This document shows, piece by piece, positions 1 to 64,000 of a stretch of 64,000 bases of DNA. The position numbers were made by a program, and so were the translations under genes. Numbering within the stretch: position 1 is the first letter of the stretch; every line of letters starts with the position of its first letter. Origin of the DNA: an uncultured Bdellovibrio sp. (GTDB lineage: Bacteria; Bdellovibrionota; UBA1018); contig CAZBEI010000065.1 in assembly GCA_964490895.1 (NCBI GenBank), positions 1,192 to 65,191 on the forward strand, read 5' to 3'. Below the pieces are notes generated by a model. That model saw only the letters and a list, made by a program, of their open reading frames with translations. It ran no database searches and was not told where the DNA came from.

Positions 1-1598
1 ATCAGTCTTGTATCCTCCGTGGGGTGACCAATAGTAAAATGATAGAGACTCTGGAATCCCTTATTTTTTAGCCCCAATATATCATGTACAGGATTATCGA
101 AAAAACACCCAATCCCAGTGGCTCGAATCCCAACTACCTCGGCATCAAGATAAAGGACTTGGCCTACAAGCCCGCTCTCCCAAAACAAACGAGGATAAAA
201 CCAGGGCCCATTTTCACGAATCGGTTTCTCATACTGGGTAATCATACCCAGACTAAAACAACCATCACTAGCAATATCCTGTGCGCAAGACACCGCTTTT
301 GCGGCCTCGCGCACATCACTACTCAAAAGAGAAAAAAGTGGGAGGTTATCAGGACAACCGTCTGGTTTACTCCAAGAAAATTCGGGACGAGAGTTTTCTT
401 TAAAATACGGCATGTGACTGAGATTTCGAAAGAAGAAATAGAGCCCTGGTTTCAATCCCTCAACGCGATGAATGAAAATGAGAAAATTAACTTTAGGTTC
501 CCAATCAAACACTTCAAAGGGAACTCTTCCTCTTGCAGGCAGTGTATTTTCTAGTATGGAATAGAAATTATTTGAGCTCATTGTTCCAACTCCATCAAAG
601 GCAATGGCACTACGCCTTTGATGAATCATTTTTCTAATTGGAGGGTCCATACTCCTAACCTTTATTGTTCGTTCATCATACTTAATCTGTTCCAATTTCT
701 GTTTTTCAAATGGCTTTTCTGTAAGTTCTGACATCTTTTCTACCCATTGCCAATTCACGTGTTCGGGACTGAGTTCATTTGGAGTCCCTTGCCACTCGAG
801 TAAATCAAACGCATTAAAGAGTGATTGGCTTTCCAAAATAGTATTGGGAGGTTCGTTATATTTTGGAATAATGACAAGACAACAATCAGGATGTTCCCTG
901 TCCGGTCCTGATTGGTTTCTAAGACCAAGCATAGATTCTAATTCCTTAGTTCCAATATGGGAGAGCAGTCGGGTCTCCCAACCCAAAACTGCAGCGGCAA
1001 CGGTGACAGCTCCAATGGCGTGCCCTACGTCATGATGGCAATATCGAAAAGCACGCTCTCCGTATTTCCACGCTTCTCTCCAATAGATGGAAGTGAGTGC
1101 AATAAAAAAAGTATTTTCAGGAAGATCTCTAATCATTTCTTTCCAGATAGAATTTGAGAAGCGAGCTCGCACTTCGAGCATATGTTCCTTAGGTGCATAG
1201 TGTGCCACGATGGGGCCATCGCTCATCTCTTTGATTGGACCACAAATCAAATAGCCTTCGGTGGGATGAAGGTTTCCACTTGAGGGATTTACCCTCAAGG
1301 GCCAAGCAGAGTCTTGAAAACTTTTCCAAGCAGAAAGGCCAAGGCAATCCTGAAAGAGTTGTGAAATCGTATTAAAAGTGGGGCGGCAAACAATTGTTTC
1401 AGAACGGCTCAGGACTTCCTCATAGTTTGGACCTAAATCTTCTGAGCTTAATTTAAGAGGAATTTCTTTTGCCCCCTGATACCTTCGAAAGGGGTTTGGT
1501 TGATTGGCCCAATCTAAATAACCTGGGCCGGGGGAGGATCGGTGGAATTGGTGTTTACTGAGTTCATGGTACTCAAAAACTTCCTCAATTTGATTCAT
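1..1598 (-). CDS. Nitroreductase-superfamily protein with two tandem nitroreductase-like halves (SagB/ThcOx-type dehydrogenase-like); partial, continues past the window start
   Basis: Open minus-strand frame from ATG at 1598 to the window edge (over 530 aa). Absent from the ORF track because no stop falls in the window. Translation shows nitroreductase-like segments (HYAPKEHMLEV..YWREAWKYGERAFRYCHHDVGHAIGAV, and a second half ending GIGCFFD). Confidence 0.55.
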   Translation of the reverse strand, partial: MNQIEEVFEYHELSKHQFHRSSPGPGYLDWANQPNPFRRYQGAKEIPLKLSSEDLGPNYEEVLSRSETIVCRPTFNTISQLFQDCLGLSAWKSFQDSAWPLRVNPSSGNLHPTEGYLICGPIKEMSDGPIVAHYAPKEHMLEVRARFSNSIWKEMIRDLPENTFFIALTSIYWREAWKYGERAFRYCHHDVGHAIGAVTVAAAVLGWETRLLSHIGTKELESMLGLRNQSGPDREHPDCCLVIIPKYNEPPNTILESQSLFNAFDLLEWQGTPNELSPEHVNWQWVEKMSELTEKPFEKQKLEQIKYDERTIKVRSMDPPIRKMIHQRRSAIAFDGVGTMSSNNFYSILENTLPARGRVPFEVFDWEPKVNFLIFIHRVEGLKPGLYFFFRNLSHMPYFKENSRPEFSWSKPDGCPDNLPLFSLLSSDVREAAKAVSCAQDIASDGCFSLGMITQYEKPIRENGPWFYPRLFWESGLVGQVLYLDAEVVGIRATGIGCFFDNPVHDILGLKNKGFQSLYHFTIGHPTEDTRL

Positions 1599-1639
1599 AG
1601 ACCTTACATAACATTACAACTACTCCTCAGCCACCACTC

Positions 1640-1800
1640 TTCGTGCCCAACCGGACCTCAACTATTCTTATCTTGTTCCAATTCCAGCTGCGCGAAGTTC
1701 TTTCTCGCTTACAGTTCCAGCTTTACAGCAATCAAGAAGCTTTCCGTCCACGACCACAGCGGGGACTCTTGTAATGCCGTACTGCTTTGCCTTATCGTGG
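1640..1800 (-). pseudogene. Fragment of a thioredoxin/glutaredoxin-like gene (and merT 5' end), decayed copy of the 46296-46568 locus
   Basis: About 80-85% nucleotide similarity to 46290-46470; no intact ORF. Confidence 0.4.
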
Positions 1801-2037
1801 CACTCGTTGGTATCAGGTTTTAGCCTGGATGAAATTCAAAGCCTTCTCAACCTCCGAGTCCGCTCCGTAAAACGTTGTAACCAGGTCAGATTCAAAGCTG
1901 AGCAAAAACTAAAGGATGTTCAACAAAAGATGGTGCACCTAAAAAAATTGGAACGTACTCTCAAGAGTCTCGTTTCAGACTGTGAAAATCGCGTGGTCTC
2001 TGATTGTTGCCCGATTATTGAAAAGATGGAGGTTTAG
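1774..2037 (+). pseudogene. MerR-family regulator C-terminal fragment; the N-terminal HTH is missing
   Basis: The translation GFSLDEIQSLLNLRVRSVKRCNQVRFKAEQKLKDVQQKMVHLKKLERTLKSLVSDCENRVVSDCCPIIEKMEV is about 85% identical to the C-terminal half of the intact MerR at 46675-47088. The DNA-binding half is absent. Confidence 0.55.
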
Positions 2038-2039
2038 AG

Positions 2040-2858
2040 ATGGCTGAGCTGAGGCTTATCTACTTTGAGGGATGCCCGAATGCTGAAAGAGTGAGAAGGA
2101 GTTTGGAAGGTACGGGTTATAAGTTTGATGAGGTGATTTTTGGAACGACCACTGGTTCAGAGGGCGGATGCTCATTGGAGATTCCAACGACTCAAGAGAT
2201 TCAAGCCAAGATAGTCGAGGCTGGTGTTAGGGAGACAAAGAAGGCAAAACTTCTTGCGCCAACAGGTTCCCTTGGTTCAATTATAACTGTCATTCTTTGC
2301 CCAGTTTGTAAACCCGCCATTGCGGCGCTCTTAGGATCAGTTGGTCTTGGTTTCGTTGTGAATGAATCAATCTTACAATCTGTTCTGGTTATATTCTTAG
2401 CTCTCACAATCGGCGGCCTGTTATGGTCTTTCTTGAAAGTACATCGCAATATCTGGCCTGTGATTCTTGGAGCAACAATGTCATTGGCGCTTTATCTGGG
2501 CCGCTATGTTTACTTTGGATATATGGAAAACAATGTTTTGACCTATGGAAGTATCGCTGGCCTCGTGGCAGTGAGCATTTGGAATTTCAGACTAAAAAAA
2601 AAAACACCTGTGGTTCGTGTACCAATACAGGTCCTTGAGTTGATTGGAGTAATGATGAGAAAAATTATTTTGACTTTATTGATGGCCATTCCTCTTCAGA
2701 TTTTGGCAGAGAAGTCAAAAACAACTTTTCTCGTGGAGGGGATGACATGCGCATCATGCGCAGGATCGATTGAAAAATCAGTTAGGAAAGTTCCTGAAGT
2801 AGATTCGGTGAACATTTCGGTAAAAGCAGGAAAAGTCACTGTCGGGGAATCAAAATAG
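2040..2858 (+). CDS. Mosaic ORF: thioredoxin-like N-terminus, membrane segment with CPVC motif (MerT-like) and a truncated C-terminal HMA domain (GMTCASC, MerP-like); possibly a fused or decayed MerT-MerP
   Basis: Single 272-aa frame. An internal signal-peptide-like MMRKIILTLLMAIPLQILA precedes the HMA motif. The HMA domain lacks its last ~20 aa. An A11 homopolymer lies at 2594-2604. Confidence 0.3.
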   Translation: MAELRLIYFEGCPNAERVRRSLEGTGYKFDEVIFGTTTGSEGGCSLEIPTTQEIQAKIVEAGVRETKKAKLLAPTGSLGSIITVILCPVCKPAIAALLGSVGLGFVVNESILQSVLVIFLALTIGGLLWSFLKVHRNIWPVILGATMSLALYLGRYVYFGYMENNVLTYGSIAGLVAVSIWNFRLKKKTPVVRVPIQVLELIGVMMRKIILTLLMAIPLQILAEKSKTTFLVEGMTCASCAGSIEKSVRKVPEVDSVNISVKAGKVTVGESK

Positions 2859-3261
2859 AAAGATGCGCCCGACCGATGGACCAAAGCGATTACGTCTCGG
2901 TTTTACTCTGACTTGACAGCAGGCTTGATAAGTCGAGTATTCTTAAGAAGCGCATGAAAGTTCAAATCCCATCCAATTCCGAAATACTTCGGTGGAAAAA
3001 CTCTGTCGTCATCTAAAGAAACCACTTTTTCCTGACAAATTGTGGAGTCTCGTCGTATCAACGGACAACCTAGACATGTGGTTTTGCTCACGTTGGGGAA
3101 TATCCTCGATCCCAATGTTCAGAAAATGCAAGGTCTCAAAAAATCCTGGGTTTGATCAAAAATTACAGGTAAATGTCAATTGACAGCCCAAAGCTCTTTC
3201 GAGGATATTTAACTTTACTTTTTGGATTCAATTATATAAAATAGATCCTATAAGTAAAAAT

Positions 3262-3834
3262 ATGAAGCTCAACAAATTGAAACAAAAAGGAAAAATGGTC
3301 TTTAATACTGAGGATGCACGAAAGATTGGAATTTCGCGACAACTCATTGCCCATTATCTCCATCAGGGATTGATTATACGACTTTCCCATGGTGTCTATC
3401 GTCTAGAAGGCACTGAGAGCATTGATTTTGAAGAACTGATTAAAGAGGTCCTAGCCGCTATTCCAAACTCCGTCATCGGTCTAAAAACGGCTCTAAGAAT
3501 CTATAACCTTACCGAAGAGCTGCCTTCCGAAATTGATATCATTGTGCCCAAAGAAAATGTTCCAAAAAGGAGGCTCGAAAACGTGCGTCTCTATCGCATC
3601 AAAGGGAATATTTATCGACACGATGTAAAACAAATCCATGGACTGCCCGTAACATCTCCTGAAAGAACAGTGATTGATCTTCTTAGATTCAATGAACCCA
3701 TGTCACTCATTTTGGAAGTCCTTGCTGAAGCGAAACAAAAAAGTATTGCCATTAGCATTCCTAAACTTAAAAAGATGAGTAAAATGTTTAGGGTTCAGGG
3801 AAAAATGAAGCAACTTCTTGAGGCGTGGGTATGA
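3262..3834 (+). CDS. AbiEi-family (type IV TA antitoxin-like) wHTH transcriptional regulator
   Basis: 190 aa. N-terminal wHTH (FNTEDARKIGISRQLIAHYLHQGLIIRLSHGVYRL) and a conserved C-terminal TSPERTVIDLL block typical of AbiEi. No AbiEii nucleotidyltransferase follows it. Confidence 0.5.
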   Translation: MKLNKLKQKGKMVFNTEDARKIGISRQLIAHYLHQGLIIRLSHGVYRLEGTESIDFEELIKEVLAAIPNSVIGLKTALRIYNLTEELPSEIDIIVPKENVPKRRLENVRLYRIKGNIYRHDVKQIHGLPVTSPERTVIDLLRFNEPMSLILEVLAEAKQKSIAISIPKLKKMSKMFRVQGKMKQLLEAWV

Positions 3835-3843
3835 CAAAGTGGA

Positions 3844-4074
3844 ATGAAAAGGATTTACGAACTCGTCTATCCACCATACTCCTCGACTTTGATGGTTGCA
3901 GAAGGACTAGACTTAAAAACAGTCAAAGAAATCTGTGGTCACAAAGATATCTCCACACCAATGACGGTTGTGCACTTGAGTTGCAGATTGTATTACAAAT
4001 GTTGCAAAAGTATTCGCAATAGTGCCTGCTGCAACATGTCCAAAGCTTCGTCTTGTCAGTTAGTTTTTGAGTGA
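3844..4074 (+). pseudogene. Tyrosine recombinase (phage-type integrase) C-terminal remnant, frameshifted
   Basis: LMVAEGLDLKTVKEICGHKDIST matches the integrase fragment at 62665-63024. A 1-nt indel destroys the catalytic Tyr region. Confidence 0.6.
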
Positions 4075-4101
4075 GGGCAGAGTTCTGAACATGGTTAGAC
4101 A
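3885..4101. repeat. Left copy of an ~215-bp imperfect direct repeat (integrase 3' end plus ~40 bp downstream)
   Basis: Aligns with 62848-63061 with ~10 mismatches and a 1-nt indel. The last ~100 bp are identical, then the flanks diverge sharply at 4102 / 63062. Confidence 0.7.
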
Positions 4102-4185
4102 TCCGTTAGACATCCAAAAAATTAAATTTTTAGTAGTATTATTTAGTTTTTTATACTATTTAAAACTACAAAGAGGTGAGTCACT

Positions 4186-4398
4186 ATGGGATTGCCCCAA
4201 ACAGTACGTTTTGATGATGATTTAGAAAAGAGAGTGAAAAAATATTTAGTTCAAAATAAGATAAAATTCCCCCAGCTTGTGAGGCTTGCTCTGGAGAAAT
4301 TTATTTCGGAGCCTCAGACATTAACTTTTATGCCAACAGAAAAAAGAGCTGACCCAGTCAAGCCAAAGTCTGTGCATAGAGGTCCAGGGAGAATTTAA
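4186..4398 (+). CDS. Small ribbon-helix-helix (CopG/Arc-like) DNA-binding protein
   Basis: Strong RBS AGAGGTGA 8 nt upstream. The N-terminus QTVRFDDDLEKRVKKYLVQNKIKFPQLVRLALEKFI fits a beta-strand plus two-helix RHH pattern. Confidence 0.45.
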   Translation: MGLPQTVRFDDDLEKRVKKYLVQNKIKFPQLVRLALEKFISEPQTLTFMPTEKRADPVKPKSVHRGPGRI

Positions 4399-4416
4399 CA
4401 AACTTAGGAGGTTTTT

Positions 4417-4638
4417 ATGTTTATGTCTAAGTTAATGTCATGGTTAATTACAGTTGCAATAATGCTCGCTTCAATTGGAGTTCTGGGGAAGGCGACTCTG
4501 TACCTAGCCATAAAAGCAGCAGAGTCTTGTCAATATGAACAGTTTAGTCTTGCAAAGTGGAATAGAGCTTTAGTGGGGCCCGATACTGTGGGTGCTCATT
4601 CAAAAAACAGGAATAAAGACGCTAAAGGCCACCATTAG
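4417..4638 (+). CDS. Small single-TM membrane protein
   Basis: RBS AGGAGG 7 nt upstream. Hydrophobic helix LMSWLITVAIMLASIGVLG. Paired with the RHH gene. Confidence 0.4.
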   Translation: MFMSKLMSWLITVAIMLASIGVLGKATLYLAIKAAESCQYEQFSLAKWNRALVGPDTVGAHSKNRNKDAKGHH

Positions 4639-4809
4639 AGAGAATTCTCCTTTCCAAATGCTTCGAGCCGTTTTTGAATGCAGTCTCTGATTTCTCTAAA
4701 TGAACGAAGACGGTCTTCCTTGGTGGTGCCACTTGACCCAGGATCAGAAAAGGGCCTTTATCTTGGCACTTCCTAGGATATTGCTGCACGCAAAAGCCCG
4801 TGTTTGTCG

Positions 4810-5154
4810 TCAACTTTGAGTAAAGAGCTGATAAAACGGTGGAAATGTTGTGAGCAATCCAAATAATACTAATCCAAATATGATTTTGAGCCAAAATGTT
4901 TCATCTAACTCTCTTTTTTTCATAAAGGTGTTCAAGATAAGCCACCCCATGAAATAGATGAGCACTGCTACACTGGTTTTGCCTGAAAGAGGGCCCACCG
5001 GATCGTAAAAATTTAGAGCAGGCTTAATCATTTTTGGACTTACCTCAGCTAAAATGGTGAGGATGCCCAGAGACGCGCTGCCCATTCCTGCAGCCATCAA
5101 AGCGGCGATCGGTTTTCCGTTTGGAACTAATTGATGTCGAGTAGAAGTCATCAT
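4810..5154 (-). CDS. Hypothetical integral membrane protein
   Basis: 114 aa, three hydrophobic segments. Last gene of the tightly packed minus-strand operon 4810-10012. Confidence 0.4.
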   Translation of the reverse strand: MMTSTRHQLVPNGKPIAALMAAGMGSASLGILTILAEVSPKMIKPALNFYDPVGPLSGKTSVAVLIYFMGWLILNTFMKKRELDETFWLKIIFGLVLFGLLTTFPPFYQLFTQS

Positions 5155-5169
5155 TTTATTCTCCTTTTA

Positions 5170-5700
5170 TTAACGAGTTGCAGCGACTTTGTTGATAAAA
5201 GCTCCAAATAGACCAGCCACTGCAGCAGATGCAAAGGTGATAATGAGAAGCCAAAACAGGGTGCGTCGCATGCGTGGGAAATCCTTAATTCGCTCCCCAT
5301 AATATTGAGCGCTATAGGCGATAGAGGTTAGAAGCATTGGAGCGATCCATGCCACATGCTCTTTCCATTCCATTCCAAACTCATGCCATTCTTTCGTGTT
5401 TGGTTTTGAAAGAAGAAAGTACCGAGGAAAATTAAACAGCTCAGTCCCAGCTACAGGTTTTGCCCGGTACCAGACATAGACAACCCAAGTACCCGTGATC
5501 ACCGTGCCCCAGGCAATGAGGGCCATAGCCCAAAGCCCAAGTTTCAGTCTTCGGCTGTTTTCCATAGCCCCTTCGGGGGTGATCCAGGAAGCCTTGAGTT
5601 CATATAGATCTGCAATAGCGCCGCCAAAAGCCAGCAGAAAGACTGCACCTAAAACCATTCCATGCAACACTGTCCAAATTTCTCGAATACTTAATTCCAT
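5170..5700 (-). CDS. Hypothetical integral membrane protein
   Basis: 176 aa, four predicted TM helices, Trp-rich loops. 16-bp gap to the downstream gene. Confidence 0.45.
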   Translation of the reverse strand: MELSIREIWTVLHGMVLGAVFLLAFGGAIADLYELKASWITPEGAMENSRRLKLGLWAMALIAWGTVITGTWVVYVWYRAKPVAGTELFNFPRYFLLSKPNTKEWHEFGMEWKEHVAWIAPMLLTSIAYSAQYYGERIKDFPRMRRTLFWLLIITFASAAVAGLFGAFINKVAATR

Positions 5701-5719
5701 GTGAGACCCCCTTTTAAAT

Positions 5720-6685
5720 TTATCTCAAATCAGTCACCACTTCTTTATTTTTGAGTATAAGTCGATAATGATATTGTGGATAGTTTTTGCTGAGAATTTT
5801 CTTGGCTTTTTCCTTATCCATAACAAAAGTTGCGGTGGACAAAATGTCACATACCATTGCAGATGGGCCGAGAATGGTTGTGTACAGAAATGCTTGTGCC
5901 GGTCTCAGTTTTTTTGGATCAATGAGATGGTGCCACTTTCCATCTTCAGAATAGCTCTCATTTTCTATGCCCGAAGAAGCAATGGATTCATTCTGAAGTT
6001 CGACCGGAAGGGTGCCCCGAGAGAGTGGATTATAAATCGCCACATTCCATTTTTTCCCATTTGCATGTTCTCCTTTGAGCTTTATATTACCTGAGAAATT
6101 AACCAGATAAGAAGTAATCCCTTGTTGCTCTAAGTAATTTGAAACCAGGTCAACGGCATAACCCTTAGCAATTCCGTCAAGTGTAATTGCCATCGCAGGA
6201 GTGGCAAAAGAAATCTGGTGTGCAGAGACTCTAATTTTACGATAATCAATAAGCAACTTGAGTCGGTCAAGAGATTTTTCGTCAATCAAACCAGAGCCAT
6301 TTTGAAAATGTTTTTTGATCTCCCGCAGGAGTGGCCAAACCGTGATATCAAAGTATCCGTCTGTCTTAGCTCCAGCTTCGATGGCGATTTGAATTATTTT
6401 TTTAAAATGAGTGGAGGGTTCTTCAATAAAGCCTTTCTCATTTAAACGAGAAATTTCGCTATCGATAAGGTAGAGGCTCATTGAGGCTTCTAGGTCATCC
6501 AGTATTTTTTTTATATCGAGCTGATGTTTTTTAGCTTCGGCTGACAAGCATGGATTTACGTACTGAATTTCGAAAACCGTACCCATGCTTGGAATGTGGA
6601 CTATGTGATCACAAAGTGGAGATGCCTGAAGTGGTATACCCATCAGTCCGAGCCAAAAAAAGTATACACTCCACTTAAATTTCAT
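5720..6685 (-). CDS. apbE: ApbE-family FAD:protein FMN transferase (flavin transferase) with signal peptide
   Basis: 321 aa with signal peptide. Contains the MAITLDGIAKGYAVD block matching the ApbE signature. Confidence 0.7.
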   Translation of the reverse strand: MKFKWSVYFFWLGLMGIPLQASPLCDHIVHIPSMGTVFEIQYVNPCLSAEAKKHQLDIKKILDDLEASMSLYLIDSEISRLNEKGFIEEPSTHFKKIIQIAIEAGAKTDGYFDITVWPLLREIKKHFQNGSGLIDEKSLDRLKLLIDYRKIRVSAHQISFATPAMAITLDGIAKGYAVDLVSNYLEQQGITSYLVNFSGNIKLKGEHANGKKWNVAIYNPLSRGTLPVELQNESIASSGIENESYSEDGKWHHLIDPKKLRPAQAFLYTTILGPSAMVCDILSTATFVMDKEKAKKILSKNYPQYHYRLILKNKEVVTDLR

Positions 6686-7130
6686 TTAATATCCATTCTT
6701 TTAGCATTAATAATTCGTCCATTCCGCTGGTCCAAATCTCTCCTCCATCATGGCCGGCACCTTTATTCTGGACTTTGATAAACATCAGACTCTTTTCAGG
6801 GTCTTTTGGCGTAATTTTCTTTAGACTCGACAAGTAATCTTTTTCGGCATCTCCAGTTAAATCAAAAGGCTCTCCCATTCCTTTGTGACACTCAAAACAC
6901 TTGGCTTGCATGTAGGGATAAACTTTTTTGATAAAAACCTGTTTCCCATTGGGAACGGGGGGCGGACTCTCAGTGTTTTTTGGTGCTTCTTTTGGTGAAC
7001 CTGTTTCGGGAGGCTTTGCAGGAGGATTATCAGTTGTCTTTGATGGAGCTGGCAGCCCACGCTTAAAGGGGTGGTCTGCACCACAGGAAAATAAAAACAG
7101 GACAGAAAAAAAAGGGATTAATTTATTCAT
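6675..7130 (-). CDS. Mono-heme c-type cytochrome lipoprotein
   Basis: Lipobox LFSC, a Pro-rich linker, and a single CFECH (CxxCH) haem-binding motif. Confidence 0.5.
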   Translation of the reverse strand: MNKLIPFFSVLFLFSCGADHPFKRGLPAPSKTTDNPPAKPPETGSPKEAPKNTESPPPVPNGKQVFIKKVYPYMQAKCFECHKGMGEPFDLTGDAEKDYLSSLKKITPKDPEKSLMFIKVQNKGAGHDGGEIWTSGMDELLMLKEWILNEI

Positions 7131-7138
7131 ATCAGCTC

Positions 7139-7684
7139 CTATTTTCTAGACTCCTCTTTTTTTAGTACAAAGGCATTAAAAGCAAAACTTGATTTCCTCA
7201 CAGCCTCTGATACGGCTCGAGAGGAGCGCGTAGCTCCTGAAACTGCATCAATGTCGCTTCCCACTTGAAATACCTCCGATGATTTTTTTCCTGAGAATTG
7301 TTTCAGGAACCGAAGTTCTTTTACGGGCTTGCCTCTTTCTTCGGAATATTCGATCACGCGAACAGATCTGATAATTCCGTCTGACTCAAAGCAAACTCCA
7401 ATGGTCATTGGGCCTTCTTTTCCTTCTTGAGGCACAACAGTACAGGCGACTTTTAGATGATCTTTTTCATCTTTTCCAAAATAAAATGTAAAAGAAGCAT
7501 CCGACGAAGTGTCTGCAAGTGTTTTTAGCTTTTTTAATTGTTCTGTGTTTAATACAAATGTCTCTTTAGTTTTTTTAGGAACGCTCGATAGAAATTCTTT
7601 TAGAAAATCTCTTGGTTCTTGCACTATCTCTCCTAAACAGAGGCAAGCAAAGAATGAAAATAAAATAAAGTGATAAAGTATCAT
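7139..7684 (-). CDS. FMN-binding domain protein (NqrC/RnfG/NosR-type FMN_bind), membrane-anchored
   Basis: N-terminal TM helix. C-terminal DAVSGATRSSRAVSEAV matches the FMN_bind flavinylation motif (Thr/Ser target of ApbE). Confidence 0.55.
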   Translation of the reverse strand: MILYHFILFSFFACLCLGEIVQEPRDFLKEFLSSVPKKTKETFVLNTEQLKKLKTLADTSSDASFTFYFGKDEKDHLKVACTVVPQEGKEGPMTIGVCFESDGIIRSVRVIEYSEERGKPVKELRFLKQFSGKKSSEVFQVGSDIDAVSGATRSSRAVSEAVRKSSFAFNAFVLKKEESRK

Positions 7685-8266
7685 CTATACCTCAACTGTG
7701 CCAAGGCTACGAATTTCAGGCCGTCGAAAGACTTCAAATAAAATGACAATCCAAAGCAAACCAAATGATACGGCCATCAGTGTTCCAGCTGCCGCCGTCA
7801 AATAGGCAAAAGACGGGCCTAGCAACCGAGTCACAATAAAACTTAAATTATCTAGTACAATGGTCAAATAAGGCACCCCAACTAAGGCTGTCTTAAATTT
7901 AGTCCCAACTCCTGTAAAAAGGGCCAACAACGTTAATCCAAAAAAGAAACTTGTCATCCCAAATAGATGGAAGTGTCCTTCGGCTACAAATTTTTTCATG
8001 CCCGGTTGCGAAACAGGAGGAGCCACCGTAGCTGTTTTAGCATCCAAGTCGAATGCTTCTTCCTTCTGTGCCACAACATTTGTTTTAATTTTTTCAGACG
8101 CTCCATAGTAATGAAGCGCGATTTGATCTGGTTTTAGACCTACGACCAGCGCAACATTGACGAGAGCGTAAATATATCCTGCAGTCAATGATAGCAAGTA
8201 TCCTAGAACAAGCGCTTTTAGAGGAAGAGGGGCATTTCTTAATTTAAATCTAAAAAATTCGTTCAC
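7685..8266 (-). CDS. Hypothetical integral membrane protein
   Basis: 193 aa, four or five hydrophobic helices. Abuts the FMN-binding gene with no gap. Confidence 0.45.
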   Translation of the reverse strand: MNEFFRFKLRNAPLPLKALVLGYLLSLTAGYIYALVNVALVVGLKPDQIALHYYGASEKIKTNVVAQKEEAFDLDAKTATVAPPVSQPGMKKFVAEGHFHLFGMTSFFFGLTLLALFTGVGTKFKTALVGVPYLTIVLDNLSFIVTRLLGPSFAYLTAAAGTLMAVSFGLLWIVILFEVFRRPEIRSLGTVEV

Positions 8267-8275
8267 TTTTTCTCC

Positions 8276-9316
8276 TTAAAAATCAAGCGCAAACATCAGA
8301 CGGAATAAATCATTGGGTTTTTCATCAAGTGCTTCGAGGTTCCATTGGTATTCGAGTATAAATTTCATAACGTCGATCGGAAATACAAAAGACAAATCAA
8401 AAGAGTGTGAATCTTGTTGGCTTTTTTGCTGTGAATTATTAATGTAAGTCCCATAGCGAATTCGAGGCTCAACAAAACCTAAAGCATTTGTTGCCAACTC
8501 AATATAATCTCCATATTTTCTAAAATTTCCTAATAATCCCTGAAAAATTTTAGCATCAGCAAAACCCAGTCCTAATTTTAGGTTTTTTAAAACCGGGAGA
8601 TTGACAAGATGATAATCAGTCCATAGGTCTCCTCCTAAAAGAACGAGAGGTTTTCCAATTTGCCACTGTGTGTAGTAACCCGATAGAATGAGTTTAATCT
8701 TTTCGAATGGAAATCCTGAGAGCCTGAGTCCCAGGGCCTGGGTGTTTGGGTCCGCGGGCAAGTTTAATTCTACGTCTTTGTCAGCTTTAGGTTCTCCAAA
8801 ACCATTGACGAGATAAGTATCTAAATTCCATTGATTTATCTCAAAGGTAAGTATGGCCCCATTTTCAGCCCAAATATTGGGAAACATCACTCCTTTTGCA
8901 GCAAATCCTTGTACACCCCCATAAAGATGATGGTAACGAGAAGTATCTCCAAAAGGGATCAGCACTTTTCCAAGATACGCTATTATTTTTTCAGTTGGCT
9001 TATAAATAATTTCTAAAAAACTTTTTGAGATGATTTCTCCTAAAAACGAAACTTTTTCTGAAGCATTGAGTTTTAAAAAAACTAAGAAATGATTATTTTT
9101 AAAGGTGTCATTTTGTCTGATCAGAGAAGGATTTTGATAGGGAGAAATTTCGTAAGACAAATCTAGTCTCCCTATCAATTTGAAAGGGATTTTTTCAGCT
9201 TGTGTGTTTACGTGTTTTGGAACTATTTCGGGAGAGTCTAGGTCTAAACTTTCCTCAGCCCATCCTTCAGAGAGCAGTAAAAAAACAAATAAGCTTAGTA
9301 AACCTATTTTTTTCAT
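8276..9316 (-). CDS. Putative outer-membrane beta-barrel protein
   Basis: Signal peptide, alternating amphipathic strands, C-terminal ..FALDF ending in Phe. Confidence 0.5.
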   Translation of the reverse strand: MKKIGLLSLFVFLLLSEGWAEESLDLDSPEIVPKHVNTQAEKIPFKLIGRLDLSYEISPYQNPSLIRQNDTFKNNHFLVFLKLNASEKVSFLGEIISKSFLEIIYKPTEKIIAYLGKVLIPFGDTSRYHHLYGGVQGFAAKGVMFPNIWAENGAILTFEINQWNLDTYLVNGFGEPKADKDVELNLPADPNTQALGLRLSGFPFEKIKLILSGYYTQWQIGKPLVLLGGDLWTDYHLVNLPVLKNLKLGLGFADAKIFQGLLGNFRKYGDYIELATNALGFVEPRIRYGTYINNSQQKSQQDSHSFDLSFVFPIDVMKFILEYQWNLEALDEKPNDLFRLMFALDF

Positions 9317-9325
9317 TCCGTACTC

Positions 9326-10012
9326 CTAAGGCTCTTTTTTGAGAAGAGTCTCACCCACTCTTTTCCAATCACCAGGGGCTGTAAATTTTAAAGTATTCAT
9401 TATTTTTTGTATGTTAGAAAGTATGTCGTTTGCCCTGTAAATAGTGACCTCATAGTTATCTCCTTGGTCTTTTGATATTCCAGTCCACACAAAAAACCAC
9501 TTGTGCGGTACTCCTTTTAGTTGATAGACAAAACTAATAAGGTGGGGGGATTGTGGGTCGTTTGGATTTTCTTGCCAGTCTCGACTCCATATTTGGCTGG
9601 ATTCGAACTCATTTTTTCCCATGATTTTTTGATCAGTATGAATCACTAATCGTTGCACGTCATTTTGTTCATAGTAAATATCTGCATTCCCTGTGATTTT
9701 AAAGGTGTGCCCTAGGGTCGGAGTGAGTTCAATTTTTTCAGTTTTAAATCTTAAAGTGGGATCAGGAGACATCACTTCGTCTACTTTTAGGTCATAGGCA
9801 CCTTCGAAAGAAGAAGCGAGCTTCAGATCTCGATCTGTGAGTATCCCAATTAATCGCCCCTCTTCTTGGACTGGAAGGTGTCGAATTCGATACTCCCTCA
9901 TCATCTCAAGTGCTTTTTTTAAACCGATATCATTCCCAATAGAATGTGGCATTGGGGTCATGTATGTTTGAATTTGAGGTATTTGTTTCATCTTTCTTTC
10001 TCCTTGAGTCAA
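9326..10012 (-). CDS. CBS-pair domain protein with uncharacterised C-terminal domain
   Basis: The N-terminal ~130 aa show two CBS motifs (HLPVQEEGRLIGILTDRDL). First gene of the minus-strand operon. Confidence 0.55.
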   Translation of the reverse strand: MTQGERKMKQIPQIQTYMTPMPHSIGNDIGLKKALEMMREYRIRHLPVQEEGRLIGILTDRDLKLASSFEGAYDLKVDEVMSPDPTLRFKTEKIELTPTLGHTFKITGNADIYYEQNDVQRLVIHTDQKIMGKNEFESSQIWSRDWQENPNDPQSPHLISFVYQLKGVPHKWFFVWTGISKDQGDNYEVTIYRANDILSNIQKIMNTLKFTAPGDWKRVGETLLKKEP

Positions 10013-10184
10013 ATCTTTAAATGATTCTTAAAGAGCATTAGCAAATTCTAGGCCATTCGATACAAGCTACAAAAAATTGAAATAAAAAATAGGACGGGAC
10101 ATTTTGGCGCAGAAGTTGTTTTTTATGTCCCATCTCAACTTTTAAAAGAAATCCATTTGGCCTTGTTTACTCTAGCCATATAAG

Positions 10185-10200
10185 TGGCATTGATTGTGCA
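10185..10200 (+). promoter_or_regulatory. Sigma-54 (-24/-12) promoter-like motif TGGCAT-N5-GTGCA upstream of uspA
   Basis: GG and GC separated by the canonical 10 nt. Lies 37 bp upstream of the ATG at 10237. Confidence 0.45.
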
Positions 10201-10236
10201 TACTCTTCTTAAAAATACGGGAGGTGTTAAGACAAT

Positions 10237-11152
10237 GAAAATTCTTTGGTGCTTAGATGTATTTGAAGAAAAAAATGATATTTACAATCGCACAATCAAT
10301 GTTTTAGAGAATATTACAAAAGAACACGCAAGCTCAATTGAACCAGTCTACCTATTGAGCCCAGAGCAATTCGAGCTGCCTGTTGAGTTTACTCCGTCTT
10401 GGGTAGAGCACTATCATCCAAAAGCAAAAAAAGCAGCCGAGAATAAACTTAAGGAGCATCCCCTGCCTGGTCTTTTGCCTATAAAAATTATAGGCCACGA
10501 AAAGCCCTCAATTTCGGGGTCCATTACTTCGTTGCTCAATTATGCTAAAAAAGAAAATGCGAACCTCATTGTAGTTGGATCCCACGGCAGAAGGGGGCTC
10601 TCAAGACTTTTCGTGGGGAGCTTTGCAGAGGCACTGCTCCTTCGGTCTCCTCTTCCTATTATGATTGTGGGACCCCACTCCATAAATGTTGACGGATTTA
10701 AAGAAATCCTATTCCCCACAGATTTGGGTGAAAATTTTTATGGTGTTTTTAGAGAAGTTTTAAAATTAGCTGGGCAATTAAAAACAAAGCTTACTTTACT
10801 TCATGTCATTCCTAACCCCATTGAGCCAGTGGTACAAAGTGGCGCTTTTTTATTAGGTGGAGGCTGGGTACCGATTTCAGGTTATCTGGAGAAAGAGGAG
10901 AAAAAGCAGAGAGAAATTGCTGAGCGTTGGATCAGAAAAGCAAAAAGCCATGGGATAGACGCTCAGTTTGTTTTAGATTATTCAAAACATGGGGTATTAT
11001 CTGCTATCCACGAGCATGCAAAAAACCATTGTTTTATTGCAATGGCTGCTCAAAGTGGGCCTCTTTCGGCTGCATTTTTAGGAAGTATCACCAGGCAAGT
11101 TGCAAGGTCAGCTTCTTGTCCAGTATGGTTAGTAAGAGAAAATGTGTTATAA
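10237..11152 (+). CDS. Universal stress protein, tandem UspA domains
   Basis: RBS GGGAGGTG 9 nt upstream of the ATG at 10237; the track ORF starts earlier at 10184. Two Usp domains with ATP-binding-like G-x2-G-x9-G(S) (VVGSHGRRGLSRLFVGS). Confidence 0.7.
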
Positions 11153-11162
11153 AGGATAGAGA

Positions 11163-12599
11163 ATGATTACTCCCACAAAAGGAAAGGTCCTCATAGTAGA
11201 CGACGACATGGAGATGAGATCACTTCTTGAGGATTATCTCAAGAGTGAAAACTTTCAAGTAAAAAGCTTTGCAAATGGCGTGGAGGCCCTTGAAGACTTA
11301 GAACTCCAGAGCTCTGAGACTGATTTAATTATTTCAGATATTAAGATGCCCCAAATGGATGGGTTAGAACTTACTTCAAAGCTCACGCACATTTTACCCA
11401 AAATTCCGATTCTATTAATCACTGCTTTTGGAAGCATCGAAACAGCACTTGAGGCCATGAAAAGAGGCGCATTTCATTATATTGTAAAACCTTTCAAACT
11501 TGCCGAAATGGCCGTGCATATTGAGAAGGCTTTAGAACATAGAAGACTTCAAAGAGATAACGAGGCTCTTCGAAAAGAGATAAAACAGTCCTGGGGTTTA
11601 GGAAATATCCTTGGAAAAAGCCAGGCCATGAAATCGGTCTTTGATTTAGTAACTCGTGTTTCTCAAACAACCGCGAATGTGCTCATCATGGGTGAAAGCG
11701 GGACAGGCAAAGAAATGGTAGCTCGCGCCATACACAAAACGGGCCCCAGGGCTCAAAAGCCTTTTGTTGCTATCAATTGCACGGCTATTCCCGAAACTCT
11801 TTTAGAGTCAGAGCTCTTTGGACATGCAAAAGGGTCTTTTACGGGAGCGCATCAAAGAAAACAGGGACTCTTCGAAGAGGCTGAGGGTGGGACTCTCTTT
11901 TTAGATGAGATTGGGGATATGGATGGCACTCTTCAATCTAAACTACTCAGAGTGATTCAAGAAAAGAAAGTCAGAGCTGTTGGAGACAACACGCTTCGAG
12001 ACATCAATGTAAGAATTATTGCAGCTACTCATAAAGACTTAAAAGCAGCGATGAAAGATGGCCGCTTTCGTGAAGATCTTTACTACCGCTTGAGCGTTAT
12101 TCCTATTTTGATTCCGCCCTTAAGGGAACGAAAAGAAGATATCCCATTATTGGCAGAGCATTTTTTAAAAAAATACTCTGCTACAAATAACACAAATGTG
12201 CGTGGATTCACAAAAAGCGCGATGAATAAACTCCTCACCCTGCGTTGGGAAGGGAACGTGCGCGAACTTGAAAATATTATTGAAAGGGCTGTTGTTTTGA
12301 GTTCTGGCACTTTCATTGACGAAAGGGACTTGCCCTCTCCAGAAACTCAAAATCCAGAACAGTTTTTTTCTTCTTCTACAGGAGACTTCCCTACGATCGA
12401 TCAACTCGAAAAAAGATACATGGGTCTCGTGCTCGAAAAATCAGGAGGCAGAAAAGACAAAGCAGCACAGATTTTAGGGATTAATAGAAGGACTCTCTAC
12501 CGCAAAGAAAGAGAATATGGCTTTATTACAGAGCAAGGCGATGAAATCCAAGAACAAAGTGATAAAATCCAAGAGGAGGAGGAGACTAAAAAACTTTAA
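11163..12599 (+). CDS. Sigma-54-dependent Fis-family response regulator (NtrC-like: REC + AAA+ sigma-54 activator + HTH)
   Basis: REC domain with phospho-acceptor Asp (LIISDIKMP). Walker A GESGTGKE. GAFTGA-type loop GSFTGA. C-terminal Fis-like HTH. 10-bp gap after uspA, so cotranscribed. Confidence 0.85.
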   Translation: MITPTKGKVLIVDDDMEMRSLLEDYLKSENFQVKSFANGVEALEDLELQSSETDLIISDIKMPQMDGLELTSKLTHILPKIPILLITAFGSIETALEAMKRGAFHYIVKPFKLAEMAVHIEKALEHRRLQRDNEALRKEIKQSWGLGNILGKSQAMKSVFDLVTRVSQTTANVLIMGESGTGKEMVARAIHKTGPRAQKPFVAINCTAIPETLLESELFGHAKGSFTGAHQRKQGLFEEAEGGTLFLDEIGDMDGTLQSKLLRVIQEKKVRAVGDNTLRDINVRIIAATHKDLKAAMKDGRFREDLYYRLSVIPILIPPLRERKEDIPLLAEHFLKKYSATNNTNVRGFTKSAMNKLLTLRWEGNVRELENIIERAVVLSSGTFIDERDLPSPETQNPEQFFSSSTGDFPTIDQLEKRYMGLVLEKSGGRKDKAAQILGINRRTLYRKEREYGFITEQGDEIQEQSDKIQEEEETKKL

Positions 12600-13776
12600 A
12601 CCAAATTGTAAAAACACTTCCCACTCCCAATTCACTCAGGACAGAAATTTCGCCACCCATTTCCTTTAGCAATTGAACAACAATTGCTAAACCCAAGCCT
12701 GTACCTTCTCCCACGTCTTTTGTAGTAAAAAAAGGTTTAAAAAGCTTATTTGTATTTTTTGGGTCAATCCCGCAACCGGTGTCCTTGATTTCAATGGCCA
12801 CTTTTTGCCCATGAACACTTGCTTTAATGTACAGTTGGTGTCCTGTTTTTCTTCCATCTCGAATCGCCTTATGAATGGCTTGAATCGCGTTCATCACTAA
12901 ATTTAAAATCGTTTGTTCTAAACGCCCATAATCTGCTTTTACTTTTATTTCGTCTGAGATGTCTGTCTTAATTTCTACTCCATCTTCTTTAAGATTTTGC
13001 CCTACGAGAGACAAAACCTCGTGCACAACTTGTGTAATGCTCACTTCTTCAATACGAAAATCACTAGTCCTTCGCCCCATTCTTAAGAGTGAACGAATGA
13101 GCTTAGAAATTTTATCAATTTGAGAAATAATAATTTCCAAATCTTTTTTAGGTAATTCGTCTTTGGACTGTAATATTAAAAACTCAGCTCTTCCACGAAT
13201 CACTCCAAGCGGGGTGCCCACTTCGTGCGCAAGACCACTCGAGAGCAACCCAATGGAGGCAAGTCGGTCTTGATGAAAAATTTTTGCCTCAAGTTCTTTT
13301 TTCTGAGTCATGTTTAGAGCCACACCCATGTAGCCTAAAATTTCGCCCATTTCTGACTTAAATGGAGTAATGGTCAAAAATACGGGCACATACGTTCCAT
13401 CTTTGGCACGATTGACGAGCTCGCCTTTCCAATGTGCAATTTTAGGGTCCCGAATTTTTGACCACATTTCTCTGTAAAACTCTTTGGATTGGAACCCAGA
13501 ATGCAAAAGTCCGGGAGTTTGCCCAATGGCTTCTGCATTAGAATAACCATAAGTTTGGCTCCAAGCAGGGTTGACGTAGACCAGATGACCGTCTTTGTCA
13601 CTAATCATGATGGTTTCATTGCTGTCTTCGACACATCTAAAAAAGATATTTTTGGGATCGAAATTAATCTCTAAGGGCATGAGTCCTTTTAACATCATTT
13701 CGACGTTCTTGACAGCACTTGTCTTATAAGGACGAGAAAAAATGTCCTTTTTTTTTGATTTTTGGGACAAAAACAC
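12586..13776 (-). CDS. Soluble PAS-domain sensor histidine kinase
   Basis: PAS domain (MISDKDGHLVYVNPAWSQTYGYS), HisKA H-box LAHEVGTPLG, and HATPase_c G-boxes (DTGCGI, GTGLGL). Its 3' end overlaps the response-regulator stop by 14 bp, convergent. Confidence 0.8.
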   Translation of the reverse strand: MFLSQKSKKKDIFSRPYKTSAVKNVEMMLKGLMPLEINFDPKNIFFRCVEDSNETIMISDKDGHLVYVNPAWSQTYGYSNAEAIGQTPGLLHSGFQSKEFYREMWSKIRDPKIAHWKGELVNRAKDGTYVPVFLTITPFKSEMGEILGYMGVALNMTQKKELEAKIFHQDRLASIGLLSSGLAHEVGTPLGVIRGRAEFLILQSKDELPKKDLEIIISQIDKISKLIRSLLRMGRRTSDFRIEEVSITQVVHEVLSLVGQNLKEDGVEIKTDISDEIKVKADYGRLEQTILNLVMNAIQAIHKAIRDGRKTGHQLYIKASVHGQKVAIEIKDTGCGIDPKNTNKLFKPFFTTKDVGEGTGLGLAIVVQLLKEMGGEISVLSELGVGSVFTIWFKVF

Positions 13777-13814
13777 CTCCCCCTGGTTTTCATGAAGCCT
13801 GAAACCGGGTCACT

Positions 13815-13830
13815 TGGTTTCACTTATGCA
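13815..13830 (+). promoter_or_regulatory. Sigma-54 promoter-like motif TGGTTT-N5-ATGCA upstream of cytochrome c
   Basis: GG..GC spacing is correct. Shares TTATGCA at -12 with the nirK motif. Lies 40 bp upstream of the ATG at 13870. Confidence 0.4.
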
Positions 13831-13869
13831 ACTTTGGTGCTAAAGTAAAAGTCTAATAGGAGATCAAAA

Positions 13870-14226
13870 ATGCACAAAATAAAATGCTTGGTTGGATTGG
13901 GTTTTATATTTTTGTATCAGGGAGCTTCGGCAGGTCCTCCAAAGTCTTCGCCCGAACTTATTGCAAAAGGAAAAGCCTCTTATGTGACCAACTGTTTGAC
14001 CTGTCATGGCGAAAATGGCGATGGCAATGGTCCTGCTGGACAGTACATGAATCCAAAACCTAGATCCTATACAAAAGATAAGTTTAAAAAGGGAGAGAAA
14101 CCTGAACAGGTTTTTAAAACCATTACAGCAGGGATTGATGGAACAGCAATGACTGGGTTTGGTCATTTGCCAGAAGACGAAAGATGGGGCCTTGTGTATT
14201 ACGTGCTTTCGTTTAAGAAAAAATAG
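13870..14226 (+). CDS. Class I c-type cytochrome (secreted, mono-heme), likely electron donor to NirK
   Basis: Signal peptide, CLTCH haem motif, distal Met region. RBS GGAG 9 nt upstream. Confidence 0.7.
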   Translation: MHKIKCLVGLGFIFLYQGASAGPPKSSPELIAKGKASYVTNCLTCHGENGDGNGPAGQYMNPKPRSYTKDKFKKGEKPEQVFKTITAGIDGTAMTGFGHLPEDERWGLVYYVLSFKKK

Positions 14227-14230
14227 CTAC

Positions 14231-14590
14231 TTACTCCAATTGTTTTATTTCTAGTTCGGGCATCTCTATCAAAAAAGCACGTGAAATCTCGCCAAAAGAA
14301 GTACCTTTTTGATAGACAAAGCTGGCCGCAGATTGTTCTGGAGCAAACCTCAAAGTTTTTGAATCCACAGCAGAAATTTTAGAAAACGCTTTCTTGAGGA
14401 GAGGAATTTGTTCTTTTGAGTGAAAGCCTTTGATTTCAATGACTACATAATGATTTCTAGTTTTTTCTGCCATTCTTTTATTTTTGTAAGAATAAACAGA
14501 AGCGGCCTTATCCCCCACACAAAAACCACAGGCAATGGCCTGAACGTGTGCCACTAAAAACAAAAACCCAGCCAAATAGATTATTTTCAT
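14231..14590 (-). CDS. Hypothetical small lipoprotein (CGFC motif)
   Basis: 119 aa, signal peptide with AIACGFC. No recognisable domain. Confidence 0.35.
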   Translation of the reverse strand: MKIIYLAGFLFLVAHVQAIACGFCVGDKAASVYSYKNKRMAEKTRNHYVVIEIKGFHSKEQIPLLKKAFSKISAVDSKTLRFAPEQSAASFVYQKGTSFGEISRAFLIEMPELEIKQLE

Positions 14591-14725
14591 ACCTCTCTCT
14601 TATTCATAAAATGGGCCAAGCAAAAAACCTAATTATTTTACTCTCTCAAGCTTAAAACAGAACCACAGATGGGACTAAATGTCACTCGCATGAGGCATAT
14701 TTTCTTCCTGCCGTGGCTTCTATTT

Positions 14726-14746
14726 TTTAAATCTAACGGATTTAAA
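14726..14746 (+). promoter_or_regulatory. Perfect 8-N5-8 palindrome TTTAAATC-taacg-GATTTAAA upstream of nirK (candidate regulator or IHF-type site)
   Basis: Seen directly in the sequence, 12 bp upstream of the -24 element of the nirK promoter motif. Confidence 0.3.
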
Positions 14747-14757
14747 GGGTTTTTTTT

Positions 14758-14773
14758 TGGCAAGGTTTATGCA
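14758..14773 (+). promoter_or_regulatory. Sigma-54 promoter-like motif TGGCAA-N5-ATGCA upstream of nirK
   Basis: Canonical GG/GC spacing, 31 bp upstream of the ATG at 14804. Confidence 0.45.
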
Positions 14774-14803
14774 TTTAATAAGACTTAATAGGAGGGTTTT
14801 ATC

Positions 14804-15829
14804 ATGCGTTTGGCCATTTGTTTTTTTGTGTTTATGTCTGGAAATTTATATGCGGGGGATAATCCTGACCCCTCAAAAATGATTTTTGGCCCACCCCCAG
14901 CCATTGTTCATAATAAAATTTTAGAAGGTCCTGTGATGCAGGGAGCAACGCTCCTTCCATTTGCTCCTAAACTCTCTGGTGAGCGAACCCTCAACGTTCG
15001 CTTGGATGTCACTCACAAAGTTCAAGAACTTGCAGATGGAGTTAAAATGATGGTTTGGACGTTTGGAGATTCTGTGCCAGGTCCAACTATTCGAGTCAGG
15101 CAGGGGGATCGAATTAAATTCACAATGGCAAATCGCAGCACTGAAACTGCAGCCATTACTCCTCCCATGCCTCATTCGATGGATTTTCATGCCTCTATGG
15201 TGAGCCCACAAGACAAATTTAGACCCATCTCACCGGGGCAAACATTAGAATTTGAATTCGTCGCAAATTATCCAGGGGTATACATGTACCACTGTGGAAC
15301 ACCCATGATTTTACATCACTTAGCAATGGGAATGTACGGCGCTGTCATTGTAGAACCCAAAGAAGGGTATCCCACAAAAGTAGACCGCGAGTATGTTCTT
15401 GTTCAGTCAGAATTTTATCCCCAAAAAAATGTGAATAAAAATGGAAAGAAAACAAGTGTGGTCGAATTAGACATGAACGCAGTTATCCACAAACAGGCCT
15501 CTATTGTTGCTTTTAATGGAAAGGCCTTTCGCCACCGTGACGAACCGCTCAAGGCAAAAGTAGGAGAAAGAGTGAGGCTCTTTGTGCTCAATGCAGGACC
15601 CAGTGGGACTTCGAGTTTTCATGTTGTTGGAACCATTTGGGACCGTGTTTGGCTTGAGGGAAATCCAAGCAATGAACTTCGAGGAGGTCAATCTGTGCTT
15701 TTAGGCGCAAGCAACTCAGCTATCGTTGAATTTATTATTCCAGAAAAAGGAAAATACATTATGGTCGATCATGAATTTGCTGACGCTAATGCAGGAGCAC
15801 TGGGATTAATTGATGCAACAGGAGATTAG
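14804..15829 (+). CDS. nirK: Copper-containing nitrite reductase NirK
   Basis: 341 aa with signal peptide. Cu-ligand blocks PHSMDFHA and YMYHCGTPMILHHLAMGMYGAVIVEP match the type 1 / type 2 copper sites of NirK. RBS AGGAGGG. Confidence 0.85.
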   Translation: MRLAICFFVFMSGNLYAGDNPDPSKMIFGPPPAIVHNKILEGPVMQGATLLPFAPKLSGERTLNVRLDVTHKVQELADGVKMMVWTFGDSVPGPTIRVRQGDRIKFTMANRSTETAAITPPMPHSMDFHASMVSPQDKFRPISPGQTLEFEFVANYPGVYMYHCGTPMILHHLAMGMYGAVIVEPKEGYPTKVDREYVLVQSEFYPQKNVNKNGKKTSVVELDMNAVIHKQASIVAFNGKAFRHRDEPLKAKVGERVRLFVLNAGPSGTSSFHVVGTIWDRVWLEGNPSNELRGGQSVLLGASNSAIVEFIIPEKGKYIMVDHEFADANAGALGLIDATGD

Positions 15830-15842
15830 CACAGAGTCAAAC

Positions 15843-16022
15843 GCAGCATGAGGGTTCTTCGGCTGCACTCTGTTCAACAGCACGGTGAATATAGTATTTA
15901 AAACACGGCTCACATCGTGCCGAGATTGCCCAGACCATCGCTGTGAGGATCTTAAATTTTTGAGGCGCTTCCCCATCAGAAAAAATAGCCCTCTTCCTCA
16001 TTTGGTCAATAGGCGTTGGTAG
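15843..16022 (-). pseudogene. Fragment of a second carboxymuconolactone-decarboxylase (CMD/AhpD-like) gene, in frame immediately after the stop of the upstream CMD gene
   Basis: Translates to LPTPIDQMRKRAIFSDGEAPQKFKILTAMVWAISARCEPCFKYYIHRAV-EQSAAEEPSCCV. This is about 90% identical to 45253-45627 but lacks the first ~24 codons and has a 39-codon internal in-frame deletion. Confidence 0.55.
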
Positions 16023-16619
16023 CTACTCTGGCTCTAAACGGGTCGGACAAAACCCCTGAGGTGGAATTTTTAGGGCCGCATTAAACTTACTCGAAAGGTT
16101 CTGATAAGCGATGAGAGCTGTCAACTCAATGATTTGGTTTTCATCAAAATGTATTTTTAAACGCTCAAAGAGTGTGTCCTCAATTTTTTTGTCAGATCGG
16201 GTCATTGCCTCCGTGTAAGCTAACGCTGCTCTTTCCTGTTCAGTATACGCAGGATCGCTTTCATAATTTGCTAAAGCCAGTATTTTTTCCATGGGCACCC
16301 CACGCTTCTGTAAAAGAGCACTATTAATATCAATACAAAAGGAGCAGTGATTAATCTGCGAAACACGCACAGTCACAAGCGATCTCAGTGCGGGATTTAG
16401 CGGAGAATTTTTTCTGTCGATTGCACTATAGAGAAATTGAAGCCCCATCAAAAGACGAGGCGAACGTCCCCAAAGTCGTGTAGGCTCAAGACTCGATCCA
16501 TACTTTTTTTTCTGTGCTCGAAAAATTAAACGCACCCAAAATGGGTACTCCCTTTCTGGTTTAGCTGCAATTCTCATAGGCTCCCCTTTCATTTCTGCAA
16601 GAATATCACTTTCTCTCAC
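16023..16619 (-). CDS. Carboxymuconolactone decarboxylase (CMD/AhpD-like) family protein
   Basis: 198 aa. HCSFCID CxxC-type motif and helical CMD-family pattern. Confidence 0.6.
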   Translation of the reverse strand: MRESDILAEMKGEPMRIAAKPEREYPFWVRLIFRAQKKKYGSSLEPTRLWGRSPRLLMGLQFLYSAIDRKNSPLNPALRSLVTVRVSQINHCSFCIDINSALLQKRGVPMEKILALANYESDPAYTEQERAALAYTEAMTRSDKKIEDTLFERLKIHFDENQIIELTALIAYQNLSSKFNAALKIPPQGFCPTRLEPE

Positions 16620-16738
16620 ACTTATATGTGCAAATATTTTTCAAGTCTCTTAATTATGGCGGGACATTTTGCCGCAAAATTTGTTTTTTTGTCTCATCAT
16701 GATTTTAAAAAACTCTTTTACTGCTTAAATAATTACAT

Positions 16739-16754
16739 GGCACTGATTATGCAT
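16739..16754 (+). promoter_or_regulatory. Sigma-54 promoter-like motif TGGCAC-N5-ATGCA upstream of the PLP-decarboxylase gene
   Basis: Near-consensus -24/-12. Lies inside a ~170-bp block duplicated from the uspA upstream region. Confidence 0.5.
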
Positions 16755-16821
16755 GTTAATCTTAAAAATAGGGGGCGAACATAACAAATTCTTTGGTACT
16801 TCATTCATTTGAAGCAAAAAA

Positions 16822-18546
16822 ATGACATCAAAGTGTAATACAAAAGACATTGCACTCAAGGGATTTTTCTTGGGCCCACAAGCTGAAAATGGCCCTTGGG
16901 TGTTAGAATTTATTCAAAGAGTTTTTGAGCGTTGGTTTAAGTGGAGAAGATCTCTTTATCCTGCAGATGGGAAAGGGATATCAAAATCAGATCAAAACAC
17001 CTCTGACTTTTTAGAAAGAAATCAGAATTTCAAGCTGCAGCTGGAGCGCCTCCTTTTACGTTTTGAAAACGAATTGCCAAAATTTTCTCCTCGGTACATG
17101 GGTCATATGTTTTCTGAAATTTCTCTCCCCGCACTGTTTGGACATATTGTGACCTTACTTCACAATCCCAATAATCTTTCTGGAGAATCTTCTCGAGTTG
17201 GGACTCAACTCGAAAACGAAGCCATCGGAATGTTAGCCCAAATGGTTGGTTATTCGGGAGCATGCAAAGGTCATTTTACTTCTGGGGGAACCCTTGCAAA
17301 CTTTGAAGCCATCATTCGCTCTCGAGCTCGTATTTTTTCTTGGCTTGAGCAGGGAGCCCTTGTTAAGCAAAACAACCTAAAAGAATTTGATCTTTTTTCT
17401 GCTTCACACATGGGTTGGGAATGTTTTGATCGATATCCTAAAACATTCGATGGACTCCATCTCTCTGAAAGTAATCCCTGGGAGCTTGCAAAAAAAATCG
17501 GATCTATTTTTCAGACTCCTTTTAGTGGCGGGGTCTTGCTCGTTCCAGAGAATAAACATTATTCGTGGAAAAAAGGAGTGTCTATTTTAGGACTAGGCGA
17601 TGAGGCTTTTTGGCCAATTTCATTAAACTCAGAAGGAAAACTTTGCACCCAGAGTCTCAATCAAAGAATCCATCAGGCAAGAAAAGAAAATCGGCCTATT
17701 TTTATGGTTGTCTCTGTCGCTGGAACTACGGAGCTTGGAGAAATTGACCCTGTTTCAGAAGTTCAGGAAATTTTAAATCATTGGAAAACAAACCATGGAG
17801 TTCATATTTGGCATCATGTGGATGCTGCTTATGGTGGATTTTTTTGCACACTCAAAAACCAGAACAAAAACCTCGCGGCACTTTCACAAGTAGACTCCAT
17901 TACGTTAGACCCACATAAATTAGGATATGTTCCGTTTTCATCGGGAGCTTTCTTAGTCAAAGAAAGGAGAAATTATTACATCAAGTCTTACGAAACTCCT
18001 TATCTCCAGTTTAATGAAAATGAAGACCCAGGTCCATTTACAATCGAAGGTTCTAGATCCGCAGCAGGAGCGGTGGCCACTTGGTTGACTGGGAAAACAA
18101 TTGGATTTGATGAAAATGGCTATGGACGAATTTTAGGTCGCACTTTGGACATTAAGCAAAATTTAGAAAAATTACTTCAAAAATCAAATTTGCCCATTCA
18201 AATCGCACCCCACACAGATACAAATATTCTTTGCTTTTGCGTGGTGGCCGCTCAAGGAGAACTCCTTTCGAAAACAAATGATAAAACCTTACACATCTAT
18301 GAGGCTCTTTCTGCAAAGGCAAGAGGCCCATTTATAGTCTCAAAAACAAAGCTTTATTTTAAGTCCTACAGACAGTACCTGGAGTCTTTTATTGGCTCAT
18401 GGCATGGAAAGATCGATCAGGACTCCCTTGTTTTAATCCGAATGTGCTTAATGAATCCCTTTTTTGATTCTGTAGAAATGGACGTCCAGTTTTCTCGAGA
18501 ATTTGTAGAGTGTATACGAAATTTGACTAAATATGAGGTAGGATAA
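16822..18546 (+). CDS. Pyridoxal-phosphate-dependent decarboxylase (group II, fold type I)
   Basis: 574 aa. Contains SGGTLANFEAI and DPHKLGYVP, the PLP-lysine block of group II decarboxylases. Confidence 0.7.
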   Translation: MTSKCNTKDIALKGFFLGPQAENGPWVLEFIQRVFERWFKWRRSLYPADGKGISKSDQNTSDFLERNQNFKLQLERLLLRFENELPKFSPRYMGHMFSEISLPALFGHIVTLLHNPNNLSGESSRVGTQLENEAIGMLAQMVGYSGACKGHFTSGGTLANFEAIIRSRARIFSWLEQGALVKQNNLKEFDLFSASHMGWECFDRYPKTFDGLHLSESNPWELAKKIGSIFQTPFSGGVLLVPENKHYSWKKGVSILGLGDEAFWPISLNSEGKLCTQSLNQRIHQARKENRPIFMVVSVAGTTELGEIDPVSEVQEILNHWKTNHGVHIWHHVDAAYGGFFCTLKNQNKNLAALSQVDSITLDPHKLGYVPFSSGAFLVKERRNYYIKSYETPYLQFNENEDPGPFTIEGSRSAAGAVATWLTGKTIGFDENGYGRILGRTLDIKQNLEKLLQKSNLPIQIAPHTDTNILCFCVVAAQGELLSKTNDKTLHIYEALSAKARGPFIVSKTKLYFKSYRQYLESFIGSWHGKIDQDSLVLIRMCLMNPFFDSVEMDVQFSREFVECIRNLTKYEVG

Positions 18547-18965
18547 AAGGGCCTCAAAAAGCAAAAAACTGCCACTCCAGAAACACACACATAAAGCCAC
18601 AGGCTCATTGCCCAGCGTGCGATCCTTCGATGGTGTGTATACCTTTTGGTCATCGCAAAGAACAAGCTAGTGACCACTAGTGGAGGAACCGCTGCTGCAA
18701 ATATTGTGTGTGTAAAAAGGATAGGGAAGTAGATGGACTTTATAACCCAACTCCCCTCAAAACCGACGTGTCCTACATGCATGTGGTAAATTCCATAGAG
18801 TCCGAGAAAAAGTAGAGATAAAACAAAGGCTGTGAGTACAAAAAACCGATGCACCATGGATCGTTTTTTTCGAATGAAAAAATATCCCAGTATAAGCAAA
18901 AGAGCGCTCGTTGAGTTCAGTCCTGCGTTGATGGAGGGTATGCTGTAAATGTTGATCTCACCCAT
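18417..18965 (-). CDS. DUF420-family membrane protein (accompanies caa3 oxidase clusters)
   Basis: Four TM helices. Start taken at MGEINIY with RBS AGAGGTGG; the track ORF extends to 19010. Its 3' end overlaps the convergent decarboxylase by 130 bp. Confidence 0.55.
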   Translation of the reverse strand: MGEINIYSIPSINAGLNSTSALLLILGYFFIRKKRSMVHRFFVLTAFVLSLLFLGLYGIYHMHVGHVGFEGSWVIKSIYFPILFTHTIFAAAVPPLVVTSLFFAMTKRYTHHRRIARWAMSLWLYVCVSGVAVFCFLRPFYPTSYLVKFRIHSTNSRENWTSISTESKKGFIKHIRIKTRES

Positions 18966-19142
18966 CGCCACCTCTTCCAAATTTTCTATATATCCAAAAA
19001 GCCAAGCCACACATCACCAGCGGCAGCACACTCAATAAGACTGTGACTAGAAAATAGGCATCCAAAGTGCGCCTGGGAAATCCTTGACCTGCACAAACAC
19101 TGCAAGCCCATGAGTCGTTCACTAGGACGTCCCAAAACAGAC

Positions 19143-19676
19143 TCATAAAAGATAAACCAATCCGTAAAGCAAGGGCCATAAACCAACCACAAAAAACCAA
19201 TACAAGCTTGTTGCATGGATAAAGTCTTCATTTTTAAATTCTACAAGAGCAATGCTGATTACAGCTAATCCAGCTAGCACATGAATCGCATGTGCTCCAA
19301 CAATCAGATAAAAGAAAGCGCCATAAATGCTTGAGGATGTTGTCAGCCCGTATCTCAGGAGACGCGCCCACTCGAATCCCTGAAAAGTTACAAAAAAAGA
19401 ACCCAATAAAATCGTAACGGCAAGCCAATGTCTCAACATCGTTTTTAATGCCAAGTACATCGTTACCGCACTCAATAAAAGAATCATTGTGTTAATAGCA
19501 GTTCTCTCAATCGGCAGACGTGGCTGATCAAAAGGTGGCCAGACAGCGGTGTTTGCTCGAGCAACGAGATAGGCGCTGATTAGGCCAGCAAAAAATAATG
19601 TCTCCGTTGCTAAGACCAAAAGCACTCCGAGGCTACTATTTGAAATTCTATACTTTTTTCTCACCAGGGTATTCAC
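19143..19676 (-). CDS. Second, short haem-copper oxidase subunit III-like protein
   Basis: 177 aa, five TM helices. HAIHVLAG, FEW and YWFF blocks shared with subunit III. Confidence 0.65.
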   Translation of the reverse strand: MNTLVRKKYRISNSSLGVLLVLATETLFFAGLISAYLVARANTAVWPPFDQPRLPIERTAINTMILLLSAVTMYLALKTMLRHWLAVTILLGSFFVTFQGFEWARLLRYGLTTSSSIYGAFFYLIVGAHAIHVLAGLAVISIALVEFKNEDFIHATSLYWFFVVGLWPLLYGLVYLL

Positions 19677-19682
19677 AATGAT

Positions 19683-19994
19683 TTACCTCGCTATTTTCAA
19701 ATCCACATAGACAATATCGGGTAGAACCCCGAAATACAGAAATACTAAGCACAGAGCTCCGAATCCCACGATTCCCCATACGATCTTTGGCTCCCACCGC
19801 AGATGCATGAAGTTTCCCAACACCAGCAATGTTTTTATGATGGCCAATGAAAAAATGCCTGCTACGGCCATTCTCTTGTTTCCCATAAATCCAATTGCTA
19901 GACTGACTGCCAAAAGCGCAACCAATACTGCCCAGACCATGATGTAGTTGGGATGTCCGTGGTAATTAGATTTCATATTTTCCTCCATTGCCAT
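19683..19994 (-). CDS. Cytochrome c oxidase subunit IV (prokaryotic caa3-type, CoxD/CtaF)
   Basis: 103 aa, three TM helices. Sits between the two subunit III genes; start abuts the coxC stop. Confidence 0.6.
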   Translation of the reverse strand: MAMEENMKSNYHGHPNYIMVWAVLVALLAVSLAIGFMGNKRMAVAGIFSLAIIKTLLVLGNFMHLRWEPKIVWGIVGFGALCLVFLYFGVLPDIVYVDLKIAR

Positions 19995-20579
19995 TCACTT
20001 CGCGATATAAAGAAGCGGAAATAGAAAAATCCAAACGATGTCGACGAAATGCCAGTAAAGGCCGACCATCTCAACCCGATGCAAATTCTCTCCTTTTGCT
20101 GCCTGTTTCATGATCACGAACATGGCAATCATTCCAGCCAACACGTGTGTTGCATGCAGGCCAGTCATTAGATAATAAAAACTCCAAAATAGATTTGATG
20201 TAAACGTAAACCCATGCGAAATTTCAGAGTTGTATTCGATCGCCTTAACAATCAAGAACAGAAGTCCCATGAGAATCGTAGCCGTCATATATTTTACAAC
20301 ACGTTTACGATTTCCATAAGTGGCGGCTTGGTGGGCAAGCACCACGCTTAGGCTACTCGTGAGCAAAACCAGTGTATTGAGCGCTCCCAGTGGAGTAGAC
20401 GTGTGCTCTGCATACTCACCCCAATGAGGAAATCTTGTACGGTATAATATATAGGTACAGATCAAACCTCCAAAAATGACGACTTCGGATGCGATCAACC
20501 ACCACATTGCAATTCTTCCATTGGGAACATCTGAAATCGTCGGATGGGGACTCACTTCGCTTGTGATTGCATCGCTCAT
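19995..20579 (-). CDS. coxC: Cytochrome c oxidase subunit III
   Basis: 194 aa. Conserved LHATHVLAG and YWHFVD motifs. Confidence 0.8.
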   Translation of the reverse strand: MSDAITSEVSPHPTISDVPNGRIAMWWLIASEVVIFGGLICTYILYRTRFPHWGEYAEHTSTPLGALNTLVLLTSSLSVVLAHQAATYGNRKRVVKYMTATILMGLLFLIVKAIEYNSEISHGFTFTSNLFWSFYYLMTGLHATHVLAGMIAMFVIMKQAAKGENLHRVEMVGLYWHFVDIVWIFLFPLLYIAK

Positions 20580-20594
20580 ATTTTTTTCCTCAAT

Positions 20595-22280
20595 TTAGCT
20601 GGGTACATTTTGAGGCCACCAGTCTTCGCTCCGGCCTGGCACACTGTACTCATATGCTCCTCGATAAATGCATGGAACCGTTTCGAAGTTTCCGTGTGGA
20701 GGTGGTGACGACACTGTCCACTCCAGCGTATTGGCTTGCCAAGGATTTTTACCCGCTTCTTTTCCTTTGAAGTAACTGACTATGAAATTGAATACAAAAA
20801 TCAACTGAGCTGTGATCATGCAGATCGCAGATATTGTTGCAATCTCCCGGTACCGACGAAGCTCAGGGGTCATCAGAGAAGGCCATGCCGAATAATCAAA
20901 GATGCGTCGATGTTCGCCTGCGAGACCCCCAAAAAATAAAGGCATGACCATGGTATTGAAGAAAATAGTCGTCAACCAGAAGTGAACCTTTCCCAAAGTT
21001 TCGGAGAGCATTTTTCCGGTAAACTTTGGATACCAATAATAAACAGCGGCAAATCCACCAAAAACGACAGTTGGGATCAAAGTATAATGAAAGTGCGCGA
21101 CTACAAAATAAGTGTCATGAGCGTAGATATCAAAAGCGCTCGATCCAAGGTATATCCCGGTTACTCCTCCAAGCAAAAACTCCCCGATAAAGCCAAGAGC
21201 AAATAACATGGGCGATGTAAACTGGATCGAGCCCTTCCATAATGTTGCAATACAAGAAAAGATAATCACAGCAAATGGAATCGAAATCATGATTGTAGTA
21301 ATACTAAAAAATGTGGCCATCCTCGGATCAATGCCTGCGACAAACTGATGGTGTGCCCAAACGATGAACGAAAGCACACCCGCGATCATCGTCGAATAAA
21401 TGATCATTTTATAACCAAAAATCGGTTTTCTCGAAAATGTTGAGAGAATTTCGGCGAGAAATCCAATAGCAGGGAGCAATAAAACATAGACCTCGGGATG
21501 CCCAAAAAACCAAAACAAATGTTGAAACAAAATGGGGTCGCCACCCACTGCTGGATTATAAAATCCTGTCCCTACAGTTCGATCAAGTAAAAGCATCACA
21601 GCGCCAGCAATCAAAGGTCCTACCGAAAACATAAAAATCAATATGGAGATAATGAACATCCAAATTACAACCGGCATTCGAAACCAACTCATGCCTGGCG
21701 CTCGCATGTTAAAGGAAGTCACAAGAAAATTGATTCCACCCATCAAAAAAGCGATGAACTCAAGGGCAACAGCGAGAATCCAAAGATTGCCACCCATCCC
21801 AGAAAAAAAATCAAGTCGTCCATTGTATCCACCAGCAGAAAGGGGTGGATAGGCAGTCCAACCCCCACCAAACGCTCCACCAGGAGCCAAAAATGACAGA
21901 GTTAGAATGACAGTGCTTAGAAAAAAAACCCAGTATGACATCATATTCAAAGTGGGAAATGCCATGTCTTCAGTACCAATCATGAGCGGAATGAGGAGAT
22001 TTCCGAAGCCCGCTAAAAGCAGTGGCATAGCCACCCAAAAAATCATAATCGTACCGTGCATTGTAACAAAAGTGTTGTACTGGCTAGCATCAAGCGAACC
22101 AAAACCCGGGATGGAGTGTCCTGGATACGCAAGTTGCATACGAAAAACATAAGACAAGTATCCACCGACAAATGCCATCACGAGCGCTGTGAGGATGTAC
22201 TGAGTACCGATTACTTTATGATCTGTAGAAAAAATATATTTTTTCCAGAAACTAGTGTGCGAAGTTGACATTCTAGACAT
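20595..22280 (-). CDS. coxA: Cytochrome c oxidase subunit I (haem-copper oxidase catalytic subunit)
   Basis: 561 aa, 12 TM helices. GHPEVY, WAHHMF-like HH pair and FFGHPEVY blocks. Confidence 0.9.
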   Translation of the reverse strand: MSRMSTSHTSFWKKYIFSTDHKVIGTQYILTALVMAFVGGYLSYVFRMQLAYPGHSIPGFGSLDASQYNTFVTMHGTIMIFWVAMPLLLAGFGNLLIPLMIGTEDMAFPTLNMMSYWVFFLSTVILTLSFLAPGGAFGGGWTAYPPLSAGGYNGRLDFFSGMGGNLWILAVALEFIAFLMGGINFLVTSFNMRAPGMSWFRMPVVIWMFIISILIFMFSVGPLIAGAVMLLLDRTVGTGFYNPAVGGDPILFQHLFWFFGHPEVYVLLLPAIGFLAEILSTFSRKPIFGYKMIIYSTMIAGVLSFIVWAHHQFVAGIDPRMATFFSITTIMISIPFAVIIFSCIATLWKGSIQFTSPMLFALGFIGEFLLGGVTGIYLGSSAFDIYAHDTYFVVAHFHYTLIPTVVFGGFAAVYYWYPKFTGKMLSETLGKVHFWLTTIFFNTMVMPLFFGGLAGEHRRIFDYSAWPSLMTPELRRYREIATISAICMITAQLIFVFNFIVSYFKGKEAGKNPWQANTLEWTVSSPPPHGNFETVPCIYRGAYEYSVPGRSEDWWPQNVPS

Positions 22281-22286
22281 TCTCCT

Positions 22287-23270
22287 TCATTTTACAGTCT
22301 TCAAATATTCCACGATAGCGTCTACCTCACCCTCAGTGAGGCCACCCCGCTGGGGTGGCATAAGGGGTTGGTATCCTTTTACGATGTCTACATTTGGTTC
22401 TAGAATCGATCGTCGGATATAGGCTTCGTCTGCAATAATTTCGTGTTCTTTTCCACCTGTGAGAACCACTGTTTTTCGTCCAAAAATTCCTTTATAGGAT
22501 GGACCCACAACTTTTGCTCCATCAACGCTGTGACAAGCGAGGCAGCCTTTTATTTTTACAAGCTGCATTCCTTTTGTTGCTGTTCCCAGACTGAGATTGT
22601 TCTCGTCAGGTAAATCAGGATTGTTGCGCCAACGGTCATAGTCTTCTTGCGACTCGACGATCAGTGTCCCACTCATTACGGTGTGTCCAACTCCACAAAT
22701 TTCAGCACAGGCAATCTCGTATTGTCCAATCTTATTGGCCACAAACCAGCCTGTGATGGTTCGGCCCGGCACAACATCTTGTTTGAGCCTCAGGCTGGGA
22801 ACCCAAAAACTATGCAGTACATCTTTAGATTCGAGATGAAAAACGATGGTCTTATTTACCGGCACGTGAAAGTCGTTTATTTTTTTTAGTTCGCCTTTGC
22901 TCTCAAACCTGCCGTTATTGTCAGGATAAGTAAAAAGCCACGAAAATTGTTGAGCAGTGACTCTTACAACAATGTCTCCTTTTGGAGTTGAGCCCTTAAT
23001 CTTTTCCCATGCATCAGTAGTCCGAAAGTCGATATAGAAATCCATTACAATGATAATAAGTACGGGAACAATAACCCATTTTACTTGGTGCCAAGAATTT
23101 CCAAGGATGTAGTTTGCTTTTTCTCCAGATTGCCTGCGAAATTTCACTAAAGAGTAAAAGAATATCGCTAGGACTACAAAAAGGCAGACTCCAACCAAGA
23201 TGGTGATCAAAATGGCAAGAGAGTCAATCTCAGAACCAAAACTTGATACATTTTCGGGCATGAACATCAT
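22287..23270 (-). CDS. coxB: Cytochrome c oxidase subunit II with fused C-terminal cytochrome c domain (caa3-type)
   Basis: CuA site H..CAEICGVGHTVM. C-terminal CLACH haem c motif. Confidence 0.85.
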   Translation of the reverse strand: MMFMPENVSSFGSEIDSLAILITILVGVCLFVVLAIFFYSLVKFRRQSGEKANYILGNSWHQVKWVIVPVLIIIVMDFYIDFRTTDAWEKIKGSTPKGDIVVRVTAQQFSWLFTYPDNNGRFESKGELKKINDFHVPVNKTIVFHLESKDVLHSFWVPSLRLKQDVVPGRTITGWFVANKIGQYEIACAEICGVGHTVMSGTLIVESQEDYDRWRNNPDLPDENNLSLGTATKGMQLVKIKGCLACHSVDGAKVVGPSYKGIFGRKTVVLTGGKEHEIIADEAYIRRSILEPNVDIVKGYQPLMPPQRGGLTEGEVDAIVEYLKTVK

Positions 23271-24004
23271 ACAATCTTTCTTTCAAATTCATCCAAAGAC
23301 CCATAAAGCTGACTTACATTTTCTAAAATAAAAATCCGATCTTGAAATCTATCGACTTGAAATTCCTGGTTTCGGATGATTTCTAAATTGAACGGAAGGA
23401 CTTCGGGTTCATCACTTAAGGCATAGCGACACTCAGCAAATGACGAAGCAATTCCCGCTCCAAAGATGCGTTTTCCTTTTGGAGTTTTGATCAATGCAAA
23501 TTCGACAGTGAACCAAAAGAGGCGTTCAAACTGACGAAGGATCTCAGGGTTATTTACAAATCGTGAGGCTCTTTCTCCAAACCTATGGCAGAAATCTGCA
23601 TAAGCAATGTCTGTAAAAAAAGGGAGATGTCCATAGAGATCATGAAATACGTCAGGTGCTGGCGTGTAGGACAAATCCTTTGGGTCACGAATAAAATTAC
23701 CTATCGGAAACTCCCGCCTTGCAAGCATGGGGAAAAAATCGATGGCATCTTCTAGTCCTTCGACTGGAACTCCTCTAAAGCCGGTTTTTTTTTGGAGAAT
23801 AAAATTTACTGTATCGAGGTCAGGAACGTGTTTAGAGCTGAGGCCTAAACTTTTCACTCCGTCTGAAAAAAGATCGACAATTTGCTCTGCTCTTTTTGGG
23901 GTCTGGCGTTCAAAGAGTAAGCTCCAGACCTGGTGCTCTTCGGGCGTAAACTTTCGAAAAACAACTCCACCCATATTACCGTTCTCCAGATTCGAACATT
24001 CCAC
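23267..24004 (-). CDS. phhA: Phenylalanine 4-hydroxylase (pterin-dependent aromatic amino-acid hydroxylase)
   Basis: PDVFHDLYGHLPFF, the iron-binding 2-His motif of the aromatic amino-acid hydroxylase family. About 245 aa, bacterial PhhA size. Confidence 0.75.
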   Translation of the reverse strand: MECSNLENGNMGGVVFRKFTPEEHQVWSLLFERQTPKRAEQIVDLFSDGVKSLGLSSKHVPDLDTVNFILQKKTGFRGVPVEGLEDAIDFFPMLARREFPIGNFIRDPKDLSYTPAPDVFHDLYGHLPFFTDIAYADFCHRFGERASRFVNNPEILRQFERLFWFTVEFALIKTPKGKRIFGAGIASSFAECRYALSDEPEVLPFNLEIIRNQEFQVDRFQDRIFILENVSQLYGSLDEFERKIV

Positions 24005-25067
24005 GCCTCATTTGATCGCGTTCGATAGATTTAAAGAGCGCTAGAAAGTTGCCCTCGCCAAATGAGAAATAATTTTTTCTCTGGATAATTTCAATGAAAA
24101 TAGGACCTATCAGGTTTTTAGTGAAAATTTGGAGAAGGTAGCCATTTTTATCTCCATCTACTAAGACGTTGTGGCTTTGGATACTTTTGTGGTCTTCGGT
24201 GACATTGGGGACACGGTTAAAAACTTCGCGATAATAGTCATCGTCAATATCTAGCATTTCTATAGAGGTCCCACTCAATCTATCAAGTGAGGCCAGAATA
24301 TCGCTGGTCAGAAAAGCAAGGTGTTGGATGCCTGGGCCATTATATTCTCTGAGATATTCGTTGATTTGTGATTTTTCTTCGTCTGCTTCGTTAATGGGAA
24401 TGCAAAACTTTCCACAAGGAGAGCGTAAAGCATAGGACTGAAGTCCAGTTTTCATCCCTCGGATATCAAAGTATCGGACTTCGGTGAAACCGAAGATCGT
24501 TTTATAAAACTCTGCCCACTCTCGCATCGTTCCTTTGGCTACATTGTTTGTAAGATGATCGATGGACAGAAATCCTTTGGACGGGACAAGATCGGGCTTA
24601 AAAAGATTTTCAAACTGTAGTTTTTCGTAAAGGTCTTGGTCATTGTAGTTTTCTATAAAATAAATGGGACTATCCCCAATCCCATAAATTGCAGGACACT
24701 CTATGCCTGCGGCGGTAATATAATCCCCGCCCCGGTAAACCCTTGCTCCTTTTGCGATGGCTGTATTCAAAGCGTGAGCAGCATTTTTCACTCGCCATCC
24801 CATAGAACAGATCGACGGTCCATGGACATGTCCAAAGCGAGTTCCAGAAGAGTCGGGCTCATTATTCAAAAGAAAACGGATGTCATTTTGTTGATAGTAG
24901 TCGATTTTTCTCGTCTCGTGGTGCTTGACTCTAGAAAAACCAAACTCTAAGAATAATTCGTGAAGTATGCCTGGATTTCGAGATGTAAATTCTACAAACT
25001 CAATTCCGTCTAATTCCAGTGGATTGCTTGTCACTGACTTCTCCTTTATTTCTGCCAGCTTTTCCAA
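23976..25067 (-). CDS. hppD: 4-hydroxyphenylpyruvate dioxygenase
   Basis: 363 aa, two vicinal-oxygen-chelate modules. C-terminal GPGIQHLAF and EIIQR..FGEGNF match the HPPD signature. Confidence 0.8.
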   Translation of the reverse strand: MEKLAEIKEKSVTSNPLELDGIEFVEFTSRNPGILHELFLEFGFSRVKHHETRKIDYYQQNDIRFLLNNEPDSSGTRFGHVHGPSICSMGWRVKNAAHALNTAIAKGARVYRGGDYITAAGIECPAIYGIGDSPIYFIENYNDQDLYEKLQFENLFKPDLVPSKGFLSIDHLTNNVAKGTMREWAEFYKTIFGFTEVRYFDIRGMKTGLQSYALRSPCGKFCIPINEADEEKSQINEYLREYNGPGIQHLAFLTSDILASLDRLSGTSIEMLDIDDDYYREVFNRVPNVTEDHKSIQSHNVLVDGDKNGYLLQIFTKNLIGPIFIEIIQRKNYFSFGEGNFLALFKSIERDQMRRGMFESGER

Positions 25068-26158
25068 TAGTCACTCAGTTCTACAGTTTCGGCGTGCGGG
25101 GTTTTCTTGAGAGTGTTTCGCGCATCAATCATGACCGCCACCTCATCAGTTCTCTGTATTTCTCTGGCTCTTTCGATTGCTTTTCGTTGTGGACCATGTT
25201 GAATACCTTGAGGATGAAAGGTGATCATCCCCTCCTTAATGCCCGCCCGACTGAAAAACTGGCCGCTGTGATAAAAAATCACTTCATCAAAGTCGATGTT
25301 GAGATGATAAAACGGCACTTTCATCGCTTGAGGATCCCCATTTTCAAGGGGCCGAGGAAGAAACGTGCAGATCACAAAATTGTTTGCAACAAATGTCGTG
25401 TGAGCAGAGGGTGGAAGGTGGTAACGGTCTGCAGATACAGGTCTAATGTCTCGAACATTAAGTTGCCATACTGATAATGTGCCTTTCCAACCTACTGCAT
25501 TGAGCGGATGAAAGGGATATAAAACGCGCGTGATCTCTCCGCAGTGTTGAATTCTGAGTTCATACTTTCCATTTGATTTATGCTCCATTTTTTCTGGCTC
25601 TGGTGTTGGAACACGAATCACTGCTGGATCAAATAGAGCGTGCTGTCCCAGCATCCCTTTTTCTGGAAAACAAACTTCGCTATAGGCTTCTATCAGTAGG
25701 GAGTGGGTTTCTTCCCGAGGATCAAATCGATAAACTGTACCTCTAGGAATAACAAGGTAGTCCCCAGGTTCGTAGACAAGAGGACCAAAGTCTGTTTCAA
25801 TTCGACCTTTGCCTGCATGGATGAAAAAAATTTCATCAGCGTCAGCATTTCTAAAGAAATACTGCATCTGGTTTTTTAGTCGGAAAAAAGAAATGCGAAC
25901 ATCGTCATTGTAGAGATAGCTTTGTCTGGCTTCAAGGTAATCTTGAGAAATATCCGTCACAGATCGAGCAAGATCGTAGGCTTGAGGCTTGAGGGGGCCT
26001 TCAATTTCAAGCCACTCAACAAGGGGTCGAGTACGGTAAAAGTGGGCGTACCTCCCTGAAAAACCATTTCTGGCATACTCCTCTTCGCTGGTTCCCTCTG
26101 GTATGCCCACATGAGCTTGATGAGCCACCTTCCCTTTGATGTGGGGGATTTGCATTAG
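25046..26158 (-). CDS. hmgA: Homogentisate 1,2-dioxygenase
   Basis: Cupin-fold HGO blocks (FFRNADADEIFFIHAGKG, FHPQGIQHGP). Start placed at MQIPHIKG with RBS GGAAAGAGGA. The longer track ORF (to 26290) would overlap the divergent LysR gene. Confidence 0.75.
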   Translation of the reverse strand, partial: LMQIPHIKGKVAHQAHVGIPEGTSEEEYARNGFSGRYAHFYRTRPLVEWLEIEGPLKPQAYDLARSVTDISQDYLEARQSYLYNDDVRISFFRLKNQMQYFFRNADADEIFFIHAGKGRIETDFGPLVYEPGDYLVIPRGTVYRFDPREETHSLLIEAYSEVCFPEKGMLGQHALFDPAVIRVPTPEPEKMEHKSNGKYELRIQHCGEITRVLYPFHPLNAVGWKGTLSVWQLNVRDIRPVSADRYHLPPSAHTTFVANNFVICTFLPRPLENGDPQAMKVPFYHLNIDFDEVIFYHSGQFFSRAGIKEGMITFHPQGIQHGPQRKAIERAREIQRTDEVAVMIDARNTLKKTPHAETVELSDYWKSWQK

Positions 26159-26261
26159 AATCCTCTTTCCTTTGGAAACAAGTATAGAAAATTTTCTGTA
26201 TATTAAAAGTATAGAAAACAGTGTAAGACTGTAAAAAAAACTCACAAAGAGGAAACTACCC

Positions 26262-27179
26262 GTGCATATCACTTTGGAAGAAGCCCGCACTTTGGATGCT
26301 GTTGTTCAGTTCGGAAGTTTTTCGAAAGCAGCACAAAATCTTCGCAAGAGTCATTCTGCTATCATCTATTCGCTGAAATCCTTAGAAACACAAACGGGTT
26401 TGCGCATTCTCGACAGAACGCAGTATCGAACCACGCTCACGCCCACAGGGAAACGCGTGTGGGAGCAGTGTAAAAAACTTTTGTCTTCTGAGCAAGATTT
26501 TACACACCTTTGCCGGAATCTTGGCTCTGGATGGGAGCCCTACCTAAAAATTGTGGTCGACGGACTCATTCCATTCGATTCCATTTTGCAGGCGCTCGAA
26601 AAACTAAGCCAACAGAAAGTTCCCACCAAAATCATGCTCTATGAGGAGTTTCTAGGTGGCGTGGAAAACAGTTTTATAGAAAATAGTGCGGATGTTATGA
26701 TCTCGGTGATTCCTCCAGAAAAAACTGTGCTTGAACCCATAAAACTTTGCCCGATCAGTAGCTACTTGGTCGTGAACAAGGAGCACTTCTTGGCTAAAAC
26801 ACGCAAGCGCCTGACGATTAGCCAGCTGCAAGAGTATCCCTTTCTCACCGTACGAGGATCGGATACAAGACTCAATCTCACAACCTCTGCCTTCGAGGAA
26901 TCATCGGCTTATCACCTGAACAATTTTCAGTCGAAGAAAGCAGCCATTCTCAAAGGGCTAGGTTTTGGTTGGCTACCGGAGTATTTGATCCATAAGGAAC
27001 TTGCAAAGAAAGAGCTTAAAATTGTTTACTGGGAGAAAAGCAGCGCGCACACTTACTTTCCTCATATCTATTGTCGAGGAACAAAGCATTTAGGTAAGGC
27101 TGGCTTGTCGTTTCTAAATGCATTGCTTTCATTTCAGCAGGTACCGAACTGTGAAGAATGTGCTCTTAAAACAAAATAA
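26262..27179 (+). CDS. LysR-family transcriptional regulator (divergent from hmgA-hppD-phhA)
   Basis: N-terminal HTH (LDAVVQFGSFSKAAQNLRKSHSAIIYSLKSLE). GTG start with RBS AAGAGGA. Confidence 0.8.
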   Translation: MHITLEEARTLDAVVQFGSFSKAAQNLRKSHSAIIYSLKSLETQTGLRILDRTQYRTTLTPTGKRVWEQCKKLLSSEQDFTHLCRNLGSGWEPYLKIVVDGLIPFDSILQALEKLSQQKVPTKIMLYEEFLGGVENSFIENSADVMISVIPPEKTVLEPIKLCPISSYLVVNKEHFLAKTRKRLTISQLQEYPFLTVRGSDTRLNLTTSAFEESSAYHLNNFQSKKAAILKGLGFGWLPEYLIHKELAKKELKIVYWEKSSAHTYFPHIYCRGTKHLGKAGLSFLNALLSFQQVPNCEECALKTK

Positions 27180-27267
27180 AAAAGCAAGATTGTGACAAAA
27201 AGGTATAATTAGAGAATTATTGTCTCATTTTTTTTCCAACATTAGAAACTTTATGCTTAATCCCACC

Positions 27268-27283
27268 TGGCATATTATTTGCA
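27268..27283 (+). promoter_or_regulatory. Sigma-54 promoter-like motif TGGCAT-N5-TTGCA (inside repeated element copy A)
   Basis: Near-consensus -24/-12. A TTGTGACAA palindrome lies ~75 bp upstream (27189-27197). Confidence 0.5.
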
Positions 27284-27301
27284 TCAGCACTGTACTTAAA
27301 A

Positions 27302-28057
27302 ATGCAAAAAAAAGTGGCCTCTAAAATTTTTGTAGTCAGTGCTATTTTTTTCCTAAGCGCCAATGCGACTGCACTCGAACAAACTGTCACACAAGGCATC
27401 AAGTCACTGGATTGCCAGAAAGAAATTTTAAGTCAACTCTCTCAGTGGGGAACCAAAAATGAGTGGATGACTCTGAAGCGTCCATTTGAAGACGAAAATT
27501 CCTACTTGAGTCCCACTCACGAAATCGGCGTTTGGGTCAAAATTCAATTTCAAACCCCACATGCACTTACCGCTTATCGAATGAATACAGAGCAAACAGA
27601 AAAAATCAATTGGGACAAAAAATGCCAAGCAACTTCTCAAATTCATGACACAAAAGGGGCGGAAGAAAAAAAAGACCCGGATTTATTGAGTGACAGTGAC
27701 TTAAAAGTCTTGATCAAAGATAATCCTTCTGGAATTTTATTTGTTTGGACCCCTCACACCCCTTGCTCGATCAAAGGGCTGAGAAATATCCAAATGGCTG
27801 CAAAAACACTCGGAGTTAAACTTTTTCCACTTTTACACCCCGCCTCCAACAGAAAGAGGGCTTGGCAAATGATCAGAGAGCTGCAACTTCCAGTCGATCA
27901 GTTGAGAGAAGTGGCGTCTTTAGAGCTTATTTTGAGAGGACTCATCAATCATGCTCCATCGATGATTGTGTTTTCGAAGGGAGAAATTAAAACTCCGATC
28001 TTGCGAGGCCCACACAGTTCTCTTAGATACCTCAACTTTGTAAAAGAAACCCTATGA
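27302..28057 (+). CDS. Secreted hypothetical protein
   Basis: Signal peptide; no recognised domain. Starts with MQKK, shared with the duplicated element. Confidence 0.45.
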   Translation: MQKKVASKIFVVSAIFFLSANATALEQTVTQGIKSLDCQKEILSQLSQWGTKNEWMTLKRPFEDENSYLSPTHEIGVWVKIQFQTPHALTAYRMNTEQTEKINWDKKCQATSQIHDTKGAEEKKDPDLLSDSDLKVLIKDNPSGILFVWTPHTPCSIKGLRNIQMAAKTLGVKLFPLLHPASNRKRAWQMIRELQLPVDQLREVASLELILRGLINHAPSMIVFSKGEIKTPILRGPHSSLRYLNFVKETL

Positions 28058-28067
28058 GGACAGGAAC

Positions 28068-29510
28068 TTGACAATGAAAAATATTCTCTCATGCTTGATA
28101 GTAGGGTTATTTTTTCTAAAACCCTCTCTAGCATCTTTGCCAAGCTATTGTTCTTTGCCTTCAGTGTATACAAAAATTTTACATACTTTTCCACGAGACG
28201 GTAAATTTTTAGACAATATTGCTTGGCTTTCAAATCCTGTCCCCAATTCTGTAGGACTTCCCTATCTCATTAGTTTTAGTCAGTTCATGGAAGATGGCAA
28301 AGACAAAAACTATATTCTCAATTTAGCCTCTGGAAAAACAGTCACTATTCCGGGTCAAGGAGATCCTGTGGTCACTCCAGACGGAAAATTTTTGACTATT
28401 CCAGGAGCTCACTCTGGAGAAAGCCAACTCCTTATTTTTTTAACTAAAACTGTTTTGAGGACTTTATTAAAAAAAGAGGCCGGCATTAATAGTCTCGAAA
28501 AAATAAAGCCCCTTTTTGTAGATCCAAAAGTCGAGGGGTATTGCCAGTCCTTTGGAGTATTGCCAAGCAAAAAAGGCACAATCCGATACAGACTCCTACA
28601 CACAGAAGGAGGCGGGCCCTTTCAGCTCACGGAGTACGAAGTTCATGAAAAAAACGGAAAATTTGAATTTAAAAATCTCGGGGCCATGCAGGTCTGTAGC
28701 AACATGCCGAATTCAGTCCACGACAATGGTACCGCGATTCTCTCAAAAGATGGACGCTATGTCTCTCTCTATGACTCTCAAGCACAGTCTACAAAGATTT
28801 TTGAACTCGAAGTAGCACAGGGAAAATGCTCTTGCAAAGAAGCCGTGGACTTCGGGTTTCCAACAGGAAGAGTGGATTTTAGCTACGATGGGAAAAAAAT
28901 TACTTTTCATGTCAATTTCTTAGGTATTGATTATGCAGACAATTATGTTTTAAAAGTCCCAGCATCTAAAATAAAAGACGTTTTTGTGGCCGAGCTTGAT
29001 TATAAAAATGGAAAAATAACCGGCATCAAAAAAATGGCGCGCTTGACAGCTTCTCAAAAAATGGGCGAAGGCTCTTATTTTCCGACTTTTTTGCCCAATG
29101 GAAAAATCTTTTATGTCTATCAAGACAACAGTGACCAACAGGACCGAAAATATCGACTTGAAGTCGTAGACTCTCGAAGTGCTAAGTATGAGGAAAATTT
29201 ATTTTCAAAACTCGACTCAGAAAAAGAGCAGGCTCGGTTTTTATCCAAAGTAGCATTGGGAAGACTTTGGTCCAAAGCCTGCGAACAAAAAATACTCACC
29301 CCCATTCAGTCAGCTCTGTACGCCATGAGTTTAGATACAAAATCCTGTCAATCTGTTGTGCGAGGTTCTTGGTCAAAATATAAATCTCAGATTTTAGTTG
29401 AGTTAACAGCTAACCGGAATGAAACGAGCTCAAGACTTAAAAAAATCAAGGACTCTGTTTTTAGACGTAAGATTTTTCAAGAGACACTCTTGGCGGCTTG
29501 TAGGCAATGA
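28068..29510 (+). CDS. Secreted protein with TolB/WD40-like beta-propeller repeats
   Basis: Signal peptide. Repeated DG-hydrophobic blades (TPDGKFLTIPG, SKDGRYVSLYD, SYDGKKITFHV, LPNGKIFYVYQD). Confidence 0.5.
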   Translation: MTMKNILSCLIVGLFFLKPSLASLPSYCSLPSVYTKILHTFPRDGKFLDNIAWLSNPVPNSVGLPYLISFSQFMEDGKDKNYILNLASGKTVTIPGQGDPVVTPDGKFLTIPGAHSGESQLLIFLTKTVLRTLLKKEAGINSLEKIKPLFVDPKVEGYCQSFGVLPSKKGTIRYRLLHTEGGGPFQLTEYEVHEKNGKFEFKNLGAMQVCSNMPNSVHDNGTAILSKDGRYVSLYDSQAQSTKIFELEVAQGKCSCKEAVDFGFPTGRVDFSYDGKKITFHVNFLGIDYADNYVLKVPASKIKDVFVAELDYKNGKITGIKKMARLTASQKMGEGSYFPTFLPNGKIFYVYQDNSDQQDRKYRLEVVDSRSAKYEENLFSKLDSEKEQARFLSKVALGRLWSKACEQKILTPIQSALYAMSLDTKSCQSVVRGSWSKYKSQILVELTANRNETSSRLKKIKDSVFRRKIFQETLLAACRQ

Positions 29511-29624
29511 GTGTGCTCAAAACACTATCCATATAAAAAGCAAGATTGTGACAAAAAAGCATTTTTTTGAGAATTATTGTCCCGTTTTTTTAAAACGTTA
29601 GAAACTTTAATGCTTAACATTGCC

Positions 29625-29640
29625 TGGCCTATTACTTGCA
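29625..29640 (+). promoter_or_regulatory. Sigma-54 promoter-like motif TGGCCT-N5-TTGCA (inside repeated element copy B) upstream of the Mo-enzyme operon
   Basis: Near-consensus -24/-12, 17 bp upstream of the ATG at 29657. The TTGTGACAA palindrome lies ~75 bp upstream (29544-29552). Confidence 0.5.
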
Positions 29641-29656
29641 CCAATAAAGACTACAA

Positions 29657-30466
29657 ATGCAAAAAAGAGGGGCTGAGAGCCAAGAAATTGACTTCGACTG
29701 TGTAGATTTTCATCGCCGATGGGAAAGAGCACGTATTTCTGCTCTTAAAAAAGCATTAGATTTTATCCCACAGGCTCTAGATACGGAAAAAGAGTTTCAA
29801 CTTCTCACACTGGTAAGACCAGAATCTGAAAACCTTGTGTTAAAGCTTGTGTTTGACCATAGTTTTCAACTTGGAAAAAGTTTATCCCTGTTTTTGAAAC
29901 GCCCCATCACACTGAAAGAAATCAAAAAAATCATAACCTCATCAAACCAATCTTGTCACCAGGGAGTTTGGCAAGATAAAGGCTTTGCTTTTGTATTAGA
30001 ACGAGAGGGATGTGATTCACAAAAGAAAACAGGAAAGTTTTACTGCCAGTACTCTAGGGAAGCTATGGATGGTTTGACTATGGGGGCGTGCAAAGACGAG
30101 GGGTATGCACGCCACAAAAGCGTAGGGCATGGAGATGAAAACTGTGTTGATGTTTTCTACAGTGAAAATGCGAGATCCAATCAGTTTGGAGGCATTGCAA
30201 AAGAAATATCTGAAAAACTAGAGTTTCTGCAAGAAGAGTTTGAAAAAATGAACTTGAACCTCGTTTTTGATGGAATTCGAGAAGGTACGTTATTTTACCA
30301 ACTTACCTCTAAAAATAGCTCTCTGTGTGGAAGTTCTGAAGACTTATTTCACCGTACCATTCAAGAAAGAATTAAAAAAGAATTCCCACTCCTTATCGTT
30401 CAAAATAGAACACCAAAATCTGTATTGGCAAAAAACAAAAATCACGAGGTGTATCCCCATGCCTAA
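29657..30466 (+). CDS. Hypothetical Cys/His-rich cytoplasmic protein translationally coupled to the molybdoenzyme alpha subunit
   Basis: 269 aa, no signal peptide. Its stop overlaps the alpha start (ATGCCTAA). Start codon uncertain. Confidence 0.4.
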   Translation: MQKRGAESQEIDFDCVDFHRRWERARISALKKALDFIPQALDTEKEFQLLTLVRPESENLVLKLVFDHSFQLGKSLSLFLKRPITLKEIKKIITSSNQSCHQGVWQDKGFAFVLEREGCDSQKKTGKFYCQYSREAMDGLTMGACKDEGYARHKSVGHGDENCVDVFYSENARSNQFGGIAKEISEKLEFLQEEFEKMNLNLVFDGIREGTLFYQLTSKNSSLCGSSEDLFHRTIQERIKKEFPLLIVQNRTPKSVLAKNKNHEVYPHA

Positions 30467-33400
30467 CGCAATTAAAAGAAGAGATTTTCTAAAAGGAATG
30501 GCTTATGTGGGCTCTTGGGGAGTGGCTTCGTCATGGATGCTCTCCCATAAACTCATGGCTGCTCCCATTCGTTACTTTAAACCCACCCACATCGAAAATC
30601 CTCTCGCTTTTTATCCGAATCGAGACTGGGAAAAAGTCTATCGTAATATTTTTGAACCAGACTCCTCTTTTGTTTTTTTATGCGCCCCCAATGACACCCA
30701 CAACTGCCTCCTAAAAGCTTATGTAAAAAATGGAGTCATTATCCGAATTGGACCCAGTTATGGTTATGGAAAAGCAACGGACCTCTATGGCAATCAGGCT
30801 TCTCATCGGTGGGATCCGAGAATTTGTCAAAAGGGGCTCGCTCTTGTTCGCAGAATATATGGAGACCGTAGAGTAAAAGCTCCCATGGTGAGGCGAGGGT
30901 TTAAGCAGTGGGTAGAAGACGGATTTCCAAGAGATCCATTGACTGGAAAACCAGATCCTAAATATTTCGAGCGCGGAAAAGACAAGTGGTTAAGGATCGA
31001 CTGGGAGGGAGCCTATGATTTGTCAGCTCGTACGATTGAGAATATCAGCAAAACTTATTCTGGAGAAAGTGGAGCAAAATTGCTTAAAGCACAAGGATAT
31101 GACCCCAGCATGATTGAGGCAACAGAAGGTGCGGGGACTCAGACTATTAAGCTTCGGGGTGGGATGGCATTCTTGGGTGCAACACGGATTTTTGGGCTTT
31201 ATCGATTTGCCAATATGCTCGCACTCATGGATGCAAAACAGCGTGGAGTTTCGCCTGATCAAGCCATCGGTGCAAGAGGTTGGGACAGTTATAGCTGGCA
31301 CACGGATCTCCCTCCTGGGCATCCCATGGTTACAGGGGCACAGACCAATGACTTTGATCTTTTTTCTACAGAATATTCAAAATTAATCATTGCCTGGGGA
31401 ATGAATTGGATCACCACTAAAATGCCAGACTCCCATTGGCTAACAGAGGCGCGGTTGAAGGGAGCAAAGACTGTTGCTGTAACGGTAGAATACAGTGCTA
31501 CGGGATCAAAGTGTGACGATGTCATTATTATCCGTCCTGGAACAGATCCTGCATTTGCCCTGGGAGTTGCGCAAGTTATTATTTCTAAAAAATTGTATGA
31601 CGAAGACTTTGTGCAAAAAAATACGGATTTACCTTTTTTAATTCGCTTAGACACGCTCCAACCTCTCCGCCCAGAAGAAGTGTTTGCAAACTATAAAGCC
31701 ACTCCTATCGAAACCATGAGCTTTATCAAGAAAGGCGAAAAAACATTACCAGGGAATTTACAAAAAAATCAATTTGCAAATGAGAACATGCAAAAAGATT
31801 TTAGTCCGTACGTTATTTTTGATAAAAAAATAAAAAAATTAGTCCCGGTAACACGAGACCAATGGGGACAGACATTCTCTCAAACCGAAATGAAGCCAGA
31901 CCTAAGAGCCCATCGAAAAATAAAACTCATTAACGGCAATGAAGTCGAAGTCAGAACGGTTTTCCATTTGACAGAGGAATATCTCAATAAAAACTTTACA
32001 CCCAAACTCACCGCTCTTGTCACAGGAACCCCAGAAAAAACCATCGTCAATCTTGCACTGGATATTGCAAAAAATAAGGAAAAAACTCTTTTTGCCTGCG
32101 GAATGGGCCCCAATCAGTTTTTTAACTCAGATCTAAAAGACAGGGCTATTTTTTTAGTGGCTGCTCTGACTCGAAATGTTGGCTTTCCGGGTGGAAACGT
32201 GGGGAGCTATGCCGGAAATTATAGAGCGGCACTTTTTGGAGGGATACCACAATTTGCAACAGAAGATCCCTTTCACCTCCAACTTGAAAAAGGAGGCAAA
32301 ATTACAGTAAAAAAATATCTCCATTATGAGTCACTCCATTATTTTAACTATGGAGACAGACCCTTAAGACTTGGCAACAAACTTTTTACAGGACATGGCC
32401 ACTTGCCCACTCCTACAAAAATGATGTGGTTAAATAACTCTAACTCAGTGATCGGTAACATTAAATGGCATTTCGATGTCGTCAATAATACTCTTCCAAA
32501 GCTAGAGTTTATTGCTTACTCAGATTGGTGGTGGACTGGATCCTGCGAGTACTCAGACATTGTATATGGTGTAGATAGTTGGGCTGAGTTCAAGGTTCCA
32601 GACATGTGTGGCTCTTGCACGAACCCTTTTGTTCAGATTTATCCGAGAACTCCCGTTCCAAGAATTTTTAATACCAAAAGTGATATTGAAGTGATTGCTG
32701 GTGTATCCAAACGATTGGGCGAGATTTTGAACGAACCTCGCATGAAAGACATGTGGAAGTTTGTTTCCGATGGTGACGTCGACGAATATCTGCAGAGAGT
32801 GATTGATCATTCGTTTACGCTAAAAGGATATGACTTTAAAACTCTAGAAAAAAATGCCAAAGAAGGGATTCCAGCTTTACTCAATACAAGGACTTACCCG
32901 AGAGTTTCCTCCTTTGAGCAAGCAAAAAACGAACAACCTTGGCACACAAAATCTGGTCGGCTAGAGTTTTATCGATTCGAATCGGACTTCATTGATAGCG
33001 GAGAAAACATGGTTGTTTACCGAGAGCCCATTGACTCCACTCATTATGAACCTAACGTGATTGTAGCTCATCCTCATACAGCCATTCGGCCAAAAACTCC
33101 AAAAGATTATGGACTCGATCCAAAGGATCTTTCGGTGGAGGCAAGACAGGTCAGAAATGTTCTGAAAACGCCAGAAGAGTTGATTCGATCTCAACATCCG
33201 CTGAAATTAAAATTATACTCTCACGTTTACCACACTCCTAAGTACCGACATGGAGCTCATTCGACCCCTGTCGATACTGATTATACTTCGGTTTGGTTTG
33301 GTCCATTTGGGGACGTGTATCGACACGACAAGAGAATGCCTGCCAACTCTGAAGGCTACGTTGACATCAATCCGCTCGATGCAAAGGCTTTAGGCGTAGA

Positions 33401-33941
33401 AGATGGAGATTATGTCTATATTGACGCTGACCCAGAAGATCGGCCTTTTAGGGGTTGGAAAGAAAATACACTGGAGTACAAAGTCGCACGGCTGCTTTTG
33501 AGAGCTCGTTATTACCCGGGCACACCCCGTGGAATCGCGCGCACTTGGCACAACATGTATGGTGCGACGTTGGGCAGCGTAAAAGCTCACGAAACGAGGC
33601 CAGACGGTTTGGCAAAAAATACTGAAACCAACTATCAGTCTATGTACCGTTATGGGAGCCATCAAAGTGCCACACGAGCATGGCTCAGGCCCACTCTCAT
33701 GACAGAATCCCTTGTCCACAAGGGCATGTTTGGCCAAGGAATTGAAAAGGGTTTTGCTCCTGATATTCATTGCCCAGTGGGTGCTCCCAGAGAAGCTTTT
33801 GTGAAAATCACTAAAGCAGAATTAGGGGGTATGGATGGAAAGGGAATGTGGAGGCCCGCCTCACTTGGCTTCAGACCTACCTACGAAAACAAAGCAATGA
33901 AAGAGTATCTAAAGGGTCATTTCTTAAAGAAAAAATCTTAG
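30459..33941 (+). CDS. Type II DMSO-reductase-family molybdoenzyme alpha subunit, periplasmic nitrate reductase / nitrite oxidoreductase-like (NarG/NxrA-type), Tat-exported
   Basis: Start at MPNAIKRRDFLKG (twin-arginine motif) with RBS GAGGTG; the track ORF begins upstream at 30267. About 1160 aa. The first Fe-S (FS0) motif C-x3-D-x3-C aligns to NarG H-x3-C-x3-C next to YVKNG. The Mo-ligand Asp region TTKMPDSHWLTEARLKGAKTVAV parallels NarG. Confidence 0.85.
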   Translation: MPNAIKRRDFLKGMAYVGSWGVASSWMLSHKLMAAPIRYFKPTHIENPLAFYPNRDWEKVYRNIFEPDSSFVFLCAPNDTHNCLLKAYVKNGVIIRIGPSYGYGKATDLYGNQASHRWDPRICQKGLALVRRIYGDRRVKAPMVRRGFKQWVEDGFPRDPLTGKPDPKYFERGKDKWLRIDWEGAYDLSARTIENISKTYSGESGAKLLKAQGYDPSMIEATEGAGTQTIKLRGGMAFLGATRIFGLYRFANMLALMDAKQRGVSPDQAIGARGWDSYSWHTDLPPGHPMVTGAQTNDFDLFSTEYSKLIIAWGMNWITTKMPDSHWLTEARLKGAKTVAVTVEYSATGSKCDDVIIIRPGTDPAFALGVAQVIISKKLYDEDFVQKNTDLPFLIRLDTLQPLRPEEVFANYKATPIETMSFIKKGEKTLPGNLQKNQFANENMQKDFSPYVIFDKKIKKLVPVTRDQWGQTFSQTEMKPDLRAHRKIKLINGNEVEVRTVFHLTEEYLNKNFTPKLTALVTGTPEKTIVNLALDIAKNKEKTLFACGMGPNQFFNSDLKDRAIFLVAALTRNVGFPGGNVGSYAGNYRAALFGGIPQFATEDPFHLQLEKGGKITVKKYLHYESLHYFNYGDRPLRLGNKLFTGHGHLPTPTKMMWLNNSNSVIGNIKWHFDVVNNTLPKLEFIAYSDWWWTGSCEYSDIVYGVDSWAEFKVPDMCGSCTNPFVQIYPRTPVPRIFNTKSDIEVIAGVSKRLGEILNEPRMKDMWKFVSDGDVDEYLQRVIDHSFTLKGYDFKTLEKNAKEGIPALLNTRTYPRVSSFEQAKNEQPWHTKSGRLEFYRFESDFIDSGENMVVYREPIDSTHYEPNVIVAHPHTAIRPKTPKDYGLDPKDLSVEARQVRNVLKTPEELIRSQHPLKLKLYSHVYHTPKYRHGAHSTPVDTDYTSVWFGPFGDVYRHDKRMPANSEGYVDINPLDAKALGVEDGDYVYIDADPEDRPFRGWKENTLEYKVARLLLRARYYPGTPRGIARTWHNMYGATLGSVKAHETRPDGLAKNTETNYQSMYRYGSHQSATRAWLRPTLMTESLVHKGMFGQGIEKGFAPDIHCPVGAPREAFVKITKAELGGMDGKGMWRPASLGFRPTYENKAMKEYLKGHFLKKKS

Positions 33942-33949
33942 GAGAGTTT

Positions 33950-35080
33950 ATGTCAAAAGTAAAAAATTGGCACTTGGGACGTGAGATGGAATATGTTTAC
34001 GAAGAACATCGCCCCAAAAAACAATGGTCCATAGTATTCGATTTGAATAAATGCATTGCCTGCCAAACTTGTACACTGGCTTGTAAAACCACCTGGACGA
34101 GTGGAAAAGGCCAGGAATACATGTTTTGGAATAATGTCGAAACAAAGCCCTATGGGAGCTATCCACTGGCATGGGATGTGCGAGTTTTAGAAAAACTAGG
34201 TCAACAAGAGTGGGGGAAAAAAGAACCTTATTACGGGAAGACGATTTTTGAGGGAGCCCTGCCGACCGAAAGGGCCGTACACTTTCATCCCAAAGACGAA
34301 GACTGGATGTATCCCAATCAGGGCGAAGATGATTGCTTAGGAAATGTAACAAGGGGTGACTCTATTACTCTTCCGCACGACAAGTGGTTTTTTTATTTAC
34401 CTAGAACTTGTGCTCATTGTACTTATCCCGCTTGTCTCGCTGCATGCCCCAGAAAAGCAATTTATAAAAGAGACGAAGACGGAATTGTTTTGATCGATCA
34501 ATCCAGGTGCAAAGGCTATGGAGAATGCGTTCGAGCCTGCCCATACAAAAAATCAATGTACAACCCTTATACAAGAGTGAGCGAAAAATGTATCGGTTGC
34601 TATCCCGCAGTTGAGAAGGGCTATCAACCCATGTGTGTGCAAAACTGTATTGGGAAAATTAGAATCATGGGGTTTGTAAACCCTCCCTGGAAAGTGAGAG
34701 AGAATAATCCAATTGATTATTTGATTCACAAAAAAGAATTAGCCCTGCCTTACTATCCACAACTGGGATTAGAGCCTAATATCTATTACATCCCACCCAT
34801 CCATGCTGATAAAACATACCTCACTCAAATGTTTGGACCCAATGTCGAACACTCAATAGAACAATATAAAAAAATAAAGAACGACATTACAACACAGGGT
34901 CTTTTGGTTTTGATGGGTAGTACGGATCGAATTATTCATAGTTTTGAAGTTAAAAACAATACGGCCTATGGATATGACGAAAAGGGAGACGAAATTGTCC
35001 ATGTTCCTATCACAGAACCACTTTATGAGAGAGAAAGCTTTGATGCCAAACGTCAGGTTGTCAGGAACAATACGCCCTAA
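33950..35080 (+). CDS. Molybdoenzyme beta subunit (four Fe-S clusters; NarH/NxrB-like)
   Basis: Start at MSKVKNW with RBS GGAGAG. Cys clusters CIACQTCTLAC, CAHCTYPACLAACP, CKGYGECVRACP, CIGCYP..C. Confidence 0.8.
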   Translation: MSKVKNWHLGREMEYVYEEHRPKKQWSIVFDLNKCIACQTCTLACKTTWTSGKGQEYMFWNNVETKPYGSYPLAWDVRVLEKLGQQEWGKKEPYYGKTIFEGALPTERAVHFHPKDEDWMYPNQGEDDCLGNVTRGDSITLPHDKWFFYLPRTCAHCTYPACLAACPRKAIYKRDEDGIVLIDQSRCKGYGECVRACPYKKSMYNPYTRVSEKCIGCYPAVEKGYQPMCVQNCIGKIRIMGFVNPPWKVRENNPIDYLIHKKELALPYYPQLGLEPNIYYIPPIHADKTYLTQMFGPNVEHSIEQYKKIKNDITTQGLLVLMGSTDRIIHSFEVKNNTAYGYDEKGDEIVHVPITEPLYERESFDAKRQVVRNNTP

Positions 35081-35093
35081 CTAAGGAGTAAAC

Positions 35094-35954
35094 ATGAAAA
35101 TAAAAAGAAACTTATTTTTACTTTTTTTTATATTAAATTTATGTCCCTCAATTGATGCAGCCGAACTTATTTCTAAGTTTGTGAAGGCAGACTTCTCCCA
35201 TTTTCCAATGGGCGATGACATCTGGAAGGGAGCACGCGAAGAAACAATTAAACTCATGGCTCAACCCATGGCCATCCCAAGACCCAAAGAAACAAACACA
35301 TCCGAAATTTATGTCAAAACCTTAAATGATGGAAAATGGATTGCCTTTCGAATCAGGTGGAAAGACACAGAGAAAAACGAAGCAGGTAGGTTGGGTCAGT
35401 TTTCGGATGCACTTGCTCTTGAGTTTCCAGTCAAAAGTAACCTTTCTCCACCTCCGATTTTCATGGGTGCCAAAGATAACCCTGTTCATGTTTTTCATTG
35501 GCGCGCTCAGTATCAGGCAGACAAAGAACGCGGAAAACCCACGATGAAGGATCTTTATCCCAATATGAATGTCGACATTTATCCTATGGAATTTCAGGAC
35601 CAAGGCTACCTCATGGGATTAACCGAAGAAAAAAGAGAAGTCTTCTCACATGGGATGGCAGCAGGAAATCCTCAGTCGTACAGAAAAATCCATGGTGTGG
35701 ATGAGATTTTTGCTGAAGGTTTTGGGAGTAGCTCCGTCATTGAAAACGTTGAGTCAATTGCACAGGGGGCTTGGAAAAATAATGAATGGGATCTCGTTTT
35801 GTCTAGATCGCTTAAGCGCGAAAACGGATCTATTTTAGAGTCTGGAAAAGGGAGCTTTGTAGGTTTTGCTGTTTGGCAGGGAGGCAAAGACGAAGTGGGA
35901 TCTAGAAAATCAGTCACCATGAATTGGACACCCCTTAAGATTCAAGCAGAATAG
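35094..35954 (+). CDS. Gamma subunit, EbdC/NxrC-like periplasmic haem-b protein (ethylbenzene-dehydrogenase gamma family)
   Basis: Signal peptide, 286 aa. Conserved FPMGDDIWKGA..W.A.Y pattern of type II gamma subunits. Gene order matches alpha-beta-gamma-delta. Confidence 0.7.
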   Translation: MKIKRNLFLLFFILNLCPSIDAAELISKFVKADFSHFPMGDDIWKGAREETIKLMAQPMAIPRPKETNTSEIYVKTLNDGKWIAFRIRWKDTEKNEAGRLGQFSDALALEFPVKSNLSPPPIFMGAKDNPVHVFHWRAQYQADKERGKPTMKDLYPNMNVDIYPMEFQDQGYLMGLTEEKREVFSHGMAAGNPQSYRKIHGVDEIFAEGFGSSSVIENVESIAQGAWKNNEWDLVLSRSLKRENGSILESGKGSFVGFAVWQGGKDEVGSRKSVTMNWTPLKIQAE

Positions 35955-35965
35955 GAGTACTTATT

Positions 35966-36649
35966 ATGGAAAATAATTTTGCAAATAAAGTCTCACAGTT
36001 TGTCTTGGCTTCACTTATTACGTCTTACCCAGACACAGCTTTTCCCGATCATCTGTCAAAAATATCTCAAACTGAGCTTGATTGTAGTGAACTCATGGCA
36101 ATGCTCCACTCCTATTGCGAAAGCCAAATCAAATTAGATAACCTCAGGTCTGATTATATTGACATTTTTGATCGAGGAAAAAATCTAAACCCTCTTTATG
36201 AAACAGAATATGAGAGAGAGCGAACACAAGTAAAAGCCACAACGCTTTCAGATATTGCTGGATTTTATAAGGCGTTTGGATTTGACTTCGATGGCACAAG
36301 CTATCCAGAAATGGTGGACCATGTGTCTGTTGAGCTTGAGTTTTATGCCTTGTTGCTCATGAAACAAGCTTATCTTGAAGAAAATAAAACGACAGAGGGT
36401 GTGTCCATAACATTAGATGCTAGGAAAAAATTTCTAAAAGATCACTTGGGTCGCTTTGTTGGTTCCATTGCTGAACGGCCAGGGGTCAAAGAAAACCATT
36501 TTTATTCTCGTGTTTTTGATTGGTGTAAAGATTTGATTCAAACAGAATGCCAAGAACTTGGGGTCAAAGTGATTCCAGCCCAGTGGTTTTCAGTATCACA
36601 AAAGCCGCAAGATTCTGGCGAAATGTGCTGCGGGGATCATAAAAATTGA
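35966..36649 (+). CDS. TorD/NarJ-family redox-enzyme maturation chaperone (delta subunit)
   Basis: 227 aa, all-helical. The DIFDRG..YETEYE..EL.FY..L pattern is typical of the NarJ/TorD family. Confidence 0.65.
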   Translation: MENNFANKVSQFVLASLITSYPDTAFPDHLSKISQTELDCSELMAMLHSYCESQIKLDNLRSDYIDIFDRGKNLNPLYETEYERERTQVKATTLSDIAGFYKAFGFDFDGTSYPEMVDHVSVELEFYALLLMKQAYLEENKTTEGVSITLDARKKFLKDHLGRFVGSIAERPGVKENHFYSRVFDWCKDLIQTECQELGVKVIPAQWFSVSQKPQDSGEMCCGDHKN

Positions 36650-37629
36650 CAAAATTACAAGATCCTTTTGATAGGAAATTTTCTTATCTCCGACTTTCTG
36701 TTACAGATGTCTGTAATTTTAGGTGCGTTTATTGCCTCCCCAAGGGCTATCAAAAACCAAAAAAATCTTTTACTCCTTTAACATTAGTTGAAATCAAAAA
36801 TCTCGTGCTCGCATTTTCTGAGCTAGGTATCACCAAAGTGAGGCTGACCGGTGGAGAGCCCACAACAAGACATGACATTGTCGAAATAGCTCGAGTGATT
36901 TCAGAAATCCAAGGAATAAAAAAAATCGCACTGACCACCAATGGTTATCGTTTAAGTGAACTCGTTCCCCACCTTAAAGCAACGGGTCTGTCCTCCCTCA
37001 ATGTCAGTGTGGACAGCTTAGATCCTGAAAATTTTTCTAGTATTACGGGCAAGCCCTTGCTTCATAAAGTTCTCGACGGGATAAGTCGCGCAATTCAAGT
37101 CGGAATAGCATCAGTAAAAATAAACGTAGTTTATTTGAAAAAAATAAATAGCGCAGAACTTGAGCGATTTTTAGACTGGGCCAAAGAAACCCCTGTCGCT
37201 ATTCGCTTTATTGAGCTCATGGAGACTGGAAAAAATAAAGTATTATTTCAATCCCATCACCTCTCATTAGGAGAAATTCAATTTTACCTTTTAAAGTCGG
37301 GCTGGAGTTTAATCCCAAAAGAAACTGACAGTGGGCCCGCCTGGGAGTACTGCCACCCAGAGTATAGGGGTCAAATTGGAGTCATTGCTCCCTACTCAAA
37401 AGATTTTTGCCAGTCTTGCAACCGGCTACGCATTTCTTCTCAAGGCGAACTCAAACTCTGTCTTTTTGGTGAAAAAAATTACTCTTTGCGCCACCTCCTC
37501 CAATCGCAAAAATATAAAGAAGAGCTCAAATCAACAATCCAACATTTGATCTATCAGAAACCCATTTCACATTTCTTACACGAGGGAAAATATGGAAACA
37601 CATGGAATCTATCCTCCATCGGAGGATAA
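36646..37629 (+). CDS. moaA: GTP 3',8-cyclase MoaA (radical SAM)
   Basis: CNFRCVYC radical-SAM motif and a C-terminal CQSCNRLR..G cluster. Confidence 0.85.
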   Translation: MTKLQDPFDRKFSYLRLSVTDVCNFRCVYCLPKGYQKPKKSFTPLTLVEIKNLVLAFSELGITKVRLTGGEPTTRHDIVEIARVISEIQGIKKIALTTNGYRLSELVPHLKATGLSSLNVSVDSLDPENFSSITGKPLLHKVLDGISRAIQVGIASVKINVVYLKKINSAELERFLDWAKETPVAIRFIELMETGKNKVLFQSHHLSLGEIQFYLLKSGWSLIPKETDSGPAWEYCHPEYRGQIGVIAPYSKDFCQSCNRLRISSQGELKLCLFGEKNYSLRHLLQSQKYKEELKSTIQHLIYQKPISHFLHEGKYGNTWNLSSIGG

Positions 37630-38602
37630 CTCTTCGCAAATGGTGGATGTTAGCTCAAAAGACATCACCTTACGCAAAGCGCGTGCAACAGGAAGAATTC
37701 AAGTTTCTCTAGAAATCATAGAAAAAATCAAATCAAACACAATTCCAAAGGGAGATGTTTTTAGAGTGGCAGAAGTCGCTGGCATTCTTGCTGCCAAAAA
37801 AACTCCAGAGATCATCCCCCTTTGCCATCCCATCCTTATTGAGTCTGTTCGAATCCATTGCGAAATAAAAACGCCACATGCGATAGAAGTGACCTCCGAA
37901 GTCATAGCCCAAGCCAAAACAGGTGTTGAAATGGAAGCTTTGGTGGCCGTGCAAGCGGCACTGCTGTGCATTTATGACATGACAAAGGGGCTTTATCCCT
38001 ACGCTACCATCGAAGACGTTCATGTTGTATCTAAAACGGGTGGAAAATCGGAACATTGGCCAAACCCTAAAAACAACACACAACAATTAGATATAAAAGT
38101 TGGGATCCTGACCGTGAGTGACCGTTGTTCAAAAGGCAAACAAGAAGACAAATCCGGAAAAACAATTGAGTGTTTTTTTACTGAAACAAACTCTACTCTC
38201 ATCGGGAGTCTCATCGTACCAGACGATGTGGGCAAAATTCAAAGTGCCATCAAAAATTTAGCATTTGAGGAAAAAGCAGACCTCATTATCACAACAGGTG
38301 GGACTGGACTCGGCCCTCGAGATCAAACTCCTTTAGCGCTACAGACGCTTTGGACAAAGCCCTTGCCAGGAGTTGGAGAACTCTTAAGGAGTAAAGGTTC
38401 GCTACACACTCCACTTTCTTGGCTGAGCCAAATGGAGGCTGGATTGATCGAAAATACCCTGGTGGTCTCCCTACCAGGCAGCCCAAAGGCTGTAAAAGAG
38501 TCCCTAGATATTTTGAGCCCCTTACTGGTGCATATTTTTGACATGATTCGCGGAGAGAATCATGAAGGTAAAATGATTCGCGGAGAGAATCATGAAACTT
38601 AA
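37592..38602 (+). CDS. moaC: Bifunctional MoaC (cyclic pyranopterin monophosphate synthase) and MogA/MoaB-like molybdopterin adenylyltransferase fusion
   Basis: N-terminal half has MVDVSSKDITLRKARA..EIIPLCHP (MoaC). C-terminal half has GILTVSDR..IITTGGTGLGPRD (MogA/MoaB). Confidence 0.75.
   Translation: METHGIYPPSEDNSSQMVDVSSKDITLRKARATGRIQVSLEIIEKIKSNTIPKGDVFRVAEVAGILAAKKTPEIIPLCHPILIESVRIHCEIKTPHAIEVTSEVIAQAKTGVEMEALVAVQAALLCIYDMTKGLYPYATIEDVHVVSKTGGKSEHWPNPKNNTQQLDIKVGILTVSDRCSKGKQEDKSGKTIECFFTETNSTLIGSLIVPDDVGKIQSAIKNLAFEEKADLIITTGGTGLGPRDQTPLALQTLWTKPLPGVGELLRSKGSLHTPLSWLSQMEAGLIENTLVVSLPGSPKAVKESLDILSPLLVHIFDMIRGENHEGKMIRGENHET
38543..38602. repeat. 30-bp tandem duplication (atgattcgcggagagaatcatgaa + 6 nt) at the moaC-mogA / transporter junction
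   Basis: Two adjacent 30-bp units with 26/30 identity. Each carries GGAGAG-N4-ATG. The first gives the mini-ORF MKVK; the second is the transporter start. Confidence 0.8.
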
Positions 38603-39683
38603 ATGGCTATCCAATCAATTTCTTGGAGCCTTTTCTGACGGAGCGATTTTGATTCCTATGATCGCTGTGCTCTCTGCAAAGTCTGGATATAATATTAAAA
38701 CTCTACTCTTCAGTGCAGGGATTATTTATTGTGTGAGTGGAGCTTATTTTAAAATCCCAATGGCTGTGCAACCTCTAAAATCACTGGTGATCACGGCTCT
38801 TGCAATTCAAGCAAGTCTCACCGAAATTAGGCTAGTGGGAGCATTGATTGGACTACTTTGCCTGTTTTTGACTCTCTTTGATGCCAATGCACTTGCTAAA
38901 AAAGTACCCATTGAGCTGATACACGGGCTCCAAGTAGCATTGGGTGTTTTACTTATTTTACAAGGGTTTAGAGCTATCCACACAGAAGTGCTTGTTGTTT
39001 TAGTTGTTTTAGTTATTATTTACTATTTCTTCGAATTTCCGATTTTAGGCGTATTGGCTTGCCTTGGAATTTTATTCTCTTTCACACGCACACTACCCAT
39101 CCCTGGCAGCACAATCAATATAAACGGAAGTGAGTTTAGATTTTCAGTTATTATTTCACTTTTACTTCCGCAAATAATTCTGACACTCAGCAATTCAGTC
39201 ATTGGAACGTATCACGTTTCACAGTACTATTTTCCAAAAGGGGCAAGCAAAGTAACTCCCAAACGACTTTTAACTTCGATTGGGATTGGAAACATTTTGA
39301 CAGCCTTATTTGCGGGTCTCCCCTTTTGTCATGGCTCTGGTGGAATTACGGCACATTACTTGGGTGGAGCCAGACATTACATTTCAAACTTTATTGTAGG
39401 CTTTTTTCTAATTGGAGTATTCATTTTTCTCCAATTTTCTAAAAATTATTTTACCTTTCACTATCCTCCCATTCTTTTGTCAAGCTTGCTCATATCAGTA
39501 GGAGTTTTTCATATCAAATTAGCAAAAGAGACTTGGATTAAAAAAGAAAATGGCAAACCAACCCTCATGCTGATGGCTCTTACTGCACTGACAACACAAA
39601 ACTTACTCTACGCACTGGGGATTGGAATATTTCTAGAACTCATCAGTAAACGGATCTATAAATTGACAGGAGCACGCTCATGA
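38592..39683 (+). CDS. Polytopic membrane transporter embedded in the Moco cluster (possible molybdate/sulfate-family permease)
   Basis: 363 aa, about 10 TM helices. Position between mogA and moeA suggests molybdate uptake; family not securely identified. Confidence 0.5.
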   Translation: MKLKWLSNQFLGAFSDGAILIPMIAVLSAKSGYNIKTLLFSAGIIYCVSGAYFKIPMAVQPLKSLVITALAIQASLTEIRLVGALIGLLCLFLTLFDANALAKKVPIELIHGLQVALGVLLILQGFRAIHTEVLVVLVVLVIIYYFFEFPILGVLACLGILFSFTRTLPIPGSTININGSEFRFSVIISLLLPQIILTLSNSVIGTYHVSQYYFPKGASKVTPKRLLTSIGIGNILTALFAGLPFCHGSGGITAHYLGGARHYISNFIVGFFLIGVFIFLQFSKNYFTFHYPPILLSSLLISVGVFHIKLAKETWIKKENGKPTLMLMALTALTTQNLLYALGIGIFLELISKRIYKLTGARS

Positions 39684-40939
39684 TCACTTATGCACAAGCT
39701 TTAGAGATCATCTATGAAGCTGGAAATAAAAAAATATTAGGAACAGAAAAAATTTCAATAGAACTATCCATCGGAAGAGTCTTAGCGGAATCCATTTATA
39801 GCCCAGAGGATCTGCCAGGATTTGACAACTCAGCGATGGATGGTTTTTGTGTTGTCTCAAAAGAGACTCTCACCGCAAGTCAAGCTCACCCCATTGAGCT
39901 TTCAATTTTAGATACAATTGCAGCAGGGGACTCCAAGAAATTTGATCCAAGCACATTGGCTGAAAATCTTATCTGCTTCGAAATCATGACCGGAGCTCCT
40001 CTTCCTCATACGCAGTTTGATGCAGTGGTTAAGGTAGAAGATGTAAAGCGGTTGGGAAATAAAATCATATTGACCCGACCCATTCTCAGCAAAGAAAATG
40101 TTCGACATCAAGGTTCCGATACTCAGATGGGAACTTTAATCCTTGGATCTGGGACTCCACTCTCGCACCAACACTTACTCATGCTCGCAGCACTGGGCAT
40201 AAGCGAAGTTTCTGTATTTAAAAAGCTAAAACTAGCCCTTATTTCAACTGGAAAAGAACTGGCTCATTATACCGAAAAGGAGTTAAAACCAGGACAAATT
40301 AGAAATTCTACAGCGCCCTATTTATTGAGCCTACTAAACTCTCTGGGGTTTAACGTGACCTATATAGGAAACATCCAAGATGATCCGGGTTACTTCAAAA
40401 AAAAATGTGACAAAATTATTTTTGATGATTTTGATATTCTTCTTACAACGGGTGCTGTCTCTGTAGGGAAATTTGATTTCATCAAAGAAGTATTAACTCA
40501 AATGAAGACAGAAATTCTATTTCACAAATCTGCTATTCGACCTGGCAAGCCTATTCTGTTTGGCGAATTTTGCCACCTTGCCAGTCATCACTCTGTGTTT
40601 TTTGGGATGCCTGGAAATCCAATCTCAACGGCAGTTGGGGTGAGGTTTTTTTTAATTCCCTACCTGCGTTGTATCACAAAACAACCCATGGAGGCGCCTC
40701 TTTTGATTGAGCTTGAAAACGAAGTGAGAAAACCCAAAGACCTGCGCTGTTTTTATAAAGCTAAACTCACTATTGTCTCCTCAAAAGCTAAGGTGACTGT
40801 TTTACCTGGACAGGCCTCGTTTATGGTCAGCCCACTCTTAGAGTCAAGCGCTTGGGCTGTTCTTCCAGATAGCAAAGAGGTGTTCGAGCCTGGAGAAAAA
40901 ATCGATGTTTATCCATTATTACCCCAAACCTATTTTTAA
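39680..40939 (+). CDS. moeA: Molybdopterin molybdotransferase MoeA
   Basis: 419 aa. PGFDNSAMDGFCV and GGVSVG blocks. Confidence 0.85.
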   Translation: MITYAQALEIIYEAGNKKILGTEKISIELSIGRVLAESIYSPEDLPGFDNSAMDGFCVVSKETLTASQAHPIELSILDTIAAGDSKKFDPSTLAENLICFEIMTGAPLPHTQFDAVVKVEDVKRLGNKIILTRPILSKENVRHQGSDTQMGTLILGSGTPLSHQHLLMLAALGISEVSVFKKLKLALISTGKELAHYTEKELKPGQIRNSTAPYLLSLLNSLGFNVTYIGNIQDDPGYFKKKCDKIIFDDFDILLTTGAVSVGKFDFIKEVLTQMKTEILFHKSAIRPGKPILFGEFCHLASHHSVFFGMPGNPISTAVGVRFFLIPYLRCITKQPMEAPLLIELENEVRKPKDLRCFYKAKLTIVSSKAKVTVLPGQASFMVSPLLESSAWAVLPDSKEVFEPGEKIDVYPLLPQTYF

Positions 40940-40959
40940 ATTAAGCCAAGGAAAATAAA

Positions 40960-41226
40960 ATGATTAAAATAAAATTTCAATTTTTTGGTCTGTTAAAAAA
41001 GCAAATTCCAGCTCCTTTTATCGAAATGGAAGTCGAAGAAGGAATAAAACTAAACCAACTCGTCACAAGGCTTCTCAATGTATTAAAAAACGAAGGACAC
41101 TGCTTACTCAATATCTCTACTCTTGACGAGTGCGCTATTGCCAACGAATCAAGAGTACTAGATAAAAATGAAGCAATCCATGAGAGCTGCACTCTTTCAC
41201 TTTTGCCGCCAGTTTGTGGAGGTTAA
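40960..41226 (+). CDS. moaD: Molybdopterin synthase sulfur-carrier subunit MoaD-like
   Basis: 88 aa ending in Gly-Gly (VCGG). Confidence 0.65.
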   Translation: MIKIKFQFFGLLKKQIPAPFIEMEVEEGIKLNQLVTRLLNVLKNEGHCLLNISTLDECAIANESRVLDKNEAIHESCTLSLLPPVCGG

Positions 41227-41273
41227 GTATTTTGTTTAAATATAAAATAAAAATAACAAAAAAGCCGATAGAA

Positions 41274-41732
41274 ATGAGTAAAATCCTAGAGGAACTTCAA
41301 GACCCACGGAGTGGGGCCTCGACGCTCTTTGTTGGCTCTGTTCGCAATCAGAATCTCGGGCGAGTTGTAAAATCCGTTCACTACGAAGCTTTTGTTCCAC
41401 TTGCACTTAAAACCCTTGTTTTGATTTGTAAAAATGCAAAAAAACAGTTTAGCCCCAATAAAGAACTTCTTAAAATCGCCATCGTTCATCGGTTAGGAAA
41501 ACTCAGTGTTGGTGAAATGAGTGTCGCAATTGGCGTGGCAACGAAACATCGCGACGAGTCGTACAAAATATCGAGATTCATTATTGAAGAACTAAAAAAA
41601 CAGGTCCCCATTTGGAAAAAAGAACATTATGTAGACGGAGAAAGCGAGTGGCTTAAAGGACATGCACTTTGCAACAAAAACCATCGGCGTCGTGCTCATG
41701 GGCGGTCAATCGAGCAGAATGAAGTCTCCTAA
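41274..41732 (+). CDS. moaE: Molybdopterin synthase catalytic subunit MoaE
   Basis: Start taken at MSKILEEL; the track ORF starts at 41214. GASTLFVGSVRN and VAIGVATKHR blocks. Confidence 0.7.
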   Translation: MSKILEELQDPRSGASTLFVGSVRNQNLGRVVKSVHYEAFVPLALKTLVLICKNAKKQFSPNKELLKIAIVHRLGKLSVGEMSVAIGVATKHRDESYKISRFIIEELKKQVPIWKKEHYVDGESEWLKGHALCNKNHRRRAHGRSIEQNEVS

Positions 41733-42270
41733 GGAGGATCTCATCTTTCAAGGAAAAAAATGGATTGACCACCAACTCAGCACTCTTACAAAGACCCTCA
41801 AAGGGATTCCATCCTTTGTCGTTGTCAGTGGCAAACCAAAAGGCTACCCCTCAGTCAAAGATATCAAAAAAAACCTGGGACCGCTGGGTGGGATATATTC
41901 TGTGCTCAGAAATTTTTACCCTATTCTAAAGAATAGCTCTATTCTCTTTATTCCAATTGACATGCCATTTCTTTCCGAAAAATCACTCAAAAAATTAATT
42001 CAAGCTCCTGTGACTCAAAATATTGATTACATAGGTTTTAAATCATACGAACTTCCTTTTTTATTAAAAATATCTGAAAAAACAGTCAAATTGGCACAGT
42101 CCTTTTGTGATGACTCAATCTGCTCTCGCGATCGCTCGATCAAAAAATTTCTGGCGTGTTTGAATTCGCGTATCATTGGTGTTCCAAAACAACTGCAGTT
42201 TGAGTTCTGCAATATCAACACTCCCGAGGAATGGAAGCTACTTTATGAACATTCGATTATCTCCGAATGA
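41662..42270 (+). CDS. mobA: Molybdenum cofactor guanylyltransferase MobA
   Basis: N-terminal GVVLMGGQSSRM nucleotide-binding motif. Confidence 0.7.
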   Translation: MHFATKTIGVVLMGGQSSRMKSPKEDLIFQGKKWIDHQLSTLTKTLKGIPSFVVVSGKPKGYPSVKDIKKNLGPLGGIYSVLRNFYPILKNSSILFIPIDMPFLSEKSLKKLIQAPVTQNIDYIGFKSYELPFLLKISEKTVKLAQSFCDDSICSRDRSIKKFLACLNSRIIGVPKQLQFEFCNINTPEEWKLLYEHSIISE

Positions 42271-42619
42271 AATTCGATTTCGTTTTAAAAAAAATGAGCT
42301 TGAGAATCTATTAAAAACAGAAAAAATCGAAGAGACTCTCTTCTTTTCCAGAGAAATGGGTTTTAGTTACTGTGTTTTAATGAAACGAAATATTTCAGAA
42401 ATGGAGCTTTGTTTGTACCCCAATCAATTTGTATTGCATATCCATCCTCATCAGATAGAAACGTTATTAAACCAAGATCTAAGAAAAAACTCAGGTCTGT
42501 TTCAGGAAATTTATAGGGACGAAACAAATGTGTTAAAACTAAAAGTCGAGATTGATTTAGATCCTCACCCTTTTTCGAGGGGGCCTTTCCAGGCCGAAAA
42601 GCCGCCCTCAAGCGAATAG
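42245..42619 (+). CDS. Hypothetical small protein at the end of the Moco operon
   Basis: About 124 aa from MNIRLSPN. No recognised domain. Its 3' end overlaps the convergent moeB by 55 bp. Confidence 0.3.
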   Translation: MNIRLSPNEIRFRFKKNELENLLKTEKIEETLFFSREMGFSYCVLMKRNISEMELCLYPNQFVLHIHPHQIETLLNQDLRKNSGLFQEIYRDETNVLKLKVEIDLDPHPFSRGPFQAEKPPSSE

Positions 42620-43668
42620 ACATCTAGAATTCCCTTATTTTTTATGTCTAAAACAAGTTTTTTTGAGCTATTCCCTACTCCACAATAAAAGACATATTTT
42701 TTACCTAAATAGTGTATATTTTTAAGTTGCTCGTCATTGAGACAGAGAGACCCTGGGATACGACCCAACTTCCATTCGAGAGGACTTCTGAGATCAATCA
42801 AGACCAGGTGTTCTGTTTGCATGAGTGCAGTCAATTCTTTTTGTGCCAGTTCAAGGTTTTGAGTCTGAAATACCTCCAAAGGACTCTGCATTTTGCTTTG
42901 ACCTATATTTTGAAAAGAACAAGTCGTACAATTTGAATTTTTTTGAGTTTTAAAAATTGAAAAATTCATAGTTTGAGTGTCCATCACAAGAAGCTTATTT
43001 AATAATAATTCAAAAGGTGCTGGAGGACTGTCTTGAGACAAAATCCATTTTAAAGTTTCCAGGGCTAGTATAGATCCTAGGATACCTGCCACAGGACCTA
43101 AAATTCCAGTTTCAGAGCAATTAGGGACCCCTTCCTTTGGAGGCTCTGGGTAAAGACAACGGTAACAATTTCCTTTTCCGCCTCCTTTTTCTGGCCAAAA
43201 CAGCGACGCTCTCACCTCAAATTGGGAGAGAGCGCCGAAAACCCAAGGGGTATTCATTTTTGTGCAATAGTCATTGATTAAATATTTAGTGTCAAAGTTA
43301 TCTGTGCCATCAATAACAATATCATAACCAGAAAAGACATCCGCTACATTTTGTGAACTCAGCAAGTCCGGGTAAGTTTGAATTTCGACTTTAGAGTTGA
43401 GTTGAGTGAGTTTTTCTTTTGCAACCTCAGTTTTTAATTCTCCCTGATCTGATTCAGAATATAAAACTTGTCGATTTAAGTTTGATCTATCCACACGATC
43501 AAAATCTACTAGACCTATTTTTCCAATACCTGCTGCAACTAAATATTGAGATGCGGGCACGCCTAAGCCACCCACCCCAACACAAAGTACTTTAGCTTTC
43601 GAAATTTTTTCCTGGCCTTTTTCTCCTACCTCTTTGAGTAGAATTTGTTTTATGTAGCGCTGATCCAT
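42565..43668 (-). CDS. moeB: MoeB/ThiF-type adenylyltransferase with C-terminal rhodanese domain (MoeZ-like)
   Basis: GVGGLGVPASQYLVAAGIG nucleotide-binding fold, CxxC pairs, and a C-terminal rhodanese-like region with active-site Cys (YCGVGN). Confidence 0.75.
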   Translation of the reverse strand: MDQRYIKQILLKEVGEKGQEKISKAKVLCVGVGGLGVPASQYLVAAGIGKIGLVDFDRVDRSNLNRQVLYSESDQGELKTEVAKEKLTQLNSKVEIQTYPDLLSSQNVADVFSGYDIVIDGTDNFDTKYLINDYCTKMNTPWVFGALSQFEVRASLFWPEKGGGKGNCYRCLYPEPPKEGVPNCSETGILGPVAGILGSILALETLKWILSQDSPPAPFELLLNKLLVMDTQTMNFSIFKTQKNSNCTTCSFQNIGQSKMQSPLEVFQTQNLELAQKELTALMQTEHLVLIDLRSPLEWKLGRIPGSLCLNDEQLKNIHYLGKKYVFYCGVGNSSKKLVLDIKNKGILDVYSLEGGFSAWKGPLEKG

Positions 43669-43674
43669 ACTTTT

Positions 43675-45132
43675 TCAGCTTGTCTGGCCGCTTAAATAAG
43701 AAATTACATGGTGTGCCGTGTAAGATTGCTGTCCATGGGGAAGAAATTGCTTTAACTGAAGCAAATCATCCCCTGCAGTAAGAAGAGGTAGCTCTTGATA
43801 ACCATTTTTTTGAATTTGCCCAAGTCCGATGTTTGACATGAGTGCATTACACAAGCACTTCCGACCGACGGTGTCTTCGATCTTGCCGCCCTTGTGAACA
43901 TAGTCGTCAATAGGTTCTGCCGGGCAGCGATAGATCATACTTCCATCTGGACGATTTACGATTTGCCTGAGATAGCCGAGATCACACTTCCGAGAACGTG
44001 CTTGATACAAAGCACTTTCTGACAACGTCCCTTCTAGTGGAGCAATCTTAAACGGAAACCCCGTGGGTGATGCAAAAGGATCAGTAAAGACAGCCTCGGG
44101 TTTGGTAGGATTATTAAAACACCACTTTTCGATCACTGCTTTTCGTAAATGCTCCGACAAACCCGACTCGTTGCAAAACGCAAATGCGGTGCCAACCTGT
44201 ATGCCAGTTGCACCGACACTGAGCGCTTGCTGGAGTTTATCTGGAGATCCAAATGATCCTGCAAGCCAGAATGGAAGACCGATCTTTCGAATTGCCTCCA
44301 AGTCAGCTTCGTCCTTTGCACTGTAAATGGGTTCACCTCGTTCATTGAGTTGCAGAGGTCCTCTAGGTGGGGCGTTATGTCCTCCCGCCAAAGGACCTTC
44401 GATTATGAAACCATCTACCTTACCTGTAGATTTTCGAGCCAGATGTAGAGCTAGTGTAGCTGACGAAATAATCGCTAAAAACTTTGGCCTTATTAAGGAA
44501 GACCGAGCCATTTTTGGAAATACGTGCATCGGATCAAAGCTGATTCGAATGTCTGTGTCAGGATTAGACTCGGCAACTACGATCTTAATCGAGGCTTCAT
44601 TTTGCTCTGAAAATCTGTCCAAGACGCCAGGAATTTCGCGAGGAACACCTGCTCCCATGAGTACGTAATCTACCCCAGCAAGCATTGCACCATAGATACC
44701 AGGAAGATTCGAAGTTTGAAGTTTTTCTAGAAAGTTGATCCCAATAACTCCGTCGTGGCCTTCTTTTGCGAGAAAAACTTCAACAAAACTAGCAACCACA
44801 CTCAACTGCTGTAAAAAAAGAGGTGCACTCACCGAAGGAAGTGGGATCCTCTTATAGCCTTTTCCAAGAGAGCGGCCATTTTGCAGCCAAAAAGAGGAAA
44901 GAACCTGTTCGATAAGAACGCCATCAGGAAAGTGAGCAAGTGCCCGCCGCACGTGTCCTTCGGCGTCACTATCTTGAAGTCTGCGGATCAAAATCGTATT
45001 GATGCCTGTCCCAGATACCACTCCCAGTTGTCCGAGCGTAGAGACGGCCTTTGCTAGTCTCCAATCAGATACTCCGACACCCATGCCTCCTTGAATAATC
45101 AGCGGTAGACTCATATCCTTCCCATAACACAT
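43675..45132 (-). CDS. Nitronate monooxygenase / 2-nitropropane dioxygenase family flavoprotein (long form)
   Basis: N-terminal IIQGGMGVGVS motif and a TIM-barrel FMN-binding pattern. 485 aa. Confidence 0.7.
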   Translation of the reverse strand: MCYGKDMSLPLIIQGGMGVGVSDWRLAKAVSTLGQLGVVSGTGINTILIRRLQDSDAEGHVRRALAHFPDGVLIEQVLSSFWLQNGRSLGKGYKRIPLPSVSAPLFLQQLSVVASFVEVFLAKEGHDGVIGINFLEKLQTSNLPGIYGAMLAGVDYVLMGAGVPREIPGVLDRFSEQNEASIKIVVAESNPDTDIRISFDPMHVFPKMARSSLIRPKFLAIISSATLALHLARKSTGKVDGFIIEGPLAGGHNAPPRGPLQLNERGEPIYSAKDEADLEAIRKIGLPFWLAGSFGSPDKLQQALSVGATGIQVGTAFAFCNESGLSEHLRKAVIEKWCFNNPTKPEAVFTDPFASPTGFPFKIAPLEGTLSESALYQARSRKCDLGYLRQIVNRPDGSMIYRCPAEPIDDYVHKGGKIEDTVGRKCLCNALMSNIGLGQIQKNGYQELPLLTAGDDLLQLKQFLPHGQQSYTAHHVISYLSGQTS

Positions 45133-45252
45133 TTTTACCCACTCAAGGGTTCAAAATTGAGAGATTCCACCATCCCGCGGATGCTGAAATTTGGGTTTGG
45201 TTTTCCGAAGGAGCCGAGCCTAGCCATCGCTAAAACTGAAAAACATTAGTAG

Positions 45253-45627
45253 TCAAGCACAGCATGAAGGCTCTTCTGCTGAAGCACTTTGCCCAGATAC
45301 CGCTTCTTTATATGCTTTAAATGCTTTAATAGCCCACATTTCACCCACACAGCCACCCATAGTAGAGGCAATAGCTAAAAACTCACCAAGTTCTATTTCT
45401 GTAGTGCCAACTGCTACTGCGCGATGGATATAGTATTTAAAACATGGCTCACATCGAGCCGAGATAGCCCAAACCATCGCAGTGAGAATTTTAAATTTCT
45501 GAGGTACCTCACCATCTGAAAAGATTGCCTTCTTCCTCATTTGATCAATCAGTGCTGGGATTCCACTTGTGATTTTAGAAAAGTCCTTCATTAAGTTTAA
45601 GGCAGGATCAATTTTATTATAATCCAT
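45253..45627 (-). CDS. Carboxymuconolactone decarboxylase (CMD/AhpD-like) family protein
   Basis: 124 aa. CEPC redox motif. Last gene of the mer-like operon. Confidence 0.65.
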   Translation of the reverse strand: MDYNKIDPALNLMKDFSKITSGIPALIDQMRKKAIFSDGEVPQKFKILTAMVWAISARCEPCFKYYIHRAVAVGTTEIELGEFLAIASTMGGCVGEMWAIKAFKAYKEAVSGQSASAEEPSCCA

Positions 45628-45637
45628 AAGTCCTCCA

Positions 45638-45931
45638 TTAGTTTTCTATTTTTTTGCATTCTTGAGACGTTGCTTTATATCCCACATCGTTAATTGCTTT
45701 CTTAATAGCTTCTGCATTCGTTTGTGCGGGATCAAATTGAACAACTGCATTTTTCTTTTCAACAAAGACTTTGGCTACTTCAACGCCCTTAATCTTCTTC
45801 ACGGCAGCTTTCACCGTGATGCCACAGGTAGCGCAGGTCATCCCTTGTACATTATAACAAGCCTGCTCTGCCCTGGCTAAGCTTGCTACGTTGAGCATGC
45901 TTATAAAAACCAAGTATATTATTTTTCTCAT
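45638..45931 (-). CDS. merP: Periplasmic heavy-metal-binding protein, MerP-like (signal peptide + HMA domain)
   Basis: Start at MRKIIYLVF with RBS AAGGAGGGAG. GMTCATCGITV metal-binding loop. The track ORF extends upstream to 46012. Confidence 0.65.
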   Translation of the reverse strand: MRKIIYLVFISMLNVASLARAEQACYNVQGMTCATCGITVKAAVKKIKGVEVAKVFVEKKNAVVQFDPAQTNAEAIKKAINDVGYKATSQECKKIEN

Positions 45932-45942
45932 TTCTCCCTCCT

Positions 45943-46299
45943 TTAGGAAAAAAACCAGACAACCCACTGTGGGGAGGTTATTCCCAAGACAGCAACTGAA
46001 ACTCCAATCCAATAAAATATAACCATCTTTCTATATTTTTTGGGATCGGCACAAATGGACCCTGGTTCACAACTGTTACGTCTTCGATAAAGTGTAAAAC
46101 CAGCAACTCCAAAAAGCACTAAGACTAAAATTAACATGGGTACGCGGATCACATCAAATTTTGCCAGAGCTGCTGCACCAGATACTCCAAGAATTGTCAA
46201 AATGAGAGGACCTACACAACATAAAGGGACTAGCATAGAAGCAATAATTCCAGTTGTCACAAGCCATCCAGATTTATTTCCGACTTTGCTCTTGTTCAT
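45943..46299 (-). CDS. merT: MerT-like metal transport membrane protein
   Basis: TM1 Cys pair LVPLCCVGPL and cytoplasmic loop Cys pair SCEPGSIC as in MerT. About 118 aa from MNKSKVG. Confidence 0.6.
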   Translation of the reverse strand: MNKSKVGNKSGWLVTTGIIASMLVPLCCVGPLILTILGVSGAAALAKFDVIRVPMLILVLVLFGVAGFTLYRRRNSCEPGSICADPKKYRKMVIFYWIGVSVAVLGITSPQWVVWFFS

Positions 46300-46568
46300 C
46301 TCGTTCCAACTCCCGCTGCTCGCAGTTCCTTTTCGCTCACGGTACCACTTATACAGCAATCAAGAAGTCTACCGTCTACAACGATAGCAGGAACTTTTGT
46401 AATGCCATATTTTTTTGCTTTATCTCTACACTCATTGGTGGCACATCCAGCATTAAGGTCGTAGATTACGACATTGCATGATGAACATGCTATTTTTTTA
46501 ACTAGGGCCACAACGGGCTCACAAACCGGACAGCCAGAAGTGAAAACCTCAATTTTTCTATTAGCCAT
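46296..46568 (-). CDS. Thioredoxin/glutaredoxin-like small redox protein
   Basis: 90 aa. N-terminal CPVC motif. First gene after the merR-divergent promoter. Confidence 0.55.
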   Translation of the reverse strand: MANRKIEVFTSGCPVCEPVVALVKKIACSSCNVVIYDLNAGCATNECRDKAKKYGITKVPAIVVDGRLLDCCISGTVSEKELRAAGVGTR

Positions 46569-46674
46569 AATTTAGGACTCCTTCTATCATCAGCTTAACC
46601 CCTATACCCAAGTATAGGGTCAATAGAAATTATTTTCTTGGCCTTGTACCTATATATAGGGTTAGAATATAAGC

Positions 46675-47088
46675 ATGAGAAACGGTGTGTCTAAAACTTT
46701 AACTATTGGTCAACTAGCGAAGGCTGCTGATGTTAACATTCAAACCGTTCGTTTTTATGAAAGAAAAGGAATTTTAAAACCCCAAACACGACTAGAATCA
46801 GGCTATCGTATTTACAACGAAGACAGTCTTAGACGTCTTCGTTTTATTCGTCACGCAAAGGATTTGGGTTTTAGTCTTAATGAGATTCAAAGTCTCCTCA
46901 ATCTCAGGGTGCGTTCAGTAGAAAGTTGCAATCAAGTTAAATTGAAGGCTGAGCAAAAGCTGAAAGATGTTCAGCAAAAGATCGTCCAACTCAGAACGTT
47001 AGAACGAACCCTCAAGGGTCTCGTTTCTGATTGTGAAAATCGTGTCGTTTCAGACTGTTGCCCAATAATTAAAAAAATGGAAATCTAA
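46675..47088 (+). CDS. MerR-family metal-responsive transcriptional regulator
   Basis: N-terminal HTH (LTIGQLAKAADVNIQTVRFYERKGIL), coiled coil, and C-terminal Cys cluster CENRVVSDCCPI. Confidence 0.8.
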   Translation: MRNGVSKTLTIGQLAKAADVNIQTVRFYERKGILKPQTRLESGYRIYNEDSLRRLRFIRHAKDLGFSLNEIQSLLNLRVRSVESCNQVKLKAEQKLKDVQQKIVQLRTLERTLKGLVSDCENRVVSDCCPIIKKMEI

Positions 47089-47262
47089 ACTATTCTGTTA
47101 AAGCTTGTTTCGGGGGCCATTGCCGCCACAGCTTTAGTGTTTTCATACAGCAATTTTGAAGGGTTCCCAAATGCTCCATGTAAGGCTGGCTAATCTTGAA
47201 AAATATAAAAAAATGACGGTAGAGCAGGTTTGTAATATATTTACTATATTCATATTGTTTAT

Positions 47263-50200
47263 TTAATTAGCCCTTGGCATCACTACCGAAGAAGAGGGAA
47301 CTACAGTTCCCTCTTTCATTTCAAACTTCCACTTCCAGATAAAGTAGATCGCTGGGTACACAAGAAGTTCTAGAGCGAAACTCGTTACGAGCCCTCCCAC
47401 CATGGGGGCAGCAATACGTCTCATCACGTCGCTGCCTGCTCCTGCAGCCCACATAATGGGTAGTAACCCCATAAATGCTGCCATGACCGTCATCATCTTT
47501 GGGCGTATCCTCTTGACGGCACCGTGTATGATAGCGTCACAGAGGTCTTCTTTTGTTTTCATTTGCCCAGCCTTAACTTTTTCTTCGTAAGCCAGATCGA
47601 GATAAAGGAGCATAAAGACTCCTGTCTCAGCATCCAAACCCATCAGAGCAATCATGCCCACCCATACGGCAATCGAAATATTGTATCCAAGCAAAAAAAG
47701 AAGCCACACACTCCCAATAACAGAAAAAGGTACCGCGAGCATTACAATGCCAGTTTTTATAATAGATTTTGTATTCATGTAGAGCAAAAGAGCAATCAGA
47801 AAAAGAGTCAGAGGTATGACAACCTTGAGGCGCTCCTTTACGCGAATCATATTTTCGAACTGTCCGCTCCAGACGAGATTATATCCTGTGGGCACTTTTA
47901 CTTTTTGTTCGACAACTTGCTTAGCTTCTTCTACATAACCGCCGATGTCTCTCCCAGCCATATCAACATAGACAAAACCAGCAAGAAGTCCGTTTTCGTT
48001 TCTGATCATCGATGGCCCTTCGACCATCTTAATGTCTGCAATCTGAGCCATTGGGATTTGAACTCCATTTGCTGCAGGAACAAGAACCCGCTTAAGTGCG
48101 TTGATATTATCTCTGAATTCTCTGGCGTATCGAATATTGATAGGATATCGCTCTCGACCCTCTATGGTTGAGGTGATGTTTTCACCTCCAACGGCAGAAC
48201 TGATAACCATTTGAGCTTCGTTGACAGAAATGCCGTATCTCGCAAGCTCATCACGATTTAAAACAAAATCTAAATAATATCCCCCTGCGGCTCTCTCAGC
48301 ATAAACGTTTCGAGTTCCACGAATCCCTCTGACCGCGGCTTCAATTTGTTCACTGGTGGCTTGTATGACTTTAAGATCAGGTCCCATGACTTTAATGCCG
48401 ATCGGGGTTCTGATTCCTGTAGAGAGCATGTCGATGCGGTTTTTGATGGGCATTGTCCAAATATTAGGGATTCCCGCAAATTTTAGTTTTTCATTCATTT
48501 CATTCTGGAGCTCATCAAATGTTTTATGAGGTGGAGTAGTCCAAGAAAAGAGTGGATACATAAATTGAGGGAGCCACGTGTACCATCGCTTGACGTGAGG
48601 CCATTCTGCTACAGGCTTCAGAACAACAGTCGTTTCGACCATCGAAAAAGGAGCAGGATCTGTAGGTGTTTCAGCACGTCCTGCTTTACCAAAAACACTT
48701 TTGACTTCTCCAAATTCTTTAATGAGCTTGTCTTGAATTTGCAAAATACGCTCGGCTTCTGTAACAGACATTCCGGGAAATGCTGTTGGCATATAAAGAA
48801 AAGCTCCCTCATTGAGAGGCGGCATGAACTCTGAGCCTAACTTCATGTAAATTGGTATCGTGGACAAAACTAGAATCACTGCTGCGGTAATTACTTGTTT
48901 GGGATACTTGAGAACAAAGTGAACTGCCGGTTCATAATATTTGAAAAGAACCCGGCTAATAGGATGCTTTTCTTCGGGGTAGTATTTGCCAACGAGGATC
49001 TGATTACCCAGCCAAATGATTTTTTTTCTTAAAAATTCGACCTGGTGATAAAACTTTGGGAGAACTCTAGTCAATGGTGAGTAGACAAAATAATCCATTC
49101 TTGTGAACATCATGCGAAGGGCAGGGTCAACCGTTACGGCAAGAAGAGCTGCTAAAGCCATTGCCAAAGTTTTTGAAAAAGCAAGCGGAGTAAAGAGTCT
49201 TCCCTCTTGATCTACCAAAGTAAAAACAGGCAAAAACGAAACAGCGATAACAAGGAGAGAAAAAAATACAGAGGGCCCTACTTGTTTAAGAGCATTTAAG
49301 CGAACTTCGTGAAAATCGCCCTTTCTTCCTGTAGAATTCCACTCCTCAAGTTTCTTATAAGCATTTTCGACTTCCACTATGGCCCCATCCACCAAAACAC
49401 CAATAGAAATAGCAATTCCAGCCAAAGACATGATGTTAGTCGTAAGCCCCAAGAAGTACATGGGGATAAAGGCTAGGAAAACTGAAATCGGAATGGTAAC
49501 AATAGGGACTGTTGCCGAAGGGATATGCCACAAAAAAAGAAGTATGACAAAGCTCACAATGATTACCTCAAGCTTTAGTTCATGCTTGAGAGTGTCGATG
49601 GCTCTTGTGATCAGATCAGAACGGTCATAGACAGGAACGATTTTTAATCCCGGAGGAAGACTTGGTTTTATTTCTTCGAGTTTTTCTTTTACTCGATTGA
49701 TAACATTAAGAGCATTTTCTCCTTGGCGCATGACAACGATGCCACCAACAGCGTCTCCCATCCCATTGAGATCAGTGACACCTCTCCTGATATCAGGACC
49801 TAGTTCCACGTTGGCTAAGTGTTTAACCAGTATAGGAACACCTGTTTTGGGATCATGTCCCACTACGACTTTTTCAATATCACTTTTTTGCTTAATATAT
49901 CCACGGCCACGAACCATGTATTCGGTGCCAGCAAATTCGAGCACCCTTCCACCCGTATCGCTATTGCCCTTTCGGACGGAGTCCACAAGCTGTGTGAGAG
50001 TCATCCCATAAGAAATAAGACGGTTGGGATCTACGTTAATTTGGTACTGTTTTACAAATCCTCCCACAGAGGCCACCTCCGCAACTCCGGGAACAGATTG
50101 CAGGTGGAATTTTAGCTGCCAATCTTGGATACTTTTCATTTGAGCAAGATTGAGATGATCTGACTCATCAATAAGGGCGTATTGGTAGACCCAACCCACA

Positions 50201-50601
50201 CTTGTGGCATCAGGGCCAATTTCTGTTTTGACCCCTTCGGGAAGTCTTGGCAGGATTTTACTTAGATATTCTATAACGCGTGACCTTGCCCAATAGAGAT
50301 CAGTTCTGTCTTCAAAAATAACATAGACATAGGAGTATCCAAAATCTGATAACCCTCGAACAGTTTTTATTTTTGGTGCGCCCAAAAGAGCTGTAACAAT
50401 GGGATAAGTGACTTGATCTTCGAGTATGTCTGGTGACCTATCCCATCTTGAATAAATAATGACCTGCGTATCAGATAAATCTGGAATCGCATCCAGAGGG
50501 ATATGTCTCACACACCACCACGCTCCTACCATGGCTACACCAGTGAGGATAAAAACGAGCAATTTATTTTTTGCACTCCACTCAATGAGGTTTTCAATCA
50601 T
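47263..50601 (-). CDS. cusA: Heavy-metal efflux RND transporter, CusA/CzcA family
   Basis: 1112 aa, 12 TM helices, two large periplasmic loops. HME-RND family. Confidence 0.9.
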   Translation of the reverse strand: MIENLIEWSAKNKLLVFILTGVAMVGAWWCVRHIPLDAIPDLSDTQVIIYSRWDRSPDILEDQVTYPIVTALLGAPKIKTVRGLSDFGYSYVYVIFEDRTDLYWARSRVIEYLSKILPRLPEGVKTEIGPDATSVGWVYQYALIDESDHLNLAQMKSIQDWQLKFHLQSVPGVAEVASVGGFVKQYQINVDPNRLISYGMTLTQLVDSVRKGNSDTGGRVLEFAGTEYMVRGRGYIKQKSDIEKVVVGHDPKTGVPILVKHLANVELGPDIRRGVTDLNGMGDAVGGIVVMRQGENALNVINRVKEKLEEIKPSLPPGLKIVPVYDRSDLITRAIDTLKHELKLEVIIVSFVILLFLWHIPSATVPIVTIPISVFLAFIPMYFLGLTTNIMSLAGIAISIGVLVDGAIVEVENAYKKLEEWNSTGRKGDFHEVRLNALKQVGPSVFFSLLVIAVSFLPVFTLVDQEGRLFTPLAFSKTLAMALAALLAVTVDPALRMMFTRMDYFVYSPLTRVLPKFYHQVEFLRKKIIWLGNQILVGKYYPEEKHPISRVLFKYYEPAVHFVLKYPKQVITAAVILVLSTIPIYMKLGSEFMPPLNEGAFLYMPTAFPGMSVTEAERILQIQDKLIKEFGEVKSVFGKAGRAETPTDPAPFSMVETTVVLKPVAEWPHVKRWYTWLPQFMYPLFSWTTPPHKTFDELQNEMNEKLKFAGIPNIWTMPIKNRIDMLSTGIRTPIGIKVMGPDLKVIQATSEQIEAAVRGIRGTRNVYAERAAGGYYLDFVLNRDELARYGISVNEAQMVISSAVGGENITSTIEGRERYPINIRYAREFRDNINALKRVLVPAANGVQIPMAQIADIKMVEGPSMIRNENGLLAGFVYVDMAGRDIGGYVEEAKQVVEQKVKVPTGYNLVWSGQFENMIRVKERLKVVIPLTLFLIALLLYMNTKSIIKTGIVMLAVPFSVIGSVWLLFLLGYNISIAVWVGMIALMGLDAETGVFMLLYLDLAYEEKVKAGQMKTKEDLCDAIIHGAVKRIRPKMMTVMAAFMGLLPIMWAAGAGSDVMRRIAAPMVGGLVTSFALELLVYPAIYFIWKWKFEMKEGTVVPSSSVVMPRAN

Positions 50602-51806
50602 TTTAGTTTTTGCAGTACCCCACGTAATTTTGATTCAGAATCAATGAGAAAATTGGCCGATGTGACAACCACATCACTCTCCTTAAGCCCTGAGAGTACT
50701 TCGTAATAATCATCTGTTCTAACGCCAACTTTTATGGGCTGGGGCTCGAAACGTCCCTTGTCATTGACAAGAAAAACAAAAGATTGTTGTTCAGAATGCA
50801 TCACTGAGTTTTCAGGCACTACAAGTCGTTTACCTAAATCCACTTTGATCCTGACATTCAAGAAGGTATCTGGCCTGAGCAGACCTTCTGTGTCGGGAAC
50901 TAGGGCTCTGAGACGAACAGTTCTTGTTGGAGAATTTACAACCGGGCTTATGCTTGAGATTTTACCGTGAAATGTTTTACCGGGAATGGATGGGGACTCG
51001 GCCTCTACTTCTGCCGAAGCACTTAGCCCCGCGACTTCATATTCGAAAACTTCTGCGTATACCCACACAGAACCGCTGGGTAAAAGCAGGTTGAGTGAAT
51101 TACTCCCTCCCTTCGAAAGACCACGGATTTGAGTGTCTCCTAACCCCAGCAGCCGGAGCTTTGTTTTAGCAGATGTGATGAGTTCATTGGCTTGCTTTTG
51201 CAGTCCAGGATAAGAATTTCCCTCCATCTGAGACCTTGCAGTCACAGCCTGTTGATATTCTTCGATTGCTATGTATAAATCAGGATCAAAAGCAACTCGC
51301 CCGCTAGCCTTTACCTCACGATTTAATTGCTTAAACTCCACTTTTGCTTTTGTTACACCAATGAGCTGCTGTCTTTCGGATGATAATGTAAAACTCCCTC
51401 GGCCCTCCACTTGAGTTGATCCATTTTCCTCAACCTCGTCCGAATAGACAGCTACATAATCCATTCCCATATTGTCCTTAGTTGGTGCGGGCGAAGTAAC
51501 TTTTGGATCCATAGGATTTCTGTAATAGAGAACCTTTCTTTCGTTTTTGTCAGAAGGTTTGTCAGAAGGTTTGTCAGAAGGTGTGTCAGCTGTGGCCCCA
51601 TCGTCTACTTTTTGTAAATCCATGTGACAAACTGGGCATTGATCTGGATGATCCGAAATTACCGAAGGATGCATGGGGCAACTGTAAACTGTTTTTGGAG
51701 CTCTTCCGTGTCCAGCTGACTCCTGGAATTTTTTTTTGGCAATGATATAACCACCCATACCAAAAACAAGGGCAAAGGACGTACATAAAGCCAAAATTTT
51801 TTTCAT
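50598..51806 (-). CDS. cusB: RND efflux periplasmic adaptor (CusB/CzcB-like) with N-terminal metal-binding CPMHP..CPVCHM motif
   Basis: Signal/TM anchor, a YSCPMHPSV....CPVCHMDL finger-like motif, beta-barrel/lipoyl membrane-fusion-protein domains. Contains a (PSDK)x3 repeat. Confidence 0.8.
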   Translation of the reverse strand: MKKILALCTSFALVFGMGGYIIAKKKFQESAGHGRAPKTVYSCPMHPSVISDHPDQCPVCHMDLQKVDDGATADTPSDKPSDKPSDKNERKVLYYRNPMDPKVTSPAPTKDNMGMDYVAVYSDEVEENGSTQVEGRGSFTLSSERQQLIGVTKAKVEFKQLNREVKASGRVAFDPDLYIAIEEYQQAVTARSQMEGNSYPGLQKQANELITSAKTKLRLLGLGDTQIRGLSKGGSNSLNLLLPSGSVWVYAEVFEYEVAGLSASAEVEAESPSIPGKTFHGKISSISPVVNSPTRTVRLRALVPDTEGLLRPDTFLNVRIKVDLGKRLVVPENSVMHSEQQSFVFLVNDKGRFEPQPIKVGVRTDDYYEVLSGLKESDVVVTSANFLIDSESKLRGVLQKLK

Positions 51807-53122
51807 TTTAGACTCTCTCCTAGTGGCTCGCCCAACAAGGCTTCTAGTTCAGCAATTTTAGATTCATAGTTTACCAGTGCTTCGTAATAGGACAACTCTG
51901 TTTGAAAACGAGTTTTTATGAGATTAAGGAGAGACGCATACTCAATTTTACCTGTAGAATAAGCTAATTTGCCACTCTGTGTAGACTGCTCAGCAAGGGG
52001 TAGCAGTCCCCCACCAAATAAACTCAGTCGTTTGTTAGCTTCTTGTAGTTCTGAAAAAATCGTGTGAACGCTATGAAGAATATGGTTTCTTTCTTCGTTT
52101 AACAGGGCGTCAGACTTTGCTTCTTGAGCTCTTGCGCCTTTAACCTCCTCTGATTGCTTGCTAAAGGTCCAAATAGGAAGTGACATAAAAACTCCACCTG
52201 AGACAAGACTTACACCTCGATCACCAGGACTTGGCTGTCTCTTTGTGTAGGAAACTTTGAATTCAAAATCAGGAAGATAGTTCCACTTTGCATAAGAGAG
52301 TTTAGTTTCAGCAGACTCAAGCAGAGCTCTCGCTGATTTGATACTAGGATTTTTAGAAATAATTTTTTCTGCTAAAATTTTCTCATTTATTGCTGAAAAA
52401 TTAATGGAGGTTTTTTTGATTTCTTCAGGTTTACCAATTTCATGATGACTGGGTCTTCCTAAGATATGATTTAAATCCCCGGTTTTAGTTTGAATCAGTC
52501 TTTCAGCACTAAACAAATGATCTGTAAACGCGGCCTCCTCAAGCTGTACACTGAGAAGCTCAGCTAGAGTGATTTTGCCAAGAGAATTTCGACTGCGAGT
52601 CACTGCAACCATCTGTTTCATCACTCCCAATTGTTCGTGAGTGATGTCTTCCCTTTTATATGCTAAAAATAACTCATAGTAGGCAAGCCGCACATCTTTA
52701 ATGAGTTGCAATTGTTGATTATTAAAATTTTCTTTTTTGGAGTTGTATTCGTGGGTTGTGGCTCTGCTCAACTTTGTGAGCTTTCCCGGAAATGGTATTT
52801 TCTGAGTAATACTCAGCTGGTTCCCAGTCATTCCAAACTCTCTTGAACTCAAAGTATCGGCTGGATAATTCATTGCCTCAAATCCAATCATTGGATCCTC
52901 ATAAGCACCTCTCGGCCCTATCTCCGCTTCCTTGGAAAGAGCTTCATATTTTGATGCCTTAAGTAGTAGATTATTATCTAAAGCTTCTTGAATAACGTCT
53001 TTGAGTCTTATAGAGTCTTGGGCCAGGCCTTTGACCGATGGTAAAGCAGCCCCAAAAAGAAAACAACCAAAAAGAAAACAATAAGATAGCCAAAATAAAT
53101 TAAACCGGGTGTTAAATACCAT
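51803..53122 (-). CDS. cusC: Outer-membrane efflux protein (TolC/CusC family)
   Basis: 439 aa, signal peptide, two coiled-coil repeats. Overlaps cusB by 4 nt. Confidence 0.8.
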   Translation of the reverse strand: MVFNTRFNLFWLSYCFLFGCFLFGAALPSVKGLAQDSIRLKDVIQEALDNNLLLKASKYEALSKEAEIGPRGAYEDPMIGFEAMNYPADTLSSREFGMTGNQLSITQKIPFPGKLTKLSRATTHEYNSKKENFNNQQLQLIKDVRLAYYELFLAYKREDITHEQLGVMKQMVAVTRSRNSLGKITLAELLSVQLEEAAFTDHLFSAERLIQTKTGDLNHILGRPSHHEIGKPEEIKKTSINFSAINEKILAEKIISKNPSIKSARALLESAETKLSYAKWNYLPDFEFKVSYTKRQPSPGDRGVSLVSGGVFMSLPIWTFSKQSEEVKGARAQEAKSDALLNEERNHILHSVHTIFSELQEANKRLSLFGGGLLPLAEQSTQSGKLAYSTGKIEYASLLNLIKTRFQTELSYYEALVNYESKIAELEALLGEPLGESLK

Positions 53123-53227
53123 GTTTTACATCTTTCCCCGTTAATTAATACGCGCCACTATACATTTTTGTGACATTCAAACTTAAATTTTGTCATATCT
53201 AAAACCTGTAATATTCCTGGCGTCACA

Positions 53228-53932
53228 CTACAAACTAGTCACAATACCTAGCAAAAAAGAATGACCAGAGAAATTCTCGCCAGTGACTGGAGAAAATATG
53301 TGACGATAATCAACCATCAATTGAGTTTTATCCGTACCCATCCAAGCAAGGTTATGGCGGATACCGAGCGTCGCATGATAAGCCAACGAACCTCCTCGTC
53401 TCTGAGCTCCGTCAAGGTCTGAAGACTGTAAATAGGTGTAATATCCCACCCCAAGTTCAACGACTGGCATCGCCCATTTCATTATTGGAGCATAGTCTCC
53501 CAAGTAGACTAACCCAAAAGTCAGCGGTAACAGTGAGAGCCGACTGGGGCCTGCGGGTATGCCATCTGCGAAGCTTGCGTTGCCTATGTGTGAACTGTAA
53601 CCCAAGTCTACCCGTACACCCCAGCTTCCGAGAAATGTAATCGGAGTCGTTTCCCAGCCGATTTCTAAAGCAAACGCGGAATCATTTTTAGGATAATAAA
53701 AATTATAAGCGTCTCCAGTTAAGGTTGTTCCATTGAGCGATCTTGTTCCGATTTGAAATTGTAAGGTAGAAAAATGACTTGAGTCAGCTGAGGACAATTG
53801 CTCTAGGTAAACGACGTTTTGAGAGGACTTCGAAGCTCCTGGATCTAGAAGTAGGGGCAATTTTTCATTCCCAGCAGCCAATGACCCAGCAGCCGATAGA
53901 GCAACAAAACTCATTACGAGAACCCGATTCAC
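53228..53932 (-). CDS. Small outer-membrane beta-barrel protein
   Basis: Signal peptide, eight or more amphipathic strands, aromatic-rich C-terminus. Confidence 0.45.
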   Translation of the reverse strand: MNRVLVMSFVALSAAGSLAAGNEKLPLLLDPGASKSSQNVVYLEQLSSADSSHFSTLQFQIGTRSLNGTTLTGDAYNFYYPKNDSAFALEIGWETTPITFLGSWGVRVDLGYSSHIGNASFADGIPAGPSRLSLLPLTFGLVYLGDYAPIMKWAMPVVELGVGYYTYLQSSDLDGAQRRGGSLAYHATLGIRHNLAWMGTDKTQLMVDYRHIFSPVTGENFSGHSFLLGIVTSL

Positions 53933-55266
53933 TTTGCCACCTTCAGATTAGCAATCTCGCCAAGGCCCTCGTGAAAAATTAAGCCTTCGATATTTTTACC
54001 GGCATGAAGCCCCTTTAATGTTAGGGGATAGGCACCGGCCGTTTGAGCGACCAATCGGCGTGTATAAATATTAAATTCAACACGAGAAAATGGGAGTTCC
54101 ACGTACTCAGTCGAGCCAAAAGCACCAAAATACAATCTCATGTTTCCGGTAATTGAAATCCCGTCAGGTTGAGAAAGATCCTCTGAGCTAATGAAATTCG
54201 CCGTGACCCTTTCGGGCAAATGGGATTGAGTATTCGTATTTTCAAGTTTCCCCTGGTAGATCCCAGCCAGAGACTGAATTTTTTCGTATCCAAGAGGAAA
54301 TAAGGGATAAGATGATCCGACTGAAAAAATAACTTCTCCTGTTTCTCCCATAAAACGGTTACTCCAGTGTCCTCGCATGTCTGCGCCCACAAACTGTCCA
54401 AAGAGTGAGACATTGAGACCCTCTTGTCTCAGAGTGAGTTGCCCACTGATCGGGTTAAAGGACACATCATCGTAGGAATAAGTCGTTTGCTCTGTGGAGT
54501 TATCATCCCCAAAAATCAATCTCAATGTCGCTCTCACGTTGATAGCGTCAGGAAGTTTGACTGACGTACTCAGAGCCAACTTCGCCAATTGGAGTTGGTT
54601 TGATTTATCCCAAAGGGCAAGGCCTCTGTATTCGCCCTTAATATGATGGAGGGGGTGATCAGAAATTTTGCCTGTTCCACCCGATGATACCGAGCGAACG
54701 AGTTCCAGGCTCCCCTGCTCGGAAGCACTAGGAGCAGACCAAGTTCCATGCAAGACCGCTCTGTTAGTAGAAACATCAAGATAGATGAAAATGTCTTTAT
54801 ATTGGCTATTATTCACAACCAAGTTCATCTTTGCAGTATTCAGATCAAAATCACCCTTACCAACAGAGAAACTCACAAACTCAGAGCTAGAGTCATTTGG
54901 CAAATTTGGCGGCGAATTTGGAGCCGCTTCTGAAAAATTAAAGCGAATGAACCCCGACAATGTTGGAACAAGAATGGGATCCACCTGTCCATCTTGAGTT
55001 TCAGGAACATTTTTAATTTCTAAATTCAAGGTTATATTTTCTTGAGTTCCGGCAGATCGTATAAACTTTCCGTGGTATTCCCCAGCGACTTGCTGGAGCT
55101 CTTTAGTTTTTGTCTGCGTTTTGAGCTGATTTCGCTCTCTTAAACTTTCTCTTTCGCTTTTGTTATTGGTCCCACATGAAACAAAAAAGACAATAGAAAT
55201 GCTTATTAGGACGCAGTGAAGCACAGATTGGATGATACTTGCTTTTACTTTCATACTTATGGCCAT
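53929..55266 (-). CDS. Lipoprotein with two copies of a novel ~100-aa module (paralog 1 of 3)
   Basis: Lipobox FVSC. Repeated blocks LRLIFGDDNSTEQTTYSYDDVSFNPISGQLTL and MRLYFGAFGSTEYVELPFSRVEFNIYTRRLVAQT. Confidence 0.5.
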   Translation of the reverse strand: MAISMKVKASIIQSVLHCVLISISIVFFVSCGTNNKSERESLRERNQLKTQTKTKELQQVAGEYHGKFIRSAGTQENITLNLEIKNVPETQDGQVDPILVPTLSGFIRFNFSEAAPNSPPNLPNDSSSEFVSFSVGKGDFDLNTAKMNLVVNNSQYKDIFIYLDVSTNRAVLHGTWSAPSASEQGSLELVRSVSSGGTGKISDHPLHHIKGEYRGLALWDKSNQLQLAKLALSTSVKLPDAINVRATLRLIFGDDNSTEQTTYSYDDVSFNPISGQLTLRQEGLNVSLFGQFVGADMRGHWSNRFMGETGEVIFSVGSSYPLFPLGYEKIQSLAGIYQGKLENTNTQSHLPERVTANFISSEDLSQPDGISITGNMRLYFGAFGSTEYVELPFSRVEFNIYTRRLVAQTAGAYPLTLKGLHAGKNIEGLIFHEGLGEIANLKVAK

Positions 55267-56087
55267 TTCTGCATTGTGACTCGTCCCACTTTTCCGAGTC
55301 CATCGGTATACAAGTCTCCCTCCGCTGTTGCATCGTAGGACATATACCCCTTAAAAGTAAGACCGTAGTTTTCGGTTTTAGCGGTCAAAAACCGACTGTA
55401 AGAATTAAACTGTACGTCCGTAAATTTTATTTCTATGTATTCTAGAGAATTGAAACTTCCAAGATACAATCTCAAATTTCCATTAATTGCTAACTTCGGT
55501 GTAGGGCCAGAGAGATCTTGGGTTGCAACAAATGACATTGTCAATCTTTCCGGAAGACTGGATTGGGGATTTGTGTTTGCAAGTATACCACGATAATATC
55601 CAGACAACTCTTTGACGTTTGTTGATGCAAGCGGTGGAACAGGAAAGTTGTCTTTTGTTGCTATAAATTTTCCAACCCGACCGACAATCGAAGAATACCA
55701 GTCCCCCTCAATTTGGCCCCCCTTAAGAATGGCTACGGCACTCACATCGCTTCCGTCGTTGGTAAATACCAGTTGTCCAGTGATGGGATTAAGGGGCACG
55801 TTCGCAAATTCGTAAGTTAGAAACTCATTCGAATCGGCTGCGCCAAAGATAATCCTCATATTAGCAGAAATTTTGAATTCTCCGCTCGGATTTGTTGTTT
55901 TTAAGGTGATCAGTCCGAACTGATAATAGTTAGTACCTTCATGCTGAAAGATAACCTTATAAAGTCCCGCAACTGAACTCACGTCCTGCGAGATAGCATA
56001 TTGAGAAAAGACAAGGGCAACCAAAAAAGTCGCTGAAAAAATTAAACGAGCCAAAGCTGAGCGTGACACTAATATAAAACGAAACAT
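55257..56087 (-). CDS. Secreted protein with two copies of the same novel module (paralog 2 of 3)
   Basis: Start at MFRFIL with RBS GAAGGGGGG. Blocks MRIIFGAADSNEFLTYEFANVPLNPITGQLVFT and LRLYLGSFNSLEYIEIKFTDVQFNSYSRFLTAKT. Confidence 0.5.
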   Translation of the reverse strand: MFRFILVSRSALARLIFSATFLVALVFSQYAISQDVSSVAGLYKVIFQHEGTNYYQFGLITLKTTNPSGEFKISANMRIIFGAADSNEFLTYEFANVPLNPITGQLVFTNDGSDVSAVAILKGGQIEGDWYSSIVGRVGKFIATKDNFPVPPLASTNVKELSGYYRGILANTNPQSSLPERLTMSFVATQDLSGPTPKLAINGNLRLYLGSFNSLEYIEIKFTDVQFNSYSRFLTAKTENYGLTFKGYMSYDATAEGDLYTDGLGKVGRVTMQKWP

Positions 56088-56194
56088 AGAACCCCCCTTC
56101 GCATGCATTCACCCTTGACGTATACCTATCTTGGGGTATATGTCAAGGCTAAGAAAAAATGCTGTAAAAAGAGAAAAACTAGGGGGGGTTTTAA

Positions 56195-56644
56195 ATGAAA
56201 TTTAAAAAATTAAGTGATTTGATCTCTGGGGTCTTTATTGTGGGAATACTGAGTTTAAGTATTTCAGCCTTAGCAGCTGATCTCCATTGCAGTATTTGTA
56301 GCATGAAAATCCCACAGAGTTCAAAAAACCATCTTGTCCTAAAAAACTTGGATCCCAAGAAACCATCTCTTCATGCTTGCTCACTATCTTGTGCGACTAA
56401 GGCCAGAAAATATGACCCAAAATACGCTCAAATAGAGGTTTCTAATTTTAATCATCCTGACGAATTTCTCTCTGGTGAAAAAGCTTTTTTTCTCATGAAG
56501 AGTGAAAAAATTCAGGCCGATCTTGGCCCAATGGCGATGCTCCCTTATTTTGGTGCTTTTAGTACAAAAGCAGAAGCAGAGGCAGCTCAAAAAAAATATG
56601 GGGACGGAGTCATTGTCCAAGGATTTGAGGGTGCTTTAAAATGA
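56195..56644 (+). CDS. nosL: NosL-family copper-binding lipoprotein (Cu chaperone)
   Basis: Signal peptide. CSICSM aligns to the NosL CxxCxM motif. C-terminal A.LGPMAMLPYFGAF..AEA.AAQKKYGG..V.F resembles NosL. Confidence 0.55.
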   Translation: MKFKKLSDLISGVFIVGILSLSISALAADLHCSICSMKIPQSSKNHLVLKNLDPKKPSLHACSLSCATKARKYDPKYAQIEVSNFNHPDEFLSGEKAFFLMKSEKIQADLGPMAMLPYFGAFSTKAEAEAAQKKYGDGVIVQGFEGALK

Positions 56645-57120
56645 GAACCCGCACACTTTTTTCGGCGGTTTTTTTGGGTCTGTTATTGGGTTGTGGTCCT
56701 ATGAATTCTCCCAAAAAAATAAACTCAGATGATCAAAATAAAAAAAAATCTTCTCCTACCGCCTCTGGAGCTACTCGAGTTTCAAAAAATAACCAGTTCT
56801 ATGTTTATGCAACACCTGTAAATCCATCTGCGTCTAATATACCAAGCTCCACGCGTCTAGAGATAGGCGAAAATACTTATCTCTTTCGGTTTTCGCATTG
56901 CGAAGATCTAAAAAATCCATCTGATCAAGCGACCCTCAAAATTACTTATTGGATGCCAGAGATGCCAGACATGGGCAAATCTGATGGAGTGGCCGTTCGT
57001 CAAACAGATGGATCTTATACATCGACACTTTTCTTTGGGATGCCAGGCCATTGGGAAATCACACTCAAAATGCAAGATGGAAATATACAGGATGATTATG
57101 TCTTTGATGAAAATTTCTGA
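56641..57120 (+). CDS. YtkA/FixH-like Met-rich copper-binding lipoprotein
   Basis: Lipobox LLGC. WMPEMPDMG Met motif and GMPGHWEITL block. Confidence 0.5.
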   Translation: MRTRTLFSAVFLGLLLGCGPMNSPKKINSDDQNKKKSSPTASGATRVSKNNQFYVYATPVNPSASNIPSSTRLEIGENTYLFRFSHCEDLKNPSDQATLKITYWMPEMPDMGKSDGVAVRQTDGSYTSTLFFGMPGHWEITLKMQDGNIQDDYVFDENF

Positions 57121-58057
57121 TATTTCGAAAAGCACTCTTTTGTTTTCATTTGTTTTCATTTGTTTTTCTGTACCTTCCTACGCTTCAAGCTGTTGTGCTG
57201 GAAGTGGAGGGCAAAGTCTTTGTGTTTTACCTTCGGAACAAAGCTACCAATTGGGGGCATCCAGTGCTTACCGGTCTATCGAAGGGCGCTTTGATCCTTA
57301 TGGACAATATACTGCCAATAAAGAGGGTGATCGCATTCGCTCCATTGTCACAGTTCTTGGAGCTGCCTATCGCCTTAATCATGATTGGCAGTTGGGTCTG
57401 AGTGTCCCCATTACAAGTAATCAGCAAAGTTTTTCTGGAAAAAACCATGGGGCAACCTCTCTGGGAGACCCTGCCTTTGAAGCGAGGTATACTTTTTTGG
57501 AGGACCTAAGCTTTCTCACATTTCGACCCGGACTTACTTTCTATGGAGGAGTTCGTTTGCCTGTTGGAAAATCTATTTATAATTCGACAGACCCTTACAA
57601 TGCAGATGCTGTGGGTGATGGAACAACGACTTTTCATATGGGGCTGAATGCCTCAAAAATCTATAGCCCAATAAAACTCACTTTTGATAGTGCATTTTTT
57701 TATCCGTTCAGTAAGAAAGTTACCGAAATGCGGGGAGACCCTGTTTCATCCCCCTACCCACTTAAAAGTGGAAACAAAGTGCAACTTCTAGAGAGCGCTG
57801 GTTATCTGGTCAATGAACACTGGAGTGGCACTTTAGGTGTAAAGCAGCTTTGGATTTTCGAAAGCTCTCTCAATTCAGAGCCTGTATTGGGCTCTGCGGG
57901 GCGTCTTTTTTCGAGTCTCATCACACTTAATTATTTTCACAACGCTTCTTTAGGTTTGGGTCTCACTTATGAAACAGCATTTCCATTTTACCATTACCTA
58001 GCGAATCAGCCCTATGTCCAACAAATTTCTTTGGCCGCAACTTATGGAGGATTTTAA
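57107..58057 (+). CDS. Outer-membrane beta-barrel channel protein
   Basis: Start at MKISDISKS with signal peptide; the track ORF starts at 56984. Amphipathic strands. Ends ..AATYGGF. Confidence 0.5.
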   Translation: MKISDISKSTLLFSFVFICFSVPSYASSCCAGSGGQSLCVLPSEQSYQLGASSAYRSIEGRFDPYGQYTANKEGDRIRSIVTVLGAAYRLNHDWQLGLSVPITSNQQSFSGKNHGATSLGDPAFEARYTFLEDLSFLTFRPGLTFYGGVRLPVGKSIYNSTDPYNADAVGDGTTTFHMGLNASKIYSPIKLTFDSAFFYPFSKKVTEMRGDPVSSPYPLKSGNKVQLLESAGYLVNEHWSGTLGVKQLWIFESSLNSEPVLGSAGRLFSSLITLNYFHNASLGLGLTYETAFPFYHYLANQPYVQQISLAATYGGF

Positions 58058-58495
58058 ATGAAACAATCAACACTGAATGTCTTTGGGCTTAGTAACTGGT
58101 TAGCAGTTACTCTAATTTTTGGAATTTTCAGTCTGGGATCCAACTCTGGCTGGACTGACTCAAATCCTATAAAGTTTGATCCTGCAGAGCCAAGTGCGGG
58201 TGGGAACTATCAAGTTTCAGGCAATTGGTTAGAACTCAAGCGGGGCTGGAATGTCTTAACTCTTCAAATTGTAGATTCTAACTCCAATCCTGTCACTGGG
58301 GCAGAGCTAAAAGTTATCTACGACATGGTTGGAATGCCCATGAATCCTCCCAATAAGCCAGTAGAGGAAAAGGGGGAGGGTCGTTACAATAAACAGGTTT
58401 TTTTAGGGATGCGAGGTCAATGGAAATTTGATCTGACGATCCACAAAGACACTGTAGAAGACACGCTCTCACACATTGAAAACGTTAAAAATTAG
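58058..58495 (+). CDS. Second YtkA/FixH-like Met-rich lipoprotein (paralog of 56641-57120)
   Basis: YDMVGMPMNPP and GMRGQWKFDLTI blocks parallel the first copy. Confidence 0.5.
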   Translation: MKQSTLNVFGLSNWLAVTLIFGIFSLGSNSGWTDSNPIKFDPAEPSAGGNYQVSGNWLELKRGWNVLTLQIVDSNSNPVTGAELKVIYDMVGMPMNPPNKPVEEKGEGRYNKQVFLGMRGQWKFDLTIHKDTVEDTLSHIENVKN

Positions 58496-58532
58496 AAATA
58501 TTGAGAGTGAGTATTGGTTCTAAGGAGGTTTT

Positions 58533-60131
58533 ATGAAAGTTCTCTATTTTTTATTTTTGCAGCTTTTACTGTCCACTATAATTGCACCCACAAATGCACA
58601 GACTAGCGAAGGCTCCGTATTTGGAAGATATCTGGGTGTTCTTGAACACGAAAGAACGGGAGAACAGCAGTTAGCTAAACTTGATTTTATACTGGACCGA
58701 AATGAGGGTTCAACGCTTGCTTTGAAAGCAATTCTGACATTGCATTTTGGAGATTATACAAGCCAAGAATACGCTGCATTTCATTTTAATCAGGTTCAAT
58801 TCAATCTGCTGACTTCTAGTCTTGTCTTTGATCAGCCTGATCAAGACGTGAGAGTTGTTGTAGAGCGATTCGAGGGTGGAGTGCTTTCGGGCACGTTAAA
58901 ATCAAATATTTTTGGAACCGTAGGAAAAATAAAATTACAAAGAGATGAGGGCCAGAGTGCTGTTCTAAGCTCACTCCCTTTGATTGAACCCGTGCAGGGC
59001 GAATACAAGGGTAAATGCAATAACAAAGAGTCCTGGTTAAGACTCTTTACCTATCGAGCTACCGAAGATATTACTAAAACTGGAAACCCATTTGGGGCCT
59101 ATGAAATAGTGGGTCACATTGCCCAATATGATTTTGCTCTTTGCGGGCCAGACCCTGAAAGACCTTGTGTTTTAGCAGAGTATAATGCAGGTTCTTATGA
59201 TTATTTTTCGCAGGAGCTTAAGCTGATCGGAAGACTGAGCCGACTAAAATGTAAAAAAATAGGATCACAGTTGAATTGTGATTCTTGTCAATTTCAAAGA
59301 GTTTCGAATGAAAACGAATTAAAAAACCTACACCCACCCACATCAGTACCAGAACTTTTTGTATTAAGCTCTGATAGTTCTCCTCACCCATCACAACCGA
59401 TGTCTATCAGTGGCGAATACGAAGGATATTTGTATCATGAGTATTTGAACACCTATCAAAAAGCACGAATTGATCTTTCAACTTTTCAAACAATAGAAAA
59501 TGGAGAAAGTCACTTCAAAGTATCGGCAGCCGCACGGCTTATTTTTGGCAATGGCAATAAAGAAGCCGAGGAGATTTTGAGTTACCGCTTTGATAATGTG
59601 GACTACCCAAACCCAACCCGACCTTTTCAACTTGTATTTGCTCGTTCCTCAGCTGATGTGGATGCTATCATTCGGATTTCGTCTTTTAAGGATGGAGTGA
59701 TTAAAGGCGAATGGTTTTCTCTCATGTTTGGCCGAGTGGGTGCTTTTGAACTCCGGAAAAAAGAGTTAGAGCAGCTACCCACCCCAAAACAACTCATGAC
59801 AGGTCTTACAGGTGAGTATAAAAACAGCACGTGGTTCATTAGTCTTGCTGCTCGATTAGGAAGAACACCTATTAATACAGATAATCCATTTTTCCCTTTG
59901 CAGTTGGAAGGGTTTGTTGGTCCTAATAATAGATTTTTTAGAAAAGATGACATCCAAAGAGGAAGTTATGATTTTTACACTGGAAAATTTGCATTACTCT
60001 ATGACAATAATTATTTACTAACCGGAACTCGATTTCAAGATGGAAATTTTTCCCTTTCTTACGTTGCCAATAAGTTTGCTGTATTGGCTCAGAATTTTTA
60101 TCCAGATCTTTATAAAAAAATAAATGAATAG
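58533..60131 (+). CDS. Secreted protein with two copies of the novel module plus a Cys-rich insert (paralog 3 of 3)
   Basis: RBS AAGGAGG. Blocks LTLHFGDYTSQEYAAFHFNQVQFNLLTSSLVFDQ and ARLIFGNGNKEAEEILSYRFDNVDYPNPTRPFQLVF. Confidence 0.5.
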   Translation: MKVLYFLFLQLLLSTIIAPTNAQTSEGSVFGRYLGVLEHERTGEQQLAKLDFILDRNEGSTLALKAILTLHFGDYTSQEYAAFHFNQVQFNLLTSSLVFDQPDQDVRVVVERFEGGVLSGTLKSNIFGTVGKIKLQRDEGQSAVLSSLPLIEPVQGEYKGKCNNKESWLRLFTYRATEDITKTGNPFGAYEIVGHIAQYDFALCGPDPERPCVLAEYNAGSYDYFSQELKLIGRLSRLKCKKIGSQLNCDSCQFQRVSNENELKNLHPPTSVPELFVLSSDSSPHPSQPMSISGEYEGYLYHEYLNTYQKARIDLSTFQTIENGESHFKVSAAARLIFGNGNKEAEEILSYRFDNVDYPNPTRPFQLVFARSSADVDAIIRISSFKDGVIKGEWFSLMFGRVGAFELRKKELEQLPTPKQLMTGLTGEYKNSTWFISLAARLGRTPINTDNPFFPLQLEGFVGPNNRFFRKDDIQRGSYDFYTGKFALLYDNNYLLTGTRFQDGNFSLSYVANKFAVLAQNFYPDLYKKINE

Positions 60132-60141
60132 GAGAGTCGAT

Positions 60142-61152
60142 ATGAGGTTTAAATTTTTTGAAAATGCTATTGCCTTTACAGTAAGCTGCGTTTTTATCCT
60201 ATTATTGTCTCAAGAAGGGTTTACTTACCCCAGCATAAGAACATACCTTGGAAAAAGCTTTCTTGGAAAATCAGCCGAAAATAAAAAGCAGTGCGAAGAC
60301 CTTTTGCCAAAATTAGTTGCAACAATCGATCATGTTAAAGAATCAGGGATTAAAGTGGTTCATAGTCAATGTAGGGAAAATGAAAATTCCTATCAAATAG
60401 AGATTGATTATGGATATCAGCTCTCGGATCCACTCTATTCTGATATTCTTACACCCAAATCTCAAAATTCATGCTCCACAGATGTTCTAGATGTTAGACA
60501 AAGGCTATCGGAGGCAAAAAACAGTCTTTATTTACTAGATGTGTATTGCAAACCTGATGGAGAAAACGAAAGAATTCAAATCGATTACTTTAATCCAGAA
60601 CATTTAGTTTTAGTTCAAATAGAATATCCATTGCAGTTTTCTAAGCATAGTGACTGCGAAGCAGAGTCCTCTCGTCTATTCAAATCTATTTCTAGTAGCG
60701 TGATTTTCGCACTTCGAAACTATTGCAGAAGGGTCACCTATAGTACCACCGGAGAGATTTCGTTTCGCTCTATCGTTGATTATTATAAGCCTATCTACAA
60801 ATCCATTAGAACTGAAATCGTGCTAAGCACAACGGACAAAACCGAATGTGTCCACCAGTTAGAGGTTGTGAAGGCAAAATTCAATCAGCATAAGTTCACA
60901 GATATTTTTTTGGCTTGCACTTTAGAAGGTGGTTTGTTTATGGGGGTTTTGGCTTTTGTAGAAACTACGGATAGAAGTTTAAGCTTTGTTTCGCCTGAGC
61001 ATTTTTATGACAAGAAGACTTGCGAACAAAAAGGAGAACTCATGTCACGGTACTATGAAAAATTAAACACACCTGTTGTGCATTGGAGTTGTACACAGCA
61101 GTACGTCAATGGCTCATATGATCTATTGTTTTTTTATTACTATCAAATTTAA
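60142..61152 (+). CDS. Secreted hypothetical protein (Cys-rich)
   Basis: Start at MRFKFF with RBS AGGAGAG; the track ORF starts at 60124. Signal/TM anchor. No recognised domain. Confidence 0.4.
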   Translation: MRFKFFENAIAFTVSCVFILLLSQEGFTYPSIRTYLGKSFLGKSAENKKQCEDLLPKLVATIDHVKESGIKVVHSQCRENENSYQIEIDYGYQLSDPLYSDILTPKSQNSCSTDVLDVRQRLSEAKNSLYLLDVYCKPDGENERIQIDYFNPEHLVLVQIEYPLQFSKHSDCEAESSRLFKSISSSVIFALRNYCRRVTYSTTGEISFRSIVDYYKPIYKSIRTEIVLSTTDKTECVHQLEVVKAKFNQHKFTDIFLACTLEGGLFMGVLAFVETTDRSLSFVSPEHFYDKKTCEQKGELMSRYYEKLNTPVVHWSCTQQYVNGSYDLLFFYYYQI

Positions 61153-61213
61153 ATAGGGAGAAAAATAGGGTCTGATCTAAAATAGTTAGGAGTGGACTAC
61201 AATCAATAAATGT

Positions 61214-61729
61214 TCAATTAAGAGCCCCCTCTTTTTTTAGAAACTTTGATCTATTTATAGCAGTTAAAATATTGCCTATGGCAACTTTTCCACTCCAACT
61301 GCCAACAAGATTTCTTTCGCGATTAAACAGAAAAATTTGTGGAACTGATTTTATTTCACCAGAAAGCGTCTTTGATGCGTCTTTACTTGGAATCCATTGT
61401 TCATATTGAGGCTGAAAATGTGAGACAAACGCTTCTATTTCTTTTTTTCTAGATTGAATAGGAATCCCTAAAATAAAAAGCCGCTTTTCTTCATGGTTGA
61501 TACTTTTTAGGAGTGCGTTTAACTCTTGAACCTCTTGGCCACATGGGGCACAAAATGGGCTCCAGAATTGAAGCAACACAAAATCTTCTTTGATCTTGTG
61601 GAGTTGGGTTCTGATTTCTGGTTGCTCATTGATTTTAATTGGGCTGTCTTGCACAGATGCCTTTAGTTCTAAAGCTGAAAAAACAATTAAACCACAAGTA
61701 AGGCTCATCACTAGATTTTGAAATCTCAC
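61214..61729 (-). CDS. TlpA/ResA-like periplasmic thiol-disulfide oxidoreductase
   Basis: Signal peptide and FWSPFCAPCGQE CxxC thioredoxin-fold motif. Confidence 0.65.
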   Translation of the reverse strand: MRFQNLVMSLTCGLIVFSALELKASVQDSPIKINEQPEIRTQLHKIKEDFVLLQFWSPFCAPCGQEVQELNALLKSINHEEKRLFILGIPIQSRKKEIEAFVSHFQPQYEQWIPSKDASKTLSGEIKSVPQIFLFNRERNLVGSWSGKVAIGNILTAINRSKFLKKEGALN

Positions 61730-61916
61730 ATGGTTTTTTATCTGGGTTATAGAAGTTTGTAAAGTTCAATACTTTACGCATTATTTGGGGATAAAAAATG
61801 GGCATTCCTCAAAAACAGAAACAATATTTGCTATCAGCTCAATCAACGCATCCAGGGCCCCTGCCAGGGGTGGGCCTTGAAACTCTGGATTTCCTGCTAA
61901 GGAAGATTATTATCTA

Positions 61917-62270
61917 TCAAAAACTAATTCCAAATTTTTTGAGCAATGAAATATAACACATGTATCCAATTAACATGAGAACACAAGAAAGGGTCATTGC
62001 CCATTCAAATCGAACACCATTTCTCAGCAAAATAGGAAGACTTAATAAAAATAAAAATGACGGGAGAATTGCCCAAAAAATATTTATGGAAAGATCGGCT
62101 ACTTTTCCAGTGTCTTTGGTATCTGAGTAAAGCCATAACATGGTCATGAGCGAAGTCATTGGTAAAGCTGCTAAAATCGCAGCAAAAGCGGATGACCTTT
62201 TTCCAATTTCAGAAACTGCCGAAATAATTAAAGCTGAAATGACAGTTTTAAGAATAAATCTCATTAACAA
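61917..62270 (-). CDS. Hypothetical small membrane protein
   Basis: 117 aa, three or four TM helices. Confidence 0.4.
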   Translation of the reverse strand: MLMRFILKTVISALIISAVSEIGKRSSAFAAILAALPMTSLMTMLWLYSDTKDTGKVADLSINIFWAILPSFLFLLSLPILLRNGVRFEWAMTLSCVLMLIGYMCYISLLKKFGISF

Positions 62271-62311
62271 TACCTCCCCTGTTTCTTTTTTTTCACATGA
62301 ACCTCCTCGAC

Positions 62312-62641
62312 CTAAAAATGATGAGCATAAATTAGTCCTGTCTCCTCCAGCTTCAAAAGGAGGTCCCTTCTTTGTTGAGCAAGATTTTTTAGACGTTGCC
62401 TTTTGTATGGATGGATCTTGGCAATATCAAAAACGACTAACGCCAGTTCTGTAACTTTTGGATCTGGAGAAGTCTTGAGCAGTTCAAGCCACTTGATATT
62501 TTTCAAGGAGATGTGGGACTGCTTTAAAAACCCAAAGATCTCATCTTTCTGCTCGATAGTGTCACGTATCTCAATAGGCATCCGATTGCAATCTTTACAA
62601 ATATGATTCCTGTGACCACCACCCAAAGGGGAAAAGGTCAA
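62312..62641 (-). CDS. Hypothetical protein
   Basis: 109-aa ORF. Has a CKDC motif; no recognised domain. Confidence 0.3.
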   Translation of the reverse strand: MTFSPLGGGHRNHICKDCNRMPIEIRDTIEQKDEIFGFLKQSHISLKNIKWLELLKTSPDPKVTELALVVFDIAKIHPYKRQRLKNLAQQRRDLLLKLEETGLIYAHHF

Positions 62642-62664
62642 GGTATGTCCCTTGTAACCCCTTT

Positions 62665-63024
62665 TTGTATGCTGAACTAAGCCAGCTGATTCAAGCTAAA
62701 AGGCTTTTGCCAGAGCAAACCTTATTCAGCTCTGAAAAGGGGACTCCGATTGATCATGATAATTTTGTGGGCCGATATTTTGAAAAAGACCTCAAAGATG
62801 CGGGGTTAAAAAAAATTCGGTTTCATGACTTGCGACATACGGGAGTGACTTTGATGGTTGCAGAAGGACTAGACTTAAAAACAGTCAAAGAAATCTGCGG
62901 TCACAAAGATATCTCTACAACAATGAAGTATGTGCACTTAGTAGCAGATTGTATTAAAAATGTTGCAAAAGTATTCGCAATAGTGCCTGCTGCAGCATGT
63001 CCAAAGCTTCGTCTTGTCAGTTAG
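62665..63024 (+). pseudogene. Tyrosine recombinase/integrase C-terminal fragment (N-terminally truncated)
   Basis: Catalytic-domain blocks RFHDLRHTGVTLMVAEG and GHKDISTTMKYVHL (active-site Arg, His and Tyr). Only ~119 aa, with an upstream in-frame stop. Confidence 0.7.
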
Positions 63025-63061
63025 TTTTTGAGTGAGGGCAGAGTTCTGAGCATGGTTAGAC
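62848..63061. repeat. Right copy of the ~215-bp direct repeat
   Basis: Aligns with 3885-4101. Confidence 0.7.
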
Positions 63062-63091
63062 AAGCATGACTTGCTAAGCCCTTGAAATCAT

Positions 63092-63141
63092 TGGAGCCGA
63101 CGGCCGGAATCGAACCGGCGACCTACGCTTTACGAAAGCAT
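63092..63141 (-). tRNA. tRNA-Thr(CGT) 3' fragment (anticodon arm, variable loop, T-arm, acceptor 3' strand, CCA); no D-arm or 5' acceptor strand, att-site-like remnant
   Basis: The reverse complement reads ATGCTTTCGTAAAGCGTAGGTCGCCGGTTCGATTCCGGCCGTCGGCTCCA. T-arm GCCGG/TTCGATT/CCGGC, anticodon loop TTCGTAA. The upstream sequence cannot form a D-arm. Confidence 0.5.
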
Positions 63142-63416
63142 GCGATAGACTTAGACGTAAGTGTTCAAAAAGATTCAAAAAAATACCTTCAAAACCACTC
63201 TTTTGTAGCTCAAATCATGGCGAAACTCGCCGAAAAAATCCTAATCATTCTGCGGGCTGCCACAAGTCCTTGCTACACCGGTGCTACACAAACTTTTACA
63301 GAGCCATCTGACCCAGTAGAAGCGAAGCAGGCATTAGATTCTAAAAACAAAATTTCAAATCCAATAAATCAAAAAAGAAAGCGGGGAAAAAATTCTATGG
63401 ACCCGCCATAAATAAA

Positions 63417-63452
63417 AAAGCCCGGCGGGTTCTCCGACGGGCTTTTCGAAAC
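63417..63452. terminator. Bidirectional rho-independent terminator-like hairpin (A-run / GC stem / T-run)
   Basis: aaaaaGCCCGGCGGgttctCCGACGGGCttttcg: 9-bp GC-rich stem with one mismatch, flanked by A6 and T4. Confidence 0.6.
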
Positions 63453-63605
63453 TTAGTTGTCGTCAGTGTTTGGTTGCCACCGATGCTGACGGCTATCACT
63501 TTTTAATCGGAACTGCTTTTACGAGCGGTTCCTGAATATGGATACGAACGGACATCTCCATTGTTACGGGGATGTCGTTGATCCGTCAACATTTGGAGAA
63601 AATAT

Positions 63606-64000
63606 ATGGAATTACGGACAAGCCCGATCATTGCAGTCTGCACGCAAAAGGGCGGGGTGGGAAAAACTACTACCGCTATCAATCTTGCTCAAGCTCTTGC
63701 TCTTCACGATTTGAAAATTTTGCTCGTTGATCTAGATCCCCAGGGAAATGCCACTTGTGGAGTGGGTATCAAGCTCGAATCAATTCAGACTTCTGTTGCG
63801 GATTTAATTCGCGACCGGGATTTACTGGCTGAGAAAGCCATCTACAAAGGAGATGGGCTAGATATAATCCCAGCCACTCCCTATCTCGCGCGAGTGGAGC
63901 GAGAGATGGTTGGCATGACCAATAGTGAGCTTAGGCTTATGCGAAAACTCGCTCAAGTACGTGAAAAATATTCAGCAATTATTTTGGATACTCCCCCAAC
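63606..64000 (+). CDS. parA: ParA/Soj-family partitioning ATPase (5' part, continues past the window end)
   Basis: RBS GGAG. Deviant Walker A KGGVGKTTTAINLA, then DLDPQGNAT. Confidence 0.8.
   Translation, partial: MELRTSPIIAVCTQKGGVGKTTTAINLAQALALHDLKILLVDLDPQGNATCGVGIKLESIQTSVADLIRDRDLLAEKAIYKGDGLDIIPATPYLARVEREMVGMTNSELRLMRKLAQVREKYSAIILDTPP

Follow-up and report, generated by a model that had tools for sequence, protein, structure and literature searches.

Three genes for secreted proteins, here called A, B and C, lie around a group of putative copper-chaperone genes in the window, by which we mean the whole stretch of 64,000 nucleotides from an uncultured Bdellovibrio sp. that was analysed. 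The initial annotation had described them as paralogues, each with two copies of a ~100-aa module, and had proposed a role in periplasmic or outer-membrane copper handling, such as copper capture or cuproenzyme maturation. The locus raises the question of what kind of proteins these are, and whether it is copper or another part of their surroundings that indicates their function.

Architecture of the three proteins

The three proteins and their modules are arranged as follows.

53929..55266 (-), protein A: 445-aa lipoprotein; the lipobox (FVSC) is followed by a conserved charged helix and three X modules
54667..55086 (-), A N-terminal divergent X module: aa ~61-200 (25-orthologue alignment; hhalign)
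54292..54654 (-), A module X1: aa ~205-325 (BLAST vs B)
53932..54279 (-), A module X2: aa ~330-445 (BLAST)
55257..56087 (-), protein B: two X modules behind a Sec signal peptide (276 aa)
55638..55976 (-), B module X1: aa 38-150; modelled strands span 41-145 (hhalign vs other X modules, E 5e-17 to 8e-29)
55260..55616 (-), B module X2: aa 158-276; modelled strands span 163-275 (hhalign)
58533..60131 (+), protein C: four barrels, X-Y-X-Y, behind a Sec signal peptide (532 aa)
58611..58952 (+), C module X1: aa 27-140 (matches module 1 of B by hhalign, E 4e-22)
58980..59342 (+), C module Y1: aa 150-270; Cys-rich, of the second barrel type; modelled strands span 156-256
59394..59762 (+), C module X2: aa 288-410 (matches module 1 of B by hhalign, E 8e-29)
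59784..60128 (+), C module Y2: aa 418-532; modelled strands span 427-529 (hhalign vs Y1)

All three open reading frames were confirmed at the coordinates first assigned to them, and the three module strings originally given as examples were all found in their translations. The start of B at 56087 has an AGGGGGG ribosome-binding site upstream and is also backed by an identical 276-aa database protein. A and B share 36% identity across 239 aa (BLASTP, E 8e-48), with A 209-445 paired with B 46-281, while B and C gave two BLASTP matches (E 4e-18 and 4e-11). In profile-profile comparisons, module 1 of B matched module 2 of the same protein (E 5e-17) as well as X1 (E 4e-22) and X2 (E 8e-29) of C. 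The proposed paralogy therefore lies far above chance, and A, B and C are paralogues built from a repeated module of ~115 aa. Two copies per protein is correct for B; A contains three, the N-terminal copy being divergent, and C combines two X with two Y modules. The divergent module of A, which matched module 2 of B (hhalign probability 92%, E 6e-7), is the sole part of A found at every locus. Y1 and Y2 are related to each other (hhalign, E 7e-10), and no significant similarity between Y and X modules was detected by hhalign. Y1 comprises six conserved cysteines (C162, C204, C212, C240, C249 and C252).

Structure prediction gave confident AF2 models for B (pLDDT 92.3, two 8-stranded barrels) and C (pLDDT 89.6, pTM 0.89, all four domains 8-stranded barrels). 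The modelled modules adopt a closed antiparallel 8-stranded up-and-down barrel of ~100-120 residues, of the streptavidin/calycin type, and their structural neighbours are generic 8-stranded barrels only. A, B and C are each predicted to form a string of such barrels. B and C are soluble periplasmic proteins and A is a lipoprotein, with the lipobox Cys present in 25/25 orthologues and followed by a conserved helix. The +2 residue is G, A, S or T and never Asp; nevertheless, A could be anchored in the inner instead of the outer membrane.

Searches of Pfam and NCBIfam with A, B and C returned no family at E <= 1 save noise-level matches far under cut-off (C to Pfam DUF5108 at E 0.021; NCBIfam at E > 0.005; none in Pfam for A and B), and precomputed Pfam annotation was blank for all 109 homologues of B and C. 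The modules do not carry the avidin signature (Avidin Pfam domain with biotin-binding residues), nor the ZinT Pfam domain and His-rich metal site of ZinT/YodA. This bears out the earlier view that the module matches neither a known domain nor a described family. The paralogues are also kept in other genomes: we found 310 representatives among 1.84 billion proteins, and 24/24 genome loci belong to Bdellovibrionota MAGs, which makes this an unnamed family restricted to Bdellovibrio-like bacteria. The literature on Bdellovibrio heavy-metal RND pumps, MXAN_2562 and accessory barrels of HME-RND pumps held nothing on it. B is the most strongly conserved member (47 orthologue clusters, 45-57% identity); C has 62 orthologue clusters.

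Association with heavy-metal efflux operons

We compared gene order at 24 genome loci, 21 metagenome loci and three further loci (L029-L031). The conserved order is B, A, a small outer-membrane barrel of ~250 aa (c2), an outer-membrane factor (OMF), an RND pump of the CusA/CzcA family, and C. At every locus reaching far enough, B, A and c2 are contiguous and the OMF is present. The family also occurs with an HME-RND pump, and by our operational definition is a component of its operon, at all such loci but one (L030), which retains C-B-A-c2-OMF with no RND pump within 10 kb. The cassette genes overlap or sit a few nucleotides apart, both in the window and in L029. Genes for metal-type two-component systems, P-type ATPases or CDF transporters frequently lie close by, and many of the operons encode c5, a His-rich and obviously metal-binding protein. 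The possibility that c5 and another His-rich protein, c17, are degenerate membrane-fusion proteins (MFPs) was rejected, as hhalign revealed no significant similarity. The neighbourhoods thus place the family in metal RND efflux operons. The corresponding genes of the window are listed below.

47263..50601 (-), CusA-type HME-RND pump with an intact Met triad
50598..51806 (-), membrane-fusion protein (CusB-like): N-terminal heavy-metal-binding domain; Pfam HlyD_D23 and HMBD; NCBIfam CusB
51803..53122 (-), outer-membrane factor (CusC/TolC-like): NCBIfam TolC/NodT matches; N-terminus
53228..53932 (-), small outer-membrane β-barrel, 234 aa: its first 4 nt overlap the end of A; position of the conserved c2

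The best PDB match of the window pump is CusA (E 4e-298, vs 2e-136 for ZneA); the LYMP, FSMV and IDML motifs are kept, and its TM4 sequence is AISIGVLVDGAIVEVEN. All linked RNDs tested scored above the TIGR00914 cut-off, and they fall into three TM4 signature classes (Cus-type, DFG and AIG-DDA), with the CusA methionine triad in the window pump only. At all loci B is 45-57% identical to window B, whereas the linked RNDs are 25-33% identical to window CusA. With L006 as the reference, the identity of B is about 50-68% across pump classes. The family is therefore independent of pump class.

The 234-aa barrel of the window matched the MXAN_2562-family barrel of NCBIfam (E 8e-12, under cut-off). 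Its similarity to the c2 family is borderline (hhalign probability 64%, E 6e-5, 218 columns; both have a YxQSxxLDG motif), and a direct HMM search with that family did not recover it. Neither this barrel nor the window OMF shows clear orthology to those conserved elsewhere. Judging from its N-terminus, the window OMF is probably not lipidated, and the partner OMFs mostly have no lipobox.

Possible functions of the cassette

Since the family lies almost always inside heavy-metal efflux operons, A, B and C are probably pump accessories rather than copper-specific chaperones. The explanation that we favour, while giving it somewhat less than an even chance, is a Bdellovibrionota-specific envelope accessory cassette (A, B, C and the small barrel) whose members would be structural partners of heavy-metal RND pumps. 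The cassette travels with CusA/CzcA-family efflux operons, most tightly with their OMF, and A, B and C would associate with the tripartite pump. We infer both this physical association and the component contacted; docking is probably at the OMF. A would dock on the largely non-lipidated OMF from the outer-membrane side, like YbjP on TolC (see below), with B and C supplying periplasmic scaffolding. Where an MFP is missing, as in many of the operons, B and C may do some of the adaptor's work. The cassette of this genome would have become attached to a Cu(I)/Ag(I) pump of the Cus type and divided into two divergent operons with one palindromic promoter region in common, copper-chaperone genes (two YtkA and one NosL-like) having been inserted in the second.

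A periplasmic metal buffer or chaperone, in which loop His, Glu and Asp bind cations and pass them to the pump or sequester them, is a less probable alternative, to which we assign roughly one chance in four. The proteins would then be functional analogues of CusF, CzcE or ZinT, the last being lipocalin-like. The operon context is metal efflux throughout, and the barrel loops hold conserved His, Glu and Asp residues (B: H49, E88, E180, E216, D262; C: H302, E303, E347, D377), possible hard-metal sites that would fit a metal-binding role instead. A Glu in the β3-β4 loop does not vary in B (E88, E216) and varies little or not at all in C (E79, E347), and module 1 of B and module X2 of C keep an H-[ED] motif where β1 ends. 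The pI of the mature proteins is acidic (5.5-5.9), and ZinT/YodA offers a calycin-like precedent. However, B orthologues have no conserved Met or Cys, C has no conserved Met, and mature B contains 1 His, 4 Met and 0 Cys, which makes a CusF-type Cu(I)/Ag(I) site very unlikely. The same candidate ligands occur in window B, the only B that goes with a pump of the Cus type, and are kept at >= 92% of positions in orthologues of all three pump classes, so that tuning of specificity is not evident. The conserved loops are found at both barrel ends and not round one pocket, where a ligand site would predict one end, which may tell against such a site. In addition, the Pfam search of A, B and C gave no match to the CusF, ZinT or CopC families, and many of these operons already have the dedicated c5.

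It is unlikely, and slightly more so, that A, B and C form an envelope-protection or outer-membrane maintenance module, for instance one binding lipids, peptidoglycan fragments or small ligands, that is co-regulated with efflux and makes no contact with the pump. An outer-membrane barrel of its own, a conservation of B that exceeds that of any pump component, and the one locus without an RND pump would all be in keeping with this. On the other hand, cassette and pump genes are interleaved (e.g., RND-c5-OMF-C and c2-MFP-OMF-C-c15-MFP-RND), the OMF is never missing, and the best structural neighbours are narrow barrels of avidin, Cap15 or de novo type with little cavity.

An equally improbable variant is that A, B, C and the small barrel are the adaptor apparatus of an unrecognised class of HME-RND pump without a canonical MFP. 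No MFP-like ORF (E < 0.01) was found at the 15 genome loci of the AIG-DDA class, and the gene tables of L029 and L031 contain no HlyD Pfam domain; an MFP for these operons could be encoded elsewhere in the genomes. The cassette is not simply an MFP substitute, because it is also found in operons with one or two canonical MFPs. A, B and C have no HlyD-type Pfam match, their models are all-β with no hairpin, and an MFP HMM matched the canonical MFP genes only.

The copper hypothesis derives from the surroundings of the cassette in the window, where two further features were recorded.

56113..56148 (.), inverted repeat: 14 nt, spacer of 8 nt; located in the 107 bp that separate the divergent B and NosL-like genes
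60124..61152 (+), 342-aa secreted protein: overlaps the C end by 8 nt; five ~60-aa repeats, each with a C-x23-26-C pair

The flanks are as first described, with cusCBA to the left and a thioredoxin-fold TlpA/ResA-like gene to the right. Both YtkA-like proteins have YtkA domains and Met-rich motifs, with a lipobox (LLGC) only in the first, so that their description as two lipoproteins holds in part. The NosL-like assignment is weak and below threshold (Pfam E 0.056, 14 bits vs a cut-off of 24), and the presumed second outer-membrane barrel at ~57110-58057 has no family match in Pfam or NCBIfam. Using tblastn, the NosL-like, YtkA, second-barrel and TlpA proteins matched only L001 beyond the window, a contig with 100% identical proteins that we take as the same organism, and 0/23 other distinct genome loci. 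The idea that A, B and C bracket a copper-chaperone cluster as a functional unit consequently finds no support, these neighbours being confined to this organism. The Cys spacing of the 342-aa protein recurs in proteins that follow C (L002, L005) or lie next to a C-like gene (L028). No tRNA was found beside the integrase fragment.

The intergenic region contains overlapping promoter-like TTGAC[AG]-N16-TATA[CT]G elements in both directions. Its inverted repeat is unique in the window (0/100 shuffles matched) and is not conserved upstream of B at other loci. A CsoR-type operator (TATACC..GGGGTATA core) was dropped, as no CsoR-like ORF came up in a motif search of the window and the palindrome is not conserved, and a MerR-type promoter was rejected on the 16-nt spacers of both elements.

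The NosL-like and YtkA genes were found next to the cassette in this genome only, and the proteins do not conserve any Met or Cys ligand, so that a copper-specific role lacks support. The metal-handling part of the original proposal stands, given the constant OMF and the nearly constant RND pump; copper specificity does not, across three pump classes, and the neighbourhoods lend no support to cuproenzyme maturation. Copper-specific capture or maturation of NirK and caa3 together with the NosL-like and YtkA chaperones is thus very improbable, and appears largely refuted by the neighbourhood comparison: the shared divergent promoter region, the flanking Met-rich YtkA-domain and weak NosL-like proteins and the bona fide Cus-type pump speak for it in the window, but the NosL-like, YtkA and TlpA genes are missing from all other loci, the linked pumps are mostly non-Cus with ZntA-like ATPases or CDF transporters close by, Cu(I) ligands are lacking, and no cuproenzyme gene lies in any neighbourhood examined.

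Comparison with known systems

Streptavidin/avidin, the Cap15 barrel, Gid4 and de novo 8-stranded barrels resemble the modules at the fold level only (6-14% identity, no Pfam match or common binding residues). BFA1, an ATP-synthase assembly factor, and AttH/kievitone hydratase were the top Foldseek PDB matches (E 2e-5 to 3e-3) and likewise have two consecutive β-barrels per chain; however, TM-scores are 0.2-0.3, identity is 8-9%, and the domain packing and the biology differ. ZinT/YodA is a lipocalin-like (calycin-type) periplasmic Zn/Cd-binding barrel, and shares with A, B and C a calycin-type periplasmic barrel in a metal-handling setting. CusF and SilF, the periplasmic Cu(I)/Ag(I) chaperones that serve Cus-type pumps, are, like A, B and C, secreted β-barrel proteins from an HME-RND operon. 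The CusF barrel has the OB fold, with 5 strands and a His-Met-Met(+Trp) site, whereas the barrels here are 8-stranded, have no conserved Met and no CusF Pfam match, and accompany three pump classes. No cusF is present in the cus operon of the window.

A tripartite RND pump is regarded as needing no more than three parts: a transporter, a membrane-fusion protein and an outer-membrane factor. Here, a cassette confined to one phylum, with three to five secreted proteins that carry no annotation, is retained in metal-efflux operons of three pump classes, often without a recognisable membrane-fusion protein. If its members are pump subunits, they would represent a new pump architecture and a new way of joining an RND transporter with the outer-membrane channel; should they bind metals, they would constitute a new family of periplasmic metal binders. 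Under either reading, several hundred 'hypothetical proteins' would gain a testable context.

The closest functional parallel to our favoured explanation is YbjP, an outer-membrane lipoprotein that binds TolC in a 3:3 arrangement in the E. coli AcrAB-TolC pump and has been proposed to compensate for the lipid anchor missing from TolC (PMC13095208). Its presence on TolC indicates that accessory envelope proteins of pumps can escape notice. The two proteins have no sequence relationship; A consists of predicted 8-stranded barrels, its docking to the OMF is proposed by analogy, and it has two soluble paralogues and an extra outer-membrane barrel. Moreover, the genes for A, B and C lie within the pump operon, whereas ybjP does not. 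Like YbjP, A is a conserved lipoprotein tied to RND pumps, in its case to their operons, and its invariant lipobox Cys provides the lipid anchor expected of an OMF-docking lipoprotein of this kind, next to partner OMFs that mostly have none.

Three secreted paralogues built from barrel modules

The initial annotation described three secreted proteins, A, B and C, and all three open reading frames were found:

53929-55266, (-) strand: A, 445 aa, lipobox FVSC
55257-56087, (-) strand: B, 276 aa, ordinary signal peptide
58533-60131, (+) strand: C, 532 aa, ordinary signal peptide

The start of B (56087) has AGGGGGG just upstream, and an identical 276-aa protein exists in the database. A matched B with E 8e-48 in BLASTP, and B matched C in two separate regions (E 4e-18 and 4e-11). 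In profile-profile comparisons of the family alignments, module 1 of B matched its module 2 (E 5e-17) and both X modules of C (X1, E 4e-22; X2, E 8e-29), which also matched each other (E 7e-24). At the sequence level, the predicted paralogy and internal duplication of the three proteins are highly significant. The proposed two copies of the module per protein hold for B and also for C, but C contains two further domains, Y1 (aa 150-270) and Y2 (aa 418-532), related to each other (E 7e-10) and with no detectable relationship to the X module in profile-profile comparison. Y1 carries six nearly invariant cysteines in the orthologue alignment. A departs from the proposal with three copies, the third being its divergent N-terminal domain (aa ~61-200; probability 92% and E 6e-7 against module 2 of B). 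None of the proteins had a real match in Pfam or NCBIfam, bearing out the view that the module belongs to no known family.

AlphaFold2 models of B (pLDDT 92.3, pTM 0.80) and C (pLDDT 89.6, pTM 0.89), computed with family alignments, predicted an 8-stranded up-and-down barrel for every module, X and Y, with two barrels in B and four in C. The neighbours of these modelled barrels are generic only: Foldseek returned other tandem-barrel proteins alone (BFA1, kievitone hydratase/AttH; TM 0.2-0.3). The module is thus new as a sequence family but common in fold, and the fold alone gives no pointer to function.

An exhaustive profile search (E <= 1e-3) found 310 family members among 1.84 billion representative proteins. 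Among the best 150 of these, lengths peaked at ~270 (B type), ~415-445 (A type) and ~520-545 (C type), with a further peak at ~665-680 corresponding to A fused to extra modules. Species-representative genomes yielded 24 loci, all from MAGs and none from a cultured, studied strain. Most of the MAG titles give Bdellovibrionota lineages (Pseudobdellovibrionaceae, Bacteriovoracaceae, Bdellovibrionaceae); the few others, such as 'Polynucleobacter', resemble binning labels. We found no literature on the family, which is unannotated and confined to one phylum.

Conserved gene neighbourhood and associated pumps

The decisive evidence is the gene neighbourhood. When every ORF of the loci was clustered, a conserved order emerged: B, A, c2, outer-membrane factor (OMF), RND pump, C. 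It was confirmed in the source gene tables and in 21 further metagenome loci. Here, c2 is a ~250-aa protein occupying the slot of the 234-aa barrel of the window. The cassette genes are close-packed or overlapping, and C lies either ahead of B or behind the pump. A can be as short as 167 aa, with a lipid anchor, a helix and a single barrel, or as long as 686 aa, and it keeps its N-terminal domain in every locus. One locus (L030) has the order C-B-A-c2-OMF with no RND pump within 10 kb, indicating that the OMF is the component with which the cassette is most closely linked. About nine loci have an OmpR-type two-component system upstream in divergent orientation, and ZntA-like P-type ATPases or CDF transporters often adjoin.

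All RND proteins tested exceeded the cut-off of the CusA/CzcA heavy-metal family, and the linked pumps fall into three classes by TM4 signature, which may correspond to monovalent versus divalent classes in Nies's HME classification. The window pump is closely related to CusA (E 4e-298 to E. coli CusA structures) and has the complete methionine triad for Cu(I)/Ag(I); five loci carry the signature DFG-DGA-VEN and fifteen carry AIG-DDA-VEN. Canonical membrane-fusion proteins (MFPs) were found only in the window and in DFG-class loci, where the operons (L005, L009, L013, L014, L026, L032, L036) have two MFP genes, arranged as c2-MFP-OMF-(C)-MFP-RND. None was detectable in the ORFs or gene tables of AIG-DDA loci. 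Between pump and OMF, operons lacking an MFP encode c5, a small periplasmic protein of 145-197 aa that is rich in His and matches no family; its mature N-terminus, HEGHxxPGALPPAPHGG, is followed by a His/Glu/Asp-rich stretch. Examples in this slot are:

L029, 15947-16471: c5
L022, 15305-15898: c5
L031, 8200-8637: c5

Neighbouring OMF-c17-RND operons were observed in L006 (3724-8705, (-) strand), L007 and L024 (1-4989). In these, c17, a His-rich protein of 175-195 aa, takes the czcB position, and its C-terminus resembles the end of an MFP. It could be an adaptor that has lost most of its length; hhalign gave nothing significant between c17 and MFPs.

A derived arrangement in the window

In the window, a leftward operon (B-A-barrel-cusC-cusB-cusA) and a rightward one (NosL-like gene, YtkA, second barrel, second YtkA, C, 342-aa protein) diverge from a 107-bp spacer at 56088-56194. 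The surrounding features are:

45253-45627, (-) strand: CMD/AhpD-like CxxC protein, mer-like cluster
45638-46012, (-) strand: periplasmic HMA/MerP-like protein, mer-like cluster
45943-46359, (-) strand: MerT, mer-like cluster
46675-47088, (+) strand: MerR-family regulator, mer-like cluster (45253-47088), directly beside cusA
56113-56148: 14-nt inverted repeat CCTTGACGTATACC-N8-GGTATATGTCAAGG, in the spacer
~57110-58057, (+) strand: second putative outer-membrane barrel, between the YtkA genes
60124-61152, (+) strand: 342-aa secreted protein, overlapping the stop of C
62665-63024, (+) strand: phage-type integrase, C-terminal fragment (Pfam E 1e-16), where the metal-resistance genes end on the right

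The inverted repeat is unique within the window and embeds overlapping promoter-like elements, TTGAC[AG]-N16-TATA[CT]G, on both strands, so that a single regulator bound there could control both operons. The second barrel has a Cys-rich mature N-terminus (SSCCAGSGGQSLC) and ends in ...TYGGF; it matches no family and turned up in none of the other loci. The 342-aa protein, also without a family match, consists of a ~60-aa unit, containing a C-x23-26-C pair, that is repeated five times. The same cysteine spacing occurs after C in L005 (17567-18577) and L002 (20191-20837) and beside a C-like gene in L028 (3971-5068), with no link between these proteins and that of the window by phmmer.

In no other locus was the family found accompanied by NosL-like, YtkA, second-barrel or TlpA genes, and neither the OMF nor the small barrel of the window is a clear orthologue of its conserved counterpart (c3 and c2, respectively). 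The window is therefore a derived arrangement, in which a Cus pump and copper-chaperone genes have become attached to the cassette. The larger region resembles a metal-resistance island that has merR-merT-merP at one end (no merA was seen in this cluster) and the integrase fragment at the other, and may be a decayed genomic island. No tRNA genes were found anywhere in the window. By eye, translations upstream of the metal-resistance region (35966-43668) resemble a block of genes for molybdenum-cofactor biosynthesis: radical-SAM MoaA-like, MoaC/MogA-like fusion, MoeA-like, MoaE-like, MobA-like and MoeB/ThiF-like with a rhodanese domain.

Possible roles of A, B and C

We tentatively favour A, B and C as structural partners at the pump, a reading we hold at slightly below even chances. 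It is suggested by the interleaving with pump genes, the presence of the OMF throughout, even where the RND pump is missing, the invariable lipoprotein character of A with its conserved charged helix after the anchor, the fact that most of the OMFs are not lipidated, and the lack of an MFP in most operons. Metal binding by the three proteins is unlikely. A generic hard-metal site in the barrels would fit a beta3-beta4 loop Glu that shows little or no variation across the modules of B and C, and loops that also conserve several Asp/Glu and an H-[ED] motif; however, conserved loops occur at both barrel ends, and many cassette operons already encode an obvious His-rich binder, c5. A co-regulated envelope module is slightly less probable again. 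The copper or cuproenzyme role initially proposed is very improbable: the cassette serves three pump classes, the aligned X modules have no conserved Met or Cys, Cys is missing from mature B, which has a single His and four Met, and B keeps 45-57% identity to that of the window in every locus (about 50-68% to B of L006 across pump classes) while identity between the linked RNDs and the CusA of the window is only 25-33%.

YbjP offers the nearest functional parallel to such a structural role: this lipoprotein clamps TolC 3:3 and was proposed to stand in for the lipid anchor present on other OMFs (PMC13095208). An MFP-independent pump architecture built on X/Y barrels is doubtful; if true, it would be of high interest for the efflux field. 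Neither the fold, which is widespread, nor HME-RND efflux as a system is new; the protein family is the unannotated part.

Follow-up and report, generated by a model that had tools for sequence, protein, structure and literature searches.

A NosL-like protein, two YtkA-like proteins and an outer-membrane barrel: a candidate copper-stress module beside CusCBA in Bdellovibrionota

Introduction

In the literature, NosL is regarded as the chaperone that specifically serves nitrous-oxide reductase (PMC7558416, PMC6769254). What a NosL-like protein might do away from that enzyme is the question raised by a 64-kb stretch of DNA from an uncultured Bdellovibrio sp. (here called the window), in which neither nosZ nor nosDFY is found among the ORFs. 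A first-pass annotation had already noted the lack of nosZ in the window. It placed the NosL-like gene, two genes for YtkA-type lipoproteins and an outer-membrane barrel gene next to those of the copper enzymes NirK and caa3 oxidase, and proposed a copper import and insertion line for these enzymes. Our analysis agrees with that proposal on the metal, on the periplasmic and outer-membrane compartment and on the chaperone-type domains; import and insertion into NirK and caa3 is, however, not the best fit. The module would most likely help to remove excess copper, and a role in feeding respiratory enzymes appears less likely, because a Cus pump adjoins it in every related genome examined and because its promoter region carries an operator of the copper-sensor type.

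Organization of the operon

Positions 56195-58495 hold four co-directional ORFs on the plus strand, placed as first annotated, and the motifs CSICSM, WMPEMPDMG and YDMVGMPMNPP are all present in their products. The four genes are as follows:

56195..56644, plus strand: NosL-like protein, 149 aa (remote homology, AF2 fold, ligand mapping)
56641..57120, plus strand: YtkA1, YtkA/CrdA-like lipoprotein, 159 aa (PF13115, 42.6 bits)
57107..58057, plus strand: outer-membrane beta-barrel, 316 aa, or 319 aa if the ATG at 57098 is used (AF2 fold, homologues)
58058..58495, plus strand: YtkA2, YtkA-like secreted protein, 145 aa (PF13115, 32.9 bits)

The frames are tightly packed, with a 4-nt overlap between the NosL-like and YtkA1 genes, a 14-nt overlap between YtkA1 and the barrel, and direct abutment of the barrel and YtkA2. 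Terminator-like matches within the operon fall inside coding sequence and were disregarded. A search of the four proteins against NCBIfam gave no match for any of them, and the literature on NosL together with YtkA, CsoR, Cus or Bdellovibrio yielded no description of such a cluster. Searching for tRNA genes as island markers found none. The order NosL-like, YtkA1, barrel, (thioredoxin), YtkA2 is kept in 11 independent Bdellovibrionota loci, and in view of this recurrence a chance juxtaposition of the four genes was rejected.

A divergent member of the NosL superfamily

Direct comparison says little about the NosL-like protein. Its PF05573 score of 14.2 bits (E 0.056) lies below the cut-off of 24, a direct sequence search of the PDB returns nothing significant, and the profile of its family reaches NosL 7og7 at E 0.18 only. 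Since both the direct search and the family profile are too weak, homology can be argued through intermediates and through the fold. A profile search gathers 87 relatives, and 47 of the 53 that were sampled match PF05573. When aligned by hhalign against 26 reference NosLs, each of which matches PF05573 at E <= 1e-3, the family gives a probability of 99.9% and an E of 7.5e-32 over 119 columns. The AF2 model (pLDDT 86) leads to the same place: Foldseek returns NosL (7znq_L) first, at E 2.6e-4, with TM scores of 0.59/0.60 and an rmsd of 2.9 over 124 columns. The second match is MerB2, the two-domain beta-beta-alpha-beta fold being shared with MerB.

The metal ligands can also be compared, and all six ligand positions of Shewanella NosL (SdNosL) are occupied in the alignment. 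The CxxCxM motif CSICSM spans residues 32-37 and is joined by an HxCxxxC motif and by M115. C35, M37 and M115, which are invariant or nearly so among the aligned relatives, fall on SdNosL Cys62, Met64 and Met145. Of the zinc ligands of SdNosL, Cys59 and Cys88 correspond to C32 and C62, and Cys66 stands in the place of Asp92, so that a Cys4 site (C32, C35, C62 and C66) can be predicted. Variation of the Zn(II) ligands among NosLs has been described by Prasser et al. (PMC8457098). The signal peptide ends in SISALA, directly before ADLHC, and contains no lipobox; a lipobox was likewise found in none of 8 subfamily members. The protein is therefore predicted from its sequence to be secreted, soluble and periplasmic.

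In comparison with the NosL of the NosDFYL system (PF05573; 7OG7 and 7ZNQ chain L), the two-domain fold, the CxxCxM spacing and the periplasmic location are the same, the second cysteine pair sits at the Cys88/Asp92 positions and the C-terminal Met matches Met145. The differences are the Pfam score below threshold, the missing lipoprotein anchor and the predicted Cys4 site in place of Cys3Asp. Neither nosZ nor nosDFY occurs in the window or within 9-10 kb in the related loci, and the protein is instead accompanied by YtkA-like proteins, a barrel and CusCBA, in a setting that appears to be governed by a copper sensor. The name NosL, as first given, thus falls short in the direct profile search and stands on remote homology, fold and ligand conservation: despite its sub-threshold Pfam score, the protein is a divergent member of the NosL superfamily.

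Two methionine-rich YtkA-like proteins

Both YtkA-like proteins lie above the gathering threshold of PF13115, which is 25.9 bits. Of the two profile searches that the first-pass annotation had suggested, PF13115 thus passes twice and PF05573 does not pass. Its description of both proteins as lipoproteins holds for YtkA1, where the lipobox LLGC, followed by GPMN, is conserved in an alignment with 6 orthologues; YtkA2, aligned with its own orthologues, has an ordinary signal peptide without a lipobox. The residue after the lipid-modified Cys of YtkA1 is Gly, which under the E. coli sorting rule directs a lipoprotein to the outer membrane. Each protein has a methionine motif, MPxMPxMG in YtkA1 (WMPEMPDMG) and YDMxxMPMNPP in YtkA2 (YDMVGMPMNPP). 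A phmmer search with YtkA1 finds PDB entry 9ll2, a 'Copper resistance protein', at E 0.006, and the alignment pairs MPEMPDMG with MPEMPGMP; YtkA2 has no significant match among PDB sequences. The 9ll2 chain carries the motif of Helicobacter pylori CrdA and scores 71 bits against PF13115. It may well be H. pylori CrdA, an identification made from the motif alone, since no paper was found under PDB code 9LL2.

A predicted barrel of the FapF/COG4313 type

The AF2 model of the third protein has a pLDDT of 80 overall and of 30-39 (very low confidence) in the N-terminal tail, and is in line with the outer-membrane barrel first proposed. A Foldseek comparison with the PDB ranks FapF highest (E 1e-14), followed by the COG4313 channel 4rl8 (E 3.5e-11), with TM scores of 0.62-0.76 at 13-18% identity; the strand count by DSSP is ambiguous, at 12-14. 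Pfam and NCBIfam searches of the window barrel gave no match, and its homologues show faint matches to PF13557 or PF03349. An alignment of the 27 homologues found reveals a conserved mature N-terminus, x-S-C-[C/H]-x-G-G-G-G-Q, and a C-terminus ending in YGGF. The protein is thus predicted to have a FapF/COG4313-type fold preceded by a flexible tail with a Cys-Cys/His motif. In the solved COG4313 and FapF structures the N-terminal segment plugs the pore, and we know of no barrel of this type that carries metal. Identity with CopB/PcoB was also considered and ruled out, as PF05275 gives no match at E <= 0.1.

The adjoining Cus pump and other neighbours

The divergent neighbour of the operon, which the first-pass annotation does not mention, is a cusCBA set at 47263-53122. 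The neighbouring features that matter here are the following:

51803..53122, minus strand: CusC-type outer-membrane factor (PF02321; kept beside the module in related loci)
50598..51806, minus strand: CusB-type protein (PF19335 and PF16576; best NCBIfam match CusB)
47263..50601, minus strand: CusA-type HME-RND pump (TIGR00914, 1056 bits)
53228..56108, minus strand: unk283, unk445 and a 234-aa MXAN_2562-like outer-membrane barrel, between the shared promoter and cusC
61214..61729, minus strand: TlpA/ResA-like periplasmic thioredoxin with a CAPC motif (Thioredoxin_8 and ResA-like matches)

Alignment of the window CusA with E. coli CusA structures shows that the Cu(I)/Ag(I) methionine triad (M573, M623 and M672) is kept, in the contexts LYM-PS, EM-VETT and RIDM-LSTG. 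No ORF separates cusC from cusB, and the neighbouring ORFs that were scanned contain no CusF-type match. The three minus-strand ORFs ahead of cusC overlap or are closely spaced and are probably co-transcribed with cusCBA. The 234-aa protein matches NF040596 (E 8e-12), and a homologue comes after YtkA2 in one related locus (L001). The other two, unk283 and unk445, are paralogues of each other. Neither they nor unk532 and unk342 have homologues in the related loci, and all four were therefore excluded from the conserved core. The thioredoxin can be read as a displaced member of the module, since in four related loci (L001, L004, L007 and L013) its homologue is encoded after the barrel and before YtkA2.

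The related loci can be used to ask which neighbours are constant. Among the 11 loci with conserved order, 10 have enough flanking sequence to be informative, and an HME-RND cusCBA lies within ~5 kb of the module in all 10. The order of the module is constant, while the orientation and the subtype of the adjoining Cus operon differ between loci. In the same 10 loci, no cox, nirK or nos genes occur within 9-10 kb, and L001 also has copC and copD. In the window itself, the NirK-like gene (14804-15829; 197 bits against the NCBIfam NirK cut-off of 296) is 40 kb from the operon, and the cox (caa3) genes (19143-23270), adjoined by a DUF420/CtaM-like factor, are 33 kb away, with ~30 genes separating the operon from these cuproenzyme genes. 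The adjacency described at first is accordingly not found. Other genes of possible interest in the window include one for a MerR-family regulator that adjoins cusA (best NCBIfam match Hg-MerR, below cut-off), a MerP-like periplasmic HMA protein and a MerC-HMA fusion; the mer-like genes form separate transcription units.

A shared promoter with a putative CsoR-type operator

The operon and the cus genes diverge from an 86-bp intergenic region that contains one further feature:

56115..56146, no strand: palindromic divergent-promoter region TTGACGTATACC-N8-GGTATATGTCAA (sequence read)

Within it, at 56122-56139, lies a CsoR-type operator core, ATACC-N8-GGTAT, which occurs once in the 64 kb against 0.44 expected per shuffled window. 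The palindrome may function as a CsoR-type operator. A tblastn search of the window finds no csoR, and in three relatives (L003, L006 and L011) csoR is the divergent neighbour, with the same operator architecture between it and the NosL-like gene; the CsoR of these relatives has the C-H-C signature, and RicR is its best NCBIfam match. In L012 and L013, genes for an ECF sigma factor and an anti-sigma factor take the regulator's place. A simple sigma-70 scan calls promoter-like sites no more often than in shuffles. It misses the palindromic promoter, whose -10 hexamers (TATATG and TATACG) do not satisfy the scan's rule. Promoters controlled by CsoR are switched on by copper excess. An operator of this type implies induction at high copper, which fits detoxification and has the wrong sign for acquisition. 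Metallation chaperones are usually not under the control of copper sensors (PMC9470648).

A proposed role in copper stress, and its alternatives

On balance, we lean towards a Cu(I)/Ag(I)-stress module of the envelope that acts together with the neighbouring CusCBA efflux pump, a reading based on homology, synteny and one operator-like sequence. Excess cytoplasmic Cu(I) would release a CsoR-type repressor from the palindrome at 56115-56146, a step suggested by the operator sequence and by the adjacency of csoR in relatives. Two face-to-face promoters would then open, one serving unk283-unk445-OMbb234-cusCBA and the other the NosL-like, YtkA1, barrel and YtkA2 genes. The soluble NosL-like protein would capture periplasmic Cu(I) at Cys35/Met37/Met115, with the Cys4 zinc site acting as a scaffold for the Cu(I) site; both sites are proposed on the ligand-for-ligand match with Shewanella NosL. 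Lipoprotein YtkA1 and soluble YtkA2 would bind Cu(I)/Ag(I) at their all-Met sites and pass it to CusB/CusA for extrusion and, by analogy, could fill the role of CusF in E. coli and the proposed role of CrdA in H. pylori. The TlpA-like thioredoxin may keep the cysteine ligands reduced. The barrel is the least understood part of the module; as a predicted 12-strand FapF/COG4313-type barrel it would most likely, if speculatively, provide a second, chaperone-fed copper route across the outer membrane, or the gate of such a route. An outer-membrane channel is not obviously needed, as CusC already spans the outer membrane. Also against the stress reading, the characterised NosL, YtkA/CtaK and TlpA proteins act in cuproenzyme assembly, and we know of no established role for them in resistance. 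A bolder reading, which we consider less probable, is that the Cys-Cys/His tail of the barrel receives Cu(I) from the chaperones and that the barrel then moves copper across the outer membrane or gates its passage. This would amount to an undescribed outer-membrane route that combines a soluble NosL-family chaperone with a client other than nitrous-oxide reductase, two CrdA/YtkA-type methionine proteins and a dedicated thioredoxin.

Three other explanations should be weighed against copper stress. If the barrel instead imported copper across the outer membrane, in line with the first-pass proposal, the metal could be delivered by the NosL-like protein, the two YtkA proteins and the thioredoxin to the CuA and CuB sites of caa3 and to NirK. 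TlpA-like thioredoxins are established servants of CuA assembly, and a caa3 oxidase and a NirK-like protein are indeed encoded in the window. NosL is the Cu(I) donor for nitrous-oxide reductase, and Prasser et al. (PMC8457098) remark that NosL homologues are in some cases encoded away from nos clusters and could have a broader chaperone function; YtkA/CtaK of Bacillus subtilis loads cytochrome c oxidase (cited in PMC12362106). All the same, we consider this explanation unlikely: the cuproenzyme genes are 33-40 kb and some 30 genes away, the related loci have cuproenzyme genes near the module in 0 of 10 cases and Cus pumps in all, induction at high copper would run the wrong way, and a DUF420/CtaM-like factor of its own already adjoins the cox cluster. 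An equally improbable arrangement is a self-contained device of the outer membrane, parallel to CusCBA and not feeding it, in which the chaperones would bring Cu(I) to the Cys/His tail of the barrel and the barrel would expel or trap it. The overlap of the YtkA1 and barrel genes, the predicted outer-membrane anchoring of YtkA1, the conserved x-S-C-[C/H]-GGGGQ motif, the assignment of the barrel to a plugged 12-strand class of channels and the fixed order of the module beside a variable Cus operon would all suit it. However, metal transport would be without precedent in FapF/COG4313 barrels, the outer membrane offers no evident energy source, the barrel tail is unstructured in the model, and the constancy of the Cus linkage argues that the module cooperates with the pump.

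A third explanation, in which the module would respond not to copper but to a different soft metal or a thiol-reactive stress (for example Hg, silver alone, or Zn/Cd), seems very improbable. It draws on the NosL fold being shared with MerB, on the MerR-family, MerP-like and MerC-HMA genes of the window, and on the Cys4 site, which could bind Zn, Cd or Hg. The methionine triad of CusA, the C-H-C CsoR of the relatives and copC/copD in L001 point instead to Cu(I)/Ag(I), the all-Met motifs are of the same type as those of CrdA, CusF and CopC, and the mer-like genes are transcribed separately. Copper stress met together with CusCBA is thus the reading that we carry forward.

Comparison with known systems

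One parallel in layout is CrdA (HP1326) with CrdB-CzcB-CzcA of H. pylori, in which a small, secreted, lipoprotein-type YtkA-like protein with a MPxMPxM-type motif also adjoins an HME-RND pump. The crdA gene is copper-induced, needed for copper tolerance and located beside crdB-czcBA, and its motif has been described (PMC9182242). Here, by contrast, there are two YtkA-like paralogues together with a NosL-like protein, a thioredoxin and an extra barrel, in a separate operon divergent from the pump, and the sequence similarity of YtkA1 is weak (the E of 0.006 given above). CusCFBA of E. coli shares with the window a CusA-type pump with the same methionine triad, and here too periplasmic Met-site proteins are proposed as donors of Cu(I)/Ag(I) to the pump; it differs in that no CusF homologue is present here, the candidate chaperones have unrelated folds, and CusRS is replaced by an apparent CsoR or ECF sigma factor. 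B. subtilis YtkA (CtaK) shares PF13115, the lipoprotein anchor (in YtkA1) and extracytoplasmic copper handling, but CtaK serves CuA assembly whereas the conserved linkage here is to efflux genes, with cox 33 kb away.

For the barrel, the COG4313 channel (4RL8) and FapF (5O65), with PF13557, offer the same predicted fold, size and N-terminal segment before the barrel, while the window protein has the conserved Cys-Cys/His and poly-Gly tail and a metal context in place of hydrocarbon uptake or amyloid secretion. PcoB/CopB are likewise outer-membrane barrels in copper-responsive clusters with periplasmic copper-binding proteins. They differ in fold class and in PF05275, which is lacking here, and the window barrel has a Cys/His extension that is not Met-rich and no multicopper oxidase partner.

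Implications

In these loci, a divergent NosL subfamily is a fixed part of a Cus-linked operon that is apparently controlled by a copper sensor and has no nos genes nearby. If the proposed role is true, finding a NosL-family gene in a metagenome should not be taken to indicate N2O-reduction potential, and the module would offer candidate stand-ins for CusF where a pump has no cusF. To our knowledge, the crossing of the outer membrane is a poorly understood step in the copper homeostasis of Gram-negative bacteria, and a FapF/COG4313-type barrel with a thiol/imidazole tail would be a testable candidate for it. The carriers of the module seem to belong to the Bdellovibrionota, a mostly predatory group in which copper handling is, as far as we know, essentially unstudied. 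Should the barrel tail indeed be loaded by the chaperones, the barrel would be the first metal-handling member of the FapF/COG4313 class, and NosL would be extended from an assembly factor for a single enzyme to a general component of the copper-stress response.

Operon layout and a divergent NosL-like protein

The tight packing of four forward-strand open reading frames (ORFs) at 56195-58495 indicates a single operon.

56195-56644, +, NosL-like protein, 149 aa
56641-57120, +, YtkA1, 159 aa, overlapping the NosL-like ORF by 4 nt
about 57107-58057, +, outer-membrane barrel, 316 aa, overlapping YtkA1 by at least 14 nt
58058-58495, +, YtkA2, 145 aa, beginning one base past the barrel stop codon

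An alternative ATG for the barrel at 57098 gives a 319-aa product, the form present in the protein database. The motifs quoted in the first-pass annotation, namely CSICSM (residues 32-37), WMPEMPDMG and YDMVGMPMNPP, are all found in these ORFs. Its assignment of the first protein to NosL received no backing from the direct profile search that it had proposed (PF05573, 14.2 bits against a cut-off of 24, E 0.056), nor was there an NCBIfam match, but it holds at the superfamily level through remote homology, fold and ligand positions. Only 8 close relatives were returned by a word-indexed search, and a profile of these led to 87 relatives among 1.84 billion representative proteins; 47 of 53 sampled from this set matched PF05573. 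When aligned by hhalign with 26 more distant relatives, all matching PF05573 at E <= 1e-3, the 8-member subfamily gave 99.9% probability (E 7.5e-32, 119 columns). The AF2 model (pLDDT 86) has a sole significant PDB fold match, 7znq_L (E 2.6e-4, TM 0.6, rmsd 2.9 Å, 124 columns), which is NosL from the NosDFYL cryo-EM complex; the second match is MerB, a known structural relative of NosL.

The ligand positions can be compared with those of Shewanella denitrificans NosL, where zinc is bound by Cys59, Cys88 and Asp92 and copper by Met64 and Met145, with Cys62 bridging (Prasser et al., PMC8457098). The spacing of C32-x2-C35-x-M37 is identical to that of Cys59/Cys62/Met64, C62-x3-C66 falls at the Cys88/Asp92 positions, and M115 pairs with the GAMG methionine of 7og7. 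We conclude that the protein is a real but divergent member of the NosL superfamily. Unlike canonical NosL, it lacks both a lipobox (its signal peptide ends in ALA, followed by ADLHC) and a nos context, and the Asp92 position is occupied by Cys, so that a Cys4 zinc site is predicted.

YtkA-like proteins and the outer-membrane barrel

Both YtkA calls stood up to PF13115, scoring 42.6 and 32.9 bits against a threshold of 25.9. Orthologue alignments separate the two into distinct types: in YtkA1 the lipobox LLGC, with GPMN after it, is conserved and is accompanied by the motif MPxMPxMG, while YtkA2 combines an ordinary signal peptide with YDMxxMPMNPP. The earlier description of two lipoproteins can therefore be kept for YtkA1 and not for YtkA2. 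A phmmer search aligned MPEMPDMG of YtkA1 with MPEMPGMP of PDB 9ll2, entitled 'Copper resistance protein' (E 0.006). The chain contains MMPEMPGMPAMKEM, corresponding to the motif MMXEMPGMXXMXEM that has been described in Helicobacter pylori CrdA (PMC9182242); on this motif alone, 9ll2 would be CrdA. No paper describing 9ll2 was found in our literature search. Because the aligned fragment, with its CrdA motif, also matches PF13115 (71 bits), CrdA-type copper-resistance proteins appear to be YtkA-like domains.

The barrel protein has a signal peptide and a C-terminus ending in YGGF, and matches nothing in Pfam or NCBIfam, though faint PF13557 or PF03349 matches occur in some of its 27 homologues, which are largely from Bdellovibrionota MAGs. 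Its description as an outer-membrane barrel is borne out by the AF2 model (pLDDT 80), which matches FapF (E 1e-14, TM 0.66/0.76) and the COG4313 channel 4rl8 (E 3.5e-11). CopB/PcoB was considered and rejected, as there was no PF05275 match. The mature protein, cleaved after AxA, carries the N-terminal sequence x-S-C-[C/H]-x-G-G-G-G-Q, in which the first Cys is nearly invariant among homologues. The model shows no structure for this tail.

Neighbouring genes

The operon had been placed next to NirK and caa3 oxidase, an arrangement that the coordinates contradict. The caa3 genes lie at 19143-23270, 33 kb away, and the only NirK-like gene in the window is at 14804-15829, 40 kb away. Its product, a two-domain multicopper protein, scores 197 bits on TIGR02376 (NCBIfam NirK), below the cut-off of 296, and it can be called a true nitrite reductase only tentatively. 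Immediately upstream is a gene for a small cytochrome c (13870-14226). The absence of nosZ from the 64-kb window was confirmed and extends to nosDFY. The real neighbour of the operon is a divergent minus-strand string that includes cusCBA.

47263-56108, -, genes for unk283 and unk445 (secreted proteins of 283 and 445 aa), a 234-aa MXAN_2562-like barrel, cusC, cusB and cusA
61214-61729, -, thioredoxin homologue, displaced from the module
45638-46012, periplasmic MerP/CopZ-like HMA protein
45253-45627, CMD/AhpD-like gene
18417-19010, -, DUF420 gene, directly adjoining the caa3 oxidase genes

On the CusA/CzcA model the RND protein reaches 1056 bits, and all three positions of the E. coli CusA methionine triad for Cu(I)/Ag(I) are conserved in it; no cusF was found in the window's cus cluster. 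CtaM/YozB, a factor for oxidase biogenesis in B. subtilis, belongs to DUF420, and the oxidase cluster would then have its own local assembly factor.

Several other genes were noted. The 234-aa MXAN_2562-family outer-membrane barrel (53228-53932, -) lies just upstream of cusC, and a homologue directly follows YtkA2 in the related locus L001 (12742-13473); it could be an additional component with only loose ties to the module. The operon has secreted paralogues of 283, 445 and 532 aa on either side (53929-56108, -; 58533-60131, +). They share a repeated domain of about 120 aa (mutual blastp E 1e-47 to 1e-5), with no Pfam match and no homologue in the related loci, and two of their genes sit between the putative CsoR-type operator and cusC. 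Overlapping the end of the 532-aa gene is one for a 342-aa secreted protein (60124-61152, +; no Pfam match), whose successive Cys pairs (57/83, 117/142, 178/201, 242/265, 300/323) suggest five repeats of about 60 aa with one disulfide each. A MerR-family metal regulator (46675-47088), scoring similarly on Hg-MerR, ZntR and CueR models and below cut-off on all, is divergent from the HMA and CMD/AhpD-like genes. Far from the copper cluster, a MerC-type membrane protein fused to a C-terminal HMA domain (2040-2858, +) is a further metal-transport gene. The region 30267-42270 holds a type II DMSO-reductase-family cluster (1224-aa Mo subunit, 4Fe-4S subunit, EB_dh haem subunit, NarJ-like chaperone), followed by a full molybdenum-cofactor gene set and a molybdate transporter. 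A 119-aa ORF (62665-63024, +) on the right-hand margin of the copper region contains RFHDLRHTGVTLM and then YVH; by eye it is similar to the catalytic C-terminal portion of a tyrosine recombinase, and it could be a truncated integrase. No tRNA genes were found in the window.

A shared promoter region and conservation across loci

The 86-bp gap between the unk283 and NosL-like genes holds TTGACGTATACCTATCTTGGGGTATATGTCAA at 56115-56146, which on either strand reads TTGAC(A/G)-N16-TATA(T/C)G. This corresponds to two putative promoters that face each other, and both spacers contain the core ATACC-N8-GGTAT. The core occurs once in the 64-kb window, against 0.44 occurrences expected anywhere in a shuffled window. 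It is a candidate CsoR-type operator; published CsoR operators generally take the form ATACC(C)-N-GGGGTAT. The same architecture is found at the equivalent position in three related loci, L003 (as TTGACATATACCCTCCCCGGGGTATATGTGTCAAGG), L006 and L011, where the divergent gene beside it encodes a CsoR-family repressor with a Cys...His-x3-Cys signature and the copper sensor RicR as best NCBIfam match. There is no csoR in the window, so a CsoR-type regulator of this promoter would have to lie elsewhere in the genome.

Independent related loci (denoted by L numbers) were retrieved through homologues of the NosL-like protein and of the barrel, and mapped by tblastn.

Features of the related loci
Order NosL-like, YtkA1, barrel, YtkA2: window, L001, L004, L006, L010, L011, L012, L013; also L003, L007, L008 (cut)
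Thioredoxin gene between barrel and YtkA2: L001, L004, L007, L013
CusCBA-type HME-RND pump within about 5 kb: 10 of 10 loci with enough flank
csoR adjoining the module: L003, L006, L011
ECF sigma/anti-sigma pair in the regulator's place: L012, L013
copC and copD additionally present: L001
csoR-operon companions (DUF2231 and small ORFs): L003 8341-9942, -; L011 6361-8055, -

No cox, nirK or nos genes were found within 9-10 kb in the related loci. By record titles, the carriers are Bdellovibrionota (Pseudobdellovibrionaceae, Bacteriovoracaceae, Oligoflexia, Bdellovibrionales and MAGs labelled 'Deltaproteobacteria'), and the apparent strength of synteny is inflated by shared ancestry because the set is small and phylogenetically narrow. 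In the csoR-bearing relatives, a minus-strand operon runs csoR, small ORF, DUF2231 membrane protein, small ORF, cusCBA; DUF2231 and the small proteins are recurrent Cus companions there and are absent from the window.

Proposed role of the module

Every domain of the module is of a known family (NosL, YtkA/CrdA, thioredoxin, COG4313/FapF-like barrel, CusCBA). NosL has been treated as clustering with N2O reductase (PMC6769254), and some homologues outside nos clusters have been remarked on (Prasser et al., PMC8457098). The combination of a NosL-family protein fixed in a Cus-linked operon with apparent copper-sensor control, no nos genes and a thiol-tailed barrel partner was not found in the literature searched.

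Copper import and insertion into NirK and caa3 oxidase, as originally proposed, draws on the assembly roles of those NosL, YtkA/CtaK and TlpA-type proteins that have been studied, but we consider it unlikely given how far away the NirK-like and caa3 genes are, the linkage to Cus that is conserved across loci, and the direction in which CsoR regulation would act. Copper-sensor control can be read as a mark of detoxification, a reading supported by the observation that enzyme-metallating chaperones are generally not under copper sensors (review, PMC9470648). That the module forms an independent outer-membrane exporter, parallel to Cus, is to our minds equally doubtful. Handling of a different metal would fit the MerB-like fold and the nearby mer-like genes (the MerR-family regulator, MerP-like HMA protein and MerC-HMA fusion), yet the CusA triad and the Met motifs, like the CsoR signature, point to Cu(I)/Ag(I), and we regard this reading as very improbable.

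The module is most likely an envelope system for copper(I)/silver(I) stress that serves CusCBA. From the operator sequence and csoR synteny, high Cu(I) would release a CsoR-type repressor and open both divergent promoters. Ligand conservation suggests that the soluble NosL-like protein would capture periplasmic Cu(I) at Cys35/Met37/Met115, a site carried on a zinc-stabilised N-terminal knuckle. A TlpA/ResA-like thioredoxin would maintain the cysteines in the reduced state. The lipoprotein YtkA1 and soluble YtkA2 could use all-Met sites to bind Cu(I)/Ag(I) and then pass it to CusB/CusA, by analogy with E. coli CusF, which hands metal to these proteins, and with H. pylori CrdA, for which a hand-off to CrdB-CzcBA has been proposed. 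The part played by the barrel is the least secure. Its conserved tail, Cys-Cys/His on a poly-Gly tether, and its translational coupling to YtkA1 suggest that it receives copper from the chaperones, and it may provide or gate passage across the outer membrane.
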